Virus record (IMG/VR): IMGVR_UViG_3300021963_000021
Coordinates: 62,001-126,000 of that record
Length of the DNA stretch: 64,000 bases
Strand: one strand, 5' to 3'
The position numbers and the translations under genes were made by a program. Below, one piece after another: positions 1-64,000 of this stretch (its first letter is position 1; every line of letters starts with the position of its first letter). Below the pieces are notes generated by a model. It saw nothing but the letters and a program-made list of their open reading frames with translations. It did not search any database and was not told the origin of the DNA.

Positions 1-482
1 GTACCGCAGAAGCTGCCTGCTATAAAGCAGCAATAAGGAGCAGTACCTGTAGTACAATAACTTGTACCACCGCGGCCACCTTGAGCACACATACAACCGT
101 TAGTTGTACTGCTAAACCAACAGGCCTGTGTAGGATCCGAACAACCACGGAAACATAATCCGTCTGTGTTACCGCAGCTAAATCCCACTGTTCCACAGAT
201 TTTACAGCCAGTGGCCACGGCGAAAGAACGTTTAGCATAAGCGCCAGGATTACCCGGAAGTCCAGCGCCGCAGCAGCACATACGAGCACCACTACCACCA
301 GCACCCCATAATTCTAATGTTACACAACCTGCGCTAGGCGCTGTCCAGCAAAATCCTGTACAGAAATTTGTTCTTACGTTACCTGGGCTCCATGCCCAAA
401 CACGACCTTGTTCGAGGTTTTCCTCTTCATCTGCGATGAAGTTTAATTTTGTTCTTATTAATCCTCTAAAACTTGTAGGCAT
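1..482 (-). CDS. Cys/Gly-rich protein, paralogue of 484..1458 (runs off the window edge); putative fibre-tip/adhesin
   Basis: Not in ORF track (no stop in window). Hand translation from ATG at 482: MPTSFRGLIRTKLNFIADEEENLEQGRVWAWSPGN...LELWGAGGSGARMCCCGAGLPGN...GCMCAQGG, colinear with 484..1458. Confidence 0.85.
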   Translation of the reverse strand, partial: MPTSFRGLIRTKLNFIADEEENLEQGRVWAWSPGNVRTNFCTGFCWTAPSAGCVTLELWGAGGSGARMCCCGAGLPGNPGAYAKRSFAVATGCKICGTVGFSCGNTDGLCFRGCSDPTQACWFSSTTNGCMCAQGGRGGTSYCTTGTAPYCCFIAGSFCG

Positions 483-483
483 C

Positions 484-1458
484 TTAGAATCCCTCGATAA
501 ATTTAATTCTGATCATACCGTGTCCGCCTCGGCGTCCTTGATCTCTAACACCTGGACACGGAGCTCCTGCTGATCCTGGATGTCCTGGAGGTATATGTCC
601 AGAACAACCTTCGTTTTCATAACAGCCGCAACCACCACCGAAGCCCCAGTTATATGCGAACGGAATACCTGAGTTTGGTTTTTTACTTGCTGCTGACAGC
701 GCAGAAACGTGTTGGTGTGCGCCTTGACCGGACCAGTTTGAGAATTCGTTACCATCTTCTGTGGTAAACACAGCAACACCACCGCATTTAGCATATTGTC
801 CCGGTGGAATGGCTACATGATAGTGGAAGGAACATGGACATTGTGGTAAGCACCCAGCAAATAGCGTACAGCTAAAACCACCGCAGCGATTAACGTCACC
901 GCCAAAACCACAGCCAATCCAAGCACCGCCGAAGTAGTTACAGATCAAACCACAGTTATCGTTGTATGGACCACTGAAACAGAACCCTTGGTTGACAAAG
1001 CAACAGAACAAGGATGTGCCTGTAGAACACATCTGTCTACCGCCCAAACCACCTTGAGCACACATACAACCGCTTGCTCCGCAGTTTCCGTACCAATATA
1101 ACCCTGAGGCATCCGAACAGCCTTTAAAACATAGTCCTTCGTTACCACAGGCATAACCCACTGAACCGCAGATAAAGCAACCTGCGTTCATTCTTATTGT
1201 TTTCTTAGCATAGCCGCCTGCGTTACCTGGCAATCCGCCACCGCAGCAGCACATACGAGCACCACTACCACCAGCACCCCATAGCTCAATCACAGCAGTA
1301 CCGCAGGTAGGGGCAATCCAGCACATGGTAAACTGTGAAAAGTCGTTGCCTGGTGTATAAACCCAAACTCTTCCTCTTTCTAAATTTTCTTCAGCGCCTG
1401 CTGAGGTATAGAAAGAGTTAGTCTTGGTTCCTATCAGGCTTTTAAATGATGTTGGCAT
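484..1458 (-). CDS. Cys/Gly-rich protein (about 30 Cys in 324 aa), putative virion fibre-tip/adhesin
   Basis: WGAGGSG and C-terminal GGHGMIRIKF motifs of phage glycine-rich fibre domains; CCC motif; lies at the end of the fibre operon. Confidence 0.6.
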   Translation of the reverse strand: MPTSFKSLIGTKTNSFYTSAGAEENLERGRVWVYTPGNDFSQFTMCWIAPTCGTAVIELWGAGGSGARMCCCGGGLPGNAGGYAKKTIRMNAGCFICGSVGYACGNEGLCFKGCSDASGLYWYGNCGASGCMCAQGGLGGRQMCSTGTSLFCCFVNQGFCFSGPYNDNCGLICNYFGGAWIGCGFGGDVNRCGGFSCTLFAGCLPQCPCSFHYHVAIPPGQYAKCGGVAVFTTEDGNEFSNWSGQGAHQHVSALSAASKKPNSGIPFAYNWGFGGGCGCYENEGCSGHIPPGHPGSAGAPCPGVRDQGRRGGHGMIRIKFIEGF

Positions 1459-1500
1459 ATTGTTCTCGCTTCCTGTAAGTTGTGAATATCGCTCGCATCA

Positions 1501-1833
1501 TTAAGCCGATGATACAATCCATCCGTAGTTTGATCCTGTGTACACTAGTGTGATAATAGATCCGTTAATGTCTATTGTTAGATCGTCAGCAATATTCTGT
1601 ATCTTAGCACCATTTCTAGCAACAGTGATGTTGTTAGTAGCTGCTGATGCGCCAATATCAATGATCTGAATAGTGTCATTCAAAAACAGTGTGTTTGATG
1701 CCGGCAGCGTTATGGTAAATGCTGTGCTTGAAGAATTTGCTAAAATTCTGTCGTTTACTGAAGCGTTGAAGGTATTACTAACTTCACGTATAGTAGTACC
1801 TGCTGTTCCAGTTGTTGTGATATATCTTCCCAT
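1501..1833 (-). CDS. Small virion protein, stand-alone copy of a common tail-fibre/gp9-gp10-like domain
   Basis: AFTITLPAS...IQIID...TNNITVARNG...TLVY...GW pattern is common in phage fibre proteins; TAAATA upstream. Confidence 0.55.
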   Translation of the reverse strand: MGRYITTTGTAGTTIREVSNTFNASVNDRILANSSSTAFTITLPASNTLFLNDTIQIIDIGASAATNNITVARNGAKIQNIADDLTIDINGSIITLVYTGSNYGWIVSSA

Positions 1834-1858
1834 TTAAGTCCCCTATGGAATATTTATT

Positions 1859-2179
1859 TTATAACGTAGATGTTTCAAGTCCGAACGCTACGGCACTTAT
1901 GTTTGCTTGGTTACTGTAAACCACCAAAACTTTGCCTGCGTCCATGACTATACCAGTTCTTTCAAGCACACCTTTACCTAAAAGTTCTGTGTCGTATTCT
2001 ATCCATTCAGCGTTTCCTGGTGTTGCTGTAGTAGCAATCGCCATCCTGATGTTTGTAGCTTGGTTAGCTCTGTTACAGAGCGATACCGAAACCACCGCAA
2101 AAGTATCTGCCGGGCAGGTATACAACGTTGTGTTTGTTGCTGCTGCTAGGTCTTGAGCTCCTAATCTTCCTGTTGCCAT
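1859..2179 (-). CDS. Small beta-rich virion protein (fibre partner family, paralogue 1)
   Basis: LYTCP...VSLCN...ERTGIVM pattern shared with 14987..15316 and 27036..27398; AGGAG-like SD. Confidence 0.6.
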   Translation of the reverse strand: MATGRLGAQDLAAATNTTLYTCPADTFAVVSVSLCNRANQATNIRMAIATTATPGNAEWIEYDTELLGKGVLERTGIVMDAGKVLVVYSNQANISAVAFGLETSTL

Positions 2180-2190
2180 TTAAATCTCCA

Positions 2191-5100
2191 TTATCCTTGT
2201 AAGAACAAATTCATTGCTACTGGGTAGCCATCAATACCACGAGTAAATTCAAGTTTTGTGTTAACCGTAATTTTGAACCCAGTAGTTGTTGTGATCGTAG
2301 ACCCCGATACAAATACCGAACCTGCGGTAAGTGTATTTACGTTCAAAGTACTCGAACCAGAACCAATTTGTGAAGCAATATACGCTTTAATAGCTCTCTG
2401 TGTCGGGATCACTGTATCCGAATCAGCTGTAAAGAACGGATCTGTACTGAATTCAGTGATTGTCGCACCACCTGTGCCCAATTCTACCGATCCTAGCTGC
2501 AGTTCCTGTAGACCAGCTAGGTTAAACGCACTGGCATTCAAGCTAGCTGTACCAGTTGCCTGTTCAATGGTAAACAGATCGCCAACACGGAAATTACCGT
2601 CTTGGTCGGTTGATGTAAAGAACACACGTCCACCGCCACTTTCCACTGTTTCTGAGTCTTGATCTGGGTCAGTGTATGGTAGCCCCGGATAGTTTGTGCT
2701 GGTAAAGTTCCCAGTACCAATGTCCAAAAAGTCGTGTCCAGTTAAACGACACTGTGAATATCTGATTCTAGTTTCAAAACTTTCTTCATGTGCTGGTGCT
2801 TCGCTGATCGTCAACGCCGGGCTAATTTGTAATCTAGCAGTATATGGGCCTGTTCCAGCTAGGTTAGTAACTGTAACCAGCTTGTAATAGTTATTAGGCA
2901 AGCTGGAAAATACTACGTTAGACCCTGCTACAGGCACGCTGTAAAGATCTTTAACATCAACATAACCACCAGGTTGGTAGAAATCAGCATATCCGTCGCC
3001 GGCTACTGTTGATGTAGCAGTAACCCATAGTGTACCTCTGTTGTTGAATGTCGGATTACCCAACGCACCTCTGCCTGTTCTAACAGTATGCGGTGCTTCA
3101 ACGGTGTTGTTAGGATCTGTGATTGTCATTGTTGGAGCACTTGCATAACCGCTACCTGGCTCTACAATTCTAATCTGTGTGATTTTTCCATCAGTTATAG
3201 AACATCTTGCCTGTGTAGTAGCACCGGCTACTACATATCTTCCTGTTGTTCCTGTTGTATTGCTGATCAGTGCCCAACGAGGTGTCCAGTTTGTGTTTCC
3301 TAGAGCAGGTTTAGCGTAACGTCCACTGGTTACAGTTCTAGTAGACCAAACTATACCGTCTGGTGAAGTCCAAATTGAAGTACCTGCGGAATCTATACGT
3401 GTTCCCAAGAACACACCTTGACCATAAGAAACTCTGTTTGCGCCCGGAGGGCTAGAAACTGTGGTCCAAGTAGTACCATTAATACTATAAGCAGCCGCAG
3501 TACCTGTTGAGTTTACCGCAACAAATCTATTATTTCCAAATGTCACGCTAGACCATGTTGTGCTTGCTGGCATAGTAGCAGTGACCCAAGTAATACCGTC
3601 TAAACTGTAACCTGCTCCGTTTGTACCAGTAGCTACAGCAACAAACTTGCCTGCGCCATAAGTGATAGAAGTCCATGTAGTCACAGAGTTTGGCAACGGA
3701 TTAGCACCGTTTGCCCATGTAGTTCCGTTTGTAGAAATCACCGGAGTAGCAGAATCGCCCCTGACCCCAATAAATCTACCATTACCAAACGCCACAGCAT
3801 TGTAGGTTCCAGTCTGTGGCAACGAAGCAGTTGTCCATGTTTCACCACCGTTTGTTGAGTATGCTGCTGTCGTTGAACCTGTATTTGGCAATGCTACTGT
3901 ATACACAGTAGTTGATATCGTTCCACTAGCTACACTGGACCATGCCTGAGCAGCTGGCAATGTGGCGCTGGTCCATGTCACAGCATCTCGACTGTACATA
4001 CCCGAGCTTCCGCTTACTGGTACAGCAACATAGTTGCCACCACGGCCGTAGCCAGTATAGGTAAATCCTGTAATCACTCCGGCAGGCGATGTGACATTTG
4101 TAACTTTAATAGTTAGATTGTTAGTTGTAGCAGTACCATTTAAGCTGGTACCTGCGATTGTTAAAGTATTTCCGACGGCATAACCAGTACCACCGGCATT
4201 TAATGTAACAGTATATACTAGCCCAACCCTAACAACATCAAAAGTCGCCAGTGTGCCTGCACCGCCGGTGGCTGCTACTGCGCTATGACTAGATCTTGTC
4301 TGTACATACGCTACTTCGTTTACCCCAACAGTCACAGGTAGTGTTCCGGTTACAGTGTCAGTTAATGTAGGAGCAGTAAATGTTAATCTTGGCTCTATTA
4401 CATATTGTGTAGAAGCGTCAGGTGCTGTAATTGTTGTGCCAGGGACACTGTGATCCCAGCCTGCTGTACCTGTCGATTCTTTGTAGACCTGTGCTACTTT
4501 GGTACCACTGTTATAAGAGTTAATATATCCAAACTGTGATTGACCAGTACCTGATGTTAGGAATATTCTCATTCCAACATATGCTGAACTGGTATTTCCA
4601 TCTGTGGCTGCTAGTGTGATTGAAGTAGAAGATCCAGTTTGTGCTACGTTTTCAACGCTGATATAATCTGCGCCACCGTAGTTATCTGCTGGGTCGGTTA
4701 GTCTTACTTCAAATACAGCATTGTCACGTACTTCGTTGCCTGTAGTATCAGCATTGATACCAGCACCGTTGAACGTGTACGTTGCGCTGGTATAGTCACT
4801 GCCAGCATTCAAGAACTCAACACGCTGTATTGCGCTGTTATTGGTGATAACTTTTGCGATTGCTGCTTCTTCAAATCTGTTGTTTACTGTGCCTGTGACT
4901 GCTGTTTCTGTAGGATCAACGCCTTCGGACACACAACCAAATGTACCATAAGAACTGTTACCATTGGTAGCACGTATCTTACCACCGTTTTCAGCTAGGT
5001 AACCAATGTGTCCATAATATGAGAACACAGAAACAAGCTCTGTTCTTGCTAGGTTGGTACACCATACACCAATACCATCACTTAGTACCTGTGTAAAGTC

Positions 5101-8100
5101 GTTGGCAACTACTGATTTATTACCGCCACCATGTAGATTTCCATCGATCATTAGACCAACGCAGGCAGTACCAAAAGTCGTAACGTTCTGTACATAACAA
5201 GATCTTGTGGTAATCCATGCTCTAGTGTCGCCTGTGCCCCATCCTGGGTCAAGAGATACATAAGCACCTGCGGTAGGACGTTTTGTACCATACGCATTAA
5301 CCGCACCTAGTGTGCCTGTTAATCCCTGTACTGTGCAGTTACGTAAGCCAGTGCTGTTTCTAACCAAGAACATGTTCTGTAATAGAGAACCAGTTACACC
5401 GTTGACATACAATTTTGCTGCTGTCAGTGTTGCGTAATTGCCTGTGTATATCAAATCATATTTGAGAGCGTCGATATACTCACTGACATCACGAGCGCAG
5501 GCTGCTAGAGTATATGTGTAACTAGGATACGCATTCGCGATGTAAGCGTGTATTTCAGCTATGATAAATGATCTATTCAATTCTAACTGTCTTACCGCAG
5601 CATAGACATCGTAAGCCGACACAGGAGCAACTGTTCCTGACATACTAGGAGCAGAACCAGAAGAATTAACATAGTAATTGATGTAGTCGTATGCGTTCTG
5701 TACTAATCCCTGTGCTAATGTGCCTTGTGTGGCTGTGGCAAACGGTTTAGTTTGACTCTGTGTCAACGTATTAGGATTAGAACCTGTGGTTGTTTTGGTT
5801 ACTGTCGAACCTTGTATTATTGTTGTAACTATTGCTTTCAGTCTTGTTAACGCATCAAGACTCTTGGCAACATCACCTACTCCAATTTGACTCGGCGCTG
5901 GTCTAATATTTGTAGATCTTAATTCGTCTCCGACTACTGCTGTATTGATAGGTACAACAATAGGCAGTGTTTCGTAGAATACACCAGTCTTAACCAGTAT
6001 TGTTCTTTGAGGTAATACTTCAACTGGAATATTTGTAGAAGTTCCGGCCAGTACGTTTACATATACTATGTCTTTTAAATCAGCTAACTGATCTAACGCA
6101 TCTTGTTCGGCAGTATAGCTAATATCTTGTATTTGTAATATTCTATTGCCAACAGTTATACCATTCAATGTTTGATAGTTTGCTGCCGGAGGAGTATTAG
6201 TCAACACCGCAGCAATAGCCACTGTGTTAATCGCATATTGTAATGCCGCTACAGTTTCCTGTTCTTGGCCTAGAGAATAAACGTTAGGAGCATTATTAAT
6301 GTATTCTAATGTAGCTCTTCTTGTGTTTGCGTTGCCGCCTTGACGAACGTCTTTGATCAACGCATCAATGATATATCCTACATCTCGTTCGCATTTAGTT
6401 TTGTCATAGGTAAATCCAGACACGAACGGTGAGATATTATTTGTTCTTTGGTAATCGATCCATTCAACAGTTTCACGTTGTATAAATTGTCTATTGATTT
6501 CTAATAGATATGCTGCCTGTGGATTTCTAGCACCTTTTTCTATTTGCTGGCAGGCGTATTGTATGGTATTCCATGGCTTGTCTAAGGTTATGCCCCAAGT
6601 TGGAGCAGGACTGTCAGTGCCAGCAGTATCAACATAGTACAGCTGATCAATTAATCCCCAATACTTCCACTGCGGAGCACTGGCGTTACTGACTACTAGT
6701 ACCTGACCATCAGATCCGATTGGCAGTCTTGTTGGTCCTGCGCCACCATAATAAACGATATCGCCTTGTGTAGTTAAAACGTTAACTTCACTACCGACTG
6801 ATAATACATTCCAATAAGTGCCAGTAACATCAACATCTGGTCTTGTTACTAGAGTTCCTACAGTTAATGTCGAACCATCATCACCCTCTGAATGGTGAGC
6901 ATTTACACAGATATAGCTGTTAGGACCGTATCTAACAGCATCTCCTAGCATGTAATCGTAGTCATCTCTCCATTGTCCTAACCAACGGATACCGCTGTTT
7001 AGTCTTGACCAGTAGCTTGGATTCGCTGGGTGGGCAGTAACTGTTACAGTCATTGACCCTGATGATGTCTGTACATCAACTGGTGTAGACCCATTTTCTA
7101 AAACACGAACGGTAAATTGCGTACTGCTAGGTACACTGTTTACATAATAGGTAACGTTATTTTGTATGTTACCAAATGTTGTGCCACCGAAGCGCACACT
7201 CATTCCTACTACAAAACCAGTAGTATCGCCTACAGTTATTCTTTTTGTAGCAACATCTGTGGCTGTAGCAGTTGCGGTAATATTAGGTACATCAACAACA
7301 GCGATGTAGGTATATCCGTTTAGTCTTACTACATCTCCGACTTTATAGTCTAATGTGTAATCCCAATCGTTTTGTAATTTGAAACCAGTAGTAAACAGAT
7401 CCCAATTCTGTGATCCTGTCACTGCTGTTGTAGGTTTAATATTGCTGTGGTTAGTCTTTGCTATGTAAGCATAGCCACCGTAGGTAATGACGTCACCTGG
7501 TTGATAAATTGTTGCCGAATTCCATGAGCTCTCAAACTCAAGACCTTCAACAAATCTAGCCCAGTATCCAGAATCTTCGTCATCTTCGAATGTAGTTGTC
7601 TGAGATGATGTGTGCTTTGCTGTACAGATCCACAAACTAGCACCGTATTTGACAACATCGTTGATTTTGTAGTCGACGTTATAGTCATCCCAGTCACCAA
7701 GATATTCGATACCTTGGTTAAAATAATCCCATTTTCCTTGATCATCTTCAAGACCTAGAGTAAATGTAGCTGCTGATGTATGACCTTCGTTACAGACATA
7801 TGTTGTACCACCAAACTTAACTACGTCATTGATTTTATATCGATAGCTAGTAGTCCAATCAGTTTTCCAATCAAACGCCTCTGAATAGATATCCCATTTA
7901 GCTAAATCTTCTGCTATTCCAGGAGTTACTCTGCCTAGCCCCTCTAGACCTTGTGTGATAGTAGAAGCTGATGAATGTCCTAGATTACATAGGTAAAGAT
8001 TACCGCCGTATTTGACGATATCGTTTAATTTGTATCTCGTTGAAGTAGTCCAGTCGCCCTTCCAGTCAAATGACTCGGCAAATTGATCCCACTTTGAAAG

Positions 8101-8451
8101 TGTGCTATCGCCTAGATCTAGATCTGCTTCAAGCCCAAGTGCTAGCGTGGCAGCGGAGGTGTGCCCAACTGTACAAAGATAGACTTGCCCACCGTATTTT
8201 ACTATGTCATTTTTATAGTAAACTTCTCCAGTGACCCAATCGCCTCTCCACTTTGTTCCGTCCGAGATTTGATTCCATCTTGCTGGTACGTTTTCAGCGT
8301 CTACATAAAAGTCCGTATCTGCTACGTGACCGATAACGCAGATGAAAACTTTACCGTTGACTCGTACTACGTCATCTTTGACGTAGGTGGTCCCGGCAAC
8401 CCATTCGCCTTTCCAAATAAAGCGTATTCTACCTAATTTAAACTCAGCCAT
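2191..8451 (-). CDS. Giant virion fibre/structural protein (~2086 aa): W-x-G-x-W/DxVKYGG repeats, beta-helix region, Asp-box propeller
   Basis: N-terminal CBM5/12-like repeats (WKGDW...NDIVKYGG..Y.C...HTS), S-x-D/N-G-x-T-W Asp-boxes, C-terminal GHDFLDIGTG...STDQDGNFRVG. ATG at 8451 (TTG at 8454 is an alternative). Confidence 0.7.
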   Translation of the reverse strand: MAEFKLGRIRFIWKGEWVAGTTYVKDDVVRVNGKVFICVIGHVADTDFYVDAENVPARWNQISDGTKWRGDWVTGEVYYKNDIVKYGGQVYLCTVGHTSAATLALGLEADLDLGDSTLSKWDQFAESFDWKGDWTTSTRYKLNDIVKYGGNLYLCNLGHSSASTITQGLEGLGRVTPGIAEDLAKWDIYSEAFDWKTDWTTSYRYKINDVVKFGGTTYVCNEGHTSAATFTLGLEDDQGKWDYFNQGIEYLGDWDDYNVDYKINDVVKYGASLWICTAKHTSSQTTTFEDDEDSGYWARFVEGLEFESSWNSATIYQPGDVITYGGYAYIAKTNHSNIKPTTAVTGSQNWDLFTTGFKLQNDWDYTLDYKVGDVVRLNGYTYIAVVDVPNITATATATDVATKRITVGDTTGFVVGMSVRFGGTTFGNIQNNVTYYVNSVPSSTQFTVRVLENGSTPVDVQTSSGSMTVTVTAHPANPSYWSRLNSGIRWLGQWRDDYDYMLGDAVRYGPNSYICVNAHHSEGDDGSTLTVGTLVTRPDVDVTGTYWNVLSVGSEVNVLTTQGDIVYYGGAGPTRLPIGSDGQVLVVSNASAPQWKYWGLIDQLYYVDTAGTDSPAPTWGITLDKPWNTIQYACQQIEKGARNPQAAYLLEINRQFIQRETVEWIDYQRTNNISPFVSGFTYDKTKCERDVGYIIDALIKDVRQGGNANTRRATLEYINNAPNVYSLGQEQETVAALQYAINTVAIAAVLTNTPPAANYQTLNGITVGNRILQIQDISYTAEQDALDQLADLKDIVYVNVLAGTSTNIPVEVLPQRTILVKTGVFYETLPIVVPINTAVVGDELRSTNIRPAPSQIGVGDVAKSLDALTRLKAIVTTIIQGSTVTKTTTGSNPNTLTQSQTKPFATATQGTLAQGLVQNAYDYINYYVNSSGSAPSMSGTVAPVSAYDVYAAVRQLELNRSFIIAEIHAYIANAYPSYTYTLAACARDVSEYIDALKYDLIYTGNYATLTAAKLYVNGVTGSLLQNMFLVRNSTGLRNCTVQGLTGTLGAVNAYGTKRPTAGAYVSLDPGWGTGDTRAWITTRSCYVQNVTTFGTACVGLMIDGNLHGGGNKSVVANDFTQVLSDGIGVWCTNLARTELVSVFSYYGHIGYLAENGGKIRATNGNSSYGTFGCVSEGVDPTETAVTGTVNNRFEEAAIAKVITNNSAIQRVEFLNAGSDYTSATYTFNGAGINADTTGNEVRDNAVFEVRLTDPADNYGGADYISVENVAQTGSSTSITLAATDGNTSSAYVGMRIFLTSGTGQSQFGYINSYNSGTKVAQVYKESTGTAGWDHSVPGTTITAPDASTQYVIEPRLTFTAPTLTDTVTGTLPVTVGVNEVAYVQTRSSHSAVAATGGAGTLATFDVVRVGLVYTVTLNAGGTGYAVGNTLTIAGTSLNGTATTNNLTIKVTNVTSPAGVITGFTYTGYGRGGNYVAVPVSGSSGMYSRDAVTWTSATLPAAQAWSSVASGTISTTVYTVALPNTGSTTAAYSTNGGETWTTASLPQTGTYNAVAFGNGRFIGVRGDSATPVISTNGTTWANGANPLPNSVTTWTSITYGAGKFVAVATGTNGAGYSLDGITWVTATMPASTTWSSVTFGNNRFVAVNSTGTAAAYSINGTTWTTVSSPPGANRVSYGQGVFLGTRIDSAGTSIWTSPDGIVWSTRTVTSGRYAKPALGNTNWTPRWALISNTTGTTGRYVVAGATTQARCSITDGKITQIRIVEPGSGYASAPTMTITDPNNTVEAPHTVRTGRGALGNPTFNNRGTLWVTATSTVAGDGYADFYQPGGYVDVKDLYSVPVAGSNVVFSSLPNNYYKLVTVTNLAGTGPYTARLQISPALTISEAPAHEESFETRIRYSQCRLTGHDFLDIGTGNFTSTNYPGLPYTDPDQDSETVESGGGRVFFTSTDQDGNFRVGDLFTIEQATGTASLNASAFNLAGLQELQLGSVELGTGGATITEFSTDPFFTADSDTVIPTQRAIKAYIASQIGSGSSTLNVNTLTAGSVFVSGSTITTTTGFKITVNTKLEFTRGIDGYPVAMNLFLQG

Positions 8452-8503
8452 CAATCACTCCGCATATGATGTTAGTATATTTATCCATACCCAAAAACTG
8501 TCC

Positions 8504-11500
8504 TTAACCCAAATCTCTACCAGTTTCTTGCCAATCTAGCTGCGAATTAAAGCTATCTGCAAACATACTCCATGCTGTCATATATCCACCCGCACCCTTT
8601 TTAAACAATACTGGCACTGTAATTTGATCCCTAATACCTGTGGTATTTCCGATACTGTCTGGCCCTATTGATACTGTACCAGCTATCAAACGACCTGTAG
8701 CAGCATCAGATCCACCTCCCGAAATACGTCTACCAATATAGGCTTTGATCGCTTTCTGCGTCGGCACTATATTGTTTGAATCTGCGGTAAATGTAGCATC
8801 TGTAGAAAATTCTCGGATAACTACACCAGTACCGCCCACTCTAATACCACCTAATCTAATTTCTGATAAACCGCTTAGGTCAAAATAATCAGCACTAATA
8901 GTAATAACACCCGTGGCCTGTTCAACCGCAAACAATTCTCCTACTCGGAAATTACCATCTTGGTCGGTCGATGTATAGAAACAGCGACCACCGCCTCTGT
9001 AATAAATTTCTTTGTCTGGTTGGAAATTGTTAACAGCAGTGTAAGGATAATTTGTATCTATAAAATTACCAGTACCAATTTCCAAAAAGTCGTGTCCAGT
9101 TAATCGAACTTGACTGTATTTTTCACGTATCAATACCTCAGTGCCGTTTACAGGCGCATTGGTTCTTGTAAATGCTGGACTTACTGTAACTGCTATTCTA
9201 GCATTTGGAACTGAACCGCTCACAAGGGCAACAGTTAACACCCTGTAAACAGTGTCGGTGGATCCGTCTGGGGCTACAATTGAAGTTGTTCCGGTGCCAA
9301 CTGACACATAAACGTTAGCACCACCTATAATGCTAGTGCCAGCCGTTAACGGATAAGGTCTTTCTTTCCATATTAGACCGTCCGTTGATGTAACAAATTC
9401 ATCAACGTTATTGCCAACTACAATAAATTTTTTGTTGGCAAATGTAGCAGATCTCCAATCACCAACAATAGGCAATGTACCTTCAGTCCAGGTAGTTCCA
9501 GCATCGTCAGTCCACGCATAGGTATCACTACCAGATGCAAAGACTACAAACAAATTTTTACCATATGTAACTGCGGTCCATGATTGTGTTGATGACAGTG
9601 CTATGCCGTTCCAATTTATACCGTCGTTTGATGTAGCTCCGACTGTGCCTCCTGATGCTACGGCCATAAACAGACCGCTGCCATAAGTTACTGCTTCCCA
9701 GTTTGCTGACGAAGGCATAGAAGATTCTAGCCAGGTTGCGCCACCGTCGATAGAATATGCTGCTTTGTTAGATCCAGAAGCAACAGCAACAAATGTACCG
9801 CCGCCAAATGCTAAAGAAGTCCATGTTCTTCCTGCTGGTAATGTTGAAGACGACCAAGTAATTCCAGTTGTACTGTAGGCTGCGTTAGTTGATGATTTAG
9901 CTATTGCCGCATAGTATCCGTTGCCGTAGGCCACGCTAGTCCATGCTGCCGATGTTGGCATTGTAGCTGATGACCATGAAGTACCGTCTGTAGAATATGC
10001 TGCCTGTGTAGTTGGTGCTCCGGTAGTGCCTGCTACTGCAACAAATCTAGTACCATAGGTTACTCCTGACCAATTATTGTTAGACGGCATATTGTTTTCC
10101 ACCCAACTGATTAAATCTAATGTAAGGTTAGCACCTGTTCTTGGCAGTCTTGTTACGTTATCTAATATCAAAGCCTTTCCTACAGGATATATGTCAGCGT
10201 AACCATCACCGCTGACTGTTACAATAGTTGTAGAAGTTTTATATCCAAGACCTCTATTGGTAAATGTTGGGTTTCCTAACACACCTACACCGACACGACA
10301 TTCTATATTCACCTCTGAGGTGTTGTTTGGGTCTGTGAGGACCGCTGTGGGCGTTGTTAGATATCCGCTACCTGGCTCCCATAGTTTTATTCTAGATACT
10401 CTACCGCCATTAATTTCCACACGGCCTTTGGCTGTAGCACCATAGTTAATGAGATTACCATTGGTTCCTGTGCTAGGTATAGTAATCCAAGCACCATTAT
10501 TATTTGGATTACCAAATGCTGCCGATACTCGTCCTAAATTACCAGTAACTGTTTTTGCTACCCAATAATTACCATCATCGGAAAATGCCACCGTAGCTGT
10601 TGTAGATGTTGATACTGCTAAAAACTGTCCCTGTCCGTAGGATACATGATTCCAGTTGCTTGATACCGGCATCACTGTAGCATACCAATTAATACCGTTG
10701 GTACTTACTGCTGCTGCGCCAGTTCCTGAAGCTACGGCTACAAATGCTCCGTTACCAAATGTTATAGATGTCCATGTTGCTGTTGCTGGCAGTGTTGTTG
10801 CTGTCCATGTCTGGCCGCCATCTGTTGAATAGGCCGCAGCGTTGCTGGTAGTTCTTATAGCTACAAATTTTCCGGCACCGTAGGCTACTGATGCCCATAT
10901 TCCGGTACTTGACAGCGTCGATGAATTCCAACTTAATCCGTCTGCGCTGTATGCTGCTGTTGTTCCTGAAGATGCTGATATAGCAACATAAGCGCCGCCA
11001 CCATAGGCCACCGAAGACCAGTTAGTGGTTGTGCCAGGCATCGATCCTGTACTCCAAGAAGTTCCGTTAGCACTCACTGATACCTGTGCTGGACTTCCTA
11101 CGTTTGTTGCGTTTGTAGCTACTGCTACAAAGTTTCCACCGCCATATGTTATAGAACTGTATGCGCCACCAGCAGGAACTGGCAGAGTTGCTGTTAATAG
11201 CGATGACCCGTTATAGACTGACGCAGTACCAGATGCTCCTAACAGCACCCATACTCCTGCCCCAAACGCTGAGTCTACCCAAGTTTGACTAGGTACTGTC
11301 AACACTGTGTTAGAATAATCTGGTGTGGTAAATGTTATTCTAGGTTCAATACGATATACAGATGTAGTATCTAGTAATGCTATATTTTGTGTGGCACCGT
11401 TAACATGCTGGAATCCTGCCTTGTGGACGTACATTAACCCTAAGCTGGTTGTTATGGATTCCGCAGAACCCCCTGGTAGTGTACTCACAGCAAACTGTGT

Positions 11501-14500
11501 GCTTGAAAAATTAGCAGCAATAACGTAATATAGTTGTCCTGTAGATACACCGCCAAACACACCACCAGCAGTTCCGTTAACTGTGATATTAGCCGTAGTC
11601 AGTGAATATGTAGATCCAGTTGGAGTTTGTCTTAATTTGATTTTTGTTTGACTAACAATCTCGTCAACATAATAGGTAGTAGCACCTGAAATATTACCAA
11701 TCGACACTTCAAACTGTATAGGCATACCTACAGCCAAGCCAGTTGTGCTGTATAATGTCACAGTGTTAGCACCGACTAATGAACCGGTAGCAGTTACAAC
11801 AATCGTTTCATAACTGAAATAAACTGGCATACCAACATATAGACTTGATGTGTCAGCTACTGTAATTAGATTATTTGTAGAACTAGAAACTGTGGCATTT
11901 AATCTTGTAAAATTTTCACAGGCTATAGCTACTTCTTTTGATACTGTATTATAAGCGACTATCTGTCCATACTGACCAGTTCCTGTACCACTTTGTATAA
12001 TCAATCTTAGACCATAATAAATGTCTATGTCGTTTTGATCACCTGTGGCAATAGTGATAGAATAAGGATTTCCTGCTTGAGCATTGTTACCAGTTGATAT
12101 GTAACTACCACCGCCAATACTGCCTGTGGAATCAGCAGGATCTAAAACTCGAGCTTCAAAAATAGCGTTGTCTCGGAATTCGTCACCGATTACTGCTGCG
12201 TTAACACCTGATCCTGAAAACGCATAAGAAGCTGTTGTATAATTTTCGCCAGCATTTGAAAATTCTAGTTTTAAAATTTCATCATTGGCTTCGCCGGAGA
12301 ATGCGCTAACTACCTGTGCTTCTCTAGTTCGGTTATTAATAGTTCCAGGCACTGGTAATTCGTCGTCATCAACACCTTCTGCTACACAACCGTATGTACC
12401 ATAAGAACTGTTACCGTTAGTAGCACGTATCTTGCCACCATTCTCAGCTAGATAACCAATGTGTCCATAGTATGAGAACACTGAAACAAGTTCTGTTAGA
12501 CCTTTATTAGTACACCATACACCAATGCCGTCTGATAAGACCTGTGTAAAGTCGTTGGCAACGATAGATCTATTGCCCCCATTATGTCTAGCACCGTCAA
12601 TTTTAAGACCAGTACAGCCGTTACCAAAAGTTGTAACGTTCTGTACATAACAGGATTTTGTATTAATCCATACAGATGTATCGTCAGGACCATACCCAGG
12701 ATCTAGAGATACATAGGCACCTGCGGTAGGACGTTGAGTTAGGTACTCATTGAACGGGCCCAACGTACCATTGAGACCTCGCAATGTCATGTTACGAATA
12801 CCTGTTCCGTTGTTTACATGGAACATGTCTTCAGTTTGTGTGCTGATAGTTGGTTGTATAATAGTACTGCGTAGTTCTTCACCTACTAGAGCAACATCTC
12901 TAGGAACTTTGATAGGTAATATTTCTGTATAAACACCTACCTTAATAAAAATAGTAGCAGGACCAGATATACTGCCACAGGCATATTTTACAGTTCTCCA
13001 AGGAGCATTAATAGTTGTTCCGTTTCCGGGCTGATCAACACCATCTGGACCTACATAATATATTTTTTCAATGAACTGGAAAGTGTCCCAATCAATTGAA
13101 TTAGATGAATTAATTTTTAAAGCCTGGCCTTCTGTACCAATAGGCAACCGTGTGTTACCTATAGAACTACCATCTTCTTTGATTCCAAATAGTTTTATAT
13201 CGCCTTGCTCTCTCAATGATCCCCATTGATCGCCTAGAGCAACTAGTGTCCAAATTCCGCCGGCACTGGTATCTGGTCTAGTTGACGGTGAAGAAAGATG
13301 CTGAGTTAAGCAACGATAGGTGTTACTTTCAAATGTCAGCATATCACCGATGGCATATTCAAAATTATCTTGCCAACGCCCCTGCCATTTTTCTCCAGGA
13401 ACTAAGAGTTCCCAATTAATAGAATCAATGTTAGGATCGCTGGCTACATCGGCTGTAGCTACATATAATTGACCCTGACGTCTTAGTACATCGCCTACCT
13501 GATAAGAAGTCGCGGCGGTCCATTCGCCTTGTATCTTAAATCCCTTAGTCAACAGTTCCCAAGAATCAACGGAACTATCGCCTAACGCAGTTGACGGAAT
13601 AACATTTATGTTATTGATTAACGCATAGTATGAATAGCCGCCGTACTTGACTACATCACCTTTTTGATATATTGTAGTGCTGTTCCATGTATTTTCATAT
13701 TCAAACCCTGGAACATAAATGATCCATTTTGTAAGATCAAAATCAACAGCAGAAGTATGATGCTGCGAGCAGATCCATATACCTGCTCCCCATTTCACAA
13801 CATCGTTTACTTTGTATCGATAGCCGTCAATAGGTGTAGGTGAGGTTACTTCAGGTACCCAATTGCCTTTGTAATCTATACCATCATTTACAATTTCCCA
13901 ACTGCTTTGATCGTCTTCTAATCCTGCTTCGGCATCAGGTGCTGAAGTATGTGCTACTATACAACGATAAACAATTCCACCGTACTTGACAATGTCATTT
14001 AATTTATATTTTGTATCAGTGGTCCAATCACCTTTCCACTTTTCAGATAATACTACAGTTTCCCAAGAACCAAAGTTGCCTTCGAGACCAGCAGTTGACG
14101 CAGCACTGGTATGAGCAATTATACAGCGATAGACAATACCTCCCCACTTGACTACATCATTTTCAGAGTATTTGGTATTTTGTGTCCAATTACCTTTCCA
14201 TTCTTGACCTCTAGCATAAGATGCCCATTTAGGTTGGTCAGATTCTAGTCCGGAAAGAGCGTTATTCGATGTGTGTCTTAGCACACAGATATAAACAATG
14301 CCGTTGTATTTTACAAGATCACCAGTGTTATAAAAAGTAGTCGGTTGCCAATCACCTTTCCACTCGTAGCCGTCGAACATCAATTCCCACTGAGGGTCTG
14401 CTGTAATAGGTACTGTGGTAAGATCCTGTTTTTCTAAATCGGTATAAAAATTAACATCCGATGTATGACCGTGTAGACAAACATAGCTTTTACCGCCATA

Positions 14501-14590
14501 TCTAACTATGTCGTCTTTTACATAATTGTGACCAGCAGCCCAGTCACCTAACCATGTAAATTTTATTCTACTTAATTTAAATTCAGCCAT
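8504..14590 (-). CDS. Giant virion fibre/structural protein (2028 aa), paralogue of 2191..8451 with two Asp-box propeller regions
   Basis: Same MAEFKL.RI.F.W start, same repeats, near-identical VANDFTQVLSDGIGVWCTN...GHIGYLAENGGKIRATNGNSSYG block. Confidence 0.7.
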   Translation of the reverse strand: MAEFKLSRIKFTWLGDWAAGHNYVKDDIVRYGGKSYVCLHGHTSDVNFYTDLEKQDLTTVPITADPQWELMFDGYEWKGDWQPTTFYNTGDLVKYNGIVYICVLRHTSNNALSGLESDQPKWASYARGQEWKGNWTQNTKYSENDVVKWGGIVYRCIIAHTSAASTAGLEGNFGSWETVVLSEKWKGDWTTDTKYKLNDIVKYGGIVYRCIVAHTSAPDAEAGLEDDQSSWEIVNDGIDYKGNWVPEVTSPTPIDGYRYKVNDVVKWGAGIWICSQHHTSAVDFDLTKWIIYVPGFEYENTWNSTTIYQKGDVVKYGGYSYYALINNINVIPSTALGDSSVDSWELLTKGFKIQGEWTAATSYQVGDVLRRQGQLYVATADVASDPNIDSINWELLVPGEKWQGRWQDNFEYAIGDMLTFESNTYRCLTQHLSSPSTRPDTSAGGIWTLVALGDQWGSLREQGDIKLFGIKEDGSSIGNTRLPIGTEGQALKINSSNSIDWDTFQFIEKIYYVGPDGVDQPGNGTTINAPWRTVKYACGSISGPATIFIKVGVYTEILPIKVPRDVALVGEELRSTIIQPTISTQTEDMFHVNNGTGIRNMTLRGLNGTLGPFNEYLTQRPTAGAYVSLDPGYGPDDTSVWINTKSCYVQNVTTFGNGCTGLKIDGARHNGGNRSIVANDFTQVLSDGIGVWCTNKGLTELVSVFSYYGHIGYLAENGGKIRATNGNSSYGTYGCVAEGVDDDELPVPGTINNRTREAQVVSAFSGEANDEILKLEFSNAGENYTTASYAFSGSGVNAAVIGDEFRDNAIFEARVLDPADSTGSIGGGSYISTGNNAQAGNPYSITIATGDQNDIDIYYGLRLIIQSGTGTGQYGQIVAYNTVSKEVAIACENFTRLNATVSSSTNNLITVADTSSLYVGMPVYFSYETIVVTATGSLVGANTVTLYSTTGLAVGMPIQFEVSIGNISGATTYYVDEIVSQTKIKLRQTPTGSTYSLTTANITVNGTAGGVFGGVSTGQLYYVIAANFSSTQFAVSTLPGGSAESITTSLGLMYVHKAGFQHVNGATQNIALLDTTSVYRIEPRITFTTPDYSNTVLTVPSQTWVDSAFGAGVWVLLGASGTASVYNGSSLLTATLPVPAGGAYSSITYGGGNFVAVATNATNVGSPAQVSVSANGTSWSTGSMPGTTTNWSSVAYGGGAYVAISASSGTTAAYSADGLSWNSSTLSSTGIWASVAYGAGKFVAIRTTSNAAAYSTDGGQTWTATTLPATATWTSITFGNGAFVAVASGTGAAAVSTNGINWYATVMPVSSNWNHVSYGQGQFLAVSTSTTATVAFSDDGNYWVAKTVTGNLGRVSAAFGNPNNNGAWITIPSTGTNGNLINYGATAKGRVEINGGRVSRIKLWEPGSGYLTTPTAVLTDPNNTSEVNIECRVGVGVLGNPTFTNRGLGYKTSTTIVTVSGDGYADIYPVGKALILDNVTRLPRTGANLTLDLISWVENNMPSNNNWSGVTYGTRFVAVAGTTGAPTTQAAYSTDGTSWSSATMPTSAAWTSVAYGNGYYAAIAKSSTNAAYSTTGITWSSSTLPAGRTWTSLAFGGGTFVAVASGSNKAAYSIDGGATWLESSMPSSANWEAVTYGSGLFMAVASGGTVGATSNDGINWNGIALSSTQSWTAVTYGKNLFVVFASGSDTYAWTDDAGTTWTEGTLPIVGDWRSATFANKKFIVVGNNVDEFVTSTDGLIWKERPYPLTAGTSIIGGANVYVSVGTGTTSIVAPDGSTDTVYRVLTVALVSGSVPNARIAVTVSPAFTRTNAPVNGTEVLIREKYSQVRLTGHDFLEIGTGNFIDTNYPYTAVNNFQPDKEIYYRGGGRCFYTSTDQDGNFRVGELFAVEQATGVITISADYFDLSGLSEIRLGGIRVGGTGVVIREFSTDATFTADSNNIVPTQKAIKAYIGRRISGGGSDAATGRLIAGTVSIGPDSIGNTTGIRDQITVPVLFKKGAGGYMTAWSMFADSFNSQLDWQETGRDLG

Positions 14591-14613
14591 TGTTTATCTC
14601 TTAAATTCCAAAA

Positions 14614-14621
14614 TATTTATA
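14614..14621 (-). promoter_or_regulatory. T4-type late promoter TATAAATA
   Basis: Exact T4 late consensus upstream of the 2028-aa gene. Related TAAATA sites lie at 1851, 8478, 21297, 26175, 29584, 29862, 33779, 34687 and 44073 (-), and 41626, 48942 and 54645 (+). Confidence 0.75.
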
Positions 14622-14976
14622 TACCAGTTGGATAGTTATAGTTTTCGTTGATCCTAACAACCAACTGTCCGTCATCGTCTATGTAATAAAATAGATCTCT
14701 GCCATCCCATCTGTATTGCTCGTACTTGATATTAGCATACACTAACTCGTGTTGTACGCTACGGCCTTCTGTGAAATCTATCCCAGTTTCAAAATCATTA
14801 TAATTGTCTTCAGATGCTCCTGGGTTATTAACGGTTATAGCATCATCAGCTCTTAACTGATCTAATTTACCCATGTAGATCTCGCCGTTGTCTGTTCTTC
14901 TCAGGCCATAGAAATATCTAGGAGTTCCTTGTCCTAACAAATTTTGTAAATCTACATCACCAACATAATAGGTCAT
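14617..14976 (-). CDS. Hypothetical virion-associated protein (119 aa)
   Basis: ORF tightly packed in the structural operon with AGGA SD. Confidence 0.6.
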   Translation of the reverse strand: MTYYVGDVDLQNLLGQGTPRYFYGLRRTDNGEIYMGKLDQLRADDAITVNNPGASEDNYNDFETGIDFTEGRSVQHELVYANIKYEQYRWDGRDLFYYIDDDGQLVVRINENYNYPTGI

Positions 14977-14986
14977 GATATTTTCC

Positions 14987-15316
14987 TTATACTAACTCGA
15001 CATAACTGACAACAACATCTACAGAAGAAGCAGTATCTGCTTGTGCGTATATGGCATTGTTTTCTGCCAATACTAATTTTTCTCCGCCGTTGACTATTCG
15101 TGCGCTCTGAAAAGGCGGCAGTGTGATATCTTTGATATAATATCCCATAGTAGAACTAGCATCTTCTATCAAAACACTAACACGAACTGTAGCAGTAGTT
15201 AGATTACATAAACTAAAACCAATTACAGTAATGCGACTGGTAGGAGTAGTTTCTATAACCTGCGTTCTAGTTGTGCCTAGCTCATTAATAATCTTATTTC
15301 TAAAAAACGTTGCCAT
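14987..15316 (-). CDS. Small beta-rich virion protein (fibre partner family, paralogue 2)
   Basis: MATFFRNK...GFSLCN...GGEKLVL...DVVVSYVE pattern; directly follows a giant fibre gene. Confidence 0.6.
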   Translation of the reverse strand: MATFFRNKIINELGTTRTQVIETTPTSRITVIGFSLCNLTTATVRVSVLIEDASSTMGYYIKDITLPPFQSARIVNGGEKLVLAENNAIYAQADTASSVDVVVSYVELV

Positions 15317-15321
15317 ATCTT

Positions 15322-18300
15322 TTATCCAAATATAAGTGCGTTTCTAATAGCGATATCTTCCGCTTCAGTTATAGTTACGCCGCCTCCGGAGCCCGCCGCC
15401 GATATCCACTGTGTGCCGTCATATATTTCAACACGATTATCTGTGGTGTTGAAACGGATCATTCCAGTTTCTAAAAATGCGCCGCGCTGTGTGTCTAAAC
15501 CTGTAGGTATTACAAAACCCGTAGTACCTGAAATTTTAAAATAGCCGCTACCTGTTTGATTAAAATAGGTAATACTATCATTTACTATATTAGTTATCGT
15601 ATTTTGTTTGAAGGCAAAATTACCAATAACTGTAGATCCTGTGCCGTTTGGACTGAATACTAAATTAGTATCTGGAGTAGTAGTCGATATAGTGTTTCCG
15701 CTGATGTTTATATCGTCAACTTGTACTTCTGCGATATCCAATCGGCTAGCAGTCAAAGACCCAGTTAGTGCCCCGTTATTATAAAATCTAATAGTGTTGT
15801 CGTTAGCACCAGGAGTTAGCTCTGCTGTTATATAGGTATTCTGATCAATATCCCAAACACCATCAAGCCTTCGCCAGTTAGTTCCGTCAAATCCTTCATA
15901 CCCAACTATGTCAGTGTTAAACCGAATCATACCAGCTTGGCCAGTTGGACGTTGTACATTTGTACCTACAGGTATTCTCAAACTTTGGGTAGAATTGATA
16001 CTTACTATACCTGTGCCGTTGGGCTGTATAACGATGTCATCATTGTTCTGTGTGCTAATTGTATTTTGATTTACATAAATCTGCTCAATCTCAATAGCAC
16101 CTGTGCCGTTAGCACGTAATTCTAAGTTGGCATTAGAAACCGTAGTTTCTATTAAATTGCCATTGATTCTTATTGCGCTGGTTCTTATAGTCGGCGCTGT
16201 TACTTCTGCTGACGCAGTTAGGTTTGAAGTTGTAGTATTTCCTGTAACATATAGATCGTTGGTTACTTCTAGATCATTGTTTGGTACATAGACTCTTCCT
16301 GACCCAGTAGCCTGTAATGTTAAATCATTGTTGCCTACAGTAGTGGTAATAACATTACCGTCAATTCTAATATCAGAGAATTGAGCAGCGCCGTTTACTG
16401 TTAATATACCGGTTAAGTTGTAAGCACCTGTTTGATTCACAGTGCCTGTTTGTGTAGTGTTGCCAGTTTGTGTTAATGTTCCTACAAGATTAGTAGCTGC
16501 TAGTGTTGTAGAATTTGTAACAGTTAAGTTTTGTCCCAGTGTAACATTGTTGCTGGGAATTAATACTTTGCCTGCGCCATGTGCTCTAAGTTCTAGATTG
16601 CTGTTGCTTAGAGTAGTCTGTATTAAATTACCTTCAATGACTATATCACCGTCACTGAACGCATCTGTGTTCAATGTTTGATTTACAGTCAGTGTACTGG
16701 CAGTTATGTTTCCAGTAACTGTTAGATTTTGCTCAACAACGACGTTGTCATTTGGAACATAGATCCTACCTGTGCCTGCTGCTTCTAGTATGAGATCATT
16801 GTTACCAATTGTAGTAGTGATAACGTTGTTGTCTATGTTTATGTCATAGAATTGTGTTTCACCTGTTACTGATAAATTTCCGTTAAGTGTAACGTTACCA
16901 GTCTGTGTAAATGTGCCAGTCTGGTTGAAATTACCAACCTGTGTAATCGTTCCGGTTACTGTGGCGTTATTAAGGTTAGTAGTTCCGTTTACTGTAAGGT
17001 CGTTATCAATCTGTACATTGTTTGTTGGAACTAATACTTTTCCTGTACCGTTAGCACGTAGTTCTAAATTACTGTTGCTCAGTGTAGTTCTAATTAAGTT
17101 ACCAGCTAGCTCTATATCGCCATTGCTCAACACAGGAGCAGTCATGGTACCTATGGTATTGATATTATAAGCTGTGAGATCACCTAGCACAGTAAGATTT
17201 TGATCTATCTGTACATTGTTGTTTGGTATCGAAATTTTACCAGACCCGCTGGCATCTAATACTAGGTCAGTTCCTAGCGTAGTGCTGACTGTGTTGTCAT
17301 TGATTCGAACGTCTTTGAACTGCGCCACTTCACTGATGTCAATTGACCCAGTTAGGGTATAGTTACCAGTCTGATTCGTATCACCGGTTTGATTTAAAGT
17401 TCCGGTATGTGTTAAGGTACCATCAATCTGCGTATCGTCTAATGTAGTAGTTCCTAACACTGTGAGATTGTTAGCTACCTGTAGATTGTTTGATGGTATG
17501 TTAACAACGCCAGTGCCATTAGCAGACAGTTCTAAATCACTGTTGCTCAGTGTTGTTTTTATTAGGTTTCCGGAGACAACAATGTCACCTGTACCAAATT
17601 CCGGAGCAGTGATAGAACCAGTTAACTGTAATTGATTTAATGTAGTAACTCCAAGCACAGTCAAGTCTTGCGACATAACAACATCATTGGTAGGAATAAC
17701 AATATTACCAGTGCCGCTGGCCTGTAACTGTAGATCGCTGTTAGAATTTGTAGTTCTAATATTATTGTCTTGTACAGCAATGCCTTCTAGCAATAGACTG
17801 TTAACAGTTAGTAAACCATTTAATGTATAATTGCCAGTCTGTGTAGTGTTACCAGTCTGCGTTAGGTCGCCTGTTTGTGTGACATTACCAGTTATGGTCG
17901 TGCCTTTGAGATTTGTAGCACCTAGCACTGTTAGATTTTGATCTAACAAAACATTATCTTCAGGAACGTACACACGGCCTGTACCGTTGGCAGCAAGCTC
18001 TAAGTCTGAATTTGATACAGTCGTGGAAATTCTGTTGTCATCGATTACAATATTATCTAGTGTAACCTTAGTTGTGAACAGTTCTTTCCAACGTAGGCTA
18101 TTGGATCCTAGATTATATGTGTCAGTGATTTTAGGAACGATGTCACTGTCGACTCTAGCAGAAATCGTCACAGTGTCGGTGGTCTGATCACCGATAGTTA
18201 TGTTTCCGCCAATAGTTACATTGCCTGTGACATCAAGATTACCTGTGATAAATGTATCACTTTGTAGATTAATCTGATTGTTGAAAGCAGTTATGTTGAC

Positions 18301-21177
18301 TTCACCCGATAGGCTTTCGATAGTATTGCCGGATATTCTTAAATTACCAGTGTCGATACCTGTAGCCTGTATCGTTGTAGTGTTTACGCCATCTGTTAAA
18401 ACGATAGATCCAGTAACACTTAGATTACTGTTTGAAAATTCTACTTCACCGGTGTCTTGATTGATGTAAAAATATTCACCTACACGGAAATTACCACGAG
18501 CATCTACAGATGAGTAGTAAAGTTTTGCTCGATTAAGTTGTACAATTTCGTTAGCCTGTATAACTGACGAAGCATCATTGTCAGTGCGTTTACCTAAACC
18601 AATGTAGGCTAAATTCTGTCCGATAAGATACGCGATAACACCGTCACCATCGCCGTATGCGCCATAGTTACCATAGACACAAGCAGAACCGATGCTGCGC
18701 ACCTCGGCACCAAAGTCTGAATAATCAGCAAAATCTATGGCTGTAGCTGCTCCGCCCGATGTGGTCCTAATATCTTGTGTAGTTATTCCATCGTCTAAAA
18801 TAATAGTCGAATTGTTTGCGCCATTAAAATGTAACAACAATACAGTGTCAATGTCGCTGGTAAATGCTGATGTTGGAGGAACAAAGTTTGATGAGTACCT
18901 CGATAGGCCTTTAGATATCCTTACATCATCTAAGTAACCGTTTAAGAATTGAGTTGCACCAGTATAAGATGCTCCAATAGTTAACGGTGATTGAATGTAG
19001 TTAGTAGTATCGGTCCAAGTTGAACCAACTTGACTACCATTTACAAACATTTTAGTATTAGTACCTGATCGAGAAACAGCAATGTGATACCATTGACTAA
19101 TATTTGGTACTACTGCTGCAACGTTTATTGTTGCAACTCCTGCTACATAATAAACTAAATTAGTACCGTTAAAATATAACCAAGGAGCATCTGTTGGTGT
19201 TGTTGATCTAAAATCAAATATTGTTTGTACGCCAGTAGTATTGTTTCGATATACCCAAGTTTCTATTGTAAAGTCGCCTGTTCCAAACGCAAAATCTGGC
19301 TGGCTGGCATACACGATATAATCGCCAGTGCCATCTAATGCTAAACTAGCTGTACCAAATTTCTTTTGAGCTGTTGATAATTTTGCGTCACCTGACAGCG
19401 AAGCCGTTTTGCCGGCACGATCGCCCAGTGTTTCAAATCCTATTATTTTGCCATCGATTGTGAAATTATCACCACTGGCGCTGTCAATCACACCGGATGC
19501 TATAACTGTTGAGCCGTCAGTGTCGTAGTAAGTTAATGTATCACCGACATTAAATGCGCCGGTTCTTGAGCTGATCTTAAGTCTTGTTTTACCGTTGCCA
19601 GCAAACCCGTCATTGCTGCTGAATAGGTACATGCCTTTGTTGGCATAATATGTAAATGAGTTAAGCCACTCAATCCGTACGCCGTTGGTTGCTGTTAAAG
19701 CATCAACACCGGGAGTGATAAAAGTCACTGAGTGGAACAACATACTAGCTTCATTTGAGCTAGCAGTGGCATACGCACCGTCTACATAAGCACCTTTACC
19801 AGCGTCACCTTGATCAAATCCCAATGGATCTGTTGGTGAAGTTACACTGCCTCTGGTTATTACAGAGATATTTCTTACATATGGCGAGCGTGTAGTTACT
19901 TCAAAATCTGTAGTAAAACGGAAAGCATAACCGTTGTCAGGAAATACTCGTGTACCTCCATTACAGCTAAATGTTAGACTTTTAACAAATACTGTGTCGC
20001 CTAAACTAGCAGTACCACCAGTGTGTGTTAACACAAGCTCGCCATTAGCATAATTGTAAACAGCATTGGTTACAACATAATCAGTACCACTGATATTAAC
20101 AACACCACCACTTACATACGTATGAGCAAATGTTGTTGTGCCTACGTTAACTGTGGTAGATCCAGCAGAAGCTGCTGTTACTTCAAAAAAGTTTCCGCCG
20201 CTGAAAAAATCTTTAACTGTTAGATCTTCAACAGTAGTTTCACCGTTGAGTAAGAAAGCATCGTTGTATCGAGTAGCTGTTGTAGGACTTATAGATACTG
20301 ATCGTATACCTGTACCTCTAACAGTTACTCCAACCGGTACAGTTAATGGAAACGCTTCTTGATAGTCACCCGGATATATGTATACAGTATCGCCACTCAC
20401 TGCCTGTGAAAGAGCCTGTGTTATTGTTCTTACAGGATCAGATGGATGTGTACCAGTGTAGGTGTCATCTCCGTTCTCTGACACATAGATAATATTAACT
20501 GGGCGGAATGATAAATTGATGCCATCAATGATAACGTTGGCTGTGTAAACAGCGTCCGCATACAGATCTCTAACCCATGTATCTGCCCAACGTTTGCCGC
20601 CTAGCGCAGGATTGCTACCTAGCGTATATGTTTCATTGAAATTAGGTATAATGTCGCTGGCAATGTCTGCGTTGAATACAACATTATCAGTGTTAGCATC
20701 GCCTAGCTGGATGTCGCCATCAGCAGTAATGTTTCCAGTTACATGTAGATTACCGTCGATCAGCGCATCAGAATATATTTCTACTTGACCAGTACCGTTT
20801 GGTCTTAATTCTATGTTTGCGTTTGAGGAATTTGTCTGTATGACATTGTCAAATATATTGAAATCGCCCACCAAAAACTTTGGTGCTACAAATGCTGATT
20901 CAGTATTTGTTACAATGTTTATATCACCAGTTGAACTGGTAATAGTATTGTTTTCTATTGTGATGTTGCCAACGTCTAATCTGTTTTCTAGTTCTAGATT
21001 AGTTGTTCTTGTTGTGCCGTTGACATGTAGATCGTGCGTAGGAGAAGCTGTTTTTATCCCAACTCGGAGATTGTTAACATCAAGATAAAGTAGGTCGGTC
21101 TCAAAGGCCAGATCTACCCCGTTACGAAGCAGGTTTGCCTTTAAGAGCGGACCGCTAATACGACCAAGCTGGCTCAT
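15322..21177 (-). CDS. Giant repetitive fibre protein (1951 aa) with LamG/ConA-like domain
   Basis: Many SNSDLEL.A.GTG repeats; KFGTASLALDGTGDY...FGTGDFTIETWVY...WYHIAV...GYLDDVRISKG LamG signature; G.IRFNT...EG/IYDG C-terminal motifs. Confidence 0.7.
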   Translation of the reverse strand: MSQLGRISGPLLKANLLRNGVDLAFETDLLYLDVNNLRVGIKTASPTHDLHVNGTTRTTNLELENRLDVGNITIENNTITSSTGDINIVTNTESAFVAPKFLVGDFNIFDNVIQTNSSNANIELRPNGTGQVEIYSDALIDGNLHVTGNITADGDIQLGDANTDNVVFNADIASDIIPNFNETYTLGSNPALGGKRWADTWVRDLYADAVYTANVIIDGINLSFRPVNIIYVSENGDDTYTGTHPSDPVRTITQALSQAVSGDTVYIYPGDYQEAFPLTVPVGVTVRGTGIRSVSISPTTATRYNDAFLLNGETTVEDLTVKDFFSGGNFFEVTAASAGSTTVNVGTTTFAHTYVSGGVVNISGTDYVVTNAVYNYANGELVLTHTGGTASLGDTVFVKSLTFSCNGGTRVFPDNGYAFRFTTDFEVTTRSPYVRNISVITRGSVTSPTDPLGFDQGDAGKGAYVDGAYATASSNEASMLFHSVTFITPGVDALTATNGVRIEWLNSFTYYANKGMYLFSSNDGFAGNGKTRLKISSRTGAFNVGDTLTYYDTDGSTVIASGVIDSASGDNFTIDGKIIGFETLGDRAGKTASLSGDAKLSTAQKKFGTASLALDGTGDYIVYASQPDFAFGTGDFTIETWVYRNNTTGVQTIFDFRSTTPTDAPWLYFNGTNLVYYVAGVATINVAAVVPNISQWYHIAVSRSGTNTKMFVNGSQVGSTWTDTTNYIQSPLTIGASYTGATQFLNGYLDDVRISKGLSRYSSNFVPPTSAFTSDIDTVLLLHFNGANNSTIILDDGITTQDIRTTSGGAATAIDFADYSDFGAEVRSIGSACVYGNYGAYGDGDGVIAYLIGQNLAYIGLGKRTDNDASSVIQANEIVQLNRAKLYYSSVDARGNFRVGEYFYINQDTGEVEFSNSNLSVTGSIVLTDGVNTTTIQATGIDTGNLRISGNTIESLSGEVNITAFNNQINLQSDTFITGNLDVTGNVTIGGNITIGDQTTDTVTISARVDSDIVPKITDTYNLGSNSLRWKELFTTKVTLDNIVIDDNRISTTVSNSDLELAANGTGRVYVPEDNVLLDQNLTVLGATNLKGTTITGNVTQTGDLTQTGNTTQTGNYTLNGLLTVNSLLLEGIAVQDNNIRTTNSNSDLQLQASGTGNIVIPTNDVVMSQDLTVLGVTTLNQLQLTGSITAPEFGTGDIVVSGNLIKTTLSNSDLELSANGTGVVNIPSNNLQVANNLTVLGTTTLDDTQIDGTLTHTGTLNQTGDTNQTGNYTLTGSIDISEVAQFKDVRINDNTVSTTLGTDLVLDASGSGKISIPNNNVQIDQNLTVLGDLTAYNINTIGTMTAPVLSNGDIELAGNLIRTTLSNSNLELRANGTGKVLVPTNNVQIDNDLTVNGTTNLNNATVTGTITQVGNFNQTGTFTQTGNVTLNGNLSVTGETQFYDINIDNNVITTTIGNNDLILEAAGTGRIYVPNDNVVVEQNLTVTGNITASTLTVNQTLNTDAFSDGDIVIEGNLIQTTLSNSNLELRAHGAGKVLIPSNNVTLGQNLTVTNSTTLAATNLVGTLTQTGNTTQTGTVNQTGAYNLTGILTVNGAAQFSDIRIDGNVITTTVGNNDLTLQATGSGRVYVPNNDLEVTNDLYVTGNTTTSNLTASAEVTAPTIRTSAIRINGNLIETTVSNANLELRANGTGAIEIEQIYVNQNTISTQNNDDIVIQPNGTGIVSINSTQSLRIPVGTNVQRPTGQAGMIRFNTDIVGYEGFDGTNWRRLDGVWDIDQNTYITAELTPGANDNTIRFYNNGALTGSLTASRLDIAEVQVDDINISGNTISTTTPDTNLVFSPNGTGSTVIGNFAFKQNTITNIVNDSITYFNQTGSGYFKISGTTGFVIPTGLDTQRGAFLETGMIRFNTTDNRVEIYDGTQWISAAGSGGGVTITEAEDIAIRNALIFG

Positions 21178-21296
21178 TCGCTCTCCTTATACCCCGTGTT
21201 TCACGGTTAACCACTTTCTCAGCCGCTTTTACGGCTCTTTGCGGGTTTACCACAGTTTAACCATACAGAGAATTGGTCGTTCTCTGTAATCATTAG
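21178..21296 (-). promoter_or_regulatory. Structured 5' leader between a late promoter and the 1951-aa fibre gene
   Basis: Hairpins TACAGAGAA/TTCTCTGTA (21264-21288), AGCCG/CGGCT and CCGTG/CACGG, three TGGT(T)AA repeats, then AAGGAG SD. Confidence 0.55.
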
Positions 21297-21314
21297 TATT
21301 TATCGTTTGGGCTT

Positions 21315-24300
21315 TTATCCGAGCAGTATGCTAAACAGCTGACCTAGGTCATCTATTTCTGCTTCTGTGGCTGTGACAGACTGTCCAGCTAAAGATGTGT
21401 ATTCTATTCCATTAAAAATTTCAGGAACAGAAAGTTGAGTGTTGTATCTAAGATCACCGGTTTCTGGATTCAAAGGTCTTGACGCAGTATTACCGCTAGG
21501 GATTACTAGTGCTGTAGTTGAATTAAATTTAACATAACCAAAGCCTGTGCTGTCAAAACTCATAGGCAAACTGTTGCTTAGATTTATAAACGCATTGTCT
21601 ACAACTGTGGTTTGATCTAAAACAGGAATACCTGCGCCGTTTGGTGTAATATTGATATTTCCGTTTGACTGTGTGGTAAACTGATTGTTGTTTAAATCTA
21701 TATTATTGCCCAAACGTAATCCGTTAGCTCTTAACCCTGCGGAAGTTATTTCCATTGCGGCTGTTCCGCCCGCAACAAAGTTTAATATGTTTGAGCTGTT
21801 AGTAGCAGTTACTGAGGTGAGTTTGTTGGCTGAATAAACTCCATTGAAAGGTTTAGTTGCGGCTGCTGACCAGCCTTCTACCCTAGCTGTAGTAGAATTG
21901 TATCTAAGGTCACCATTTAATCCAACAATGCGCTGTGCTGTAGTGCCGTTGGGCAATTTTACAGCATTTGTTTTATCGACGATTAAATTTTTTCCACTAG
22001 CAGGAGTTATCGTGATATTAGCATTAGTAGTGTTTGCTATAATACTATTATTTCTAAACAGTATTTCTTCAGCTAGTACACCGCCTGTACCATCACCTTT
22101 TAGATTTAGATTACTGTTTGATAGCGTAGTAGAGATAAAATTATCCCGAACTCTGATATCTCCGTCAAAGAAAACATCTGCTGTCAGCGTGTTATTAACA
22201 GTCAATCGACCAGTGACTATATCTCCGTAGACATTTAAATTCTGTAGAATATCTGCTCTATCATTGAACTTAACTCGGCCAGTGCCTGCTGCTCTAAGCT
22301 CAACATCGCTGCTTGATAATGTAGTAAAAATTCTATTGTCAGTGAAATTGTAGTTTTCAAATCTAGCTTCAGAGCTGGCAGTAAGTGTTCCAGTTAGATC
22401 ATAGGAACCTGTGGCCGTGTAGTTGCCAGTTCTGTTTATAGTACCTGTAACAGACAACAATCCGTTAACTGCTGTTGCTTTAAGAGCAGTAGTTCCTTGT
22501 ACTGTTAGATCATATGTTTCAAAATTATTAACAGGTACAGAAATAATTCCGGCACCGTTGGCTCTAAGTTCTAGATCAGCATTTGAAATAGTTGTTGTGA
22601 TAAAATTATCGTCAACTAAAACAGTGCCTGTGCTGATAGCATTGAAATTAACTCTGCCGACTGTGATATCCTGTGTAGTTAATGTACCAGTTACTGATAA
22701 ATTTTGACCAAACACCACAGGGTTAGTGGCCATTACTATGTTGCCGCTGCCAGCAGCACGTAGTTCTAGATCGCTGTTGCTGTCAACTGTGGTTATCCTA
22801 TTGGCCCGTAATCTAACGTTGGCTAGATCCACTGGCTGAGTGATACCATTACTCTGTGTTAATGTTCCTGTGAGATCAAAATCTCCAGTTTGTGTTCTAT
22901 TACCAGTTTGTGTTATCAACGCATTGGCTAGATTTTGTACAGTTACATCGCCATTTATATTTGTATTAAGAAGGTCAGTGGTATCGTTTACAGTTAAATT
23001 ATTAGAAATTGTTACGCTGTCAGCGATTAATATTTTACCAGTGCCATGCGCAGCAAGTTCTAGGTCAGCATTTGAAGTAGTAGTGTAAATGCTGTTGTCG
23101 TCTACTAATATTTCACCGTTAGTTAGGCGGTCCATTGATAAACGATTAACAATGGTTATGTCATCTACAGTCAGCGTGTTAGCGACTGTTAGATTTTTTG
23201 TTATTTGAACATTGTCGATCATCTCAACAATGTTGCCTGTGCCAGCAACTAGTTCTAAATCTGCGTTTGATGTAGTTGTACGTACAACGTTATCTGTAAT
23301 ATTGATTTCTGTAAATTGAGCAACTTCTGTAACTGTTAGATCCCCAACAAGATTTAGATTACCAGTCTGGAATGTGTTGCCAGTGCGTGTTGTTAACCCG
23401 TTATCTGTTATTGTTCCGTTGACTACCGTTGACTCGAGATCAGTGAATCCATCTACATTTAGATCTTGTCCAGATTGTAGAGAATCCTGTACTACTATCT
23501 TACCTGTGGCCGCAGCCGCAAGATCTAAATCACTGTTAGATAAAGTAGTCTTAACCTGATTACCTTGGATCTGTATATTGCCATCATATAAAGAATCTGC
23601 GCTGACTTGATTATCTACTGTTAGTGTTGGCGTTGAAAACTGGCCACCAATGAACAGATCGTTTGTGATAACAACATTGTTAGTTGGTACTGCTACTAGG
23701 CCTGCGCCCGCAGCGATAAAGTTTAAATCACTGTTAGAAGTAGTAGTCGAAAGTGTGTTACCAACTATAGATATATCGCCTAGATTTATACTTAGGTTGT
23801 TGAGATAAAAATCTCCGTTAAGATCAACATCGCCGGTCTGTGTTTTATTTCCAGTCTGTGTGATATTTCCAGTAATTGATAAGGCACCAACATTGTTAAC
23901 TGACGTTACGTTGCTAGATCCATTAACTGTTAGATTGTTATCAATTGCCAATGGACTTATAGCATGTACAGTGCCTGCTCCGGCTGAAGTTAACTCTATA
24001 TCAGAATTTGATACGGTTGTAGTGATTCTATTTCCGCTGACCTTGACATTATCTAATGTAAGATCAACCGCTGATAGATTCAACCATTTTAATAAGTTTG
24101 ATCCAAGACTGCTAGTGTCAGTTACTTTAGGAAGTAGGTCGCTGCTGATCTCGGCATCAAACTGAACTTGATCTATGGTTTGATTTCCAACTGCTAGTGT
24201 TCCTTCGATATTAAAATCACCAGTCATTGATAGATTAGCATTAACTGTTATGTCTTGATCTAGATTTAAAATATTATTAATAGCATTGATGTTTACACTA

Positions 24301-26156
24301 CCGCTGATACTTGATATGGTATTATCTTTGAATTTAATATTGTTAGCATCGACTTCTGTAGGTAATATTTTAATAATGTTAGTACCGTCAGAAATTATTA
24401 TTTGATTAATGCCACCAACGTTTTGACCAATACCGTTCAATGTAACAAAACCTGTGGCTTGATCGACAAAGAATGCTTCTCCTACACGGAAGTTACCCTG
24501 TGCGTCATCGCTTTGATAATATATTTTTGCGGAGTTTAAAGGAACAACTTCATTATCTTGTATAGTTAATGTGGGATCGTTGGTTTTGATTAATCCCGAT
24601 CCTATGTAACCAAAGTTGTGCTGTATCAAATACATGATAACAGCATCACCGTTGCCTTCTGCGCCTACATCTCCGTACACAGAAGCAGATCCGATACTTC
24701 TTAGTTCAGCACCAAATTTTACACCTTGGCTGGCAAACCCTAATGTTCCATTGGTAGCATATAGACCTTTGCTGGCAAAATATGTAAATGAGTTTAACCA
24801 TTCAACTCGAACACCATTGGTCATGAACAATGCTATCGAACCTGGTACTATAAAAGTCACAGAGTGGAACAGCATTGTCGCTTGATTAGATGTTGACAGG
24901 ACAACAGCCCCATCTACTAAGGCGCCGCGGCCCGCTTCTATCAAAGGAAGATTAGGTTCTGTTATTACTGTGATATTTTGCACATATGGCGATCTTGAAA
25001 CTACATTAAACCCGGGAGCAAATCTAAAAGCATATCCTGTGCCTGTGCCGCTGTTGTAATAAAATCCAGAGACTGTTAAATCTGTAACTGTAGTTTCACC
25101 ATTGAGCAAGAAAGCATCTTTGTCATTAGTTGCGGGCGTTGGGGTTATTTTTACAGCTCGTAAGCCTGTGCCTTTTACGGTTACACCCTGTGGCACAGTC
25201 ATTGGGAATATTTCTTGATACTCGCCTGGTAAAATATAAACAGTATCGCCGCTGACACACTGTGACAGCGCATATTTTACAGAAGCAAATGGTCCACTAG
25301 GATGATCACCAACGTTGCTATTGTCTCCATTTTCAGCAACATAATATGTGTTACCTGGACGTGTGGCAATATTTGTAATACCGGGAAACGATAACGTAGG
25401 TGATGTTAGATAAAGACTGTTAACAAATTTAGTATGTAACTCTTTCCATTTTTTAGCCTGCGATTCGCTGGAGCCGCCGTCTACAAGTCCAGTGAATGTT
25501 ATAGTAGATGCGCTGCCGGCATCTACGAAAGTCACAGGTGGAGAGTTGGCATATTCTCCATCTAATACCAGTGTATTGAAATTTGAACCAAGATTGTATG
25601 CGTCAGAAACATCTGGGATCAGGTCACTGTTGACATCAACATTAAATGACACAGAATCAGTATTTTGATTTCCAAATGTTATAGTTCCGTCAAAGGTTAC
25701 ATCGCCAGTTGAATGTAAATTTCCTCTAACATCAAAATTAGAAACAGTTGTAACTATTCCTGTACCATGAGGTCTAAGTTCTATACTAGCGTTTGAAACT
25801 ACTGTGGATATAGAATTATCGTTGAACTGTAAACCGCTGGTTGTTTTTAAAGTGTCTGTGTTAATAACACTATTTGTAAAAACATCGCTGGGTAGATATG
25901 TAAACGTGTTAGCTACACCATCTATAACCCAATCATCTATTTGGAAGTAATTGTCAACTATGAGGTTTATAGTCCTCATAGAATTATTAACCGTGAGCTC
26001 ACGTGTTACAGCATCGGTATTGACACCGAGTTTTCCTGTAATTACATCAAGATAAAGATTATTATCGCCTAGCTCGTTTTCAAAAACAAGATCAACCCCG
26101 TCTCTGACGAGATTGTCTTTGAGCATTGGCCCGGATATTCTACCTAGTTCTGACAA
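21315..26156 (-). CDS. Giant repetitive fibre protein (1613 aa), paralogue of 15322..21177 lacking LamG
   Basis: MS.LGRISGP.LK.NL.R.GVDL.FE start, shared DAFLLNGETTV and NGVR.EWLNSFTY blocks; TTG start with AAGGAG SD. Confidence 0.7.
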   Translation of the reverse strand: MSELGRISGPMLKDNLVRDGVDLVFENELGDNNLYLDVITGKLGVNTDAVTRELTVNNSMRTINLIVDNYFQIDDWVIDGVANTFTYLPSDVFTNSVINTDTLKTTSGLQFNDNSISTVVSNASIELRPHGTGIVTTVSNFDVRGNLHSTGDVTFDGTITFGNQNTDSVSFNVDVNSDLIPDVSDAYNLGSNFNTLVLDGEYANSPPVTFVDAGSASTITFTGLVDGGSSESQAKKWKELHTKFVNSLYLTSPTLSFPGITNIATRPGNTYYVAENGDNSNVGDHPSGPFASVKYALSQCVSGDTVYILPGEYQEIFPMTVPQGVTVKGTGLRAVKITPTPATNDKDAFLLNGETTVTDLTVSGFYYNSGTGTGYAFRFAPGFNVVSRSPYVQNITVITEPNLPLIEAGRGALVDGAVVLSTSNQATMLFHSVTFIVPGSIALFMTNGVRVEWLNSFTYFASKGLYATNGTLGFASQGVKFGAELRSIGSASVYGDVGAEGNGDAVIMYLIQHNFGYIGSGLIKTNDPTLTIQDNEVVPLNSAKIYYQSDDAQGNFRVGEAFFVDQATGFVTLNGIGQNVGGINQIIISDGTNIIKILPTEVDANNIKFKDNTISSISGSVNINAINNILNLDQDITVNANLSMTGDFNIEGTLAVGNQTIDQVQFDAEISSDLLPKVTDTSSLGSNLLKWLNLSAVDLTLDNVKVSGNRITTTVSNSDIELTSAGAGTVHAISPLAIDNNLTVNGSSNVTSVNNVGALSITGNITQTGNKTQTGDVDLNGDFYLNNLSINLGDISIVGNTLSTTTSNSDLNFIAAGAGLVAVPTNNVVITNDLFIGGQFSTPTLTVDNQVSADSLYDGNIQIQGNQVKTTLSNSDLDLAAAATGKIVVQDSLQSGQDLNVDGFTDLESTVVNGTITDNGLTTRTGNTFQTGNLNLVGDLTVTEVAQFTEINITDNVVRTTTSNADLELVAGTGNIVEMIDNVQITKNLTVANTLTVDDITIVNRLSMDRLTNGEILVDDNSIYTTTSNADLELAAHGTGKILIADSVTISNNLTVNDTTDLLNTNINGDVTVQNLANALITQTGNRTQTGDFDLTGTLTQSNGITQPVDLANVRLRANRITTVDSNSDLELRAAGSGNIVMATNPVVFGQNLSVTGTLTTQDITVGRVNFNAISTGTVLVDDNFITTTISNADLELRANGAGIISVPVNNFETYDLTVQGTTALKATAVNGLLSVTGTINRTGNYTATGSYDLTGTLTASSEARFENYNFTDNRIFTTLSSSDVELRAAGTGRVKFNDRADILQNLNVYGDIVTGRLTVNNTLTADVFFDGDIRVRDNFISTTLSNSNLNLKGDGTGGVLAEEILFRNNSIIANTTNANITITPASGKNLIVDKTNAVKLPNGTTAQRIVGLNGDLRYNSTTARVEGWSAAATKPFNGVYSANKLTSVTATNSSNILNFVAGGTAAMEITSAGLRANGLRLGNNIDLNNNQFTTQSNGNINITPNGAGIPVLDQTTVVDNAFINLSNSLPMSFDSTGFGYVKFNSTTALVIPSGNTASRPLNPETGDLRYNTQLSVPEIFNGIEYTSLAGQSVTATEAEIDDLGQLFSILLG

Positions 26157-26164
26157 GATGCGCT

Positions 26165-26188
26165 CCTTACAACGTATTTATTGTAAGG
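26165..26188 (-). promoter_or_regulatory. Late promoter (TAAATA) in the loop of an 8-bp hairpin that overlaps the SD
   Basis: Minus strand reads CCTTACAA-TAAATACG-TTGTAAGG-AG; the 3' arm includes the AAGG of the AAGGAG SD. Confidence 0.65.
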
Positions 26189-26196
26189 GCTGATGC

Positions 26197-27039
26197 TTAT
26201 TGATCGTAGCCCGTGTATACGGTTACTGGTTTTGTGTTTGGAACAGCTGAAAGGAATTTCAAATGCCATCCTGGTTTAGCGATCTTAACAGTGTAAGATC
26301 CGCCTGTTGCTCCTGGTACTGTTACAGTATAAGATTCTGAACCATCATACCCAGAACCCGGAGTGTTTATAGAAATGTAAGTCACTACGCCGCCACCATC
26401 TACTGTAGCTGTGCCTGTAGCTGCTACACCTCCCGAAGGAGTGGTAAATGTTACAGCAACGGGTGTCGATGGAGTTAGCCCTGTACCACCCGAATTAACC
26501 TGTACACCAACTACTATACCGGCCGATTCTATTAGATCAAAGTTAGTTCCGGAAATTTGTACTACATTTTCTACTAGAACCATCATGTTATCTACATAGT
26601 CTAAAGGATTTAGCCCTTGTGCTAGCCCAGGAACATAAGTTAATGGTTCACCGCTGATTGGAAAATATTTGCTGATGTCTTGATTAGTTTGTGTAATAGC
26701 ATCCCAGTTGCCAACACCAAGGTCGTCCTTAATGACTTTCGCAGGACCTTGTAATCTTATTGGAAACCATTGTCCTTCAAAGAATGCTTCTAGACCAACA
26801 GCACGATTTGGCCAGTACACTGGAGTATCGGCAAACTCGTGATCAGCAGTATCGTTGGTAGTAAAACGCAACATCCCAGTCTCTTCGCTGCCTGTAAATG
26901 GTCTATTATCTATATCCCCTTTAGGCAAACGCACACTGTCCTGCGATGAAAATATCGCACGACCTGTTGGATATTTGACAATAAATTTAGAATCAGTGAT
27001 GCTAAACTTACTAAGATTTTGTGTTTTAAGAAATTTCAT
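26197..27039 (-). CDS. Virion structural protein
   Basis: Likely start MKFLKTQ at 27039 (ATGA overlap with the upstream stop); G.LRF and V..GGTG/PGSGY repeats typical of fibre/baseplate proteins. Confidence 0.6.
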   Translation of the reverse strand: MKFLKTQNLSKFSITDSKFIVKYPTGRAIFSSQDSVRLPKGDIDNRPFTGSEETGMLRFTTNDTADHEFADTPVYWPNRAVGLEAFFEGQWFPIRLQGPAKVIKDDLGVGNWDAITQTNQDISKYFPISGEPLTYVPGLAQGLNPLDYVDNMMVLVENVVQISGTNFDLIESAGIVVGVQVNSGGTGLTPSTPVAVTFTTPSGGVAATGTATVDGGGVVTYISINTPGSGYDGSESYTVTVPGATGGSYTVKIAKPGWHLKFLSAVPNTKPVTVYTGYDQ

Positions 27040-27398
27040 ACTGGTAATACGCTCACTGTACACACGATAGCACTATTCTGAGATGCTGATGCTTGTATAC
27101 TATCGCCTGGGCCTAATACAACTCGTTCTGTATCAAAAAATACTGTTTCTCCACCTGGAATTGATAATTCTTTTATAATTGCGTTAACGCCAGCCGATGG
27201 AGAATCTCCAGCTTTTACTAGGTATACGTTTATAGAAACAGAATTTGTAGTTTCGTCAATAGGCGGTGTTGAATCTGGGCTCAGTATGTTACAGAAAATC
27301 ATAGTAGTAATTGCGCTCTGTACGTTTAAATCGCCGGCATTGCCTGGGGCAGTAAACACCACTCCGTCACTTGTTGTTAATGTATAATTCTCAATCAT
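27036..27398 (-). CDS. Small beta-rich virion protein (fibre partner family, paralogue 3)
   Basis: AITTMIFCN...IPGGETVFFDTERVVLGPGD pattern like the other two small proteins. Confidence 0.55.
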   Translation of the reverse strand: MIENYTLTTSDGVVFTAPGNAGDLNVQSAITTMIFCNILSPDSTPPIDETTNSVSINVYLVKAGDSPSAGVNAIIKELSIPGGETVFFDTERVVLGPGDSIQASASQNSAIVCTVSVLPV

Positions 27399-27407
27399 TG
27401 CTGTTCC

Positions 27408-28973
27408 TTAAAATAAAATACTGTAGACCAGTGCTTTATGTTTACTTATTAGTTCATTTTTTACAGGATATGAAACAAGATCACCTGCGTTAAATTGAGT
27501 ATTGTTAACTACCCATTGCTCCCACGCTATAGTCTGTGACTCACTGTTATAATATAAACCTGTTCCACCAGGAGTTAGCACGTCTACATTAGATGTTAAC
27601 TCTCCTGCTGGGTTTTTGTATTCTATAGTTTCATCGTTACCAAAAATTATCGAACTGCCAGGTATGGCCGCCACTGGATCTAACGTACCAGTAGCATTAA
27701 AAATAGCAGCACGACTAAACTCAACACCTGCTGTGCCAAAAGTTCTTAGCTGTATATTTCCGTTAGTGTTGTTATTGGTAATTGCGTTATTTTGTACTTC
27801 AAGATCACCTAGTTCTATTCTATTGCTATAGAATGTTGTGATATCTTGATTGTCAATTACTACACGAACACGGCTTTCAGTTAATGCTAGGCTTCCGCCA
27901 GCTATCAACGAAACTGTAGGAATGCTGCTGTAAGCAGAACCAGCATCGACCATGTTAATGCCAGTGATCTGTTGGTAAGTATCATTCAGCGGATCAAGGT
28001 CAACTACTGCTACTGCTGAAGCAGTTATAGATCCTAATACAGAACCAAATGCCACTGACGCAGATTCGTAGTCATTACCAGAATTTAATACTTCAACTCC
28101 GTAGACACTCCATAGGATGTCAAAGGTTGCGTTTTCACCTAGTGCGTTTGCAGCTGTAGAGATATTGTTATTAGAGAGCGGCAATGTAACAAACTGTCCG
28201 CTGTTTATAACAGTGAAATCATCTATACCACCACCCGGCAATATAGCTTCAACTCGTATCACAGCATCGACCGCAGTTACGCCATCAGTGATAACCAACA
28301 GTTCACCAACAGCATAATCATTACCAGCTTGATTAATCTGAATATCTTGTATCTGCATCACAGCACGGCCAGTTGCGCCACCTGCGGTATCTTGTACGAT
28401 CACAAACGTGTCGTCACGTCTAATTTCGTTGTCTGGTTCTCTGTTTCTAATAGCAAGGTCTACATAACGTTTGTTTGGAATATCGTCATCTGCGTTTACC
28501 TGTGCTTCGTAGTCTGTGGTACCTAGCACTTTAACTACGCCGGTGCCTGTACCAATAAGTGTTAAGTCGCCACCGTCAGTGGTTGCGTTTGTTGTTATCT
28601 GTCTAATTCTTAACGAACTGTTGTTATAGGAAATGTTTGTTCCTATACGTTCGATAATTTCCCAACCGTTTGAAAGCTCGTCAAATCTAATGCTTGGGTA
28701 CGGATTCTCAAGACCAGGGGCATAGAAGCCCCTGTCTATTTCGATACCGGAGTAACCTTCAGTTACTCCGTCACCAGTTTCACCTTTGTTTAAAAGTATG
28801 ATATTGTCTTCGATTTCAAGATTTGTGGCCTGTATATAAACTGTTTCACCTTCGACTACTAGGTCGCCAGTGACACGAACTGCCCCAATGCCAGCACCAG
28901 TGTCTAAAACAACTGTGCCGCCTCGGGAAGTTTTAATCTTATAATCACCACTGGTCTGTAGGACTTGACTCAT
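27408..28973 (-). CDS. Virion structural/fibre protein (521 aa)
   Basis: GDLVVEG...IEDNIILLNKGE...SGIEIDRG motif and G.DY repeats common in large-phage structural proteins. Confidence 0.6.
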   Translation of the reverse strand: MSQVLQTSGDYKIKTSRGGTVVLDTGAGIGAVRVTGDLVVEGETVYIQATNLEIEDNIILLNKGETGDGVTEGYSGIEIDRGFYAPGLENPYPSIRFDELSNGWEIIERIGTNISYNNSSLRIRQITTNATTDGGDLTLIGTGTGVVKVLGTTDYEAQVNADDDIPNKRYVDLAIRNREPDNEIRRDDTFVIVQDTAGGATGRAVMQIQDIQINQAGNDYAVGELLVITDGVTAVDAVIRVEAILPGGGIDDFTVINSGQFVTLPLSNNNISTAANALGENATFDILWSVYGVEVLNSGNDYESASVAFGSVLGSITASAVAVVDLDPLNDTYQQITGINMVDAGSAYSSIPTVSLIAGGSLALTESRVRVVIDNQDITTFYSNRIELGDLEVQNNAITNNNTNGNIQLRTFGTAGVEFSRAAIFNATGTLDPVAAIPGSSIIFGNDETIEYKNPAGELTSNVDVLTPGGTGLYYNSESQTIAWEQWVVNNTQFNAGDLVSYPVKNELISKHKALVYSILF

Positions 28974-28987
28974 ACTTTAATTCCAAA

Positions 28988-29518
28988 TTAGATAGCTGTT
29001 AGGATGATTTGATCACCTGATGAATCGTTGTCTAAGAACCAAGTGTATCTGTTACCACTGAAGTCGATAGCAGTACGCTTGTTTAAGTGAGCGATTCTTG
29101 TAGCAGAAGCATCTGGACCACCTGCTGTGTAACCTGTTAGTCTCATTTCGCCTGCTGCTGCTGGTGTGCCGCTTACTAGTTTAGCAACTTGAACAAGTCT
29201 CACAGTTCCGTCTGTTGTTAGACCCGATCCTGATACTGTAGCTTTGAATATTTTGCCAACATAGGCATTGTCAACACCAAGTGCTGCCCAATTTGTTGTG
29301 CCTAATGAAAGTATAACGTATGTTGAACCTACCGCGATATTTTCGTCTGCTACTGTTGATACATCAGCAACTAGATAACGGTGAGCACCTTTTTGTTTGA
29401 TAATATATACATCGGTTTGATTTGAAGCAAAATATGCTTCGCAGCGGATGCCTGCTGCACTTACGTAAGTACCGAATACTTCAGTACCACGTACATCTCT
29501 TCGTACTGGACGTCCCAT
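28988..29518 (-). CDS. Structural protein, possibly head decoration (176 aa)
   Basis: Start MGRPV at 29518 follows AAGGAG SD; own late promoter; close to the major capsid gene. Confidence 0.55.
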   Translation of the reverse strand: MGRPVRRDVRGTEVFGTYVSAAGIRCEAYFASNQTDVYIIKQKGAHRYLVADVSTVADENIAVGSTYVILSLGTTNWAALGVDNAYVGKIFKATVSGSGLTTDGTVRLVQVAKLVSGTPAAAGEMRLTGYTAGGPDASATRIAHLNKRTAIDFSGNRYTWFLDNDSSGDQIILTAI

Positions 29519-29586
29519 TGTTTTCTCCTTAATTGACGTTCTAGGTCTACGCGGTGGGTACCGCATAATTAACTTAGATACTTTAT

Positions 29587-29856
29587 TTATCCGCGGCTTA
29601 ACAATGACATTAGCTCAATCTTTTCCACAGTCTTTATAACTCTGTTTATTTCATCTAGCTCGTGTTGTGCCTTTTCAATATACCTACGCTGTTTGGTTTG
29701 TCTGTAGAATATTCCAGCTATTGAATAATTTTGAATATGTGTTTCTATGATGTTTTCTATTTGATTAACATCGTGTGAAAACATAGGAAAGCGTTTGCGC
29801 CATTCGCTGAATTTTTTTCTAAGTTCTGGAAAATCTTTATCGCTGGTTACTTCCAT
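29587..29856 (-). CDS. Hypothetical protein (89 aa), probably leaderless
   Basis: ATG at 29856 is 5 nt after TAAATA; the longer track start lies across the capsid terminator. Confidence 0.6.
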   Translation of the reverse strand: MEVTSDKDFPELRKKFSEWRKRFPMFSHDVNQIENIIETHIQNYSIAGIFYRQTKQRRYIEKAQHELDEINRVIKTVEKIELMSLLSRG

Positions 29857-29874
29857 AGCGATATTTAAGTCAAA

Positions 29875-29900
29875 CAAAAAGGCTCCGAAGAGCCTTTTTG
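29875..29900 (-). terminator. Intrinsic terminator after the major capsid gene (cUUCGg loop, symmetric A/T tails)
   Basis: Minus strand CAAAAAGGCTC-TTCG-GAGCCTTTTTG. Confidence 0.9.
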
Positions 29901-29916
29901 CCAATCAACTAAATGA

Positions 29917-31095
29917 TTACTTGAATGATACGCTAGTATCAGTGATCTCAACACGAGCCAAGTAGTCAGCAGCATTGCCAAGAGATGATGCAGTGTTTGT
30001 TAACTCTACATAACCGTATCTTGTCATGAAGCTTACGACTGGTTCGAATGTTGCTGGATCTAGCACAACACCGCTTGACATCAATGGGATGTATGGGCAG
30101 TAGAATGCTGGAGCATCGCTTTCGCTTGAGCCTTTGTAGCCAATTAGCACTGGGGCATCGTTTGTTGCGTATGCGTCAACATATACCTTCATTGCGCTGT
30201 TCAATGTACCAACAAACTTAGTGTTTGTAGGTGCTTCGAATGTACCTTCTGTTGTTCTTGCGAACGCAGAAGTTGTAGCACTTTGTAGGATTGTTAGGGC
30301 GAATGGGCTAACTACAGCGTAGTTACCTGCGCCACGACGTGTACGCTGAGCGATTAGGTTAGACTGACGATTGATTAGAACAGCTAGAGCAGCGTGTTCG
30401 TCACCAACGAAAGTAGCAGTACCTGAAACAGCAGTTTGATCATAAGTTTCAGTTCCTGTACCAGCTAGGGTACGTAGGGAACCAAGAACTTCTTGGTCAA
30501 TTTCAGCTGTAATTTCTTGAGCTAAAGCAGCCATAATTTCTGCTTCAATGTCAATGCCTTGTTGAGCTTGAGCATCCTGAGCAGCTTCGAATGTCCAGCG
30601 AGCTGATAGCTTTCTGGTCTTAGCTTCTACAGTTTGTTTCAAGATTTGGATTGACATACGCTTACCAGCTACACCTTCTAGAGCAGCAGTTGTAGCCGCA
30701 GCAGCTAGAGTAGATGAGCTACCTGGAGCATTACCAGAGTAAGCAGAAGCGATCTTGAATGGGCTGAATGCCTCATCACCAGCTGTCACACCAGCAGCAG
30801 TGTCAGCATAGCGAACACGTAGGGTGTGGATCTGTCCAACTGGGCCTGTCATTGGTTGTACACCAACTAGTTCATTAGCAATGACTGTTGGCATTACACG
30901 TCTGATCACAGGGAGGATCACACGATTTAGGGTTGCAACGTTACCGGCAGAAGTAGCACCAGCAGTGGCACTCTCCGAAAGATACTTGCGGGTATTTTCA
31001 AGAGTTGTGGCCATCACTGTACGACGAGTTCCATTTAGGCCTTCTAAAAGTGCCTCTTTGGTTTCCTGCCAGCGTGACTCGAGTAGTTCTGACAT
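29917..31095 (-). CDS. gp23: Major capsid protein, T4 gp23-like
   Basis: IRRVMP..IANELVGVQPMTGPVGQIHTLR, VEAKTRKL.ARWT.E..QD, EI..EIDQE, FYCPYIPL, FMTRYG motifs. Confidence 0.97.
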   Translation of the reverse strand: MSELLESRWQETKEALLEGLNGTRRTVMATTLENTRKYLSESATAGATSAGNVATLNRVILPVIRRVMPTVIANELVGVQPMTGPVGQIHTLRVRYADTAAGVTAGDEAFSPFKIASAYSGNAPGSSSTLAAAATTAALEGVAGKRMSIQILKQTVEAKTRKLSARWTFEAAQDAQAQQGIDIEAEIMAALAQEITAEIDQEVLGSLRTLAGTGTETYDQTAVSGTATFVGDEHAALAVLINRQSNLIAQRTRRGAGNYAVVSPFALTILQSATTSAFARTTEGTFEAPTNTKFVGTLNSAMKVYVDAYATNDAPVLIGYKGSSESDAPAFYCPYIPLMSSGVVLDPATFEPVVSFMTRYGYVELTNTASSLGNAADYLARVEITDTSVSFK

Positions 31096-31106
31096 ATTAG
31101 TTCTCC

Positions 31107-32198
31107 TTAAACTTTAAGTCCCGCGAGCTTGCGGATTGTAAAAATCTCAGCGGTTTTTTCCTCTCCGCTGGGTTGTTGGGCCTGCTTGTTGCCTGTAATT
31201 TCTGTGCCTTCTGTTAGTGCCTTCTTTTTAGGAGCCTCGCCGGCCATTACGGCAGGCAAATATTTGTCGAATGAACCACGTAGTTTATCTGTTGAAACGG
31301 ATTCCAACAAATCACTCATAACTGTTTTCTTATCTCCAGTTAGTGGGTTCAACAATTCGCTCATAATTTCTTTGCGTTCCATCACATCTTTAGCGATGCG
31401 GATTTCGCGCTCTTTGCTTTCAACAATGCGATCTTTTTGCTCTAGAGCTTTAGCAGCTTCTTCGAGTTCAGCTTCTTTGATCTTAACTACTTTTAATAGT
31501 TTAGATGTTTCGCTTTTTTCATTGAGCAAGCTGGATGCATATTCGCTAGCGAAAGATTCAAAAATTCTACGACCAAAGTCATTCTTGCGAGCCTGTTCAA
31601 TGTCTTCTTTAAGCTGTGTCATTTCTGTTGTTAGCTTGTTGATAACAACACCTTCGATTAGCTTAGAAGCTTTTGTGATGAACTGTGCTTTTACTGCTTC
31701 GAATTTCGCTTTGCTTTCACGAACAAGTTTAACTTTTGTATCTACTAGGTCTTTCTTGTCAGTGTGGAATTCTGCGATTTCTTTAGCTAGAGCGCCTACA
31801 ATGAAGCTCTCTAGTTTACCGAAATTCTCAGCAACTTTCTTGCGGTCTTCGTGTAGTTCTGAAAGTTCTGATGCTAGTTGACTTAGAACGAATTCTTCCA
31901 TCTTCTTAGCGTCGCCTTTCATTTTCTTAGCGTATTTGGCTTTAGCTTCAACAAGCTGATTGCGATCTTCTGCTAGTTCAGCTAATTCAGCTGACAGGCG
32001 ATCAGAAACCATTTTATCAAGAGCTTCTACCATTACGTTTTTGTCATGCTCATATTTCTGAGCAAATTCTTCACGAAGTTCAGCAGTAACTAGGTCACGG
32101 TTTTCTTGAATTCTGCTTTGCCAAGCGGATTCAATTTCCGATTTGATTTCTTCGGAAATCACATTGTTTTCAAATAGTTGTTTAACGATATCTAGCAT
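31107..32198 (-). CDS. gp22: Prohead core scaffold protein, gp22-like
   Basis: Long acidic/basic coiled coil with FGRRIFESF motif, between protease and capsid genes. Confidence 0.85.
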   Translation of the reverse strand: MLDIVKQLFENNVISEEIKSEIESAWQSRIQENRDLVTAELREEFAQKYEHDKNVMVEALDKMVSDRLSAELAELAEDRNQLVEAKAKYAKKMKGDAKKMEEFVLSQLASELSELHEDRKKVAENFGKLESFIVGALAKEIAEFHTDKKDLVDTKVKLVRESKAKFEAVKAQFITKASKLIEGVVINKLTTEMTQLKEDIEQARKNDFGRRIFESFASEYASSLLNEKSETSKLLKVVKIKEAELEEAAKALEQKDRIVESKEREIRIAKDVMERKEIMSELLNPLTGDKKTVMSDLLESVSTDKLRGSFDKYLPAVMAGEAPKKKALTEGTEITGNKQAQQPSGEEKTAEIFTIRKLAGLKV

Positions 32199-32213
32199 GT
32201 GATTCTCCTACTG

Positions 32214-32846
32214 TTAATTGAGACCCTTGATGATTCTCATCAAGCCCTCTGCTATGTATTTCTGTGCCTTTGGATCGCCTTGGACTTCCCTTGCTATATT
32301 AAATGCCTTGTATCCACCTACTGTATTCATTAGATGTTCATAAACTGGTGTAGGATATGCTCCCGGGGCTGATGGTTGGGCAACGATATCCACTGTGATA
32401 ATTTCAAAGTCGGAAACTTTACCGCTTCCGTCTTCGGCCACGTTACCGGAACCCCTGCTTGATACGCCTAATTTTACTCCGCTCTCCAACATGGTTTGTA
32501 TTAACTGTCCCATAGGAGTTGGAAGTACTTTTAATTTTCCATATCCATTTGGACCTTCCATCCACATTTTTGTTATCATGTGGCTGACACGGTCCAAATT
32601 AATGCGTAAGTCAGCAGGATGATCAACCTCTCCCAGACATGAGTAGCCGCCGCCGATCTGTTCATTGATGGTTTTGACAGCCTTAGCAATTTCGGAGGAA
32701 GGATAGATTCTCTGATTAGCATTACGAATGTCACCTTGGATACAGATGCCATTCAAATGCAGAGTCTTCTTATCCCCTTCTTCTGTGCTTTCAAGGACTA
32801 GACCTGCTTGGTCAAAACTCAAGTGTTCACTGAGATAGTTTTTCAC
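32214..32846 (-). CDS. gp21: Prohead protease, gp21-like
   Basis: NANQRIY, LGEVDHP, VSH, TPMG, LGVSSRGSG, DIVAQPSAP.A motifs; GTG start. Confidence 0.95.
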   Translation of the reverse strand: MKNYLSEHLSFDQAGLVLESTEEGDKKTLHLNGICIQGDIRNANQRIYPSSEIAKAVKTINEQIGGGYSCLGEVDHPADLRINLDRVSHMITKMWMEGPNGYGKLKVLPTPMGQLIQTMLESGVKLGVSSRGSGNVAEDGSGKVSDFEIITVDIVAQPSAPGAYPTPVYEHLMNTVGGYKAFNIAREVQGDPKAQKYIAEGLMRIIKGLN

Positions 32847-32859
32847 CTAAGGGCTCCGA

Positions 32860-33741
32860 TTACTTGCCGCGGAATAAACTGGCTGTATTAGTTCCAGTTT
32901 CACCTGCGCCTTTCTTCTCTGCGCCATGTCCAGGTACTTTAGCTTTGAAAGCGCCTTTAGCAGCTTCCTTTGGACCGTTTACGCCGAGATCTTTTGTAGC
33001 TTTGTTTAATAGACCTTTGTCTGAACCGCCACCTTCGCCACCTTTAGCGATGTTAGCAGTTGTGCCGCCCATGTCGTTCTTGCCAGCTACGATTGACTTG
33101 GTGTTTTGACCATTGTCGCCGCCTTTAGCAAACTTGTCGTATGTTGCGCCACCGACTTTTTCTGTGTATTCACGTACTGTTGATAGGTCTTGGATTTGGT
33201 CAACGCCAGCATCTAGACTGTCGCCCATGCCCATTTCGTCGCCCATGTCGCCCATGTCATCGTGTTCTGGCTCGCCAGCTTCGTCTGACATAAATGCGTC
33301 AAATGCTGCTTGTAGTGATTGGATTTCTTGGCTTAGGTCTTGTACGTCGCCTTTAGTAGCAGGCTCATCGTTGTCGCCTTCTTCTTCGCCGTCTTCTACA
33401 TCACCCATGAAGTCGTCTGTTGCGTCACCGCCTTCGTCTTCTTCACCTTCTTCTTCTTCACCTTCTTCTTCTTCACCTTCTTCTTCAGCTTCTTCGTCGA
33501 TGTCTACGAAGCTTTCATCCATTTCTTCGTCATCTTCTTCTTCACTTTTAGAAGCTTCGTCTAACTCTTCGTCATCTTCTTCTTCTTCTTTAGAAGCTTC
33601 GTCGATTTCTGAGTCGATTAGGTTTTCGTAAATTTCACGTGATTTTTCTACCACGTAATCATGGAAAAGCTCTTCAGCTTTTGCTTGTTCGTTGTTGAGC
33701 AAAGACTCTAACATCTCTGCAATCTTGTTCTTGTCTGACAT
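32860..33741 (-). CDS. Highly acidic prohead core/internal protein
   Basis: Start MSDKNKIAE after GGAGG SD and TAAATA; AEELFH..VVEKSREIYE motif, E/D tracts, repeated (I/L/M)DE-A/S putative gp21 cleavage sites. Confidence 0.7.
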   Translation of the reverse strand: MSDKNKIAEMLESLLNNEQAKAEELFHDYVVEKSREIYENLIDSEIDEASKEEEEDDEELDEASKSEEEDDEEMDESFVDIDEEAEEEGEEEEGEEEEGEEDEGGDATDDFMGDVEDGEEEGDNDEPATKGDVQDLSQEIQSLQAAFDAFMSDEAGEPEHDDMGDMGDEMGMGDSLDAGVDQIQDLSTVREYTEKVGGATYDKFAKGGDNGQNTKSIVAGKNDMGGTTANIAKGGEGGGSDKGLLNKATKDLGVNGPKEAAKGAFKAKVPGHGAEKKGAGETGTNTASLFRGK

Positions 33742-33835
33742 AATTAACCCTCCTAAATTGTATACAGGCTGTCGAATATATTTACTGCTAAGATAATATT
33801 TCGGTATTAAATGGTAGTTTTTTGAAGGTTTTTGA

Positions 33836-34471
33836 TCAAATAAGTATCGACCCTGGAAATTCCTCTTGAATTTCCTCAAAAACCTTATGCTGAAAGTTCT
33901 GCGTTAAATTTCTTATATTATCAGGTACAAATGTATTTTTTTCTATTACTCTATGATAGTTAATATGCGGGAACTCTCTAATTACTTTTTCTGTTTGATT
34001 AGCCCAATTTCCATAGTAGGTAGCTGGTTCGCTGCTGCGTCTATAGTTTGGTGTGTCAGCGTAGACATTGTTAAATTTTCCTTCTACACCCGCATAATCA
34101 AAGCCAAAAATATAGATATCTGTGTATTGATGTGTGCTGGCTAACCAAAGTGCTGTGGGGCCAGAACTCCAGCCTTTATGTGGATTAAAGAATCTAAATC
34201 CCTGGAATTTTAACACTCCTTTATTAGGATTTGTCCACACCTCATGCTGCATCTGCCAGTGTGTTTTTTCTATTTCTTTGACCATTTTTTCGTCTACAGC
34301 GACCAAATAGTCAGGATCAAATTCTCTATACAGCGCATTACAGCCGTAGATTTTGCCAAACTTTCTTAGCTCATGTAGATTCAATCGCTGTCTTGTGCGA
34401 CCGTTTCCTAATACAAATGCTACGGATTTAGGCTGCTGGAGCTGCTTCTTGGCCGGCTGGTGGTTGTCCAT
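33836..34471 (-). CDS. Glycosyltransferase-like protein (Maf/DUF115/sialyltransferase-type Rossmann fold)
   Basis: AFVLGNG.S/T, YGCNALYR, PDYLVAVD, WSSG..A, IYIFGFD motifs. Confidence 0.6.
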   Translation of the reverse strand: MDNHQPAKKQLQQPKSVAFVLGNGRTRQRLNLHELRKFGKIYGCNALYREFDPDYLVAVDEKMVKEIEKTHWQMQHEVWTNPNKGVLKFQGFRFFNPHKGWSSGPTALWLASTHQYTDIYIFGFDYAGVEGKFNNVYADTPNYRRSSEPATYYGNWANQTEKVIREFPHINYHRVIEKNTFVPDNIRNLTQNFQHKVFEEIQEEFPGSILI

Positions 34472-34682
34472 ACATCAACTGTATAAATTCACGTTCAGCA
34501 GCCTGCTCGAACTCATGTGCTTCGGTTTGTTTGCGAAGCTGATTGATTTGACGCAGTGTTAGACGTACTTTTCTTGTGTCATCTTTTTCTAGGACCGACG
34601 TGTCTTTACGAGCATCATAACGTTTGTTATCTGTGTACTCGTTGTGTTGGTCGCTAAAATAAAAGAATTCTAAAAGTTTCAT
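34428..34682 (-). CDS. Small prohead-associated protein (84 aa)
   Basis: Start MKLLEFF 4 nt after TATAAATA; DTRK.RLTLRQIN.LRK motif; directly downstream of the portal gene. Confidence 0.65.
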   Translation of the reverse strand: MKLLEFFYFSDQHNEYTDNKRYDARKDTSVLEKDDTRKVRLTLRQINQLRKQTEAHEFEQAAEREFIQLMYGQPPAGQEAAPAA

Positions 34683-34695
34683 CTTGTATTTATAT

Positions 34696-36414
34696 TTAGG
34701 CTGCTGGGCCAGCTGGTGCTGGTGCTGCTGCGTCAATGGCTCCTTCTTCTGGAGCAGCCGGAGCCTGTGCTGCTAGATCGTCCGGTGCCTCGGCATCCTG
34801 TGATGCTGCTTCTGCTGAGATATCGTTAGGTGTAACTCCCACTGAACGCATTTCTGTAGAAGCGTTCATAGCGATGCCTACAGCTGAACCATTTTCTTCT
34901 TTCCACATACGTTCGTTTTCTGTGATTTCTTCTTGGCTTAGTCCTAGGAATCGTTTTAGAGCAAAACGTTTGCTCATATAAGGAACTTCTTGTAGTGCTG
35001 CGAATGTCTGTACACGAGCGTTATCAAGTTCACTTTGACGATATGCTGCGAAGTTTTGTGGAGGATTAAATTTCAACTCAAACAACGAGTTATCAATGCT
35101 CACACCTGATTTAATTAACCAACGCTTGAATTCTAGATCAAACTCTGTAATTAAGTTAGTCTGTAAACGCTTACAGTATTCGTTAAATCTAAGTTCTTGT
35201 ATGTAAGCAGTGCCTACTTTTCCGTCCGAGAAAGCTGCTTGACTATCATCAGGCATAGTAGGAAGGTAACTGCTTGGAATACGCAGAGCACGGAATAATT
35301 TGTTGGTAAAGTAACGTAGATCATCAATCTCGCCTAGATTTGTACCGCCTGGCAGTGTGTCAACTTTAGATCCACGACCTTCTGCTGTCTGCGGGAAGAA
35401 GTAGTCTTCTGATATGCTGAGAGGATTATAACTAGCGTCAATGACGTTTGCCCCGCCGCCTGTTGAGCTAGGAATACGTCTTTGATTTATTTCGTTTTTA
35501 ACACGTTCAACAAAGCTCATGGCCATGTGTGCGGGCATGTTGCCAACGTCTACATAAAACACTCTGCGCTCTGGAGCACGTTGTACACGGTAGATAATAA
35601 TAGCATCTTCAAGCAGTTCTTTCTGCTTGTAGACTTTGAATACTGATTCTAATAAACTGTTACCAAATGGATAGTTGTTGTCTAAACCTTCTGATAAACT
35701 TAGGTGTAAAACATGTTCTGCGTCTACAGCTAATTCATTTTGCTGTGTGCCAAATCTGCTGCCTGTCTGTTGCGGAGCAGATCCAACCATACCTCGTCCA
35801 AGTGATCCACCACTAACATAAGAAGCAGTGCCTGCCGGTGTGTTATGTGTATTAGGGTGCATGGTTGTTGCCACAAGATGCTGGAAGTTGATGTTTAAAT
35901 CACGAATAACATACTGCTCGGGCTTTTTACCTTCGCTTTCGTTTACAATAATTTTAACTAACTTAGCGGTATCTATGTAAAACAATTTCTGTGTTTCTGG
36001 ATCACGTATAAAGAAACAGTCACCGTATTTGAAGGCATTTCTAACTATACGGAACATTCTAGTTTCAAATTTTTGGAATCTAGACCATTTTTGTAGACCG
36101 TCTTTTAACAGCTTGACTTCTGTAGCTGTTGGCTGTCCTTTGAAATTAATTTGAAAAGATGTGTTGTTTTCTCTGTTGGCCTGTGTACAGAATTCGGCTA
36201 GAATATCTAACGCAGCATTAACTTCACTGTCCATGTCCATTGTGTCGTACTGCATGTAGCGTTCAACACGATTTGGTGTCCCTGCGTATACATCAGGCAA
36301 GAAACTTGAGTAGTTAGACTTAGCTGGGCCGGGACGAGAACCGTTGCCTAGAGGGCTAAAACTGCCGCCTTGTTTTCCAGTTGGTACCGGTGTAAAATAT
36401 TTTTTCCAGCTCAA
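34696..36414 (-). CDS. gp20: Portal protein, gp20-like
   Basis: LLEDAIIIYRVQRAPERRVFYVDVGNMP, EDYFFP...GRGS.V.TLPGG.NLGEIDD..YF motifs; TTG start with AGGAG SD. Confidence 0.97.
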   Translation of the reverse strand: MSWKKYFTPVPTGKQGGSFSPLGNGSRPGPAKSNYSSFLPDVYAGTPNRVERYMQYDTMDMDSEVNAALDILAEFCTQANRENNTSFQINFKGQPTATEVKLLKDGLQKWSRFQKFETRMFRIVRNAFKYGDCFFIRDPETQKLFYIDTAKLVKIIVNESEGKKPEQYVIRDLNINFQHLVATTMHPNTHNTPAGTASYVSGGSLGRGMVGSAPQQTGSRFGTQQNELAVDAEHVLHLSLSEGLDNNYPFGNSLLESVFKVYKQKELLEDAIIIYRVQRAPERRVFYVDVGNMPAHMAMSFVERVKNEINQRRIPSSTGGGANVIDASYNPLSISEDYFFPQTAEGRGSKVDTLPGGTNLGEIDDLRYFTNKLFRALRIPSSYLPTMPDDSQAAFSDGKVGTAYIQELRFNEYCKRLQTNLITEFDLEFKRWLIKSGVSIDNSLFELKFNPPQNFAAYRQSELDNARVQTFAALQEVPYMSKRFALKRFLGLSQEEITENERMWKEENGSAVGIAMNASTEMRSVGVTPNDISAEAASQDAEAPDDLAAQAPAAPEEGAIDAAAPAPAGPAA

Positions 36415-36430
36415 AATCTATCTCCTGTCC

Positions 36431-38968
36431 TTAGACACGGGCGGATGCCAGTGCTCTGACCTTAGCTCTTTCAAGATCTAATTCATCTTTGGTCAGAGAT
36501 ATAAGGGTCTTTACATTACTATTTAAGTTAACTACAAATTCTGCTGCGATAAATTGACCCGCTTTCATCATTAAACTGCTCTGTTGGGCAGGTGTTGTAA
36601 CAGCTTCTTCGTTGTGTAGAACAGCAAGGGTTCCTGAACCAAATTGACGGAATAGATTTCCATATTCGCCCAGTGTACCTTTACTAAACGATTCACCGTT
36701 TATATCAAGAACTGGTCTAGTAGGCGGTAATGGTATTCTTGCGCCTTCTAGCCATGTGTCTGCGTAGGCACCGATTAGATCACCAGTCATAACTTTACTA
36801 TCTTTAAGAGTTTCCATCAGTTGACGATTAGACTGTGGAGGGTTAGTTCCTGAAGCGATAGCATTTCCTGGACCCATAATACGATACACTGCTTTTACTG
36901 TGCCATCTTCATTTTCAATTTCAGCAGAGATATAATCATACGGATAAGCGCCATGGGATTTGTATCTGATTATACCGCTTATAGCAGCACGAATAGGATC
37001 ACCTTGTTTTACATTAGGTTGATTATATTGCCCAGTCCTTGTCATCCTGTCAACAATACCAGGTTTTTTCCTCATACTGATAGTAAGTAGTCCATCAACT
37101 ACAACAATACTGTCAATTTCCATACCATCTTTGTCAGCAGCCCGTAGATTTTTATAAAGATCTCCTCTGGCAATAGTTTTTCTTCCACCATTTATGTCTA
37201 TCATTTCTACAAGATTTGATTTAGCTGGATCAGCGTTGCTTAACGCAGCCATACTTGGTAGTGCTTCTCTACGTCTTTCTAACGCATTAATATCTCTATT
37301 AATTCTGTCTGCCCAAACATTCCCCATAACACTATCGCCAAACGCTAATCTCACACCAGCTAATTTCACATATAGATACAATCGTTGGGCTAACATTTCC
37401 ATTTGTCTTTTCATTATACTATTAGTGCTGTCATCGGAGAATACACTTAATATTGTGCTTATAGTATTGAAAACATTTAGAAAAAGTTTATTAAGACCTT
37501 TGCTGTAAGTTTCAATTTTTTCGTTAAATTTATATTTTGAAAGCATTACTCCTATCTGCTCAAAGTACGGAGTTAGGCGAATCATTACTTCGTCTTTGAA
37601 TTTCCTAATAGTCACAGTCATTTCATTCATTGCTGCTGTAAATGCTTCTTGTTTATTCATTTCTGCGAGTATTTTTGCTATGCGATCTTTAACCTGTTGA
37701 GAGGTCATCCCGTTTACTGCGCCAAAATTATTAAGGAATGCTCTAACTCCTTCTGTCGATTTGACCATATCGTCTAGACCTTCATAATTTGTCGACGTAG
37801 CGTTAAGCTGATTTTTTAATGCTTCAATGTCTTTGTTGATTCCCGGTATATATTTTGCCATTATAACTTCAGAAGCCTTAGAAAACTCTGCTGGCGGTGT
37901 AGATGAATCTGCTAGAGCTAACAGCTCTTCTAACATCGCTTTACTGTTTGGAGAAAAAGTGCCCAGCTGGCGACCCAACACAGACATTTCTTTTTGTCCC
38001 AGACCAGCAGATACTACATAGTCTCTACCAGCTTCGCCAAAGACTGCGTCGGCTAGTGTTAATGCTTTTAACATTTTATTACGTCTGCTTTCGCTGCCTT
38101 GTTCCAGGCTCAATCTAAACGCATCATTTTTCATAGATTCCATGACGCCCTGTTGTTGCTGCTCATTGTTTTTACCGGTCATCATGGTTATCATTTGCTG
38201 ATACTTTGTGTACTCAGCAAATGATTCTGTTTGTTTTTTATAAGCCATCTTGCTGCTGTCAGTGCTTCTAATGACATTAGTGTAATAGAACATGAATCGT
38301 TGACCAACATCGTCTACTGATAGTCCTAGATTTAATAAGTCCGATGCTAATGAATTTTTTCCTTCCCAGAGTACTTTGGTATATCTATTAAAGATTTTAG
38401 CACCTTGTGTTACAGTTCCTCCAACTTCGGCAAGTTTACGACTGTTTTGTGCTAACAGCGCAGCATAAGAATCTAAATCCATATGTGCTTCAGCTGCTGA
38501 CCTTCTTAGTTCTGTTATGCTATTTCCAAAAGAAGCACCCACTTTAGAAGTCTGCTGTAGTACATCGTTCCATCCTTCAAATACCTGTACAGCAGTTATC
38601 AGTGCGCCAGCAAGTTCGCCCATAGTTTCTCCAACTATAGGTACTTTTTTTACAAAATTATTATTAAGTGCCGATGCCCATTCTGAAGTCTTGTTAGACC
38701 CTTTTTCCATCAAGTTCGCAAAGTCTCTGGCTGTGGTCCTTCCCCACTTTTCAACTTTGTTAGAAAGATTTTTTATCTTGTTGGATTCTTTTTTAATACC
38801 AGAAACAAAAGAATTTCCTGGACCAGCTCCGCCTCCACCATCATTTATTTCGTCTTCTAGATCACTAAATGCGTTCATTAGATCACGCATTGTAGATTCG
38901 CTAGCAGCGTTGGCAAAAATCATTTTGCCATATTGATCTGAAATAAATTCTACGGTTCTATTAGCCAT
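36431..38968 (-). CDS. Tape-measure-like protein, paralogue B, with degenerate M23-like region
   Basis: Helical body similar to 38972..41584; GTL.VLHNEEAV C-terminal motif; PIRAAISG and GDLIG remnants without HxxxD/HxH. Confidence 0.65.
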   Translation of the reverse strand: MANRTVEFISDQYGKMIFANAASESTMRDLMNAFSDLEDEINDGGGGAGPGNSFVSGIKKESNKIKNLSNKVEKWGRTTARDFANLMEKGSNKTSEWASALNNNFVKKVPIVGETMGELAGALITAVQVFEGWNDVLQQTSKVGASFGNSITELRRSAAEAHMDLDSYAALLAQNSRKLAEVGGTVTQGAKIFNRYTKVLWEGKNSLASDLLNLGLSVDDVGQRFMFYYTNVIRSTDSSKMAYKKQTESFAEYTKYQQMITMMTGKNNEQQQQGVMESMKNDAFRLSLEQGSESRRNKMLKALTLADAVFGEAGRDYVVSAGLGQKEMSVLGRQLGTFSPNSKAMLEELLALADSSTPPAEFSKASEVIMAKYIPGINKDIEALKNQLNATSTNYEGLDDMVKSTEGVRAFLNNFGAVNGMTSQQVKDRIAKILAEMNKQEAFTAAMNEMTVTIRKFKDEVMIRLTPYFEQIGVMLSKYKFNEKIETYSKGLNKLFLNVFNTISTILSVFSDDSTNSIMKRQMEMLAQRLYLYVKLAGVRLAFGDSVMGNVWADRINRDINALERRREALPSMAALSNADPAKSNLVEMIDINGGRKTIARGDLYKNLRAADKDGMEIDSIVVVDGLLTISMRKKPGIVDRMTRTGQYNQPNVKQGDPIRAAISGIIRYKSHGAYPYDYISAEIENEDGTVKAVYRIMGPGNAIASGTNPPQSNRQLMETLKDSKVMTGDLIGAYADTWLEGARIPLPPTRPVLDINGESFSKGTLGEYGNLFRQFGSGTLAVLHNEEAVTTPAQQSSLMMKAGQFIAAEFVVNLNSNVKTLISLTKDELDLERAKVRALASARV

Positions 38969-38971
38969 GTA

Positions 38972-41584
38972 TTACCCTATTAGATTACCTGAAAGTTTTC
39001 TAGTATAGTCTATTTGTTCTCTATGTAAAGATTGACGGTCTTGGGTCAGTTGTATTAGTGTTGCCATGTTAGTGTTAAATTCAGAAATCAAATCTTGTAG
39101 ATTTACATTAGCGCCATTTTTAGCAATATTTTCCATTTGACTGATATCTAACTGAGCAGTGTCAGAAGGTGCTGCTCCCATGGTTCCTTTATTATATTTG
39201 TATATTTGTCTAGGATCTAAAACATTTTCATTAAATTCAAAACCTTTTGCTCTATAATCACCTTTGGTCATTTGGAAATGAAGATGTTTAGGAATAGCAG
39301 ATCCGTCTTTGTTAGTTCCAGTGTTACCCATGAAACCAATCATTTGATCTTTTGTTACCTTCTGTCCATTGATAGCTTCCATGGTATCTTTGCCTCGATC
39401 AGAAAGATGCATATAGATCGAAGTTAGATCAGCGTCGGGGTGATATATCTTAACCATATTTCCCTGAGGTTTACCTGTATCATAGCTGGAAGATGCTATA
39501 CCTGCAGCAATCGACCTAATAGGAATATCTGTGTCAGATTTATCTTTTGGTACTATGTCATTGCCATAGTGGTAATTGCCATTAGGGCCGTTTCTAGGTC
39601 CTACTCCGGATGTCATAACATAGTTTTCCATGTTAGCCATTGGAGTGCTTAGTCCTTCAAGTTTGCCTGAGCTGACTACTGTTGCTGTATCAGTTGTGAC
39701 ATTTCTACCCGAAGGAGTTACTACATTTCCTCCCGGCGCAGGAGCTGCCTGGGGTTTGCCTCCCGGTCCTGATACTATTCCGCCTTGAATCGGCAAGGCT
39801 TTTGCTCCTAGGAAATTAGAATCGCCTGTTATGCCTGTGACACCTAATGATTCTGCCCGTTGGACTCGTCTTGCTTTTGCCTGATTAACTTCAGCTCTTT
39901 CATCTTCAGGAGTTATTTTTCTGTCTTTATACTCACCTTCTTTGCTAAATGCTCTCATAAAAGCATATTTTGAAGTTATCATCATTCGTTCAAAAAAGTA
40001 TTCTATCTCACTTTTAATAAACTCTGTGCCTTTTTCTGATTGTAGATTAGTGAAAAAAGAATCTATAGTTGGTAGTGTTATAGCTGCTAGTTTAACTAAT
40101 GATTCGCCAAATTTTCCTAGCATTCCGGGAATATCGTATTTGCCTATCGCATCACTGAGTTTTCTAAAATAAGGAAGTAGTGCTATAATAAATTCTTTCT
40201 TAAACTCATCAAAGGCCAACGCCATGTCATTCAACAATTTTGTCAATGGACTTCGTTTCTTTGCTTCAGCATCTGCTGCGTCATAGGCATCAAGAGCATT
40301 GGCCACAGATGTTTTTCCATCTCTAGTAAATCTTATAAAACTTCCTGTAGCACCCGATAACGCTCTATTCAGTTCGTTGTTGCCGCCATCCATTTGAGAA
40401 TAGACCTTTAGAATCCTGTCATTGGCCTTGACAAAATCTATAATCCCTGCTGCGTTATCTCCGTAGGCTTTTCTTAGTATAGGTTCAAATTGTTCTACAG
40501 TCACAGTAGCATCTTTGGCTTTTGCCAGAATCTCTTGCATAGATATACCTGACTTGGCGATGCTTTGTTTTAGTATTTGAGCCTCCATGCCAAACGGTTC
40601 CATGCCTAGTGCGTTGGCTTTATAGAGTTCTGCTCCTGCTTTTCCGTACAAACCTGTGAACATAGCCAACGCTGCGTCCATTTTAGCTGCTCCAAGTGGA
40701 CCTTGTTTGATTTTTTCTCGTTGGTACTGTAGATCCTGTGTAGCCACAGCCATTTGTTCTTCAAGCTGAGCTGCTGTTACACCAGTGATCTTTGTTAATC
40801 TTTCTAGATTTAATTGATAAAATCCAAACTGTTTATTAAAATCAGCGTCAGATAATTTTTTTCTATCGGCTCCTCTCATAGTATTCTTCATGAAATTCAT
40901 TTGAGCTTCAGAAACGTCCTTGGCACTGTAACCAATCTGTCTAAAGATTTCTCGACCAACACCGCCTTGCTTGTTTATAACTTCATTGTAGTGCGCAAAG
41001 TCTTCAGCACCTTGTGTAACTGTGCCGCCAAATCCTGCTAGAAATTCTGAGTTTTTGTTTATAATGCCTACAAAATCATCCAACGACAAGTAAGTCCTTG
41101 CCGCTGCTAATCTCATTTCTAAAATGCTGTTGTTAAATGTTGCGCCCGATCTGCTGGATTTTTTAAGACTTTCGTTCCAAGATTCAAATTGCTCTATGGT
41201 GTAAGATATCGTATCGCCAAATATGCCCAGCACTCTACCAAATATTGGTATTTCTTTTAAAACTTGATTGCTTAGTACACTGGTATACGAACTGATTTTA
41301 TCATTACCCGCAGCCATAAGCCCAGCAAATGAACCCATAGCACCTACAACGTTACCTATCTGATCTGCTACAGCACCTGCGGCTTTGCCTAGTACCGAAG
41401 CCGGACTTACTGAGCTGCCCGGAGCTTCGGCGGGTCCGGAACTTGAAGAAGCATTAGACCTCTTCATTCCTTTGTTCATATTGTTTACACTACGAACTAT
41501 TTCCTGTAAGGTAGCCTCACTGGCAGCATTCATGATTGTGCCGGATAATTGATTACCTAATATTTCAACTTTTGTATTAGCCAT
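38972..41584 (-). CDS. Tape-measure-like protein, paralogue A, with M23 metallopeptidase domain
   Basis: Long helical region; YHYGND (HxxxD), GNMVKIYH, YMHL, IGFMGNTG and PKHLHFQ (HxH) M23 motifs. Confidence 0.8.
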   Translation of the reverse strand: MANTKVEILGNQLSGTIMNAASEATLQEIVRSVNNMNKGMKRSNASSSSGPAEAPGSSVSPASVLGKAAGAVADQIGNVVGAMGSFAGLMAAGNDKISSYTSVLSNQVLKEIPIFGRVLGIFGDTISYTIEQFESWNESLKKSSRSGATFNNSILEMRLAAARTYLSLDDFVGIINKNSEFLAGFGGTVTQGAEDFAHYNEVINKQGGVGREIFRQIGYSAKDVSEAQMNFMKNTMRGADRKKLSDADFNKQFGFYQLNLERLTKITGVTAAQLEEQMAVATQDLQYQREKIKQGPLGAAKMDAALAMFTGLYGKAGAELYKANALGMEPFGMEAQILKQSIAKSGISMQEILAKAKDATVTVEQFEPILRKAYGDNAAGIIDFVKANDRILKVYSQMDGGNNELNRALSGATGSFIRFTRDGKTSVANALDAYDAADAEAKKRSPLTKLLNDMALAFDEFKKEFIIALLPYFRKLSDAIGKYDIPGMLGKFGESLVKLAAITLPTIDSFFTNLQSEKGTEFIKSEIEYFFERMMITSKYAFMRAFSKEGEYKDRKITPEDERAEVNQAKARRVQRAESLGVTGITGDSNFLGAKALPIQGGIVSGPGGKPQAAPAPGGNVVTPSGRNVTTDTATVVSSGKLEGLSTPMANMENYVMTSGVGPRNGPNGNYHYGNDIVPKDKSDTDIPIRSIAAGIASSSYDTGKPQGNMVKIYHPDADLTSIYMHLSDRGKDTMEAINGQKVTKDQMIGFMGNTGTNKDGSAIPKHLHFQMTKGDYRAKGFEFNENVLDPRQIYKYNKGTMGAAPSDTAQLDISQMENIAKNGANVNLQDLISEFNTNMATLIQLTQDRQSLHREQIDYTRKLSGNLIG

Positions 41585-41625
41585 TGTGCTCTACCAATAT
41601 TAAAAACACCAGAAATCTGCGTACA

Positions 41626-41652
41626 TAAATAATTCTGATACTACTATTTATA
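41626..41652. promoter_or_regulatory. Face-to-face late promoters for the divergent gp26-like and tape-measure genes
   Basis: TAAATA on + at 41626-41631; TATAAATA on - at 41645-41652. Confidence 0.65.
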
Positions 41653-41663
41653 GGTGTAAAAAC

Positions 41664-42584
41664 ATGCCAGATTTTGATCCAACTAATTCAGGAATTAGAC
41701 AGAAGCTAGGAGAGGCCGTGCCCACGCAAGCTGCTGCCACTAATCCGTTGGCTTCGTTTTTTAGACAGCCAAAACTTTTTATTTCGTTGCCTAGCAAAGG
41801 CAGATACTACCCAGCAGGTTCTCTAGACACTACAGAAACAGGAGAACATGCGGTATTTGCTATGACAGCCAGAGACGAGTTAATTTTTAAAACTCCAGAT
41901 GCTCTAATGAACGGTCAAGCTACTATAGAAGTAATCAAAAGTTGTATTCCAACTATCAAAAATCCATGGGTAATACCTAGCATTGACGTTGACGCTATTC
42001 TAGTAGCTATCAGAATGGCTACCTACGGCACAGAAATGGATGTAACCACAGGCTGTCCCAAGTGCGGAAACAGCAACGATTTTGCTGTGGACCTTAGAAC
42101 AGTTTTAGATAAGCTAAATCAAATCACTATCACAGAACAGGTAGAGATTGGCACAGACATGCTGATTCATCTAAGACCGTTAGACTACAGTCAAATGACA
42201 AAGACAGCTTTAAAAACTTTTGAACATCAAAGAATTTTTAACATCGTCAATGACGAATCCATGACTGAGGAAGATAAACTTAAGATGTTCCAAGAAAGTT
42301 TTATCAAACTCACAGACATCACTATCGATTCGGCTGTAAACTGTATCAGTAAAATTGAAAGCTCAGCTGGCAGCACAGACAATCCAGTTTACATCAAAGA
42401 GTTTTTACAGAAAGCTGATAAGTCAGTGTTCCAAAAAATCAATGAAGCTATCAACAAGTCCGCTGAAAAAGGTACAATGAGCTCGTTTTCAGCTACCTGT
42501 CAAAATGCCGAATGTAAACATGAGTGGAATGTGAACCTTACTATGGATCAATCGGATTTTTTCGGTCAAGGCTTTCGCAACTAA
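41664..42584 (+). CDS. gp26: Baseplate hub assembly protein / tail assembly chaperone, gp26-like
   Basis: LPSKG..Y, MTARDE, D.DAILVAIR.ATYG, CPKC and C..C motifs, ends DFF. Confidence 0.75.
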   Translation: MPDFDPTNSGIRQKLGEAVPTQAAATNPLASFFRQPKLFISLPSKGRYYPAGSLDTTETGEHAVFAMTARDELIFKTPDALMNGQATIEVIKSCIPTIKNPWVIPSIDVDAILVAIRMATYGTEMDVTTGCPKCGNSNDFAVDLRTVLDKLNQITITEQVEIGTDMLIHLRPLDYSQMTKTALKTFEHQRIFNIVNDESMTEEDKLKMFQESFIKLTDITIDSAVNCISKIESSAGSTDNPVYIKEFLQKADKSVFQKINEAINKSAEKGTMSSFSATCQNAECKHEWNVNLTMDQSDFFGQGFRN

Positions 42585-42634
42585 CAATCCCCGAAGTCCT
42601 AGCGGAGACGAAAGCCCTTGATGATCAAGCTAGG
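42557..42634 (+). other. Putative programmed -1 ribosomal frameshift signal (slippery heptamer plus pseudoknot)
   Basis: T TTT TTC at 42557-42563 in the gp26 frame; stem 1 GGCTTTCG/CGAAAGCC (42570-77/42609-16); stem 2 CCTAGC/GCTAGG (42598-603/42629-34). Confidence 0.7.
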
Positions 42635-42793
42635 TCGATCAAACTTGAAGCTATGAGAACTGTTTGGTATATGCGTGGCGGTATTAGTTTTGCTGAAAGC
42701 ATGAACCTCAGCCACGATGAACGTCAGTTAGTCAGTGATATAGTCAAAGACAACATGGACATAACCAAGCAAAGTGGCTTGCCCTTCTTCTAA
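42563..42793 (+). CDS. gp51-like baseplate hub assembly domain, probably expressed as a -1 frameshift extension of gp26
   Basis: WYMRGGISF.E.MNLS..ER motif; lies in the -1 frame overlapping the gp26 end; no convincing SD/start of its own. Confidence 0.65.
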   Translation, partial: RSRLSQLTIPEVLAETKALDDQARSIKLEAMRTVWYMRGGISFAESMNLSHDERQLVSDIVKDNMDITKQSGLPFF

Positions 42794-44047
42794 TTATCCA
42801 GCAGCGCCTGGAGCAGAAACCTTCTTCAGCATGTTCATGACCTTAGTTGTTGTCTGAGGATCAGCTTTTATCAATGCTGTGAACGCAGTTGCCAATGCCT
42901 GCTGTTGTTTCATAGATAGATTGCCACCGGTCATAACAGCTTTAACAGAAGTCTGTAGTAGACTTGGATCAACACCTGGTAACAGTTGAGCCATTTGTCT
43001 AGCATTTAGAGAACCTTCAACATCGCCACTGCCACCATCAGCTCCGCCGAGGCTTCCTGTGTTACCGCCAGCTGCCTGTGAAAAGCCCTGAGCAAATTTG
43101 CCCATCATGCCTTGTTTTGGTTTGTCTTGATCTAGACCCGGAGTTGTGCCTGAAGCACCTGTGTTGATGTTCTGACCTGCGCCTAGCTTGTAACTATCTT
43201 GTACAGCACGTAACAGTGCTTGGTCAATGATAGAACTTGGTAATACTTTTACATCGCCTTCTTCATCTAGTTCCATGTTTTCTAGATCTAGATTTTCAAA
43301 TGCTTTACCAAACTTGGCTTTAGCTGCTTTAAACCCACCACCTGTGGTTGCGCCTACGCCCTGTTTGGCTTTGAGTTTAGCTTTAAGATCAGCTTGTGGA
43401 TTTGCCGGCGCAGCAGCAGCTGGCTCAGCAGCAGTAGCGGCAGTTGAACCGCCAACACCTGCCAGTGATTTGATCCTTGCCAATGGATCAGTTGTTGTGC
43501 TTGGTACACCTGTTGGCACTGGATTTCCACTAGGATCAGTAACGCTGACATTGGCTTTGGGCGCAAATCCAGCAGGAGTATCTGCGGCTCCGCCGCCCGC
43601 GGCAGGAGTTTCTCCACCTGGTGGTACTTCGATATTACCAGTAGGTTCGATTTTTTGTTGAGCATCGCCACCGGCAGCAGCTTTTTTCTGTGCCATCCTG
43701 TCGCGGAATGCTGAAATGTTTGAAGAACCTTTGCCTAGAACTCCTGTTGGAGCACCAGCGTCATGACCTGCTATAATCTTTTCTACGCCCTGTGTAGGAT
43801 ATCCACTTTGTTGTAAGAACATCATCAACGCTTCGGAATTAGGTTGTTGTCCTGTTTTACCTAGGTACCTATTAAACTCTTTTCTAAGAGCAATAGCATC
43901 GTTACCAGCATCTAATACACCAGTTGATTTACTGTGTCCTAGCTTAGACGCTATTTTGCGTCCAGCACGACCAAATACTCCCATACCTGCGGGTGCTTCG
44001 TCAAGTTGTTGTAATTCAGATTCTGTTATAACGTCGTGGATTTTCAT
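42794..44047 (-). CDS. Low-complexity Ala/Gly-rich putative internal head (ejected) protein
   Basis: N-terminus MKIHDVITESELQQLDEA with I/L-x-E sites; internal RIKSLAGV resembles the scaffold C-terminus; TAAATA at 44073-44078. Confidence 0.55.
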   Translation of the reverse strand: MKIHDVITESELQQLDEAPAGMGVFGRAGRKIASKLGHSKSTGVLDAGNDAIALRKEFNRYLGKTGQQPNSEALMMFLQQSGYPTQGVEKIIAGHDAGAPTGVLGKGSSNISAFRDRMAQKKAAAGGDAQQKIEPTGNIEVPPGGETPAAGGGAADTPAGFAPKANVSVTDPSGNPVPTGVPSTTTDPLARIKSLAGVGGSTAATAAEPAAAAPANPQADLKAKLKAKQGVGATTGGGFKAAKAKFGKAFENLDLENMELDEEGDVKVLPSSIIDQALLRAVQDSYKLGAGQNINTGASGTTPGLDQDKPKQGMMGKFAQGFSQAAGGNTGSLGGADGGSGDVEGSLNARQMAQLLPGVDPSLLQTSVKAVMTGGNLSMKQQQALATAFTALIKADPQTTTKVMNMLKKVSAPGAAG

Positions 44048-44087
44048 TTGTCAATTCCTAAAAGCGATATCTTATTTATTCTTATAA

Positions 44088-44543
44088 GAGCGAGACAAGC
44101 TCGCTCGTGTTTTTCGCTTTCGCTCAAACACTTTTTTATTTCTTAATATTATTTAATCTTAGATGCGAAGCATTAAGTATTATCTAGATTGTTCAGTCAC
44201 ACTTAGCCCGTTGCCGGGCTAAAAAAACTGAGCATTATCTGAGTTGCACAGTCACACAGCAGTAGAGCATTACAGAGGCGGTTGTCCGGTACCTCGAGCT
44301 CCGTCTTATCACAACGGCGGTATACGCAAATCTGCTATCACTAGCGTATACGTAGGGTTTTTCTCCCTTCTTTTTGCCTATATTAACTCCGTTCAAACAG
44401 CAAAACCGCAGGCGAATTTGCGATCGTGGTCCTGTTAAGGATACTTGCTGAGCACTTTTAGCGGCGAAAAGATTTCCGTCCCTCTTGTTATCGAGTTGTC
44501 ACTGGGCGCACGATGTTAGCCTGCGCTAGCTAAAAATCCGCTT
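44088..44543 (-). ncRNA. Candidate large structured non-coding RNA (~460 nt) immediately 3' of the GIY-YIG gene
   Basis: Longest non-coding gap in the window; about ten hairpins; GNRA loops (GCAA, GAAA) on the minus strand; duplicated 24-nt module. Confidence 0.6.
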
Positions 44544-44978
44544 TTATTTTGCCTTTTTATGTTCTTCTAGACGCTGTCTAAGTATGTTTGAGCCGCCAAC
44601 TCTGACGTTTATAATGCCATTATAATAGTCATCTGTTTCTAAAACTCTGCGCTCGAACTGCTCTCTAGCTTCAAGATAGCTCATTTCTGCCTTGGATTTA
44701 CAAAGATAAAGTATTTCTCTAGTGAAGTTTTCCGGACCTAATGCTTGGACGTCTGCGTTTAACCTATCAGATGAGCCGAAATAGTCGCGCCAATCGCTTT
44801 CTACTACAGATCTTCTTTTAAGTTTTTTGCCTTTGAGTGGAGGTTTAGTACGTTTGAATTGTGCTAGTTTCTTGCCTATGTACTTTTGCCCGGATTTAAG
44901 ATTCGTGATGAGATAAACAAAGCCAATGTAGCCTTCGGGTATTTCTTCTACGGGTTGATTTTGATATGTCCAAAGCAC
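44544..44978 (-). CDS. Stand-alone GIY-YIG (Seg-like) nuclease, catalytic domain only
   Basis: GFVYLITN...KYIGKK, YFGSS, FTREIL, conserved E (YLEAREQ) and YYN; 144 aa; GTG start 5 nt after TAACTA. Confidence 0.85.
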   Translation of the reverse strand: MLWTYQNQPVEEIPEGYIGFVYLITNLKSGQKYIGKKLAQFKRTKPPLKGKKLKRRSVVESDWRDYFGSSDRLNADVQALGPENFTREILYLCKSKAEMSYLEAREQFERRVLETDDYYNGIINVRVGGSNILRQRLEEHKKAK

Positions 44979-45209
44979 TCACTTAGTTATTTTTGGTGGT
45001 CTGCCTAGTTTGCCTTTTCTGGCTGCTTTACGTTCTTGCCTTTTGTTTTGTATCTCTACTCGCCTTGTGCTTGCCTCATTGCGTATTTCTGAAAGCCAAT
45101 ATCGTGCCTTAATAGCTGCTTCGTCTGAGCCTCTGTATTCAAAGCGTTCCTGCCACTTAAAGTATTCTTGGAACGCTTTGATCATTCGATCGTGTGTTTC
45201 TGTGGTCAT
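44979..45209 (-). CDS. Small basic protein, Hc1/histone-H1-like with AT-hook-like tail
   Basis: F...G...AA.KAR..L.EI......RR.EI pattern; C-terminal RKGKLGRPPK. Confidence 0.5.
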   Translation of the reverse strand: MTTETHDRMIKAFQEYFKWQERFEYRGSDEAAIKARYWLSEIRNEASTRRVEIQNKRQERKAARKGKLGRPPKITK

Positions 45210-46984
45210 CCTACGATATCAATGTCATTACTGTAACTAGTAAAGCCATTTTCCTTGATAACTTTAAGAACTTGATTTACACGGCTGGTCAAATCATCTC
45301 TATGTGAAATCAAGAACACATTCTTATCACGCTCACGTGTCATTTTCTTAAGAACCGCAATAGAACTTTCAACACCGCTGGCATCCATGCCTGAATCAAC
45401 AAGCTCGTCGATAAACAACAGATTAATACTTTGGTATAGATTCTCCCAAACATCGCGGAATGCCCAGCTCATGCTTAGGATCAATCTATTGCGCTCACCT
45501 CTTGACAGATTATCAAAGTCTAGATCTTGTCCTAGCTGTGTGATTATCACAGTTAGATCGTTTTGGAACTCTACAGTATGTGGCAATCCGATGCGATCTA
45601 GATAGTAGGTTAATCTAGTATTGAGATAATTTAAGTTTTGATCAATAATACGTTTACGAACAAAACTGTCTTTACTGGTTAACAGCTTATGAAGGAACTC
45701 TTGGTGATCCTTAACACGGGTTAACTCATTGATTCTACCCCAATCAAGTTCCTGTACTGCTGTGTTTTTAAGTTCTTCTATCTGATCTTCGTAGGGATCA
45801 GCTTCAGCTATCTTGTTTGCCAGTTCTTTTTCAAGACCGCTAAGAGTATTCTTGTGATTATAAGCATCATCGATGCTGTCATAATGTACAACTGGCTGAT
45901 CTCCTACTTCGCCTAATAGGTCTAGTGCTTCTTTAAACGCAGTAATTTCGTCTTGATGCTCAGTAATACTTTCAGCGCAGTCACTGACCTGCTTGTTTTT
46001 AACAGTCAGCATCTCTTCGTGCTTGGTATCGTGTATGTCTTGACCGCAGCTATGGCACTTGTGTTCGGCCAATAGTGCTAGTTCTTTGTTAAGCTTCTCA
46101 AAGTTCTTTTGATCTTTATCTAACACAGCATTGCTCTTAGCGATTAATGCTAGAATGTTGTCTACTTCTTTCTTTTTCTTAGTCCATTCACTGAGATCTT
46201 TTTGTTTTGCGATCTCACTGTCAATATCAATAGTGCTTAGAACACGTATATTTTTTTCTAACTGTAGAATAACATCGCCTTTGGTAGATTGCCACAGGCG
46301 CTGTTTACGTTCTAGACTTTCGATGCTCTGTTGTACTTTTTCGTTTGATATCTTTACAGTTTCTAATCTAGTAGTTTCTGTTTGGATAAGATCTTTAGAA
46401 ATACGAATAGAATCTTTTAGCAGTTCTGCTTTTTCGCTTAGGATAGTTATACCTAGTAGCTGTTCTATGATAGCACGTTGATCGTTGGCTTTCATAGACA
46501 AAAACGGTTCAGTATACGTGTTTAGTGCCACAAGATGTTTAAACATTTCGTGACTCATACCAAACAGACGTTCTATTTCTTTTTGCGTTTCTCTGCTATC
46601 GCCCTGACTTTCGTCCTGATCGTCAGTTTCCATAGTTTCGCCGTTGACAGCAAACTTCAATAGGTTGGGCTTGCGTCCACGTTCGATATGATATTCTACA
46701 CCGTCCTTTTCAAAGGTCACGGTACACAGCATGCCTTTGCCGTTGATCTTGTTAACAAGATTATCTTTTTTGATGTTAGTTAACGCTGTGCCGTAGATAG
46801 CATAGCTCAACCCGTTAATGATAGTAGTTTTACCTGTGCCATTACGAGCTCCGCTGTCATCTCCGCCTAGATCTAGGTTTTCGCCTAGCACTAACGTTAG
46901 TTGCCCCTTGTCAAAGTCTATGGCTTGGGTCTGATTGCCCACACTCATAAAGTTTTTAACTGTTAGATTTTTAATTTTTATCAT
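45206..46984 (-). CDS. gp46: Recombination endonuclease ATPase subunit (gp46/SbcC/Rad50)
   Basis: KNFMSVG, Walker A NGTGKTT, zinc hook CHSC, signature LSRGE, Walker B LLFIDE, ISH. Confidence 0.95.
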   Translation of the reverse strand: MIKIKNLTVKNFMSVGNQTQAIDFDKGQLTLVLGENLDLGGDDSGARNGTGKTTIINGLSYAIYGTALTNIKKDNLVNKINGKGMLCTVTFEKDGVEYHIERGRKPNLLKFAVNGETMETDDQDESQGDSRETQKEIERLFGMSHEMFKHLVALNTYTEPFLSMKANDQRAIIEQLLGITILSEKAELLKDSIRISKDLIQTETTRLETVKISNEKVQQSIESLERKQRLWQSTKGDVILQLEKNIRVLSTIDIDSEIAKQKDLSEWTKKKKEVDNILALIAKSNAVLDKDQKNFEKLNKELALLAEHKCHSCGQDIHDTKHEEMLTVKNKQVSDCAESITEHQDEITAFKEALDLLGEVGDQPVVHYDSIDDAYNHKNTLSGLEKELANKIAEADPYEDQIEELKNTAVQELDWGRINELTRVKDHQEFLHKLLTSKDSFVRKRIIDQNLNYLNTRLTYYLDRIGLPHTVEFQNDLTVIITQLGQDLDFDNLSRGERNRLILSMSWAFRDVWENLYQSINLLFIDELVDSGMDASGVESSIAVLKKMTRERDKNVFLISHRDDLTSRVNQVLKVIKENGFTSYSNDIDIVG

Positions 46985-47994
46985 AGATGATTATAGATCT
47001 CCAACAATAGATTCTTGTCGTAGGTTTCTGAGTCAATAGATGTGATTTGATTGACTACGATAGTGTCAACACTTTCAAATTTAATATCTATAGGCTGTGC
47101 TGTAGTTGCGTCAATCTCTGCTTTCTCTGGGATTAACATCAATTCTCGCAGATTATACTGCGGCATAAATGTTTCTTTGATGAAGTTTGCTTCTTCAAAT
47201 GTAATGGGCAGGTCGATCGTAACACGACAATGCATCTTTTCACGTAACAATTGATCCGGCTTGTCGATGATTTGACTGAGTCTATAGGTTCTATAAACAG
47301 GCTGACCTGGCCATGTCTTGTATTCTGGAGTACCGCCCCATTCTAAAATCATCATACCTCGATCATCATCGCTGGCATCTGCGTAGTTGTGCGGAAACGC
47401 ATTACCGATATAGGTAATGTTGCCTTTGGTTTGGCGCTTATGGAAATGACCGCTGAACACATACTCTTGATTTACAAAGTGTTCTGATTGTAATTGTCCA
47501 TGATCGGGCATCTGTACCATTGCGTTCATATAGAACAACGGTAGTTCTAAGTGTGCGAACACATAGCGACTTTTAATCTTAGGTACAGTTTTCCACTCAT
47601 CACCTACTAGCCAAGGCATGATAGTAACATCGCCTTCTGTAAGCGTTTCTTTGATAGGAACCACGTTTGGAAACAGGCGCATAAACTCGACAGAGTTGAT
47701 TTCACGTTTGTCTTTATAGAACAAATCGTGATTGCCTAGTATAAAATATACTTTTTCAAAGCTCTGACTTAACCGTTCTAGATTTGAAACAGTATAGTTC
47801 ATAGTACTAACATCGGTGGTCGCACGATTATGATGCCAATCTCCTAGGAAAATGGCAGTTTCGCAACCTTCTGCTTTGGCTGTGTCACAGAACCAATTTA
47901 CAAAATCTTCACAGTCCTGATTGTGTGTTCGGCTTCCTGACTTAAGACCAAAGTGTATATCTGTAAAACACGCAACTTTTTTGAATAACGGCAT
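46981..47994 (-). CDS. gp47: Recombination endonuclease nuclease subunit (gp47/SbcD/Mre11)
   Basis: DIHFG, GDWHH, GNHD and SGHFH metallophosphoesterase motifs. Confidence 0.95.
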   Translation of the reverse strand: MPLFKKVACFTDIHFGLKSGSRTHNQDCEDFVNWFCDTAKAEGCETAIFLGDWHHNRATTDVSTMNYTVSNLERLSQSFEKVYFILGNHDLFYKDKREINSVEFMRLFPNVVPIKETLTEGDVTIMPWLVGDEWKTVPKIKSRYVFAHLELPLFYMNAMVQMPDHGQLQSEHFVNQEYVFSGHFHKRQTKGNITYIGNAFPHNYADASDDDRGMMILEWGGTPEYKTWPGQPVYRTYRLSQIIDKPDQLLREKMHCRVTIDLPITFEEANFIKETFMPQYNLRELMLIPEKAEIDATTAQPIDIKFESVDTIVVNQITSIDSETYDKNLLLEIYNHL

Positions 47995-48011
47995 TATGAG
48001 TCTCCATGATT

Positions 48012-48041
48012 ATTATAGGCATATTTCATATGCTGTGTCAA
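48012..48041 (-). promoter_or_regulatory. Consensus sigma70-type promoter for gp47/gp46 with a palindrome in the spacer
   Basis: TTGACA-18 nt-TATAAT; the spacer contains GCATAT-N3-ATATGC (48019-48033). Confidence 0.75.
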
Positions 48042-48895
48042 TCATCAGTTCCCCATTCTGTAGCAGCTGGCAGCGTTGTTATTACTGCGGTTGCGTTAGG
48101 ATCCTTGCCACTGTTCTGACGAGTCCAACTTGGATTCATACCGTTCATTTCAAGGATATCGTCTCGAATGTTTTGATTGCGTTTTTCGATGTTGATGATG
48201 CGAACAAAACTATTGGTAACAGCAGCGGTATAGTAGGCAAAAGGATTATTAGATTTGCTTTCATCAAACTGTAGACCAATTTGTGTCAGCTGTAGAATAG
48301 CCTGCCCCTTCATCTCGTCGTTATAGGTGTAGCCACGGACGTTGCCACGAGTGGCATATCGTTCGCACAGCTTGATAAACATCCTAGCTAGGTTATCGGT
48401 CATTCGCCCGTGATCCTTGCTAAAGTGTCCATTTTGTAATCCGCCCTTCCAATGACTCTTTCCTACACAGATCAAGTTGTCATTCTCGTCAAACTTCCAA
48501 TGCTGGAATGGAGGAAAGTTAACTTTCTCGTGACTGTCAGCTGTGCTTTTGACAGTCTTCTTGCGCCCAGGTGCTAATGGAATATGTTCCCAACTGATAA
48601 TTCTAAAAACTAAATCAGTTTTGGCAACTTTTTTATAATCAACTTCGTAGTCTTTAGCAGAAGGTTTCTTTTCAGTTAGCTGTGCTCTTTGGTGTGCTTC
48701 TTTGCTGAGTTTGGCAGCTTTGTTACGTTTAGCTTCTGCCACAGTCCTGATGTTAATTTTTTCTAAACTAGGCAGAATTATGTCATAATCAGCGTATTCT
48801 GGCTGTGTATAAGAACAATAAGTGTTCTTGCTGCGGTGTATTTCTAGTAATAAATCTTTGTTAGTTAGGTACTTTATTTTCGGTTGTATGGTCAT
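48038..48895 (-). CDS. gp55: Late-transcription sigma factor, gp55-like
   Basis: YLTNKDLL, YTYNDEM, FDESKSNNPFAYYT...NSFVRIINIEK motifs; start MTIQPK after GAGG. Confidence 0.9.
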   Translation of the reverse strand: MTIQPKIKYLTNKDLLLEIHRSKNTYCSYTQPEYADYDIILPSLEKINIRTVAEAKRNKAAKLSKEAHQRAQLTEKKPSAKDYEVDYKKVAKTDLVFRIISWEHIPLAPGRKKTVKSTADSHEKVNFPPFQHWKFDENDNLICVGKSHWKGGLQNGHFSKDHGRMTDNLARMFIKLCERYATRGNVRGYTYNDEMKGQAILQLTQIGLQFDESKSNNPFAYYTAAVTNSFVRIINIEKRNQNIRDDILEMNGMNPSWTRQNSGKDPNATAVITTLPAATEWGTDD

Positions 48896-48966
48896 TAATG
48901 GTTCCTCAGAATACTTATATAATAGCACATTTTTAAGGAAATAAATAGACTAAAGGATACCAAAAT

Positions 48967-50049
48967 ATGCCATTACCGACCAGTGCGCCGTCAGCGGCAG
49001 GCACAACAACAGTGATAAACAATGTTCCTGGAACCTCAGGTTACACGGGTTCCTATACCTTTATTGATCCGGGAGGCAATTATCCTCAAGCAGCTCTTGA
49101 AGCACAGGTCAATAAAACTGCCGGAGGTATCGGCAGTAATAATTTGCAAAAACCAAAGAAAGGCAGTGGCTTTGGAGTTAATTTACCAGACTTTTCTGGA
49201 TTAGATAGAGCACTAGGTGCGCTCGGTGCGGCTATCGCTATTGGACAGACAATAATGAGTATTCCATCTATTGTCATGGGTACCATTAATAATTTTAAAG
49301 CAATAGGAAATAATCTTTATAGAACACTTGAGGGTGTTTTATCGATACCTAGTCAGCTAGGACAATCAGCTAAAAACGCATTTAACCCAGAGTATTATAC
49401 ATTTTCTGATAAAAATAATCAAGATTGGCGTGTGAGAATTAACACGAACTTTAGTATATTGTCAGGTGGCAGACTGGACCATCCTTTCGAACTGCTGAAA
49501 AAAACAAATGGTATGGTATTTCCACTAACACCGAATATCACAGTAACACATAAGGCATCTTATACAACAGTTGAACCAGTTCACAACAATTTTGCTTTTC
49601 AAGGATATAAATCCAGTAACGTAGATGACATCACAATCAGCTGCGACTTTCCAGTTAACTCGTATTATGATGGACGATATTGGATAGCTGCTACAAACTT
49701 TTTAAAAAGCGCAACAAAAATGTTCTACGGCCAAAGTTCTCCTCAGGGTAATCCGCCTATAGTCTGCCAACTGAGCGGATACGGAGCACACGTTTTCAAT
49801 GACATCCCCGTAGTGATAAAAAGCTATCAAGTTGAACTCAAAGATAATGTTCAATATAAGATGATCGGAGCAACAGAAGCTATGGGACTTTCAAAGGACA
49901 TGGGAAATTTTGTAGCAGATAAGAATGTCACATGGGTTCCTATGAACAGCACAATAACTGTAGTTGTTTCTCCAGTTTACAATAGAGAAAAACTAAGACA
50001 GTTTAGTTTACAAGATTATTCCGCTGGCGGCACCAAAGGAGTTCTATAA
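48967..50049 (+). CDS. Baseplate tail-tube initiator-like protein (gp48/gp54-type)
   Basis: FPLTPNI...H.N......Y..S....I.I...F and PP..C.LSGYG..VF..IPVVI motifs of tube-fold proteins; first gene of the baseplate operon after TAAATA (48942-48947). Confidence 0.6.
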   Translation: MPLPTSAPSAAGTTTVINNVPGTSGYTGSYTFIDPGGNYPQAALEAQVNKTAGGIGSNNLQKPKKGSGFGVNLPDFSGLDRALGALGAAIAIGQTIMSIPSIVMGTINNFKAIGNNLYRTLEGVLSIPSQLGQSAKNAFNPEYYTFSDKNNQDWRVRINTNFSILSGGRLDHPFELLKKTNGMVFPLTPNITVTHKASYTTVEPVHNNFAFQGYKSSNVDDITISCDFPVNSYYDGRYWIAATNFLKSATKMFYGQSSPQGNPPIVCQLSGYGAHVFNDIPVVIKSYQVELKDNVQYKMIGATEAMGLSKDMGNFVADKNVTWVPMNSTITVVVSPVYNREKLRQFSLQDYSAGGTKGVL

Positions 50050-50357
50050 TGGCAATAACTGAGTACGGAGTATTATCACCTTGGTACACTACTAAGATGA
50101 ACAGAAATTATCTAGAAGAATTAAATGTACGCTCTATACCTTTCTATGAATCAGATGAGGACTATGTTATAGAACCTCAGTATAAACATCGTCCGGATCT
50201 AGTTTCTTTTGATGCCTATGGTGATACCAAACTATGGTGGGTCATAGTTCAACGCAACATAGATATTTTAAAAGACCCTATCTATGATTTTGAGCCAGGA
50301 GTTACTATAAAAATCCCTAGGAAAGAAAATGTTCTACTAGCGTTAGGATTAACATAA
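50049..50357 (+). CDS. gp53: Baseplate wedge LysM-like protein, gp53-like
   Basis: RPDL.S...YG...LWWVI..RN...DPI.DF.PG..I.IP motif. Confidence 0.8.
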   Translation: MAITEYGVLSPWYTTKMNRNYLEELNVRSIPFYESDEDYVIEPQYKHRPDLVSFDAYGDTKLWWVIVQRNIDILKDPIYDFEPGVTIKIPRKENVLLALGLT

Positions 50358-50358
50358 T

Positions 50359-52554
50359 ATGCCAGTAATATCTTCTACCCCAAATGTTCTTTACGACAAC
50401 GCATTGTTAGCACAGGCAAAAAGCCTTAATGCTCAAATCCAGGGAAAATTTCCTAACGTCAAGGAAAATGTATTAAAGAAGTCCCCGTCGTATACACCAT
50501 TATTTTCTATATCGGCATTGACCAAAGCGCAGGCTTCTAGTCAACAATACAATTCTGCGACAGAAAACATAGTACTAGGTGAAGCAGGGTATGTAGGAGC
50601 AAAAGATCCTAGGGGTAGAGGAAATCGAGTATCCACTGCCTATGGCATACCCGAATATTACATCAACAATTTTGAAATGACTTCCTTCGGCACTGTAAGC
50701 CAAGGGTCGGGTCCGCAGACCGCAGCAATTTTTAAATTCGAAGTTTTCGAACCATACAGCATGGGATTATTTTTACAGAGTCTACAAAAGGCTGCTCTTA
50801 AAGCTGGCTGGGCCCAGTATCTAGACTGTGTATTCCTTTTGAGAATCGACTTTGTTGGCTGGACAGAATCTACCGATGGAGCAACTCTTGGAAGGTTTGG
50901 TAGTAACTTGCCGTTCTCGTCTGGTCTATTGGCACAACGAGTTTTTCCGTTCAAGCTGAGTTTTGCGAAATTTAAAACCAACGAGTCAGGAACAACCTAT
51001 CAAGTAGAAGCTTACCCAAGCGGCCTTACTGCCAGCACAGACAACGTAAAAGCACTAGTTAGTTCGGCGTCACTATCTGGAAGAACAGTTGGCGAAGTGT
51101 TAAAAACTGGCGAACACTCTTTAGAAAAATGGTTAAAAACACAACAAAAAACAATAGAGACACAGGGGCAAGAAGCCAAACCCGACGAATTTATAATCGA
51201 GTTTACTGATGGTCGAGGACCAAGCACAGACTTAGCAAATTCGTTTTTTCCTAAAGGTAATCGAGACACGTCTACATTTACTCCAGTACAGATACGTAAT
51301 CAAAGTTTTCAAAATGATCCTATAGCAATAACTCCGCTTTCATTTAATTTTCCATACAAAGAAAAAAATCCTCATGATATTATTAAAGTAATAGAAGAGG
51401 TGATGTTAAATTCTGACTATTGTATAAACAATCTAACCAAACCAGATGCGGATGGATTTATAAACTGGTTTAAAGTTAATCTTGAAACTAGGTATGGAGA
51501 TCTCGATCCAGTTAGAAACACACATAAAAAAACTTTCGTCTATTGGATTACAGAATACAGAGTTCACTCAGATCACTTCCGGCCAGCAAACGCAACTCCG
51601 CCGAGTACAACGGAGTTATGTAAAAAAATTGTCAAGAAGTATGATTTTTATTACACCGGACAGAACGATGATGTATTGAAATGGGATTTAGATTTCAACA
51701 TGGCATTTTTTAAAGCAGTGCTAACAAAACCTGCTGAGGCTACAATAGCCAGTGATCCTGCTAAGGCTTCTGCTGCTGATACTGTTGAAGTATATAGAAA
51801 CGTTCCTGGTGAAAATTTTGATCAACTGTTTAGAGTGACAGGCGCAGCAAGAGTTATGAGATCAAAAGACGCTTACAAATCCTCAGGTAGCGGAGTAGGA
51901 GCAGATATTGAATCTGTTAAAATAGCCAAGAGTTTCCAGGAGTCTTGGAAAGACAGTACAGATCAAAATATGATCAAGTTAGACATAGAAATAATAGGCG
52001 ATCCTTATTGGTTAGCATATTCTGGAGTTAGAAATCAAAATTCTATACCCACTGAAAAAGGATCAATGATCAACATTGACGGAACTATGGCGGTGGATAG
52101 TTCAGAGATTTTAACATTTGTGGGATTTAGAACACCTATAGATGCTCCTGCTAACGGTAGTTTATTTGAATTTCCTAACAGCAGCTATAGTCCCTTTAGT
52201 GGAATCTATAGAATAGTCAAAGTAGTTAACACTATTAAGGACGGTCATTTTACACAAAAACTAACAGGATTTAGATTAATGACGCAGGAAGCATTGACTG
52301 ATCCGGTGATAAACTCTCTTACATCAGATCAAAATCTTTCAATGTATAAAGATACAGGCGATGCTAAAGCTAAAACTGACGAAGTCGACAAATCAAATGC
52401 ATCTACTCCTACTGCTACAGTTACATTGAATCCTGTACCGGCACCGACCGTGATAACAGGAACTCCTATAGAGCCAATGAATGGTCCGCAAAATTCTAAC
52501 TTTAAAGTCCAACCAGTACCAACAGCAAAGGTAGTCCCAACGACTCCGAATTGA
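50359..52554 (+). CDS. Baseplate hub protein (gp27-type position)
   Basis: L.IIGDPYW and SGIYRIVKVVNTIKDGHFTQKL hub motifs; between gp53 and gp5. Confidence 0.6.
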   Translation: MPVISSTPNVLYDNALLAQAKSLNAQIQGKFPNVKENVLKKSPSYTPLFSISALTKAQASSQQYNSATENIVLGEAGYVGAKDPRGRGNRVSTAYGIPEYYINNFEMTSFGTVSQGSGPQTAAIFKFEVFEPYSMGLFLQSLQKAALKAGWAQYLDCVFLLRIDFVGWTESTDGATLGRFGSNLPFSSGLLAQRVFPFKLSFAKFKTNESGTTYQVEAYPSGLTASTDNVKALVSSASLSGRTVGEVLKTGEHSLEKWLKTQQKTIETQGQEAKPDEFIIEFTDGRGPSTDLANSFFPKGNRDTSTFTPVQIRNQSFQNDPIAITPLSFNFPYKEKNPHDIIKVIEEVMLNSDYCINNLTKPDADGFINWFKVNLETRYGDLDPVRNTHKKTFVYWITEYRVHSDHFRPANATPPSTTELCKKIVKKYDFYYTGQNDDVLKWDLDFNMAFFKAVLTKPAEATIASDPAKASAADTVEVYRNVPGENFDQLFRVTGAARVMRSKDAYKSSGSGVGADIESVKIAKSFQESWKDSTDQNMIKLDIEIIGDPYWLAYSGVRNQNSIPTEKGSMINIDGTMAVDSSEILTFVGFRTPIDAPANGSLFEFPNSSYSPFSGIYRIVKVVNTIKDGHFTQKLTGFRLMTQEALTDPVINSLTSDQNLSMYKDTGDAKAKTDEVDKSNASTPTATVTLNPVPAPTVITGTPIEPMNGPQNSNFKVQPVPTAKVVPTTPN

Positions 52555-52563
52555 GAATAACAC

Positions 52564-54171
52564 ATGTCAATTGAAAAAATATCTAGACGACAAGACAGCG
52601 ATACTAAAGTTTCCGGGCTTAAACTGGCTAAGGTTGTTGGCCACGGTGACAACAACTATATGGGGACTTTGTTTGTTTCTTTAAAAGGAAACGTCAACGA
52701 CGACTTTGGTCAGCAATCTCAGGCTATACCTGCTTACTATTGTCCTCCATTCTTTGGAGCAACTAACATTGCCTATAATGGAAACAATACAGGCAATGAT
52801 GCTGCGTTTAACGACACACAAAAATCTTATGGAATGTCTTTTGTTCCTCCTGATGTAGGAGTAACTGTACTAGTGGGATTTTTAGAAGACACTGGACAAT
52901 GTTTTTGGCTGGGGTGTGTGCCTGATATTAACACTAACCATATGGTTCCTGCTATCGGTCTATCGGAAGCAGTTGACGCTTCGTCGAAGGTAAGAAGCGA
53001 GTACGGTGCTGGTTTACCTTTACCAACCGCAGAATATAATAAGAATATCAATGCGGCAAAAACCACAGGCGTCAAAGATAATATTAAAAAACCTGTCCAT
53101 CCTATCGCTGGATTTATGTTGGCACAGGGACTGATAAGAGACTACGTTAGAGGTCCAGTTACGTCTAGTATGCGTAGAAATTTTATTTCTAATGTCTATG
53201 GAATTTTAACCCCTGGCCCGTTAGACAAAAGAGCAAACGCTACAAAAAAACCCGCAGGCAGTGCTGAAAATCCCACAGAACCTGTAGCAGTAAGTAGAGT
53301 AGGCGGAACACAGTTTGTCATGGACGATGGCGATGATCGATTCGTTAGAAAAACTCCCGCTGGAGATGGCCCCCCAGAATATGTACCCGCCGGTTCTGGA
53401 GATTCTAGAATTCCAATCAGTGAATACTTCCGTGTTCGTACAAGAACAGGACATCAAATTCTTTTACATAATACAGAAGATCTAATCTATATAGGTAACA
53501 GCAAAGGCACTGCGTGGATCGAATTAACCAGTAATGGTAAAATAGATATCTATGCCGCAGACAGTGTTAGCATACATTCAGAAGGCGATTTTAATTTACG
53601 TGCTGATAGAGATTTTAATATTGAAGCTGGAAGAAATGTTAATATTCGATCAGAGAAAAGTCTGTATGTAGAGTCGGGAGAAGACTATTCTTTGTTGATA
53701 GAAAAAGACAGCAAACTAAATTACAAAGGAAAGTTAGATCAAATAATAGCCAAAGATATTACCATGTCTTATCAGGGAAATTATGCGGTCAAGGTCACTG
53801 GAGATCACAAAATAATTGCCACTGGTGATATCCACACCAAGGGTAAAAATACTTTTATACAGTCCACAAACGACAGCAGTATGTTAACAGGTGCTAACCA
53901 TAAAACCACAGCAGCTAAGATATACATGAACAGTAGCATGGCAGCGGAACCTGCGAATTCCGCAGTGTCTGACCCAGATGAACCAACAAAACTAGAGCTT
54001 AGAGAGAATGATGTTGTTGATGCTACTCAGTCGTGGTCCGGGTCTGGATATCAAGCAACGGCACCTTTAAAGAGTATAATGAAACGCATACCTATGCACG
54101 AGCCATGGTATGGTCACGAAAACACAGATCCTGAAAAAGCAGGTCTGGAATCTACAGACAGAGATGTCTAA
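52564..54171 (+). CDS. gp5: Central spike, gp5/VgrG-like (OB fold plus beta-helix), no lysozyme domain
   Basis: SYGM.FVPPDVG..VLV.F, RTRTGHQIL, WIELTSNGKIDIY, beta-helix repeats, RIP.HEPW..HE tip. Confidence 0.8.
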   Translation: MSIEKISRRQDSDTKVSGLKLAKVVGHGDNNYMGTLFVSLKGNVNDDFGQQSQAIPAYYCPPFFGATNIAYNGNNTGNDAAFNDTQKSYGMSFVPPDVGVTVLVGFLEDTGQCFWLGCVPDINTNHMVPAIGLSEAVDASSKVRSEYGAGLPLPTAEYNKNINAAKTTGVKDNIKKPVHPIAGFMLAQGLIRDYVRGPVTSSMRRNFISNVYGILTPGPLDKRANATKKPAGSAENPTEPVAVSRVGGTQFVMDDGDDRFVRKTPAGDGPPEYVPAGSGDSRIPISEYFRVRTRTGHQILLHNTEDLIYIGNSKGTAWIELTSNGKIDIYAADSVSIHSEGDFNLRADRDFNIEAGRNVNIRSEKSLYVESGEDYSLLIEKDSKLNYKGKLDQIIAKDITMSYQGNYAVKVTGDHKIIATGDIHTKGKNTFIQSTNDSSMLTGANHKTTAAKIYMNSSMAAEPANSAVSDPDEPTKLELRENDVVDATQSWSGSGYQATAPLKSIMKRIPMHEPWYGHENTDPEKAGLESTDRDV

Positions 54172-54181
54172 GGAGTAATAA

Positions 54182-54622
54182 ATGGCTAATAGAATCTATA
54201 ACATAAAACAAGTCGACACAATAAAAAATTCTGAAGGGCAGTCAAATGTTGGACCTTTTCTTTATAAAGGATTTAACTCTAGACGAATCAAAAGCAAGTT
54301 CAAAGAATACGATGTAGACCTAGTCAAGCAAGATCTTCTAAATCATTTCAACATCAAGCGAGGAGAAAAATTAGAAAATCCTTCCTTTGGTACTTCGATA
54401 TGGAACCTGTTGTATGAGCCAATGAACGATGACAATTTAAGGTTAATTAGGGAAGATGTTGAAGCAGTATTAAACAGAGATCCTAGAATCTCTATAAACA
54501 ACATCAAGGTTGATCCTTTAGAAAATGGGGTCCGAGTTGAAGCTGATCTAGTTTACAAATCAATAAACCTACGAGAGAAAATAGCGTTTGATTTTGACAA
54601 CAAACAGCTACCGCAGAAATAA
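54182..54622 (+). CDS. gp25: Baseplate wedge/sheath initiator, gp25-like
   Basis: D.DLVKQDLLNHFNI.RGE.L.NP.FG..IW.LLYEP...DPR motif. Confidence 0.9.
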   Translation: MANRIYNIKQVDTIKNSEGQSNVGPFLYKGFNSRRIKSKFKEYDVDLVKQDLLNHFNIKRGEKLENPSFGTSIWNLLYEPMNDDNLRLIREDVEAVLNRDPRISINNIKVDPLENGVRVEADLVYKSINLREKIAFDFDNKQLPQK

Positions 54623-54666
54623 ATGCGCACATTATAAAACCAAATAAATAGTGTACAGGAAAGAAA

Positions 54667-57600
54667 ATGACCACAACGACTAGACAAAATAATTTAATAT
54701 TAGCAGAAGATTGGACTAGGATCTATCAGACTTTTAAGAATGCTGATTTCAAATCCTACGACTTTGAGAATCTTCGCCGTGTAATGATTGAGTATCTAAA
54801 GGAAAACTATCCTGAAGATTTCAACGATTATATTGAAAGTTCTGAGTATGTGGCTCTAATCGATCTGATAGCTTTCTTAGGTCAGAGTTTAGCTTTCCGC
54901 ATTGATCTTAACAGTCGCGAAAATTTTATAGAACTTGCTAGCAGAAAAGAATCTGTGCTAAGACTAGCACGTATGCTCAGCTACAATTCTAAAAGAAACA
55001 TTGCTGCGTCTGGACTTTTAAAATTTGATTCTGTTAGCACTACTGAAAATCTCTATGACAGTAACGGAATAAACCTAGCCAAGCAGACTATTCAATGGAA
55101 CGACCCTACAAACACTAATTGGTACGAGCAATTTATTGCGGTGTTAAATTCTGCTATGGTTCCATCAGTGGAGTTTGGAAAAAATCAAGGCGAAAACACA
55201 GTTGATGGAATAAACACAGAGCAGTACAGATTTAATTCTCTTACAACAGTAACTCCGGTATTTTCTATATCGAAAACAGTAGCTGCTAGGGGAATGAAGT
55301 TTGAAGTAGTTAGCACTTCTATCATTGGTTCGGAGGATATCTATGAAGAATCGCCGATACCTGGAAATCAACTAGGGTTTTTATACAGACAAGATGGTAA
55401 GGGAAATTCTAGTAATAATACAGGGTTTTTCTTGATGTTCAAGCAAGGCTCGTTAGAATCTGCTGAATTTACTATGACTCAGCCAACTACTAATGAAATC
55501 ATTGGTATTTCAACACTTAACATTAACAACGATGATTTTTGGTTGTACACATTAGATGGTAATTCTTCACCTTCTATTGAATGGAAAAAAGTTAGTTCGG
55601 TGTATGGTAACAATATCATATACAACAGTATTTCTAGCAACGACAGAAATGTCTACTCAGTGATAACAAAAGCCAACGATGCGGTTGATCTTTTATTCTC
55701 TGATGGAGTTTATGGAAATCTTCCTCAAGGTTCATTTAGAGCATATTACAGAGTTTCTAATGGTCTAGACTATACTATAAACCCTACAGAAATGAAAGGA
55801 GTAACCATTGAAATTCCTTATACAAATTCTGTAGGAGCACAGCATACTCTGTTTGTGACGTTGAGTTTGAATTATACAATTGATAATTCGTCTCCATCGG
55901 AAACTGTCGAATCAATAAGAGCAAAAGCACCGGCGCTGTATTATACACAGAATCGTATGATCACTGGAGAAGATTATAATCTTGCTCCGCTTGGCAGCAG
56001 TCAAGATATATTAAAAGTCAAAGCAGTGAATAGAACTTCTAGCGGAATTAGTCGCAACTTTGACATTGTGGATGCCAGTGGAAAATATTCTAAAGTAAAT
56101 GTTTTTGCTGACGACGGGTATGTCTACAGAACAGATAAAGAAAATGTCTTTACATTTAGATACACTAACAAAAATACAGTATTAAATTTTATTAGAAAAG
56201 TTGTTGAGCCAGCACTAGAAAGTTTTTCTACCTATAATTTTTACGTAACTAATTTTGACAAAATTGTCACGTCAGATGTTAACGTAAAGTGGTTACAGGC
56301 CACAAAGGATGTTAACGCTTCGACTGGATATTTTGGAAACTTCTTTGATAGCTTTCCTATTAAGGTAGGTAGCTCATACACTACCAGCAACTTAAAATAT
56401 GCCGAAGTTGGAGCACTAGTTAAATTTGTTACAGACCCTAATCTATCTCTAGCATTTAAGAATGGAGAGATAGTAGATTATGATCCTGCTGATCTAGAAC
56501 AAACACGATATATTTGGTCTAAGATAGTTAATATTGTTGGCGATGGTACTAATGCGGGTAAAGGAAATTTATCATCAGGTGTAGGACCAATTACATTCAG
56601 CGATGTTATTCCAACAGGATCTAGACCTTCTCAGGTAATTCCTAAATTTACTACAAATTTAAACTCTGACATTGAAGCAGAAATATTAAATCTAACATTT
56701 GCTTCTGAGACGTTTGGTCTAAGATACGACGTGTTATCTAGAGATTGGAAGATTGTAACATCTACAAATATTGATCTAAACAATGATTTCAGCTTGGGAC
56801 AAGCAGGAAGTACCACAAACAAGGCTCTTGATGCTTCGTGGATGATAGCATTTGTTTTTGACGGCACTGACTATGACGTAAGAGTCCGTATCACAGATTA
56901 TATTTTTAGCAGTGTAAGTCAAAATAGATTTTATTTTGACAGCAACGAAAAAATATACGACAGCAAAAATAGAACGGTGATCAAAGATCAAATAAAGATC
57001 TTAGGTATCAACACAACACCTGTAGGACGTGACAAGGGCTATATTGATGTAGCCAAAGAAATCATGGCACTAAAAGCTAGTAACATTGATTTTACTCTTG
57101 CGGATGTGCTTGATATTGTTGATCAGAAACAGGTACTCAAACAGGATATTCCTTTTGAAGTAGCAGACTCTGTTAGATTCGATGACGGATATCAAAGTTA
57201 TGAAAGTATTAAGGTAGCATTCTTTGACAGTGACGACGATGGTACTGTGGATAACCCTGATGCTTTTGACGAAGTTGTGGGCACAGATATCAATGACAAA
57301 TATTTGTTTTTTAGAAAAACAGTAGATGAATTTGGCTTCCAAAAATTAGAATATATCCCAAATGTCAACGGTAAAATTTTAATTAAAGACAAAGAAGTCA
57401 ACACCAGTGTTAACGATTATGATCATAATCAGTTGATATTCTTTTACGATCAGGAAGAAAATTTTATCAAGCGAGTTGACCTTGTAACAAGAACATTTAT
57501 ACTTGAGCCTAGCTATTCTGCCTTTATTGGTCGAGACAATCTCAAATTCCAATATATACACAATGCTAGTGCTGATAGAAGAATTGATCCTAGTGTAAGC

Positions 57601-58182
57601 AATATCATAGATGTGTATCTTTTAGAAAGACAATATGATATCAGTTACAGAAATTGGTTGTTGGGTTACAGCGCCACGGCTCCTGAAGTTCCAACACCAG
57701 AAGCATTAAGAATATCTTATGGGGCAGCATTGACAGAAATCAAAGCTATCAGCGATGAAATTGTATATCATCCTGTGAGATACTTTCCATTGTTTGGTGA
57801 CAGAGCACCTGTTGAATTCCAAGCAACATTTAAGGTTGTAAAAAATCCTTCAGAAACAATCAATGACAATGATCTCAAAGTCAAAATAATTAATTCCATT
57901 AATGAATTTTTTACCATAGACAATTGGGACTTTGGTGACAAATTTTATGCCAGCGAATTAATCACATACATCATAAAACAAAATGCTCCAGATATTAGTA
58001 ATATAGCATTGGTTCCGAAGCAACAAAATCAAGCGTATGGTAGCTTGATAGAAATCCAAGCAAGGCCGGATGAGATATTGGTTAGCGCAGCAACAGTTGA
58101 CAACATTTTGATATTATCAAACATCACAGCAGGTGAGTTAAATCTTTTAACTTCGCAGGTTGTTAGTAAAACAAGTGAATAA
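54667..58182 (+). CDS. gp6: Baseplate wedge protein, gp6-like (1171 aa)
   Basis: YDFE.LR, FNDYIESSE, ENF...A.R.ESVLRLA..L.Y, FSDGVYG.LP, TQNRMITGEDY motifs; TAAATA at 54645-54650. Confidence 0.85.
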   Translation: MTTTTRQNNLILAEDWTRIYQTFKNADFKSYDFENLRRVMIEYLKENYPEDFNDYIESSEYVALIDLIAFLGQSLAFRIDLNSRENFIELASRKESVLRLARMLSYNSKRNIAASGLLKFDSVSTTENLYDSNGINLAKQTIQWNDPTNTNWYEQFIAVLNSAMVPSVEFGKNQGENTVDGINTEQYRFNSLTTVTPVFSISKTVAARGMKFEVVSTSIIGSEDIYEESPIPGNQLGFLYRQDGKGNSSNNTGFFLMFKQGSLESAEFTMTQPTTNEIIGISTLNINNDDFWLYTLDGNSSPSIEWKKVSSVYGNNIIYNSISSNDRNVYSVITKANDAVDLLFSDGVYGNLPQGSFRAYYRVSNGLDYTINPTEMKGVTIEIPYTNSVGAQHTLFVTLSLNYTIDNSSPSETVESIRAKAPALYYTQNRMITGEDYNLAPLGSSQDILKVKAVNRTSSGISRNFDIVDASGKYSKVNVFADDGYVYRTDKENVFTFRYTNKNTVLNFIRKVVEPALESFSTYNFYVTNFDKIVTSDVNVKWLQATKDVNASTGYFGNFFDSFPIKVGSSYTTSNLKYAEVGALVKFVTDPNLSLAFKNGEIVDYDPADLEQTRYIWSKIVNIVGDGTNAGKGNLSSGVGPITFSDVIPTGSRPSQVIPKFTTNLNSDIEAEILNLTFASETFGLRYDVLSRDWKIVTSTNIDLNNDFSLGQAGSTTNKALDASWMIAFVFDGTDYDVRVRITDYIFSSVSQNRFYFDSNEKIYDSKNRTVIKDQIKILGINTTPVGRDKGYIDVAKEIMALKASNIDFTLADVLDIVDQKQVLKQDIPFEVADSVRFDDGYQSYESIKVAFFDSDDDGTVDNPDAFDEVVGTDINDKYLFFRKTVDEFGFQKLEYIPNVNGKILIKDKEVNTSVNDYDHNQLIFFYDQEENFIKRVDLVTRTFILEPSYSAFIGRDNLKFQYIHNASADRRIDPSVSNIIDVYLLERQYDISYRNWLLGYSATAPEVPTPEALRISYGAALTEIKAISDEIVYHPVRYFPLFGDRAPVEFQATFKVVKNPSETINDNDLKVKIINSINEFFTIDNWDFGDKFYASELITYIIKQNAPDISNIALVPKQQNQAYGSLIEIQARPDEILVSAATVDNILILSNITAGELNLLTSQVVSKTSE

Positions 58183-58184
58183 CA

Positions 58185-61100
58185 ATGGATAAAAAAGTTT
58201 TCAAACAAAGTGGATTACCAGTTAGAAAAACCGTAGATCTCTTACCAGAGATTTTTAAATCGCCTTCAAACGATAAATTTTTAGGTGCTACTTTAGATGC
58301 TTTGGTACAACCAGGATCACTGGAAAGATTAACTGGCTACATAGGACGAACCTATGGCAAGACATATAATTCTAAAGATGTTTATCTAGATATCACTCCG
58401 TCTTTAAGACATTCCTATCAACTTGAACCTGGCGTAACTGTTGATAAAAATAATAGAACTAATAGATTCTATGATTATATTGATTTTAAAAATCAACAAA
58501 AATATTTTGGCAGTAAACAAGAAAGAGATGATTTAGTCACAGGTCAAGAACACTACACTTGGAATCCTCCTATCGATTGGGATAAGTTTGTTAACTATCG
58601 AGAATACTATTGGTTGCCTCAAGGTCCTGATGCTGTACAAGTTCTGGGACAAGGCCAAGAAGTTGTAAGTTCTTACAGAGTTAGATCAGATGGCCAAAAC
58701 GAATGGCTGTTTATTCCGGACGGGTTATCAAGAAATCCTAACATTATATTATATAGAGGACAAACCTACGAGTTCAATGTAAATGCTCCTGGGGATCCTT
58801 TTTATATTAGAACAAGCAATGTATTAGGTGGTCAGTCAGACTTTAATAGAGGTGTGACTAACAATGGTGCTGAAGTTGGAAAAATTATTTTTACAGTGCC
58901 AAACGATGCTCCAGACCTGCTCTATTATCAAAGCTCAAATAACATTAATAGAGTCGGCACTTTTAGAATTTTTAATGTCACTGACAACACATACCTTGAT
59001 GTTGAAAAAGAAATTCTAGGCAAAGACAAATATACCAGCACCAACGGTGTTGTGTTTTCTAATGGTCTAAAGGTAGAATTTACTGGAAAAACAACTCCTG
59101 AAAAATATGCTAACGGCTATTGGATAGTTGAGGGTGTTGGCACAGATATTAGGCTAGTTAAATTCTCTGATCTAGAATTGCCGCCGATTTCTAATCCAAA
59201 TCAAATAATTGTTTTTGACGACGGCGGGTTTGACGAACAACCTTTTGATGATGCTACATCATATCCTTCGACTAAGGACTACATAACCATTAATAGATCA
59301 AGTAAAGATAAAAATCCTTGGTCTAGATATAATCGTTGGTTCCACAGATCTGTAGTTGAGTATGCTGCTCAGTTAAATGACAGTGTTGCTCAGGTATCAG
59401 AGAGTAATCGAGCAAAGAGACCTATTATTGAATTTTCGTCTGGACTCCAGATGTTTAATCATGGTACAGTTGCCAAAGATTCTGTTGATCTAATAGATGA
59501 CTTTACAACAGATGTATTTTCAAATATCGAAGGAACTGCGGGTTACAATATTGACGGTATTGATCTTGCTGACGGTATGCGTGTGTTGTTTACTGCTGAC
59601 ACAGATTCTTTAGTAAAAAATAAAATATATGTGGTCAATTTTATTACAGTACAAACTAGCACAAACGTCACGAATAGAAAACAAATAAGTTTAGTTGAAG
59701 CAGAGGATTCTAACACACAACCTGGCGAAGGTCTAATAGTTAGACTAGGTAAAACCAATGCTGGCCGCATGTACCACTTTGATGGGTCTGACTGGAATAA
59801 GAGTCAAACAAAAACAGCCATCAACCAATCACCTCTATTTGATGTTTATGACAGCGATGGAATTTCTTTATCAGATAGTTCTAAGTATGGAACATCTAGC
59901 TTTGAAGGAACAAAAATAGTCAACTATAAAGTTGGCACAGGTGTAGTTGACAGTGAATTAGGGTTCCCTATCAGTTATTTGAATATCGAAAACTCTGGAG
60001 ATATCGTATTTGAGGTGTCTTGGGAAACTGATAAATTTGTTAGCCGAATTGGTACAACGTCGACTTCTTACGAAATTGCCGCAAACTTTTATAGAGTAAA
60101 CAAAAGTCTTTCGGACTATTCATATGGCAACGGCTGGGCACTGTTTGACAACGAATACTATCAGCCTATCGTACAGGTAAAAACTATATCTGAATCTACA
60201 GATAGAATTGTTTTTGAAACCTGTTTCTGGAAAACAGCAACTAGAGAAGAAATCTTTTTTTACCTTAATGGTAAAAAAATAAACGATGCGTGGACTTCTG
60301 AAATTAATACAACACGAACTTTTGTTTTTAATAAAACTTTCGCTGTTGGTGATGTGTTAACAATTAAGGTATACACAGACGCAGAACCAGATCAAGGATT
60401 CTACGAGTTTCCAGTTGGTTTAGAAAAAAATCCTTTGAACCAAGATGTAAAAGAATTTTCTCTAGGTCAAGTTAATGATCATCTTGGTTCTATGGTTGAG
60501 CTGTCAAAAGAATTTAACGGTATATTTCCTGGTTCAAGTAATTTGCGAGATATCTCGGACTATAGAAATTACGGTAGAAGATTTTTTAAACATTCGGGAA
60601 TATCGAGCATAGCATTACCGATGCTATGTGACAAGACATTTAACATTGTTAAGGCATTGAGATTTGCCTCTTACGAATACGAAAAATTTAAAAATACTTT
60701 GTTAATCAAAGTTTTAGATCTCCCGTATGACGATGGTAGTGTTGTGGATCTCATAGAAGCTGCTATTTCTAAATTAACTTCTGTTAAAACCAAAAATGCT
60801 CCGTTCGCTAATTCGGACATGATTGGTAGTGGAGCATTTAAATCTATAAAGTACACAGTAGAAGATGAAGGTATTACTACATTTGCTCTATCATCTAAGT
60901 TTGATTTAACAGTTCCATCTGACAAAGCGGTCTATGTTTATATCAATGATAATCAACTTTTACACGAAGTAGACTACGAGTTTGACTCGACTTTTGGTTT
61001 TATAAAAATTAAAAAACCGTTAGTTGAAGATGACGTAATTGAGATACGTGAGTACTATTCGACGTCATTTAACTTTATTCCTCAAACACCAACAAAGTTG

Positions 61101-64000
61101 GGACTGGCTAAAAAATATGTTCCTAGAATCTACATAGACGACACCTATGTCACTCCTACGAAAGTGATACAAGGCCATGACGGTAGTATCACTGTAGCCT
61201 ATGATGATTATAGAGATGATGTTCTTTTAGAACTTGAAAAAAGAATTTACAATAATATTAAAGAAGAATACAATCCTCAGATTTTAGATACGGATAAAAT
61301 CTATGGAGGGTATTATAGAAATTCTGTCTTTACAAAGAAAGATCTTGATAGTATTTTAGCTTCAGAGTTTTTAAAATGGTCTGCTGGTTTAACCAAAGAC
61401 ATATATGTCAACGACTACTTTGACCAAGACAATCCTTTCACATATACATATTCAAGAGCATCAGACGTAACAAGAACAGAGCAGCTACCTAAGCATTGGA
61501 GAGGTATTTACAAATACATCTACGAAACCGACAGACCCCATATCTGTCCTTGGGAAATGTTAGGCTTCAGCGAAAAACCTCTATGGTGGGAAGATGAATA
61601 CGGTCCTGCTCCTTACACCAGCGGAAATCTGTTGTTATGGGAAGATCTAAGAGATGGGGTTATACGAAAAGGTGCCAGCGCAGGCACACATCCAAGATAT
61701 GCTAGGCCCAACCTCTTACAGATAATACCAGTTGATGAAAATGGCCAACTAAAAGATCCTACAACTATTGGATGTATTGTTGACTATTCTAATAATAAAA
61801 TATCTGAAAGTTTTACATTTGGTGATATAGCACCTGTAGAAAACGCATGGAGGAAAAGCAGTTCTTATCCGTTTGCTGTACTAATCGCCCTTTGCGTACA
61901 ACGTCCAATGGAAGTAATTTCTACAAACTTTGATAGAAACAAAGTTAAAAGAAATATTATTAATCAATTAGTATCTACAGATACAAACCAGTTTATTGAT
62001 CTAGAAACGATTAAATCGTCAGTGGTTGACGGGTATACACCTGTTGGCCTATTCAGTTATGTTTTAGATTACATTAGATCTAATGCTGTTAACACAGAAT
62101 CATTATATGATTTCTTTAGTAACTATAATGTTAAGTTGTCTAGTCGCATTGGCGGGTTTGTTGATAAATCACAACAGAAATATCTATTAGACAGCAAGAG
62201 TCCGCAGAGTAAAACATCTGGAGTGTTTATTCCTCAAGAAGATTACGAGATATTTTTTAATGTAAGTTCACCATCTTCCGTGGTAACATATTCTGGTGTT
62301 ATCATAGAAAAAGTTCCTACAGGATTTAAACTATCAGGGTATGATAAGCTAGATGCTAGTTTTGTATATTATGATTATTTTGCCAGATTAGATGACCCTG
62401 CGATATCCGTTGGAGGCGTCAGCGAAAACTACTCTGATTGGACTACTGAAAAATTTTATAGCAAAGGGGCACTTGTAAAATACAATTCTAAATTTTACAG
62501 AGTCTCTCAAACACATACTAGTGGTCAAACATTTGACAGTAATCAATTTGTTGAAATTTCTACACTTCCACTTGTAGGCGCTGTTACAGCAGTTAAGAGA
62601 ACTTCTTTTGACAAGCAGACTGTGTTAACAACGCCCTATGGAACTGTTATTGAAAATATACAAGGGGTAGTCGATTTCTTGTTAGGCTATCAAGCATACA
62701 TGAAAGATCAAGGACTTGTATTTGATGATTATAATACAGATCTACAAGTTTCAAACGATTGGGAAACCAGTTGTAAAGAATTCATGTTCTGGACAACCCA
62801 TAACTGGGCCACTGGTGCTATCATATCGTTGAGCCCTGCTGCTCTAAAGATAAAAATAACAGCAGTTGGTAGCGTAGCAGATAACATATTAGATACATTC
62901 TACGACTACTCCATATTCAAAGCCGACGGAACAAAGTTATCTCCAGATGAAGTTGATGTATATAGAACCTATAATGAAATTATACTAGCACCTAGTAGTG
63001 TGACTACTGGTATCTATTATGCTAAGATTAGTTTTGTCTTAAAAGAACATGTGGTACTATTCAACGACAGAACTATATTCAATGATGTTATCTATGACAA
63101 AGGTCCTGGTTATAGACAGGAAAGAATTAAAGTTCTAGGTTTTAGAACCAGCGACTGGGACGGTGATTATACAAGTCCGGGATTTATCTATGATGTTGCT
63201 GATATTAATCCTTGGGAAAAATATACTGATTACAGACTAGGCGACATTGTACAATTTAAACAATTTAATTACGTCAGCAAGTATTTCCAGAAAGGTACTG
63301 CTGAGTTTGATAGGGCTGGATGGGAAAAACTTGATTCAGAACCGACGTCTGGTTTAGTAGCAAACTTTGATTATAAAATTAATCAAATTGAAGATTTCTA
63401 CGAAGTTGATTATCAAGGTATCAATAACGAGCAAAAAGTAATGGCTCGACATTCTATTGGTTATCAGAAACGAGAATTTTTACAAGACATGGCAGAAGAT
63501 GAAGTCAGTCAGTTTAGACTTTATCAAGGCTACATCAAAGAAAAAGGCACATACAACGCCATAACTAAGGTGTTTGATAAACTTAGTAGAATCCCCGAAG
63601 ACTCTGTAGAGCTTAAAGAAGAGTGGGCATTCTTGTTAGGAAGCATGGGCGGCACAGAGCAGTATAATGAAATAGAATTTTCTTTGAAACAAAATGCTCT
63701 TAAATTAAATCCTCAACCAGTGCTTTTAAATGAAAGAAACACATCAAAATCTGAATATCAAAATTATATTATTGTAAAGCAGAACGATTATACTGTAGGC
63801 AATAACTCTTATAAATTCCCAGTCAAGGATTATCCTGTAGGCAATTGGACTGCTGGATATGTTTACGCAGATGATGTTGATTATGTAGTTTCTTCATTCG
63901 CAGACATTTATCTACAAGATGTGACCACCTATAAAAACGGTCAAACAACTTGGGTGACATTTACAGATACTGGGTGGAATGTTTTAAGATATAGAATCAG
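58185..64000 (+). CDS. Giant baseplate wedge protein, gp7-like (>1930 aa, truncated by window end)
   Basis: Absent from the ORF track, consistent with no stop in the window. ATG at 58185 just after the gp6 stop: MDKKVFKQSGLPVRKTVDLLPEIF...YQLEPG...IDWDKFVNYREYYWLPQGP. Confidence 0.75.
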   Translation, partial: MDKKVFKQSGLPVRKTVDLLPEIFKSPSNDKFLGATLDALVQPGSLERLTGYIGRTYGKTYNSKDVYLDITPSLRHSYQLEPGVTVDKNNRTNRFYDYIDFKNQQKYFGSKQERDDLVTGQEHYTWNPPIDWDKFVNYREYYWLPQGPDAVQVLGQGQEVVSSYRVRSDGQNEWLFIPDGLSRNPNIILYRGQTYEFNVNAPGDPFYIRTSNVLGGQSDFNRGVTNNGAEVGKIIFTVPNDAPDLLYYQSSNNINRVGTFRIFNVTDNTYLDVEKEILGKDKYTSTNGVVFSNGLKVEFTGKTTPEKYANGYWIVEGVGTDIRLVKFSDLELPPISNPNQIIVFDDGGFDEQPFDDATSYPSTKDYITINRSSKDKNPWSRYNRWFHRSVVEYAAQLNDSVAQVSESNRAKRPIIEFSSGLQMFNHGTVAKDSVDLIDDFTTDVFSNIEGTAGYNIDGIDLADGMRVLFTADTDSLVKNKIYVVNFITVQTSTNVTNRKQISLVEAEDSNTQPGEGLIVRLGKTNAGRMYHFDGSDWNKSQTKTAINQSPLFDVYDSDGISLSDSSKYGTSSFEGTKIVNYKVGTGVVDSELGFPISYLNIENSGDIVFEVSWETDKFVSRIGTTSTSYEIAANFYRVNKSLSDYSYGNGWALFDNEYYQPIVQVKTISESTDRIVFETCFWKTATREEIFFYLNGKKINDAWTSEINTTRTFVFNKTFAVGDVLTIKVYTDAEPDQGFYEFPVGLEKNPLNQDVKEFSLGQVNDHLGSMVELSKEFNGIFPGSSNLRDISDYRNYGRRFFKHSGISSIALPMLCDKTFNIVKALRFASYEYEKFKNTLLIKVLDLPYDDGSVVDLIEAAISKLTSVKTKNAPFANSDMIGSGAFKSIKYTVEDEGITTFALSSKFDLTVPSDKAVYVYINDNQLLHEVDYEFDSTFGFIKIKKPLVEDDVIEIREYYSTSFNFIPQTPTKLGLAKKYVPRIYIDDTYVTPTKVIQGHDGSITVAYDDYRDDVLLELEKRIYNNIKEEYNPQILDTDKIYGGYYRNSVFTKKDLDSILASEFLKWSAGLTKDIYVNDYFDQDNPFTYTYSRASDVTRTEQLPKHWRGIYKYIYETDRPHICPWEMLGFSEKPLWWEDEYGPAPYTSGNLLLWEDLRDGVIRKGASAGTHPRYARPNLLQIIPVDENGQLKDPTTIGCIVDYSNNKISESFTFGDIAPVENAWRKSSSYPFAVLIALCVQRPMEVISTNFDRNKVKRNIINQLVSTDTNQFIDLETIKSSVVDGYTPVGLFSYVLDYIRSNAVNTESLYDFFSNYNVKLSSRIGGFVDKSQQKYLLDSKSPQSKTSGVFIPQEDYEIFFNVSSPSSVVTYSGVIIEKVPTGFKLSGYDKLDASFVYYDYFARLDDPAISVGGVSENYSDWTTEKFYSKGALVKYNSKFYRVSQTHTSGQTFDSNQFVEISTLPLVGAVTAVKRTSFDKQTVLTTPYGTVIENIQGVVDFLLGYQAYMKDQGLVFDDYNTDLQVSNDWETSCKEFMFWTTHNWATGAIISLSPAALKIKITAVGSVADNILDTFYDYSIFKADGTKLSPDEVDVYRTYNEIILAPSSVTTGIYYAKISFVLKEHVVLFNDRTIFNDVIYDKGPGYRQERIKVLGFRTSDWDGDYTSPGFIYDVADINPWEKYTDYRLGDIVQFKQFNYVSKYFQKGTAEFDRAGWEKLDSEPTSGLVANFDYKINQIEDFYEVDYQGINNEQKVMARHSIGYQKREFLQDMAEDEVSQFRLYQGYIKEKGTYNAITKVFDKLSRIPEDSVELKEEWAFLLGSMGGTEQYNEIEFSLKQNALKLNPQPVLLNERNTSKSEYQNYIIVKQNDYTVGNNSYKFPVKDYPVGNWTAGYVYADDVDYVVSSFADIYLQDVTTYKNGQTTWVTFTDTGWNVLRYRI

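What the first reader, a model, noticed from the sequence alone, without database searches (positions are those of the whole stretch)
44175..44300. Repeated stem-loop modules with CAA loops inside the candidate RNA
Seen: two 24-nt direct repeats at 44179-44202 and 44234-44257 (19/24 identical). On the minus strand they read GUGU-GA-CUG-ugcaacu-CAG-AUA-AUGC and AAGUGU-GA-CU-gaacaaucu-AG-AUA-AUACUU. Both fold with the same GA/AUA internal loop and a CAA-containing apical loop, and they flank the GCAA hairpin. A third looser unit upstream (GAGC..CGG-ACAA-CCG..UAAUGCUC) shares the CAA loop and UAAUGCU end. Inference: iterated protein-binding or processing modules, like a miniature array.
Basis: partly seen in the sequence, partly recalled or inferred. 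Interest (0 to 1): 0.6.

Follow-up and report, generated by a model that had tools for sequence, protein, structure and literature searches.

The report
Twin matched arms of a phage RNA
The two repeats are real, conserved twin arms of a roughly 460-base folded RNA (its front third is the orphan Rfam motif Polynucleobacter-1) shared by T4-like freshwater phages and bacterial genomic islands, and evolution keeps an 8-base stretch identical in both arms, which suggests that both arms bind copies of one still unknown partner.

Summary
The repeat is real: 19/24 identical (21/27 extended), and no shuffle out of 300 reaches that. It lies in a 496-nt intergenic region whose 5' part is a strong Rfam match (RF01718, Polynucleobacter-1, 80.6 bits). 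Comparison with 119 viral contigs shows that the known 141-nt motif is only the front third of a ~460-nt RNA. This RNA has covarying helices and three pseudoknots and ends in a terminator-like hairpin.

The two repeats (M1, M2) flank a covarying hairpin in nearly all relatives, always in two copies. An 8-nt purine-rich "signature" is identical in both arms of each RNA but differs between lineages. One position switched at least 15 times, always in both arms. Fixed differences between the arms (CUC versus UCU) lie among the coupled positions, so gene conversion does not explain it.

The same RNA architecture occurs in betaproteobacterial islands flanked by repeats of a tRNA gene's 3' end. There a DUF6641 gene, often with a small tyrosine recombinase, replaces the phage GIY-YIG gene.

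Best reading: the arms are twin docking sites for two copies of one partner. That partner is unidentified.

The parts
44085..44543 (-). Whole conserved RNA of about 460 nt. It runs from 1-3 nt after the GIY-YIG stop codon to the terminal hairpin.
   Evidence: Conservation profile and alignments of 52-79 relatives; helices found by the covariation scan.
44395..44531 (-). 5' domain, matching Rfam RF01718 (Polynucleobacter-1 RNA).
   Evidence: 80.6 bits against a gathering score of 37, full-length match 1-141.
44461..44541 (-). PK0: the 5'-terminal GCGG (44541-38) pairs with CCGC (44464-61) in a hairpin loop of the 5' domain. This extends the Rfam model toward the 5' end.
   Evidence: Helix of 4 pairs, 2 of them covarying. 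The ACGG/GCGG is conserved just after the stop codon.
44354..44368 (-). H8 hairpin, AGGG/CCCU.
   Evidence: All 4 pairs covary.
44320..44351 (-). H9 hairpin (GUAUACG/CGUAUAC plus UAGU/AUUU). Its loop forms PK1.
   Evidence: 11 pairs, all with changes on both sides, 97.2% paired.
44256..44338 (-). PK1 pseudoknot: loop AUAGCAG (44338-32) pairs with CUGCUGU (44262-56), directly 5' of M1 and overlapping it.
   Evidence: 7 pairs, 6 compensatory, 99.8% paired. Variants include UUAGCG/CGCUAA, UUAGUG/CACUAA and ACAAUAG/UUAUUGU.
44264..44315 (-). It is H11 (44302-298 with 44268-264), H12 (44295-291 with 44279-275) and PK2 (GUUGU 44315-311 with ACAAC 44285-281), with invariant GGUAC and AACCGCC.
   Evidence: Helices 3-5 (90-100% paired, compensatory changes); invariant columns.
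44232..44257 (-). Module M1: small hairpin (C51-G39, U50-A40, G49-C41), loop ending in xAACUC, then the signature AGAUAAUG (44240-44233).
   Evidence: ACUC is invariant. In some relatives M1 is a clean GNRA hairpin with a C-G to G-C swap (CUGAG-GUAA-CUCGG versus GUGAG-GCAA-CUCGC). Coupling to M2 is shown.
44205..44220 (-). H13 hairpin between the modules. The loop is GCAA here but varies elsewhere.
   Evidence: Stem variants AGCCC/GGGCU, UGCCC/GGGCA, CGCCC/GGGCG, CUCCC/GGGAG and AACCC/GGGUU appear in the alignments. The column-wise count is only 72% paired because of alignment shifts.
44175..44204 (-). Module M2: outer stem AAGUGU/AUACUU, internal loop GA/AUA, inner stem CUG/UAG, loop AACAAUC, signature AGAUAAUA (44185-44178).
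   Evidence: Outer stem 92.5% paired; inner stem 90.8% paired with one covarying pair. AUCU is invariant. The fold recurs in RNAfold runs on relatives.
44164..44172 (-). H14 small hairpin, UGC-UUC-GCA.
   Evidence: G-C, U-A and A-U variants of the closing pair (helix 11).
44107..44131 (-). H15 hairpin with the conserved internal motif UGAGCGNNAGCGAA. It follows a variable AU-rich spacer.
   Evidence: The flanking stem covaries in alignment A1 (GUGUU/AACAC, UGCUU/AAGCA, UGCUC/GAGCA). The motif is also present in the bacterial copies.
44088..44106 (-). H16 terminal hairpin GAGCGAG/CUCGCUC, the likely 3' end and terminator.
   Evidence: 7-pair helix, 4 pairs covarying. Also scored as terminator-like on the + strand.
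44544..44978 (-). Upstream gene: a 144-aa SegE-type GIY-YIG protein consisting of the catalytic domain only.
   Evidence: PF19835, E 6.9e-37; phrog_447. The same family lies directly upstream in 103 of 119 loci.
42794..44047 (-). Downstream gene (417 aa, no family). It is preceded by AATAAATA at 44073-44080, which resembles a T4 late promoter.
   Evidence: Downstream ORFs fall into more than 10 unrelated clusters but share the N-terminus MK[IV]xE[IL]IxE.

Best explanation
Shown: the two repeats are the two homologous arms (M1, M2) of the 3' domain of a ~460-nt pseudoknotted RNA. The 5' third of this RNA is the Rfam motif Polynucleobacter-1. Each arm is a small hairpin whose loop ends in xAA plus a fixed pyrimidine triplet (CUC in M1, UCU in M2). 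An 8-nt purine-rich signature follows the triplet (AGAUAAUG in M1 and AGAUAAUA in M2 in this phage). The arms flank a covarying hairpin. Selection keeps the signature, and to a lesser degree x, the same in both arms while letting it differ between lineages. Inferred: the arms are a matched pair of docking sites for two copies of one partner. The partner is most likely a dimeric or twice-bound RNA-binding protein, or another element-specific factor, whose specificity drifts together with the signature. The nutL and nutR boxB hairpins of a lambdoid phage match each other in this way and differ between phages. The rest of the RNA (three pseudoknots, invariant GGUAC...AACCGCC) would hold the two arms in a fixed geometry. 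The partner and the biological role are not identified.
For: RF01718 scores 80.6 bits at 44395-44531. Conservation continues for about 330 nt beyond the model in 119 viral loci. Structure: 54 tested pairs are 90.3% paired against 34-45% for slid controls, and 0 of 500 shuffles reach the observed covariation score. PK1 is 99.8% paired with 6 of 7 pairs compensatory. Coupling: at 44240/44185 the states are A/A in 32 sequences and G/G in 40, never mixed. MI is 1.08 bits against 0.30 for the next best column, including columns that lie between the two modules. On a tree built from the flanks, this position changes 15 times in M1 and 15 times in M2, and the joint state also changes 15 times. Nine of 9 independent pairs go the same way (p = 0.004). 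Positions r2, x and x+1 are coupled likewise. In 66 of 77 distinct 3' domains the signatures are 7/7 identical, across 6 variants, while shuffles peak at 3/7. The invariant ACUC (M1) and AUCU (M2) lie between coupled positions, so a conversion tract cannot explain the pattern. Divergent phage types and bacterial copies keep the rule with quite different signatures (GAGAAA, AGUCAAG, AGCGAAAG, AUCAAAAG, GGAGAAAG, AGAGAAAG). The two copies within one genome differ from each other (G115: AGCGAAAG versus AGAGAAAG; G024: AGCGAAAG versus AACAAAAG/UCCAAAAG). This fits a role as a specificity determinant.
Against: No partner was found. No GIY-YIG column tracks the signature. The GIY-YIG family occurs without the RNA in cultured phages. 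The RNA occurs without the GIY-YIG gene in bacteria. No protein is shared by the phage and island contexts. The signatures change almost completely between lineages, which is easier to reconcile with base pairing than with protein recognition. Yet they stay purine- and A-rich, which argues against a free guide. Coupling is not perfect in bacteria (single mismatches in G107, G084, G024b, L142, L144). The modules are thermodynamically weak on their own (-0.9 to -5.5 kcal/mol). There is no expression data. Linkage of two sites 55 nt apart could inflate the count of independent events if whole segments recombine between phages.
Confidence: 0.5

Rival explanations
1. The role is purely architectural. 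M1 and M2 arose by internal duplication. Their purine-rich strands dock (A-minor or ribose-zipper type contacts, or direct arm-to-arm contact) into a pseudo-symmetric core of the same RNA, or of a second copy of the RNA in a homo-oligomer. No outside ligand is involved.
For: The RNA is the only component common to phages and islands. Signatures are always A/G-rich. The RNA is large and ornate, with three pseudoknots and invariant unpaired nucleotides. From established knowledge, this resembles GOLLD and ROOL, large RNAs also found in phages that assemble into RNA-only multimers.
Against: Docking into helices does not by itself require the two strands to be identical. No other column of the RNA covaries with the signature (next best MI 0.30; complementarity scan). 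Like-with-like contacts over 8 nt have no known precedent.
Confidence: 0.2
2. The two signatures are identical seed or guide segments. They base-pair with two copies of one nucleic-acid sequence (mRNA, sRNA or DNA). For example, they might bring together two sites with the same core for the element's recombinase or nuclease, or silence a target as P4 CI RNA does with seqA/seqC.
For: Signatures turn over almost completely between lineages while staying matched, as guides do. They are about 8 nt long and lie at the 3' edge of a small hairpin. In bacteria the RNA is followed in about 10 of 17 loci by a 188-aa tyrosine recombinase that has only the catalytic domain, and it lies inside islands flanked by repeats of a tRNA gene's 3' end. 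In phages it follows a GIY-YIG nuclease that lacks a DNA-binding domain.
Against: No complement of the signature lies at any consistent place within +/-20 kb in eight bacterial regions, within 8-kb loci, or in the 364-kb phage genome. The best hit there is 13/14, about what chance gives. The att repeat (the tRNA gene's 3' end) does not match the signature. Composition is constrained (A-rich), unlike free guides. The recombinase is missing from about 40% of bacterial loci and from all phage loci.
Confidence: 0.15
3. The modules are processing sites. The same endoribonuclease cuts at the same place in both modules and releases a fragment of about 55 nt that contains hairpin H13.
For: Two identical A-rich sites at a fixed spacing (55 nt in phage, 57-61 nt in bacteria). 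From established knowledge, this resembles ToxI-type repeats, which their toxin cuts at A-rich sites.
Against: There is no tandem array. No ToxN-like or other known defence protein is nearby. No read data could be obtained. A conserved host RNase would not need lineage-specific signatures.
Confidence: 0.1
4. The repeats act at the DNA level, as iterons, operator half-sites or promoter elements. The RNA-like conservation would then be incidental.
For: Direct repeats spaced about five helical turns apart; GATAAT resembles a -10 hexamer.
Against: The flanking and enclosing helices show strand-specific compensatory changes and G-U pairs. Variants such as GCATAAT, GATGAA and AGCGAAAG are not promoter-like. 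The promoter scan finds nothing here.
Confidence: 0.03

Closest known systems
Polynucleobacter-1 RNA motif (Rfam RF01718; Weinberg et al. 2010, PMC2864571)
   Same: The 5' 137 nt of this RNA match the model end to end at 80.6 bits. As that paper noted, the motif lies downstream of a small phage-type gene with cyanophage homologues. It occurs in Polynucleobacter genomes and freshwater sequence.
   Different: The published model is 141 nt, has no assigned function, and had not been seen in any phage. Here the RNA continues for a further ~330 nt, with pseudoknots PK0, PK1 and PK2, the twin modules, H13-H16 and a terminator. It is common in T4-like viral contigs (at least 119 loci). No Rfam family covers the 3' domain.
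nutL/nutR boxB hairpins of lambdoid phages (N antitermination), recalled from established knowledge
   Same: These are two small RNA hairpins within one genome that match each other, differ between related phages, and are read by the same protein.
   Different: Here the two hairpins lie 55 nt apart inside one large structured RNA. No N-like protein or boxA was identified. This is an analogy only.
Type III toxin-antitoxin RNAs (ToxI-like repeats)
   Same: Repeated RNA units share an A-rich site and are kept alike because one protein reads all of them. Phages are known to carry mimics of them.
   Different: There is no head-to-tail array. Only about 24 nt of each arm is repeated. No ToxN/AbiQ-like gene is present.
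IS110 bridge RNA / seekRNA
   Same: A structured RNA next to a recombinase, with two similarly built loops that carry specificity segments.
   Different: No DEDD (IS110) recombinase is present. The neighbouring enzyme is a tyrosine recombinase, in only some bacterial loci, and a GIY-YIG nuclease in phages. The two segments are identical rather than target- and donor-specific. No complementary DNA was found.
Large ornate RNAs of phages and prophages (GOLLD, ROOL)
   Same: Several hundred nucleotides long, multi-pseudoknotted, found both in bacteria and their phages, function unknown.
   Different: No match to those Rfam models. Smaller (~460 nt). Different hosts (Betaproteobacteria and their T4-like phages).

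Membership tests
Rfam RF01718 Polynucleobacter-1 RNA | Covariance-model score above the curated gathering score (37 bits) over the full model. | tested here: met
   80.6 bits, model positions 1-141, E 1.7e-15.
Rfam RF01718 Polynucleobacter-1 RNA | The model's helices are supported by compensatory changes among relatives. | tested here: met
   GCGCA/UGCGC (4 covarying pairs), UUUU/AAAG (4), CAGCAA/UUGCUG (4) and GAUCGC/GCGGUU (3).
Rfam RF01718 Polynucleobacter-1 RNA | Genomic context reported by its authors: downstream of a GOS11034 / PSSM2_218-like gene. | tested here: inconclusive
   The upstream gene is the same ~142-aa family in 103 of 119 loci and has cyanophage homologues. Identity with GOS11034 or PSSM2_218 was not checked directly.
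CRISPR-like mini-array / solitary repeat units | Near-identical repeats separated by variable spacers, with copy number varying between relatives. | tested here: not met
   There are always two copies. The intervening segment is a conserved covarying hairpin. The repeats are 19/24 identical, with fixed differences.
Type III TA antitoxin RNA (ToxI-like) | Head-to-tail tandem repeats next to a ToxN/AbiQ-type endoribonuclease gene. | tested here: not met
   TRF finds no array in 43900-44700. Neighbouring proteins have no such Pfam or PADLOC family.
Kink-turn motif (for the GA/AUA internal loop) | A 3-nt bulge followed by tandem sheared G.A/A.G pairs on both strands. | tested here: not met
   Sequence inspection: the strand opposite GA reads AUA-AU, so the second G.A pair is missing. 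No structural test is possible with these tools.
IS110 bridge RNA | An adjacent DEDD/IS110 recombinase, and loop guides complementary to target and donor DNA. | tested here: not met
   No such protein is present. No covarying complement was found.
tRNA / tmRNA-like element | Detected by ARAGORN or the Rfam tRNA/tmRNA models. | tested here: not met
   ARAGORN finds none in the window. No Rfam tRNA or tmRNA hit in the region.

The most novel reading that the evidence does not exclude
The twin signatures are programmable specificity segments of an RNA that guides or licenses an element-encoded DNA enzyme. That enzyme would be the catalytic-domain-only tyrosine recombinase in the bacterial islands and the DNA-binding-domain-less GIY-YIG nuclease in the phages. 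The RNA would recognise two sites that share one core sequence. If so, this would be a new class of RNA-directed recombination or cleavage, unrelated to CRISPR, TnpB/IscB or IS110.
Probability: 0.07. Interest if true: 0.95.

Novelty: new variant of a known kind. Interest (0 to 1): 0.62.

Why it matters
Polynucleobacter-1 has been an orphan Rfam motif since 2010. It was recorded as 141 nt long, had no known function, and had not been seen in a phage. This locus changes that picture in three ways.

- The motif is the front part of a much larger, multi-pseudoknotted RNA.
- The RNA is common in T4-like freshwater phages.
- A diverged form of it sits in mobile islands of betaproteobacteria, presumably the hosts of such phages.

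The twin arms show an unusual kind of covariation, identity rather than complementarity, across many independent switches. That gives a concrete experimental handle. Changing one arm, the other, or both should break and then restore whatever the RNA binds. The signature also predicts which RNA variants are cross-compatible. If the partner proves to be element-encoded, the locus could be a specificity system, such as immunity, decoy or guide, exchanged between phages and islands.

Tried and rejected
- **Cultured phages by DNA similarity.** BLASTN of the region against 50,697 phage records gave no match.
- **Relatives through the downstream protein.** This gave one weak locus only.
- **Other Rfam families for the 3' domain.** None, even at E <= 10.
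- **tRNA or tmRNA.** None.
- **Read evidence for expression or processing.** I did not try it by other means.
- **A cis partner for the signature.** The MI scan found none (best other column 0.30 bits). The scan comparing cognate with non-cognate complementarity also found none.
- **A trans partner in the 364-kb genome.** Only near-chance hits.
- **A trans partner around the bacterial copies.** None within 8 kb or 40 kb.
- **Loop-loop kissing between M1 and M2.** Complementary in some sequences (GUUC/GAAC) but not in others, judged by eye. Rejected.
- **Gene conversion as the cause of the coupling.** Rejected, because invariant differences (CUC versus UCU) lie between coupled positions.
- **Co-evolution with the GIY-YIG protein.** No signal.
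- **orf76 against DUF6641.** Unrelated.
- **PDB sequence search for the GIY-YIG protein.** No hit.
- **DUF6641 fold.** The AF2 model is weak (pLDDT 66) and Foldseek gave no significant match.
- **Homology of the phage-type and bacterial-type 3' domains.** This could not be shown with an HMM or with covariance model R1. It rests on an ordered set of short motifs, found in 13 of 15 bacterial loci, once in the phage genome, and 0 times in 0.8 Mb of control sequence.
- **Known defence systems (PADLOC).** No hit apart from a generic homing-endonuclease label.

Full report
**Setting.** The window is bases 62001-126000 of a 364-kb IMG/VR virus record. It carries T4-type genes: gp46/gp47-like recombination nuclease subunits at 45206-47994(-), a T4 baseplate protein and an M23 peptidase. 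The finding lies in a 496-nt gap (44048-44543) on the minus strand. The gap is bounded by a 144-aa SegE-type GIY-YIG ORF (44544-44978; PF19835, E 7e-37; phrog_447) and a 417-aa ORF with no family (42794-44047).

**The observation.** The repeat finder extends them to 27 nt at 78% identity, spaced 55 nt apart. None of 300 shuffles of the intergenic sequence gives a 24-nt repeat with 19 matches. TRF finds no tandem array.

**What the region is.** Rfam places Polynucleobacter-1 RNA (RF01718) at 44395-44531(-) with 80.6 bits against a threshold of 37. That is immediately 5' of the finding. Its authors described a 141-nt motif of unknown function, lying downstream of a gene with a cyanophage homologue and not seen in any purified phage (PMC2864571).

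In most of them GATAAT occurs twice and GTGTGA once or twice, at the same offsets as in the window. Alignments show conservation from 1-3 nt after the GIY-YIG stop codon through to a covarying terminal hairpin. In window coordinates this is about 44543 to 44085, roughly 460 nt. The known motif is therefore only the front third of the RNA.

**Structure.** A covariation scan and the pair-counting tool (alignment A2, 58 sequences) support the following elements.
- A 5' pseudoknot: GCGG 44541-38 with CCGC 44464-61.
- The helices of the Rfam model.
- H8 (44368-54).
- H9 (44351-20): 11 pairs, all with double-sided changes.
- PK1: loop 44338-32 with 44262-56, 99.8% paired, 6 of 7 pairs compensatory.
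- PK2: 44315-11 with 44285-81, 96.9% paired.
- H11 and H12.
- The hairpin H13 between the repeats.
- H14, H15 (with a conserved UGAGCGNNAGCGAA motif) and the terminal hairpin H16.

Overall 90.3% of cells are paired, against 34-45% when partners are slid by 1-3 columns. None of 500 shuffles reaches the observed covariation score.

M1's closing stem uses nucleotides that belong to PK1. The 'third unit' is H11/H12 plus PK2, not a CGG-ACAA-CCG hairpin. M2's drawn fold is compatible with the data: the outer stem is 92.5% paired and the inner stem 90.8%, with one pair showing U-A 24, C-G 16 and U-G 13. M1 is heterogeneous. In some phages it is a clean GNRA hairpin with a C-G to G-C swap. In others the strand AUAAUGU pairs with an inserted ACAUU.

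**The unusual feature.** The 3' strands of the two modules change in parallel, not in a complementary way. Examples are CAGAUAAU/UAGAUAAU, CGGAUAAU/UGGAUAAU, CGCAUAAU/UGCAUAAU, CGGAUGAU/UGGAUGAU and CAGAUGAA/UAGAUGAA. The loop triplet changes from CAA to CGA in both modules.
- At 44240/44185 the states are A/A in 32 sequences and G/G in 40, never mixed. MI is 1.08 bits, the full entropy. The best other column gives 0.30 bits, including columns that lie between the two sites.
- On a tree built from flanking DNA with the modules excluded (71 rows), this position needs 15 changes in M1 and 15 in M2, and the joint state also needs only 15. Nine of 9 independent pairs on supported branches go the same way (p = 0.004).
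- A second position (44236/44181) behaves alike: 7 and 8 changes, and 5 of 5 pairs go the same way.
- In 66 of 77 distinct 3' domains the 7-nt signatures are identical, in 6 variants. Shuffles peak at 3/7.
- The remaining 11 are divergent architectures that my pattern misses. Ten of them are recognised by covariance model R1, built from A2 (E from 1e-27 to 3e-4). By eye they keep the rule with other signatures: AGGAUAAU, GAGAAA, AGUCAAG.
- ACUC in M1 and AUCU in M2 are invariant and lie between coupled positions. Gene conversion is therefore not the cause. Simple linkage is unlikely, because intervening variable columns are not coupled.

**Gene context in phages.** The locus is syntenic: gp47, gp46, an optional small ORF, the GIY-YIG gene, the RNA, then a variable gene followed by an M23 peptidase. 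The GIY-YIG family lies directly upstream in 103 of 119 loci, at 47-94% identity. The same family is also a common gene of cyanomyoviruses, the OM43 phage Melnitz (64% identity), rhizobiophages and others. In the cultured relatives I inspected, the downstream gap is too small for this RNA. No GIY-YIG column tracks the signature. The RNA is thus specific to an uncultured freshwater clade, and the GIY-YIG protein is not an obligate partner.

**Bacterial copies.** The same 5' pattern in GTDB genomes gave mostly chance hits. It also gave true RF01718 matches (80-104 bits) in Polynucleobacter and other betaproteobacterial assemblies. In Polynucleobacter the motif is sporadic: 13 of 121 species genomes, four of them with two matches over the cut-off.

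These copies also have a long 3' extension with the same order of landmarks...AACCGCC..., GAACUC plus signature, a hairpin, GAAUCU plus signature, UGAGC..AGCGAA, and a terminator hairpin. Here too the signature is matched between the two modules and differs between genomes: AGCGAAAG, AUCAAAAG, AGAGAAAG, GGAGAAAG, AGCAAAAG. There are a few single mismatches.

Homology of the 3' domains could not be shown with the phage-derived HMM or covariance model. It rests on the ordered motif set, present in 13 of 15 bacterial loci, once in the 364-kb phage genome, and never in 0.8 Mb of control sequence.

The bacterial neighbours differ from the phage ones.
- A divergently transcribed DUF6641 gene is present in every locus examined.
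- A 188-aa tyrosine recombinase with only the catalytic domain lies downstream in about 10 of 17 loci.
- An AAA ATPase follows in some loci.
- The unit lies inside islands flanked by 43-49-nt direct repeats. By sequence inspection these repeats look like the 3' end of a tRNA-Phe(GAA) gene; they were not run through a tRNA detector.

DUF6641 has a basic N-terminus. Its predicted fold is of low confidence and matches nothing. No PADLOC defence family is present.

**Search for a partner.** No column of the RNA covaries with the signature, and no segment shows cognate-specific complementarity. The phage genome has no further module copies and no significant complement. The bacterial regions show no complement at any consistent place within +/-20 kb.

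**Interpretation.** It is shown that the repeats are two homologous arms of a large conserved RNA, and that selection keeps an 8-nt strand the same in both. It is inferred that both arms are read by copies of one partner whose specificity differs between lineages.

I rate a protein or other element-specific factor binding twice as the most likely reading (0.5). The rivals are intramolecular or homo-oligomeric docking (0.2), identical guide or seed segments for a nucleic-acid target (0.15), twin processing sites (0.1) and DNA-level repeats (0.03).

The 'array of three' picture, the M1 stem and the link to the GIY-YIG protein are not supported.

**Novelty.** The family's 5' part is known (RF01718). 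In Rfam 15 and the papers held here I found no description of the ~330-nt 3' domain, the pseudoknots, the twin identity-coupled arms, the abundance in T4-like viral contigs, or the island context with DUF6641 and a small recombinase.

Noticed in passing
window 42794-44047(-) and the ORFs just downstream of the RNA in L003-L121: The genes downstream of the RNA fall into more than 10 unrelated clusters. Most nevertheless start with MK[IV]xE[IL]IxE. From memory this resembles the capsid-targeting sequence of T4 internal head proteins, so this may be a hypervariable internal-protein slot. Each gene is preceded by a T4-late-promoter-like TATAAATA (AATAAATA at 44073-44080 in the window).
   Followed up: partly
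L189, L198, L249-L261; G041 island = L268:18530 to L269:9130: Bacterial copies of the RNA always sit next to a divergent DUF6641 gene and often upstream of a 188-aa tyrosine recombinase with only the catalytic domain. They lie inside islands flanked by 43-49-nt repeats that look like the 3' end of a tRNA-Phe gene. Several partial repeats suggest tandem islands.
   Followed up: partly
window 44541-44546: The RNA's first pseudoknot strand (GCGG 44541-38) starts 2-3 nt after the GIY-YIG stop codon (UAA 44546-44544). A terminating ribosome would therefore cover it, and RNA folding may be coupled to translation of the upstream gene.
   Followed up: no
window 44544-44978(-): The protein family (phrog_447) is widely labelled 'NAD synthetase' in phage records, yet it is a clear GIY-YIG domain (PF19835). 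It consists of the catalytic domain only (144 aa) and occupies a conserved position. This is unlike a mobile homing endonuclease.
   Followed up: partly
window 44979-45209(-): The 76-aa ORF ends in an Arg/Lys-rich tail, KGKLGRPPKITK, which looks like an AT-hook. Homologues are detectable in 45 of the loci. It is unrelated to DUF6641.
   Followed up: partly
L059:11345-11451: A natural deletion variant of the RNA. It lacks the stretch from H10 through M1 and H13 and keeps only M2.
   Followed up: no
window 44088-44106: On the + strand the terminal hairpin H16 is followed by GTGTTTTT, and it was scored as a + strand terminator. It may stop transcription in both directions.
   Followed up: no
G115:C1:401229-401366 and 419563-419698; G024:C1 (two sites): Where two copies of the RNA share one bacterial genome, their signatures differ: AGCGAAAG versus AGAGAAAG in G115, and AGCGAAAG versus AACAAAAG/UCCAAAAG in G024. 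This fits a specificity determinant, but only two cases are available.
   Followed up: partly
L257 (G122:C80:8550-8685): A Polynucleobacter-labelled assembly holds a phage-type copy of the RNA (signature GCAUAAU, 182 bits with model R1) on a ~9-kb contig. It is probably phage DNA in the assembly, and it hints at the host of these phages.
   Followed up: no

What the first reader, a model, noticed from the sequence alone, without database searches (positions are those of the whole stretch)
44088..44978. Minimal GIY-YIG nuclease followed by a ~460-nt highly structured RNA: candidate nuclease-RNA system
Seen: in an otherwise gene-dense window, the only ~500-nt gap starts at the stop codon of a 144-aa GIY-YIG gene and is packed with helices. 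These include GCGCA/TGCGC (44506-44526), a multibranch domain closed by CAGCAA/TTGCTG (44398-44450), GTATACGC/GCGTATAC (44320-44351), TTAGCCCG-GCAA-CGGGCTAA (44203-44222) and GAGCGAG/CTCGCTC (44088-44106). GNRA tetraloops read correctly on the nuclease strand. Established: homing GIY-YIG enzymes (I-TevI, Seg) use an appended DNA-binding domain; this protein has none, only a basic insert (KRTKPPLKGKKLKRR). Compact nucleases paired with a cis-encoded RNA are known (IscB/HEARO, TnpB), but I know of none for GIY-YIG. Inference: ORF and RNA are one late transcript (TAACTA 5 nt before the GTG), and the RNA may scaffold, regulate or guide the nuclease.
Basis: partly seen in the sequence, partly recalled or inferred. 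Interest (0 to 1): 0.85.

Follow-up and report, generated by a model that had tools for sequence, protein, structure and literature searches.

The report
Known phage RNA, longer than described
The gap after the small nuclease gene encodes a real, about 455-base folded RNA whose first third is the known but unexplained Rfam family Polynucleobacter-1; the RNA also occurs without this nuclease, so a dedicated nuclease-RNA machine is not supported.

Summary
Window 44088-44543 (minus strand) encodes a conserved structured RNA directly after a 144-aa GIY-YIG gene. Its first 137 nt match Rfam RF01718, Polynucleobacter-1 (80.6 bits, threshold 37).

The next ~300 nt are not in the Rfam model. They hold two covariation-supported pseudoknots, GNRA and UUCG hairpins and a terminator. 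They also hold two 7-nt elements that stay identical to each other through ten sequence variants.

The gene-RNA adjacency was already noted in a 2010 supplement: the PSSM2_218-like upstream family named there is this GIY-YIG family (43% identity).

The pairing is synteny within one T4-like freshwater phage lineage, not an obligate system:
- In 5 viral loci the upstream slot holds an unrelated PD-(D/E)XK nuclease.
- In 6 loci another gene lies between the nuclease and the RNA.
- In one locus the RNA follows an amidoligase gene.
- In at least 7 Burkholderiales chromosomes it stands alone, beside a phage-family gene and small integrases.
- P-SSM2 and phage Melnitz carry the nuclease family without the RNA.

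Verdict: an autonomous non-coding RNA of phages and integrative elements, function unknown. It is a new member of a known family with an undescribed 3' half. The twin 7-mers are the most intriguing lead.

The parts
44544..44978 (-). 144-aa GIY-YIG nuclease gene (phrog_447 / PSSM2_218 family). It has a nuclease domain only, with a basic beta-hairpin insert.
   Evidence: Pfam PF19835, E 7e-37. phrog_447, E 9e-40. AF2 model pLDDT 94.1. Best PDB fold match is the I-TevI catalytic domain. Invariant G19 Y22 Y33 G35 R87 E103 N120. 43% identical to PSSM2_218.
44395..44531 (-). 5' domain of the RNA, equal to Rfam RF01718 Polynucleobacter-1. It comprises the P1 hairpin, a conserved GGGAYGGAAA junction and a multi-stem junction.
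   Evidence: cmscan 80.6 bits against a threshold of 37, E 1.7e-15, full model 1-141. The same hit begins 10-13 nt after the stop codon in 18 of 20 related loci.
44354..44368 (-). Hairpin H1 (AGGG / CCCU, A-rich loop).
   Evidence: All 4 pairs show compensatory changes; 91% of cells pair.
44320..44351 (-). Hairpin H2 (GUAUACGC / GCGUAUAC). Its loop bases 44332-44338 (AUAGCAG) pair with 44256-44262 (CUGCUGU), forming pseudoknot 1.
   Evidence: H2: 8 of 8 pairs covary. Pseudoknot 1: 97.7% paired and all 7 pairs covary.
44264..44315 (-). Invariant core with pseudoknot 2. H3 is 44311-44315 / 44281-44285 (GUUGU/ACAAC). It crosses H5 (44298-44302 / 44264-44268) and H4 (44291-44295 / 44275-44279). 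The GGUACCGG...ACCGCC sequence is almost invariant.
   Evidence: H3 100% paired with 3 pairs covarying. H5 has 5 of 5 pairs covarying. H4 99.7% paired. Invariant columns.
44234..44246 (-). Repeat 1, CAAC-UC-AGAUAAU. The variable 7-mer is at 44234-44240.
   Evidence: The 7-mer is identical to that of repeat 2 in 68 of 70 aligned RNAs across ten variants; shuffles give a mean of 15.9 and a maximum of 28. The three best-sampled variable positions match in 106 of 106 sequences.
44203..44222 (-). Hairpin H6, UUAGCCCG-GCAA-CGGGCUAA (GNRA loop), between the two repeats.
   Evidence: 95% of cells pair and 3 pairs covary.
44179..44191 (-). Repeat 2, CAAU-CU-AGAUAAU. The variable 7-mer is at 44179-44185.
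   Evidence: No complementary partner was found in the RNA, within about 3-4 kb in cis, or enriched in the window.
44163..44173 (-). UUCG-tetraloop hairpin (AUGC-UUCG-GCAU).
   Evidence: 3 pairs with compensatory changes, 93.8% paired. Variants such as GCGC-UUCG-GCGC are seen.
44107..44131 (-). Hairpin GUGUUUGAGCGAAAGCGAAAAACAC (GAAA loop).
   Evidence: Conserved GAGCG-AAG-CGA core with a varying outer stem. The same element is present in the bacterial copy L209.
44088..44106 (-). Terminal hairpin GAGCGAG-CUUGU-CUCGCUC, the likely intrinsic terminator and 3' end of the RNA.
   Evidence: 5 of 7 pairs covary. In most relatives it is followed by a U run. In this window the tail is only UU-A-UAAG.
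44073..44080 (-). AATAAATA box (T4-late-promoter-like) in front of the next gene (42794-44047, 417 aa, no family). This marks the end of the RNA unit.
   Evidence: The ATAAATA / CTAAATA box is conserved in nearly all 47 aligned loci, 25-45 nt before the ATG. Reading it as a late promoter is an inference from the T4 consensus TATAAATA.
44979..47994 (-). Upstream operon context: gp47-like (46981-47994), gp46-like (45206-46984) and a 76-aa ORF (44979-45209). The 76-aa ORF's stop codon abuts the GIY-YIG start.
   Evidence: Pfam Metallophos and AAA_23/SMC_N. The same gene order is seen in the related viral loci that extend far enough.

Best explanation
The gap encodes an autonomous, highly structured non-coding RNA of about 455 nt. 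Its first third is the known family Polynucleobacter-1 (RF01718). The rest is a conserved 3' extension: a double-pseudoknot core, two identical 7-nt elements flanking a GNRA hairpin, a UUCG hairpin and a two-hairpin terminator.

In this T4-like phage the RNA is made as the tail of the gp47-gp46-p76-GIY-YIG transcript. It ends at its own terminator, before the late promoter of the next gene (inferred from spacing and motifs).

The GIY-YIG gene is the usual occupant of a nuclease slot after gp46, not a dedicated partner of the RNA. Their adjacency is lineage synteny.

Proposed action (inferred, weakly supported): the RNA works in trans as a rigid scaffold. It presents two identical short single-stranded elements to two copies of one partner. 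That partner could be a nucleic acid read by base pairing or a symmetric protein, and it changes quickly between related elements.
For: RNA identity:
- RF01718 at 80.6 bits.
- Recurrent in 18 of 20 related loci.
- Gap length conserved at 456-518 nt.

Structure of the extension:
- 91.3% of cells pair, against 37-50% in slid controls.
- 35 of 46 pairs show compensatory changes, and 0 of 500 shuffles reach the observed values.
- Both pseudoknots are supported.

Autonomy from the GIY-YIG gene:
- A PD-(D/E)XK nuclease replaces GIY-YIG in L127, L196, L106, L118 and L155.
- An extra ORF lies between GIY-YIG and the RNA in six loci.
- An amidoligase gene lies upstream in L172.
- Of 20 bacterial pattern hits, 16 carry the 5' domain by nhmmer, and RF01718 was confirmed in all 7 that were scanned.
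- In those bacterial loci tblastn finds no GIY-YIG. The neighbours are a divergent DUF6641 gene and small tyrosine recombinases.
- The bacterial copy L209 keeps the full architecture, including the 3' hairpins.
- The protein family is present in 599 cultured-phage records, while blastn finds the RNA in none. P-SSM2 has no gap after its copy. Melnitz gives no hit.

Co-transcription:
- The RNA starts 10-30 nt after the stop codon of whichever ORF precedes it.
- No promoter-like site lies on the minus strand between ORF and RNA.

Twin 7-mers:
- Identical in 68 of 70 RNAs across ten variants.
- For each variable position, the best mutual-information partner is the same position in the other repeat.
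- The flanks stay distinct (CUC against UCU), which argues against simple gene conversion.
- In the Polynucleobacter chromosome both repeats read AGCGAAAG.
Against: - No transcript data exist, so the ends, any processing and the abundance are all inferred.
- No partner for the 7-mers was found in the RNA, in flanking DNA or in the window.
- Nearly all viral examples come from one syntenic lineage. There a small nuclease gene lies within about 1 kb upstream in 82 of 85 informative loci, and two unrelated nuclease folds occupy that slot. A functional link to 'a nuclease' in that lineage therefore cannot be excluded.
- The bacterial neighbours (DUF6641, a 124-aa acidic ORF) are uncharacterised and could be functional analogues.
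- In this window the terminator has a weak U tail.
Confidence: 0.6

Rival explanations
1. Nuclease-RNA partnership. The small nucleases lack a DNA-binding domain and use the RNA as scaffold, regulator or guide. The twin 7-mers would set the specificity. GIY-YIG and PD-(D/E)XK would be interchangeable effectors.
For: - A nuclease gene lies within about 1 kb upstream in 82 of 85 informative viral RNA loci.
- Two unrelated nuclease folds occupy the same slot.
- The GIY-YIG protein has a nuclease domain only.
- The RNA starts 10-13 nt after the stop codon.
- The 7-mers vary in a guide-like way.
Against: - All these loci share one synteny, so they amount to roughly one evolutionary observation.
- The RNA occurs with no nuclease upstream in L172 and in the bacterial loci.
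- Genes can be inserted between nuclease and RNA.
- The nuclease family is common without the RNA.
- Nearly identical GIY-YIG proteins (97-98%) go with different 7-mers.
- No target complementary to the 7-mers was found.
Confidence: 0.13
2. Homing-endonuclease parking. The GIY-YIG (and PD-(D/E)XK) genes are free-standing homing endonuclease genes that sit next to a highly conserved RNA gene and use it or its surroundings as a homing target. The precedent, from background knowledge, is T4 segB in the tRNA cluster.
For: - Best Pfam match is SegE, with a weak PADLOC homing-endonuclease hit and an I-TevI-like fold.
- GIY-YIG identity is discordant with the backbone. L018 is 88% against 59% for gp46, while L105 is 58% against 74%.
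- The ORF is the most conserved DNA of the region, 0.83-0.91 against 0.55-0.77 for the flanks.
- Alternative nuclease families occupy one slot.
Against: - No empty site (p76 followed directly by the RNA) was seen among 85 informative loci.
- The protein has no DNA-binding domain.
- The family is present once per record in all 599 matching records, 407 of them cyanophages, which looks like a fixed gene rather than a sporadic one.
- The PD-(D/E)XK alternative matches a family annotated as a Holliday-junction resolvase. That fits a recombination-nuclease slot next to gp46/gp47.
Confidence: 0.15
3. Cis-regulatory leader. The RNA is a very long attenuator or riboswitch-like element that controls read-through into the gene downstream (Weinberg 2010 scored the motif as possibly cis-regulatory).
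For: - In phage and bacterial copies alike, the RNA is followed on the same strand by a gene, with two hairpins just before it.
- The 2010 table marks the motif 'cis-reg: y'.
Against: - The downstream genes are unrelated (417-aa protein against 124-aa acidic ORF).
- A conserved late-promoter-like box lies between the terminator and the gene, so the gene has its own start.
- About 450 nt with two pseudoknots is far larger than known leaders.
- The 3' module recurs with a different 5' domain in L032 and L061.
Confidence: 0.08

Closest known systems
Rfam RF01718, Polynucleobacter-1 RNA motif (Weinberg et al. 2010, PMC2864571)
   Same: The 5' 137 nt match the full model at 80.6 bits. The upstream gene family is the same (PSSM2_218-like). 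The Polynucleobacter / Burkholderiales association is the same. Function is unknown in both.
   Different: The Rfam model covers only 141 positions. Here the unit is about 455 nt, with a conserved 3' half that was only partly sketched as 'tail' and 'tailpknot' in the 2010 raw alignment. The 2010 paper found no copy in any sequenced phage; here the RNA sits in T4-like viral contigs, and the upstream gene is identified as a GIY-YIG nuclease.
OMEGA systems: IscB with HEARO RNA, TnpB with omega RNA
   Same: A compact nuclease gene lies directly beside a large structured RNA on the same strand. The RNA carries short variable elements.
   Different: The nuclease is GIY-YIG or PD-(D/E)XK, not RuvC/HNH. 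No Rfam HEARO match at E <= 1. No transposon ends were looked for in the flanks. The RNA occurs without any such nuclease. The variable elements are internal twin 7-mers, not a terminal guide, and no target is known.
T4 segB homing endonuclease in the tRNA / stable-RNA gene cluster (background knowledge, not tested here)
   Same: A GIY-YIG gene lies next to structured RNA genes in a T4-like phage.
   Different: Seg proteins carry a C-terminal DNA-binding domain and are sporadic. This 144-aa protein has none, and the slot is always filled. The RNA is not a tRNA.
Large ornate phage-associated RNAs of unknown function (GOLLD, ROOL)
   Same: Several hundred nucleotides long, with many helices and pseudoknots. 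Carried by phages and prophage-like elements. Function unknown.
   Different: No covariance-model match to either. The size here is smaller (about 455 nt). The twin co-varying 7-mers and the swappable 5' domain are not features recalled for those RNAs (from memory, not checked here).
I-TevI catalytic domain (PDB 1mk0, 1ln0)
   Same: Best structural match for the protein: probability 0.96, TM 0.67 on the target. The GIY / YIG / Arg / Glu / Asn-type positions are invariant.
   Different: No linker or DNA-binding domain, no intron context, and an extra basic beta-hairpin insert. Sequence identity is 18%.

Membership tests
Rfam RF01718 Polynucleobacter-1 | Covariance-model score at or above the curated gathering score (37 bits) over the full model | tested here: met
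   80.6 bits, model positions 1-141 of 141, E 1.7e-15; E 2.2e-17 on the region alone.
Rfam RF01718 Polynucleobacter-1 | Family helices kept by compensatory changes in relatives | tested here: met
   P1 has 4 of 5 pairs covarying. The hairpin at alignment columns 136-140/160-164 also shows two-sided changes.
Rfam RF01718 Polynucleobacter-1 | Usual context: downstream of GOS11034 / PSSM2_218-like genes; present in Polynucleobacter | tested here: met
   The window protein is 43% identical to PSSM2_218, E 1e-25. RF01718 hits were found in Polynucleobacter and other Burkholderiales genomes.
RNA-guided nuclease systems (IscB/TnpB-type OMEGA) | RuvC-type (with or without HNH) nuclease encoded beside its RNA | tested here: not met
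   The protein is GIY-YIG only.
RNA-guided nuclease systems (IscB/TnpB-type OMEGA) | RNA and nuclease co-occur obligately | tested here: not met
   RNA without the nuclease: L172 and the bacterial loci. Nuclease without the RNA: P-SSM2, Melnitz and, by blastn, the cultured phages.
RNA-guided nuclease systems (IscB/TnpB-type OMEGA) | A variable guide segment that matches a target | tested here: inconclusive
   Twin 7-mers vary in concert, but no complementary or identical target was found nearby. Whole genomes were not available.
Free-standing GIY-YIG homing endonuclease (Seg type) | GIY-YIG catalytic domain with conserved catalytic residues | tested here: met
   PF19835, E 7e-37. Invariant Y22, Y33, R87, E103 and N120. 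I-TevI-like fold.
Free-standing GIY-YIG homing endonuclease (Seg type) | Appended DNA-binding domain | tested here: not met
   144 aa in total. Pfam covers residues 3-123. The model shows one domain plus a beta-hairpin and a C-terminal helix.
Free-standing GIY-YIG homing endonuclease (Seg type) | Sporadic presence, with empty sites in relatives | tested here: inconclusive
   No empty site among 85 informative loci. However, alleles are discordant with the backbone, and a PD-(D/E)XK gene can take the slot.
Free-standing GIY-YIG homing endonuclease (Seg type) | Cuts the cognate site of genomes that lack the gene | not testable with these tools
   This needs an enzyme assay or mixed infection.
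Group I intron carrying a GIY-YIG ORF | Group I core (P3-P9) and flanking exons of one host gene | tested here: not met
   No group I match at E <= 1. The ORF abuts a complete upstream ORF, and the RNA ends at a terminator before a separate gene.
tRNA / tmRNA | Detected by ARAGORN or by the Rfam tRNA / tmRNA models | tested here: not met
   ARAGORN finds 0 genes in the window. There are no Rfam hits other than RF01718.

The most novel reading that the evidence does not exclude
The extended Polynucleobacter-1 RNA is a programmable, bivalent recognition RNA of mobile elements. Its two identical, fast-changing 7-nt elements, held on a rigid double-pseudoknot scaffold, would read two copies of one short sequence. 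This would direct or restrain the DNA enzymes encoded beside it: GIY-YIG or PD-(D/E)XK nucleases in phages, small tyrosine recombinases in bacterial islands. That would be a new kind of RNA-directed system, with a swappable 5' domain.
Probability: 0.08. Interest if true: 0.85.

Novelty: new member of a known kind. Interest (0 to 1): 0.45.

Why it matters
Polynucleobacter-1 has sat in Rfam since 2010 as a 141-nt motif with no function and no known phage carrier. This window and its relatives change that picture in five ways.
- The motif is only the first third of a roughly 455-nt RNA with two pseudoknots.
- The RNA is carried by a family of T4-like viral contigs with many members in IMG/VR, and by integrative elements in Burkholderiales chromosomes.
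- The upstream gene family noted in 2010 is a GIY-YIG nuclease.
- The RNA contains two short elements kept identical to each other through at least ten sequence variants. That signature points to a shared, rapidly changing partner.
- Cultured Polynucleobacter strains carry the RNA, so the question can be tested at the bench.

The result also guards against over-reading gene-RNA adjacency as an RNA-guided nuclease.

Tried and rejected
- **Other known RNA families.** The permissive Rfam scan of the gap (E <= 1) returned only RF01718. It gave no group I or II intron, HEARO, ROOL, GOLLD, RNase P or tmRNA hit. ARAGORN found no tRNA or tmRNA in the window.
- **Coding potential of the gap.** The sense-strand longest ORF has a median of 40 aa across 107 relatives. 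Antisense ORFs of 60 aa or more occur in only 43 of 107, with scattered starts and ends. The alignments show 1-2-nt indels, and frequent G-U pairs fit only the sense strand. Coding was rejected.
- **T4 endonuclease II as the protein's closest relative.** There was no PDB sequence hit. The fold search returned I-TevI, and no endonuclease II entry was among the 50 matches shown.
- **A partner for the twin 7-mers.** Mutual information across the whole RNA, reverse complements within about 3-4 kb, same-sense copies nearby and counts in the 64-kb window all came back negative.
- **Self-complementarity, local mini-hairpins, K-turn or box C/D-like readings, and mini-ORFs ending in UAA/UGA.** I examined these by eye. 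They are not consistent across variants, and the bacterial AGCGAAAG type breaks the stop-codon pattern.
- **A sigma-70 promoter between ORF and RNA.** None lies on the minus strand.
- **Relationship between the genes downstream of the RNA in phage and bacterium.** None was found, and the Atlas search of the 417-aa protein was uninformative.
- **Literature.** A search for DUF6641, PF24608 and PF19835 returned nothing.
- **Cultured phages.** blastn with the whole gap and with the invariant core found no real match.
- **Technical dead ends.** My first MAFFT run timed out.
Full report
**What is at the coordinates**

The minus strand of the window carries, in order:
- a gp47-like gene (46981-47994)
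- a gp46-like gene (45206-46984)
- a 76-aa ORF (44979-45209)
- a 144-aa ORF (44544-44978)
- 496 nt without a convincing ORF
- a 417-aa gene (42794-44047)

A T4 baseplate gene lies on the other strand. The window is therefore part of a T4-like phage. The closest cultured relative of the 144-aa protein is in Methylophilales phage Melnitz (Kyanoviridae), at 64% identity.

The 144-aa protein is a GIY-YIG nuclease:
- It matches PF19835 at E 7e-37 over residues 3-123.
- It matches phrog_447 at E 9e-40; that family carries the misnomer 'NAD synthetase'.
- It has no second domain. The AlphaFold model has pLDDT 94.1.
- Its best fold match is the I-TevI catalytic domain.
- G19, Y22, Y33, G35, R87, E103 and N120 are invariant in 51 relatives.

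The gap is the only long non-coding stretch in the window. The ORF-poor region from 58185 to the window end is one giant ORF that runs off the end.

**The RNA is partly a known family**

An Rfam scan of the whole window gives a single hit above threshold. It is RF01718, Polynucleobacter-1, at 44395-44531 on the minus strand, with 80.6 bits against a gathering score of 37. A permissive scan of the gap adds nothing else.

Weinberg et al. 2010 (PMC2864571) described this motif from fresh-water and estuary metagenomes and from Polynucleobacter sp. QLW-P1DMWA-1. Their supplement says three relevant things:
- Most copies lie downstream of genes of family GOS11034, 'with possible homology to PSSM2_218 in cyanophage P-SSM2'.
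- The 3' half is not always detected.
- No copy was found in any sequenced purified phage.

I fetched PSSM2_218. It is 43% identical to the window protein, E 1e-25.

**The RNA is much longer than the Rfam model**

The GIY-YIG protein has at least 596 relatives in viral contigs. The best 80 (84-99% identical), wherever the contig reaches, share the order gp46 - p76 - GIY-YIG - gap - next gene. The gap is 456-518 nt long in them. RF01718 starts 10-13 nt after the stop codon in 18 of 20 loci scanned.

The nucleotide-identity profile runs as follows:

| Region | Identity to window |
|---|---|
| Upstream genes | 0.55-0.77 |
| GIY-YIG ORF | 0.83-0.91 |
| RF01718 part | 0.39-0.58 |
| 44130-44380 | 0.69-0.76 |
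| Downstream gene | 0.2-0.35 |

In the RF01718 part, the first two helices change mostly by paired substitutions.

Alignment of 47 gaps shows helices along the whole length. I then tested an explicit model on 70 RNAs that included distant loci. It holds these elements:
- hairpins H1 and H2
- a pseudoknot between the H2 loop (AUAGCAG) and CUGCUGU 70 nt downstream
- a second pseudoknot in which GUUGU/ACAAC crosses a long interrupted stem (GGAGC..GAGGU / GCCUC..GCUCU) around the almost invariant GGUACCGG-ACAAC-CGCC
- a GCAA hairpin
- a UUCG hairpin

The test results were:
- 91.3% of cells pair, against 37-50% when partners are slid by 1-3 columns.
- 35 of 46 pairs show two-sided changes.
- The covariation score is 0.423, against at most 0.097 for the slid controls.
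- None of 500 shuffles reaches the observed values.

Two further hairpins follow. The last is terminator-like and covaries. Then comes a conserved ATAAATA box and the next gene.

The single-sequence fold energy alone is unremarkable (z = -2.08). The gap is not coding on either strand. Weinberg's raw alignment carries 'tail' and 'tailpknot' annotations, so part of this extension was glimpsed in 2010. It is not in the Rfam model.

**Is the RNA tied to the GIY-YIG gene?**

I searched from the RNA side with the invariant core pattern. That gave 120 viral loci, of which 90 carry the RNA by nhmmer; one of the 90 dropped out of the stricter classification run. The 89 classified fall into these classes:

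| Upstream context | Loci |
|---|---|
| GIY-YIG gene directly upstream (46-93% identical) | 71 |
| GIY-YIG, then a 257-356-aa ORF, then the RNA | 6 |
| PF24608 PD-(D/E)XK nuclease (168-188 aa) in the same slot after gp46 | 5 |
| Other upstream context | 3 |
| Too little upstream DNA to tell | 4 |

The PD-(D/E)XK protein is an unrelated fold, and its PHROG family is annotated as a Holliday-junction resolvase. In one of those five loci, L106, an RNase H gene also lies between the nuclease and the RNA. Among the 'other' loci, L172 is a viral contig with a permuted tmRNA and a tRNA, and its RNA follows an amidoligase gene.

I also ran a pattern taken from the flank of the Polynucleobacter entry in the 2010 alignment against bacterial genomes. 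It found 20 loci. Sixteen carry the 5' domain by nhmmer, in Polynucleobacter, Burkholderiaceae and Oxalobacteraceae chromosomes. RF01718 was confirmed in all seven that I scanned. In these bacterial loci:
- tblastn finds no GIY-YIG match.
- The upstream neighbour is a divergently oriented DUF6641 gene, a phage protein family.
- Downstream in five loci lies a 188-aa ORF; in the two tested it is a tyrosine recombinase. Other integrases or transposases lie nearby.
- The copy in L209 keeps the whole architecture, including the 3' hairpins.

Conversely, the GIY-YIG family occurs once per record in 599 cultured-phage records, 407 of them cyanophages. blastn finds the RNA in none of the 50,697 records. 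P-SSM2 has no gap after its copy, and Melnitz gives no hit.

The adjacency is therefore real and strong, but it is confined to one syntenic lineage. The constant element is the RNA. The gene in front of it varies.

**What the nuclease slot may be**

GIY-YIG identity is discordant with the backbone. L018 is 88% identical in GIY-YIG but 59% in gp46. L105 is 58% in GIY-YIG but 74% in gp46 and 87% in p76. Alleles are therefore exchanged between backbones, and an unrelated nuclease can take the slot.

That pattern fits a mobile homing-endonuclease gene. It equally fits a recombination-nuclease position next to gp46/gp47 that has undergone non-orthologous replacement. Three points favour the second reading:
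- No empty site was seen.
- The protein has no DNA-binding domain.
- The family is single-copy in every matching record, and most of those records are cyanophages.

I could not decide between the two.

**The unexplained feature**

Two direct repeats flank the GCAA hairpin: CAAC-UC-[7-mer] at 44246-44234 and CAAU-CU-[7-mer] at 44191-44179.
- The two 7-mers are identical to each other in 68 of 70 aligned RNAs. One of the two exceptions is an alignment slip.
- Ten different 7-mers are seen: AGAUAAU, GGAUAAU, GCAUAAU, ACAUAAU, GGAUGAU, AGAUGAU, GAAUGAU, GGAUGAA, AGAUGAA and AGUUGAA.
- Shuffling gives a mean of 15.9 identical pairs and a maximum of 28.
- In the Polynucleobacter chromosome both repeats read AGCGAAAG.
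- For each variable position, the best mutual-information partner in the whole RNA is the same position of the other repeat. The three best-sampled positions agree in 106 of 106 sequences.
- The immediate flanks stay different (CUC against UCU), so simple homogenisation is unlikely.
- No complementary or identical partner was found inside the RNA, within about 3-4 kb, or enriched in the window.
- Loci with 97-98% identical GIY-YIG proteins carry different 7-mers, so the nuclease does not set them.

The simplest reading is that both elements meet two copies of one rapidly changing partner. This is an inference.

The RNA is also modular. In L032 and L061 the RF01718 domain and the core are replaced by a small ORF plus about 330 nt of unrelated non-coding sequence with no Rfam match. 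The same 3' repeat module and terminators follow.

**Verdict**

The interpretation as a GIY-YIG-RNA system is only partly supported. Co-transcription in this lineage is plausible, but the RNA is a member of a known family, the adjacency was already noted, and the RNA is autonomous of this nuclease.

What is new:
- the full extent and pseudoknotted fold of the RNA
- its placement in T4-like phages and in bacterial integrative elements
- the identity of the upstream gene
- the twin co-varying 7-mers

Function remains unknown. My best-supported model is a trans-acting scaffold RNA with two identical recognition elements.

Noticed in passing
window 58185-64000: One uninterrupted + strand reading frame of at least 1938 codons runs off the window end, directly after a 1171-aa ORF (54667-58182). 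It is a giant gene, possibly a fibre or structural protein. I did not characterise it.
   Followed up: partly
L032 3723-4050 and L061 about 3684-4000: About 330 nt of non-coding sequence replace the RF01718 domain and core, ahead of the same 3' repeat module. There is no Rfam match at E <= 0.1, and the stretch contains a repeated UUAGCAUACGG. It may be a second, undescribed 5' RNA domain.
   Followed up: partly
L172 3911-4304 and 5169-5240: A viral contig carrying a permuted (two-piece type) tmRNA gene and a tRNA gene, about 4 kb upstream of its Polynucleobacter-1 RNA.
   Followed up: no
L209 5715-6281; same-length ORFs in L203, L213, L214, L221: Unusually small 188-aa ORFs lie about 0.7 kb downstream of the bacterial RNA copies. 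The two tested (L209, L221) are tyrosine recombinases with a catalytic domain only. In L209 a 124-aa acidic ORF lies in between. Their size recalls FimB/FimE-type invertases (from memory, untested).
   Followed up: partly
L209 4513-4522 and the flanks in Weinberg's alignment: A CTAAATAA box, resembling a T4-type late promoter, is conserved upstream of the bacterial RNA copies, and TATAAAT lies before the ORF that follows. This may hint that the island responds to a T4-like phage's late transcription. That is pure speculation.
   Followed up: no
window 42794-44047: The 417-aa protein after the RNA is rich in Ala, Gly and Pro and matches no Pfam or PHROG family. Where tblastn detects it in relatives, only about the first 90-200 residues match.
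   Followed up: partly
L222 26712-27149 (P-SSM2 PSSM2_218) and many RefSeq phage records: The phrog_447 GIY-YIG family is widely annotated as 'NAD synthetase'. This appears to be a propagated misannotation.
   Followed up: partly
L032 2216-2767: A 2OG-Fe(II) oxygenase gene is inserted between gp46 and p76 in L032. Similar extra spacing between gp46 and p76 in L025-L028 and L056-L060 suggests the same, but I did not check. This shows further mosaicism of the locus.
   Followed up: no
window 44088-44106, + strand: The terminator scan calls this hairpin a + strand terminator (tail GTGTTTTTCG). No + strand gene ends nearby. The stem belongs to the minus-strand RNA, and the + strand call is probably incidental.
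   Followed up: yes
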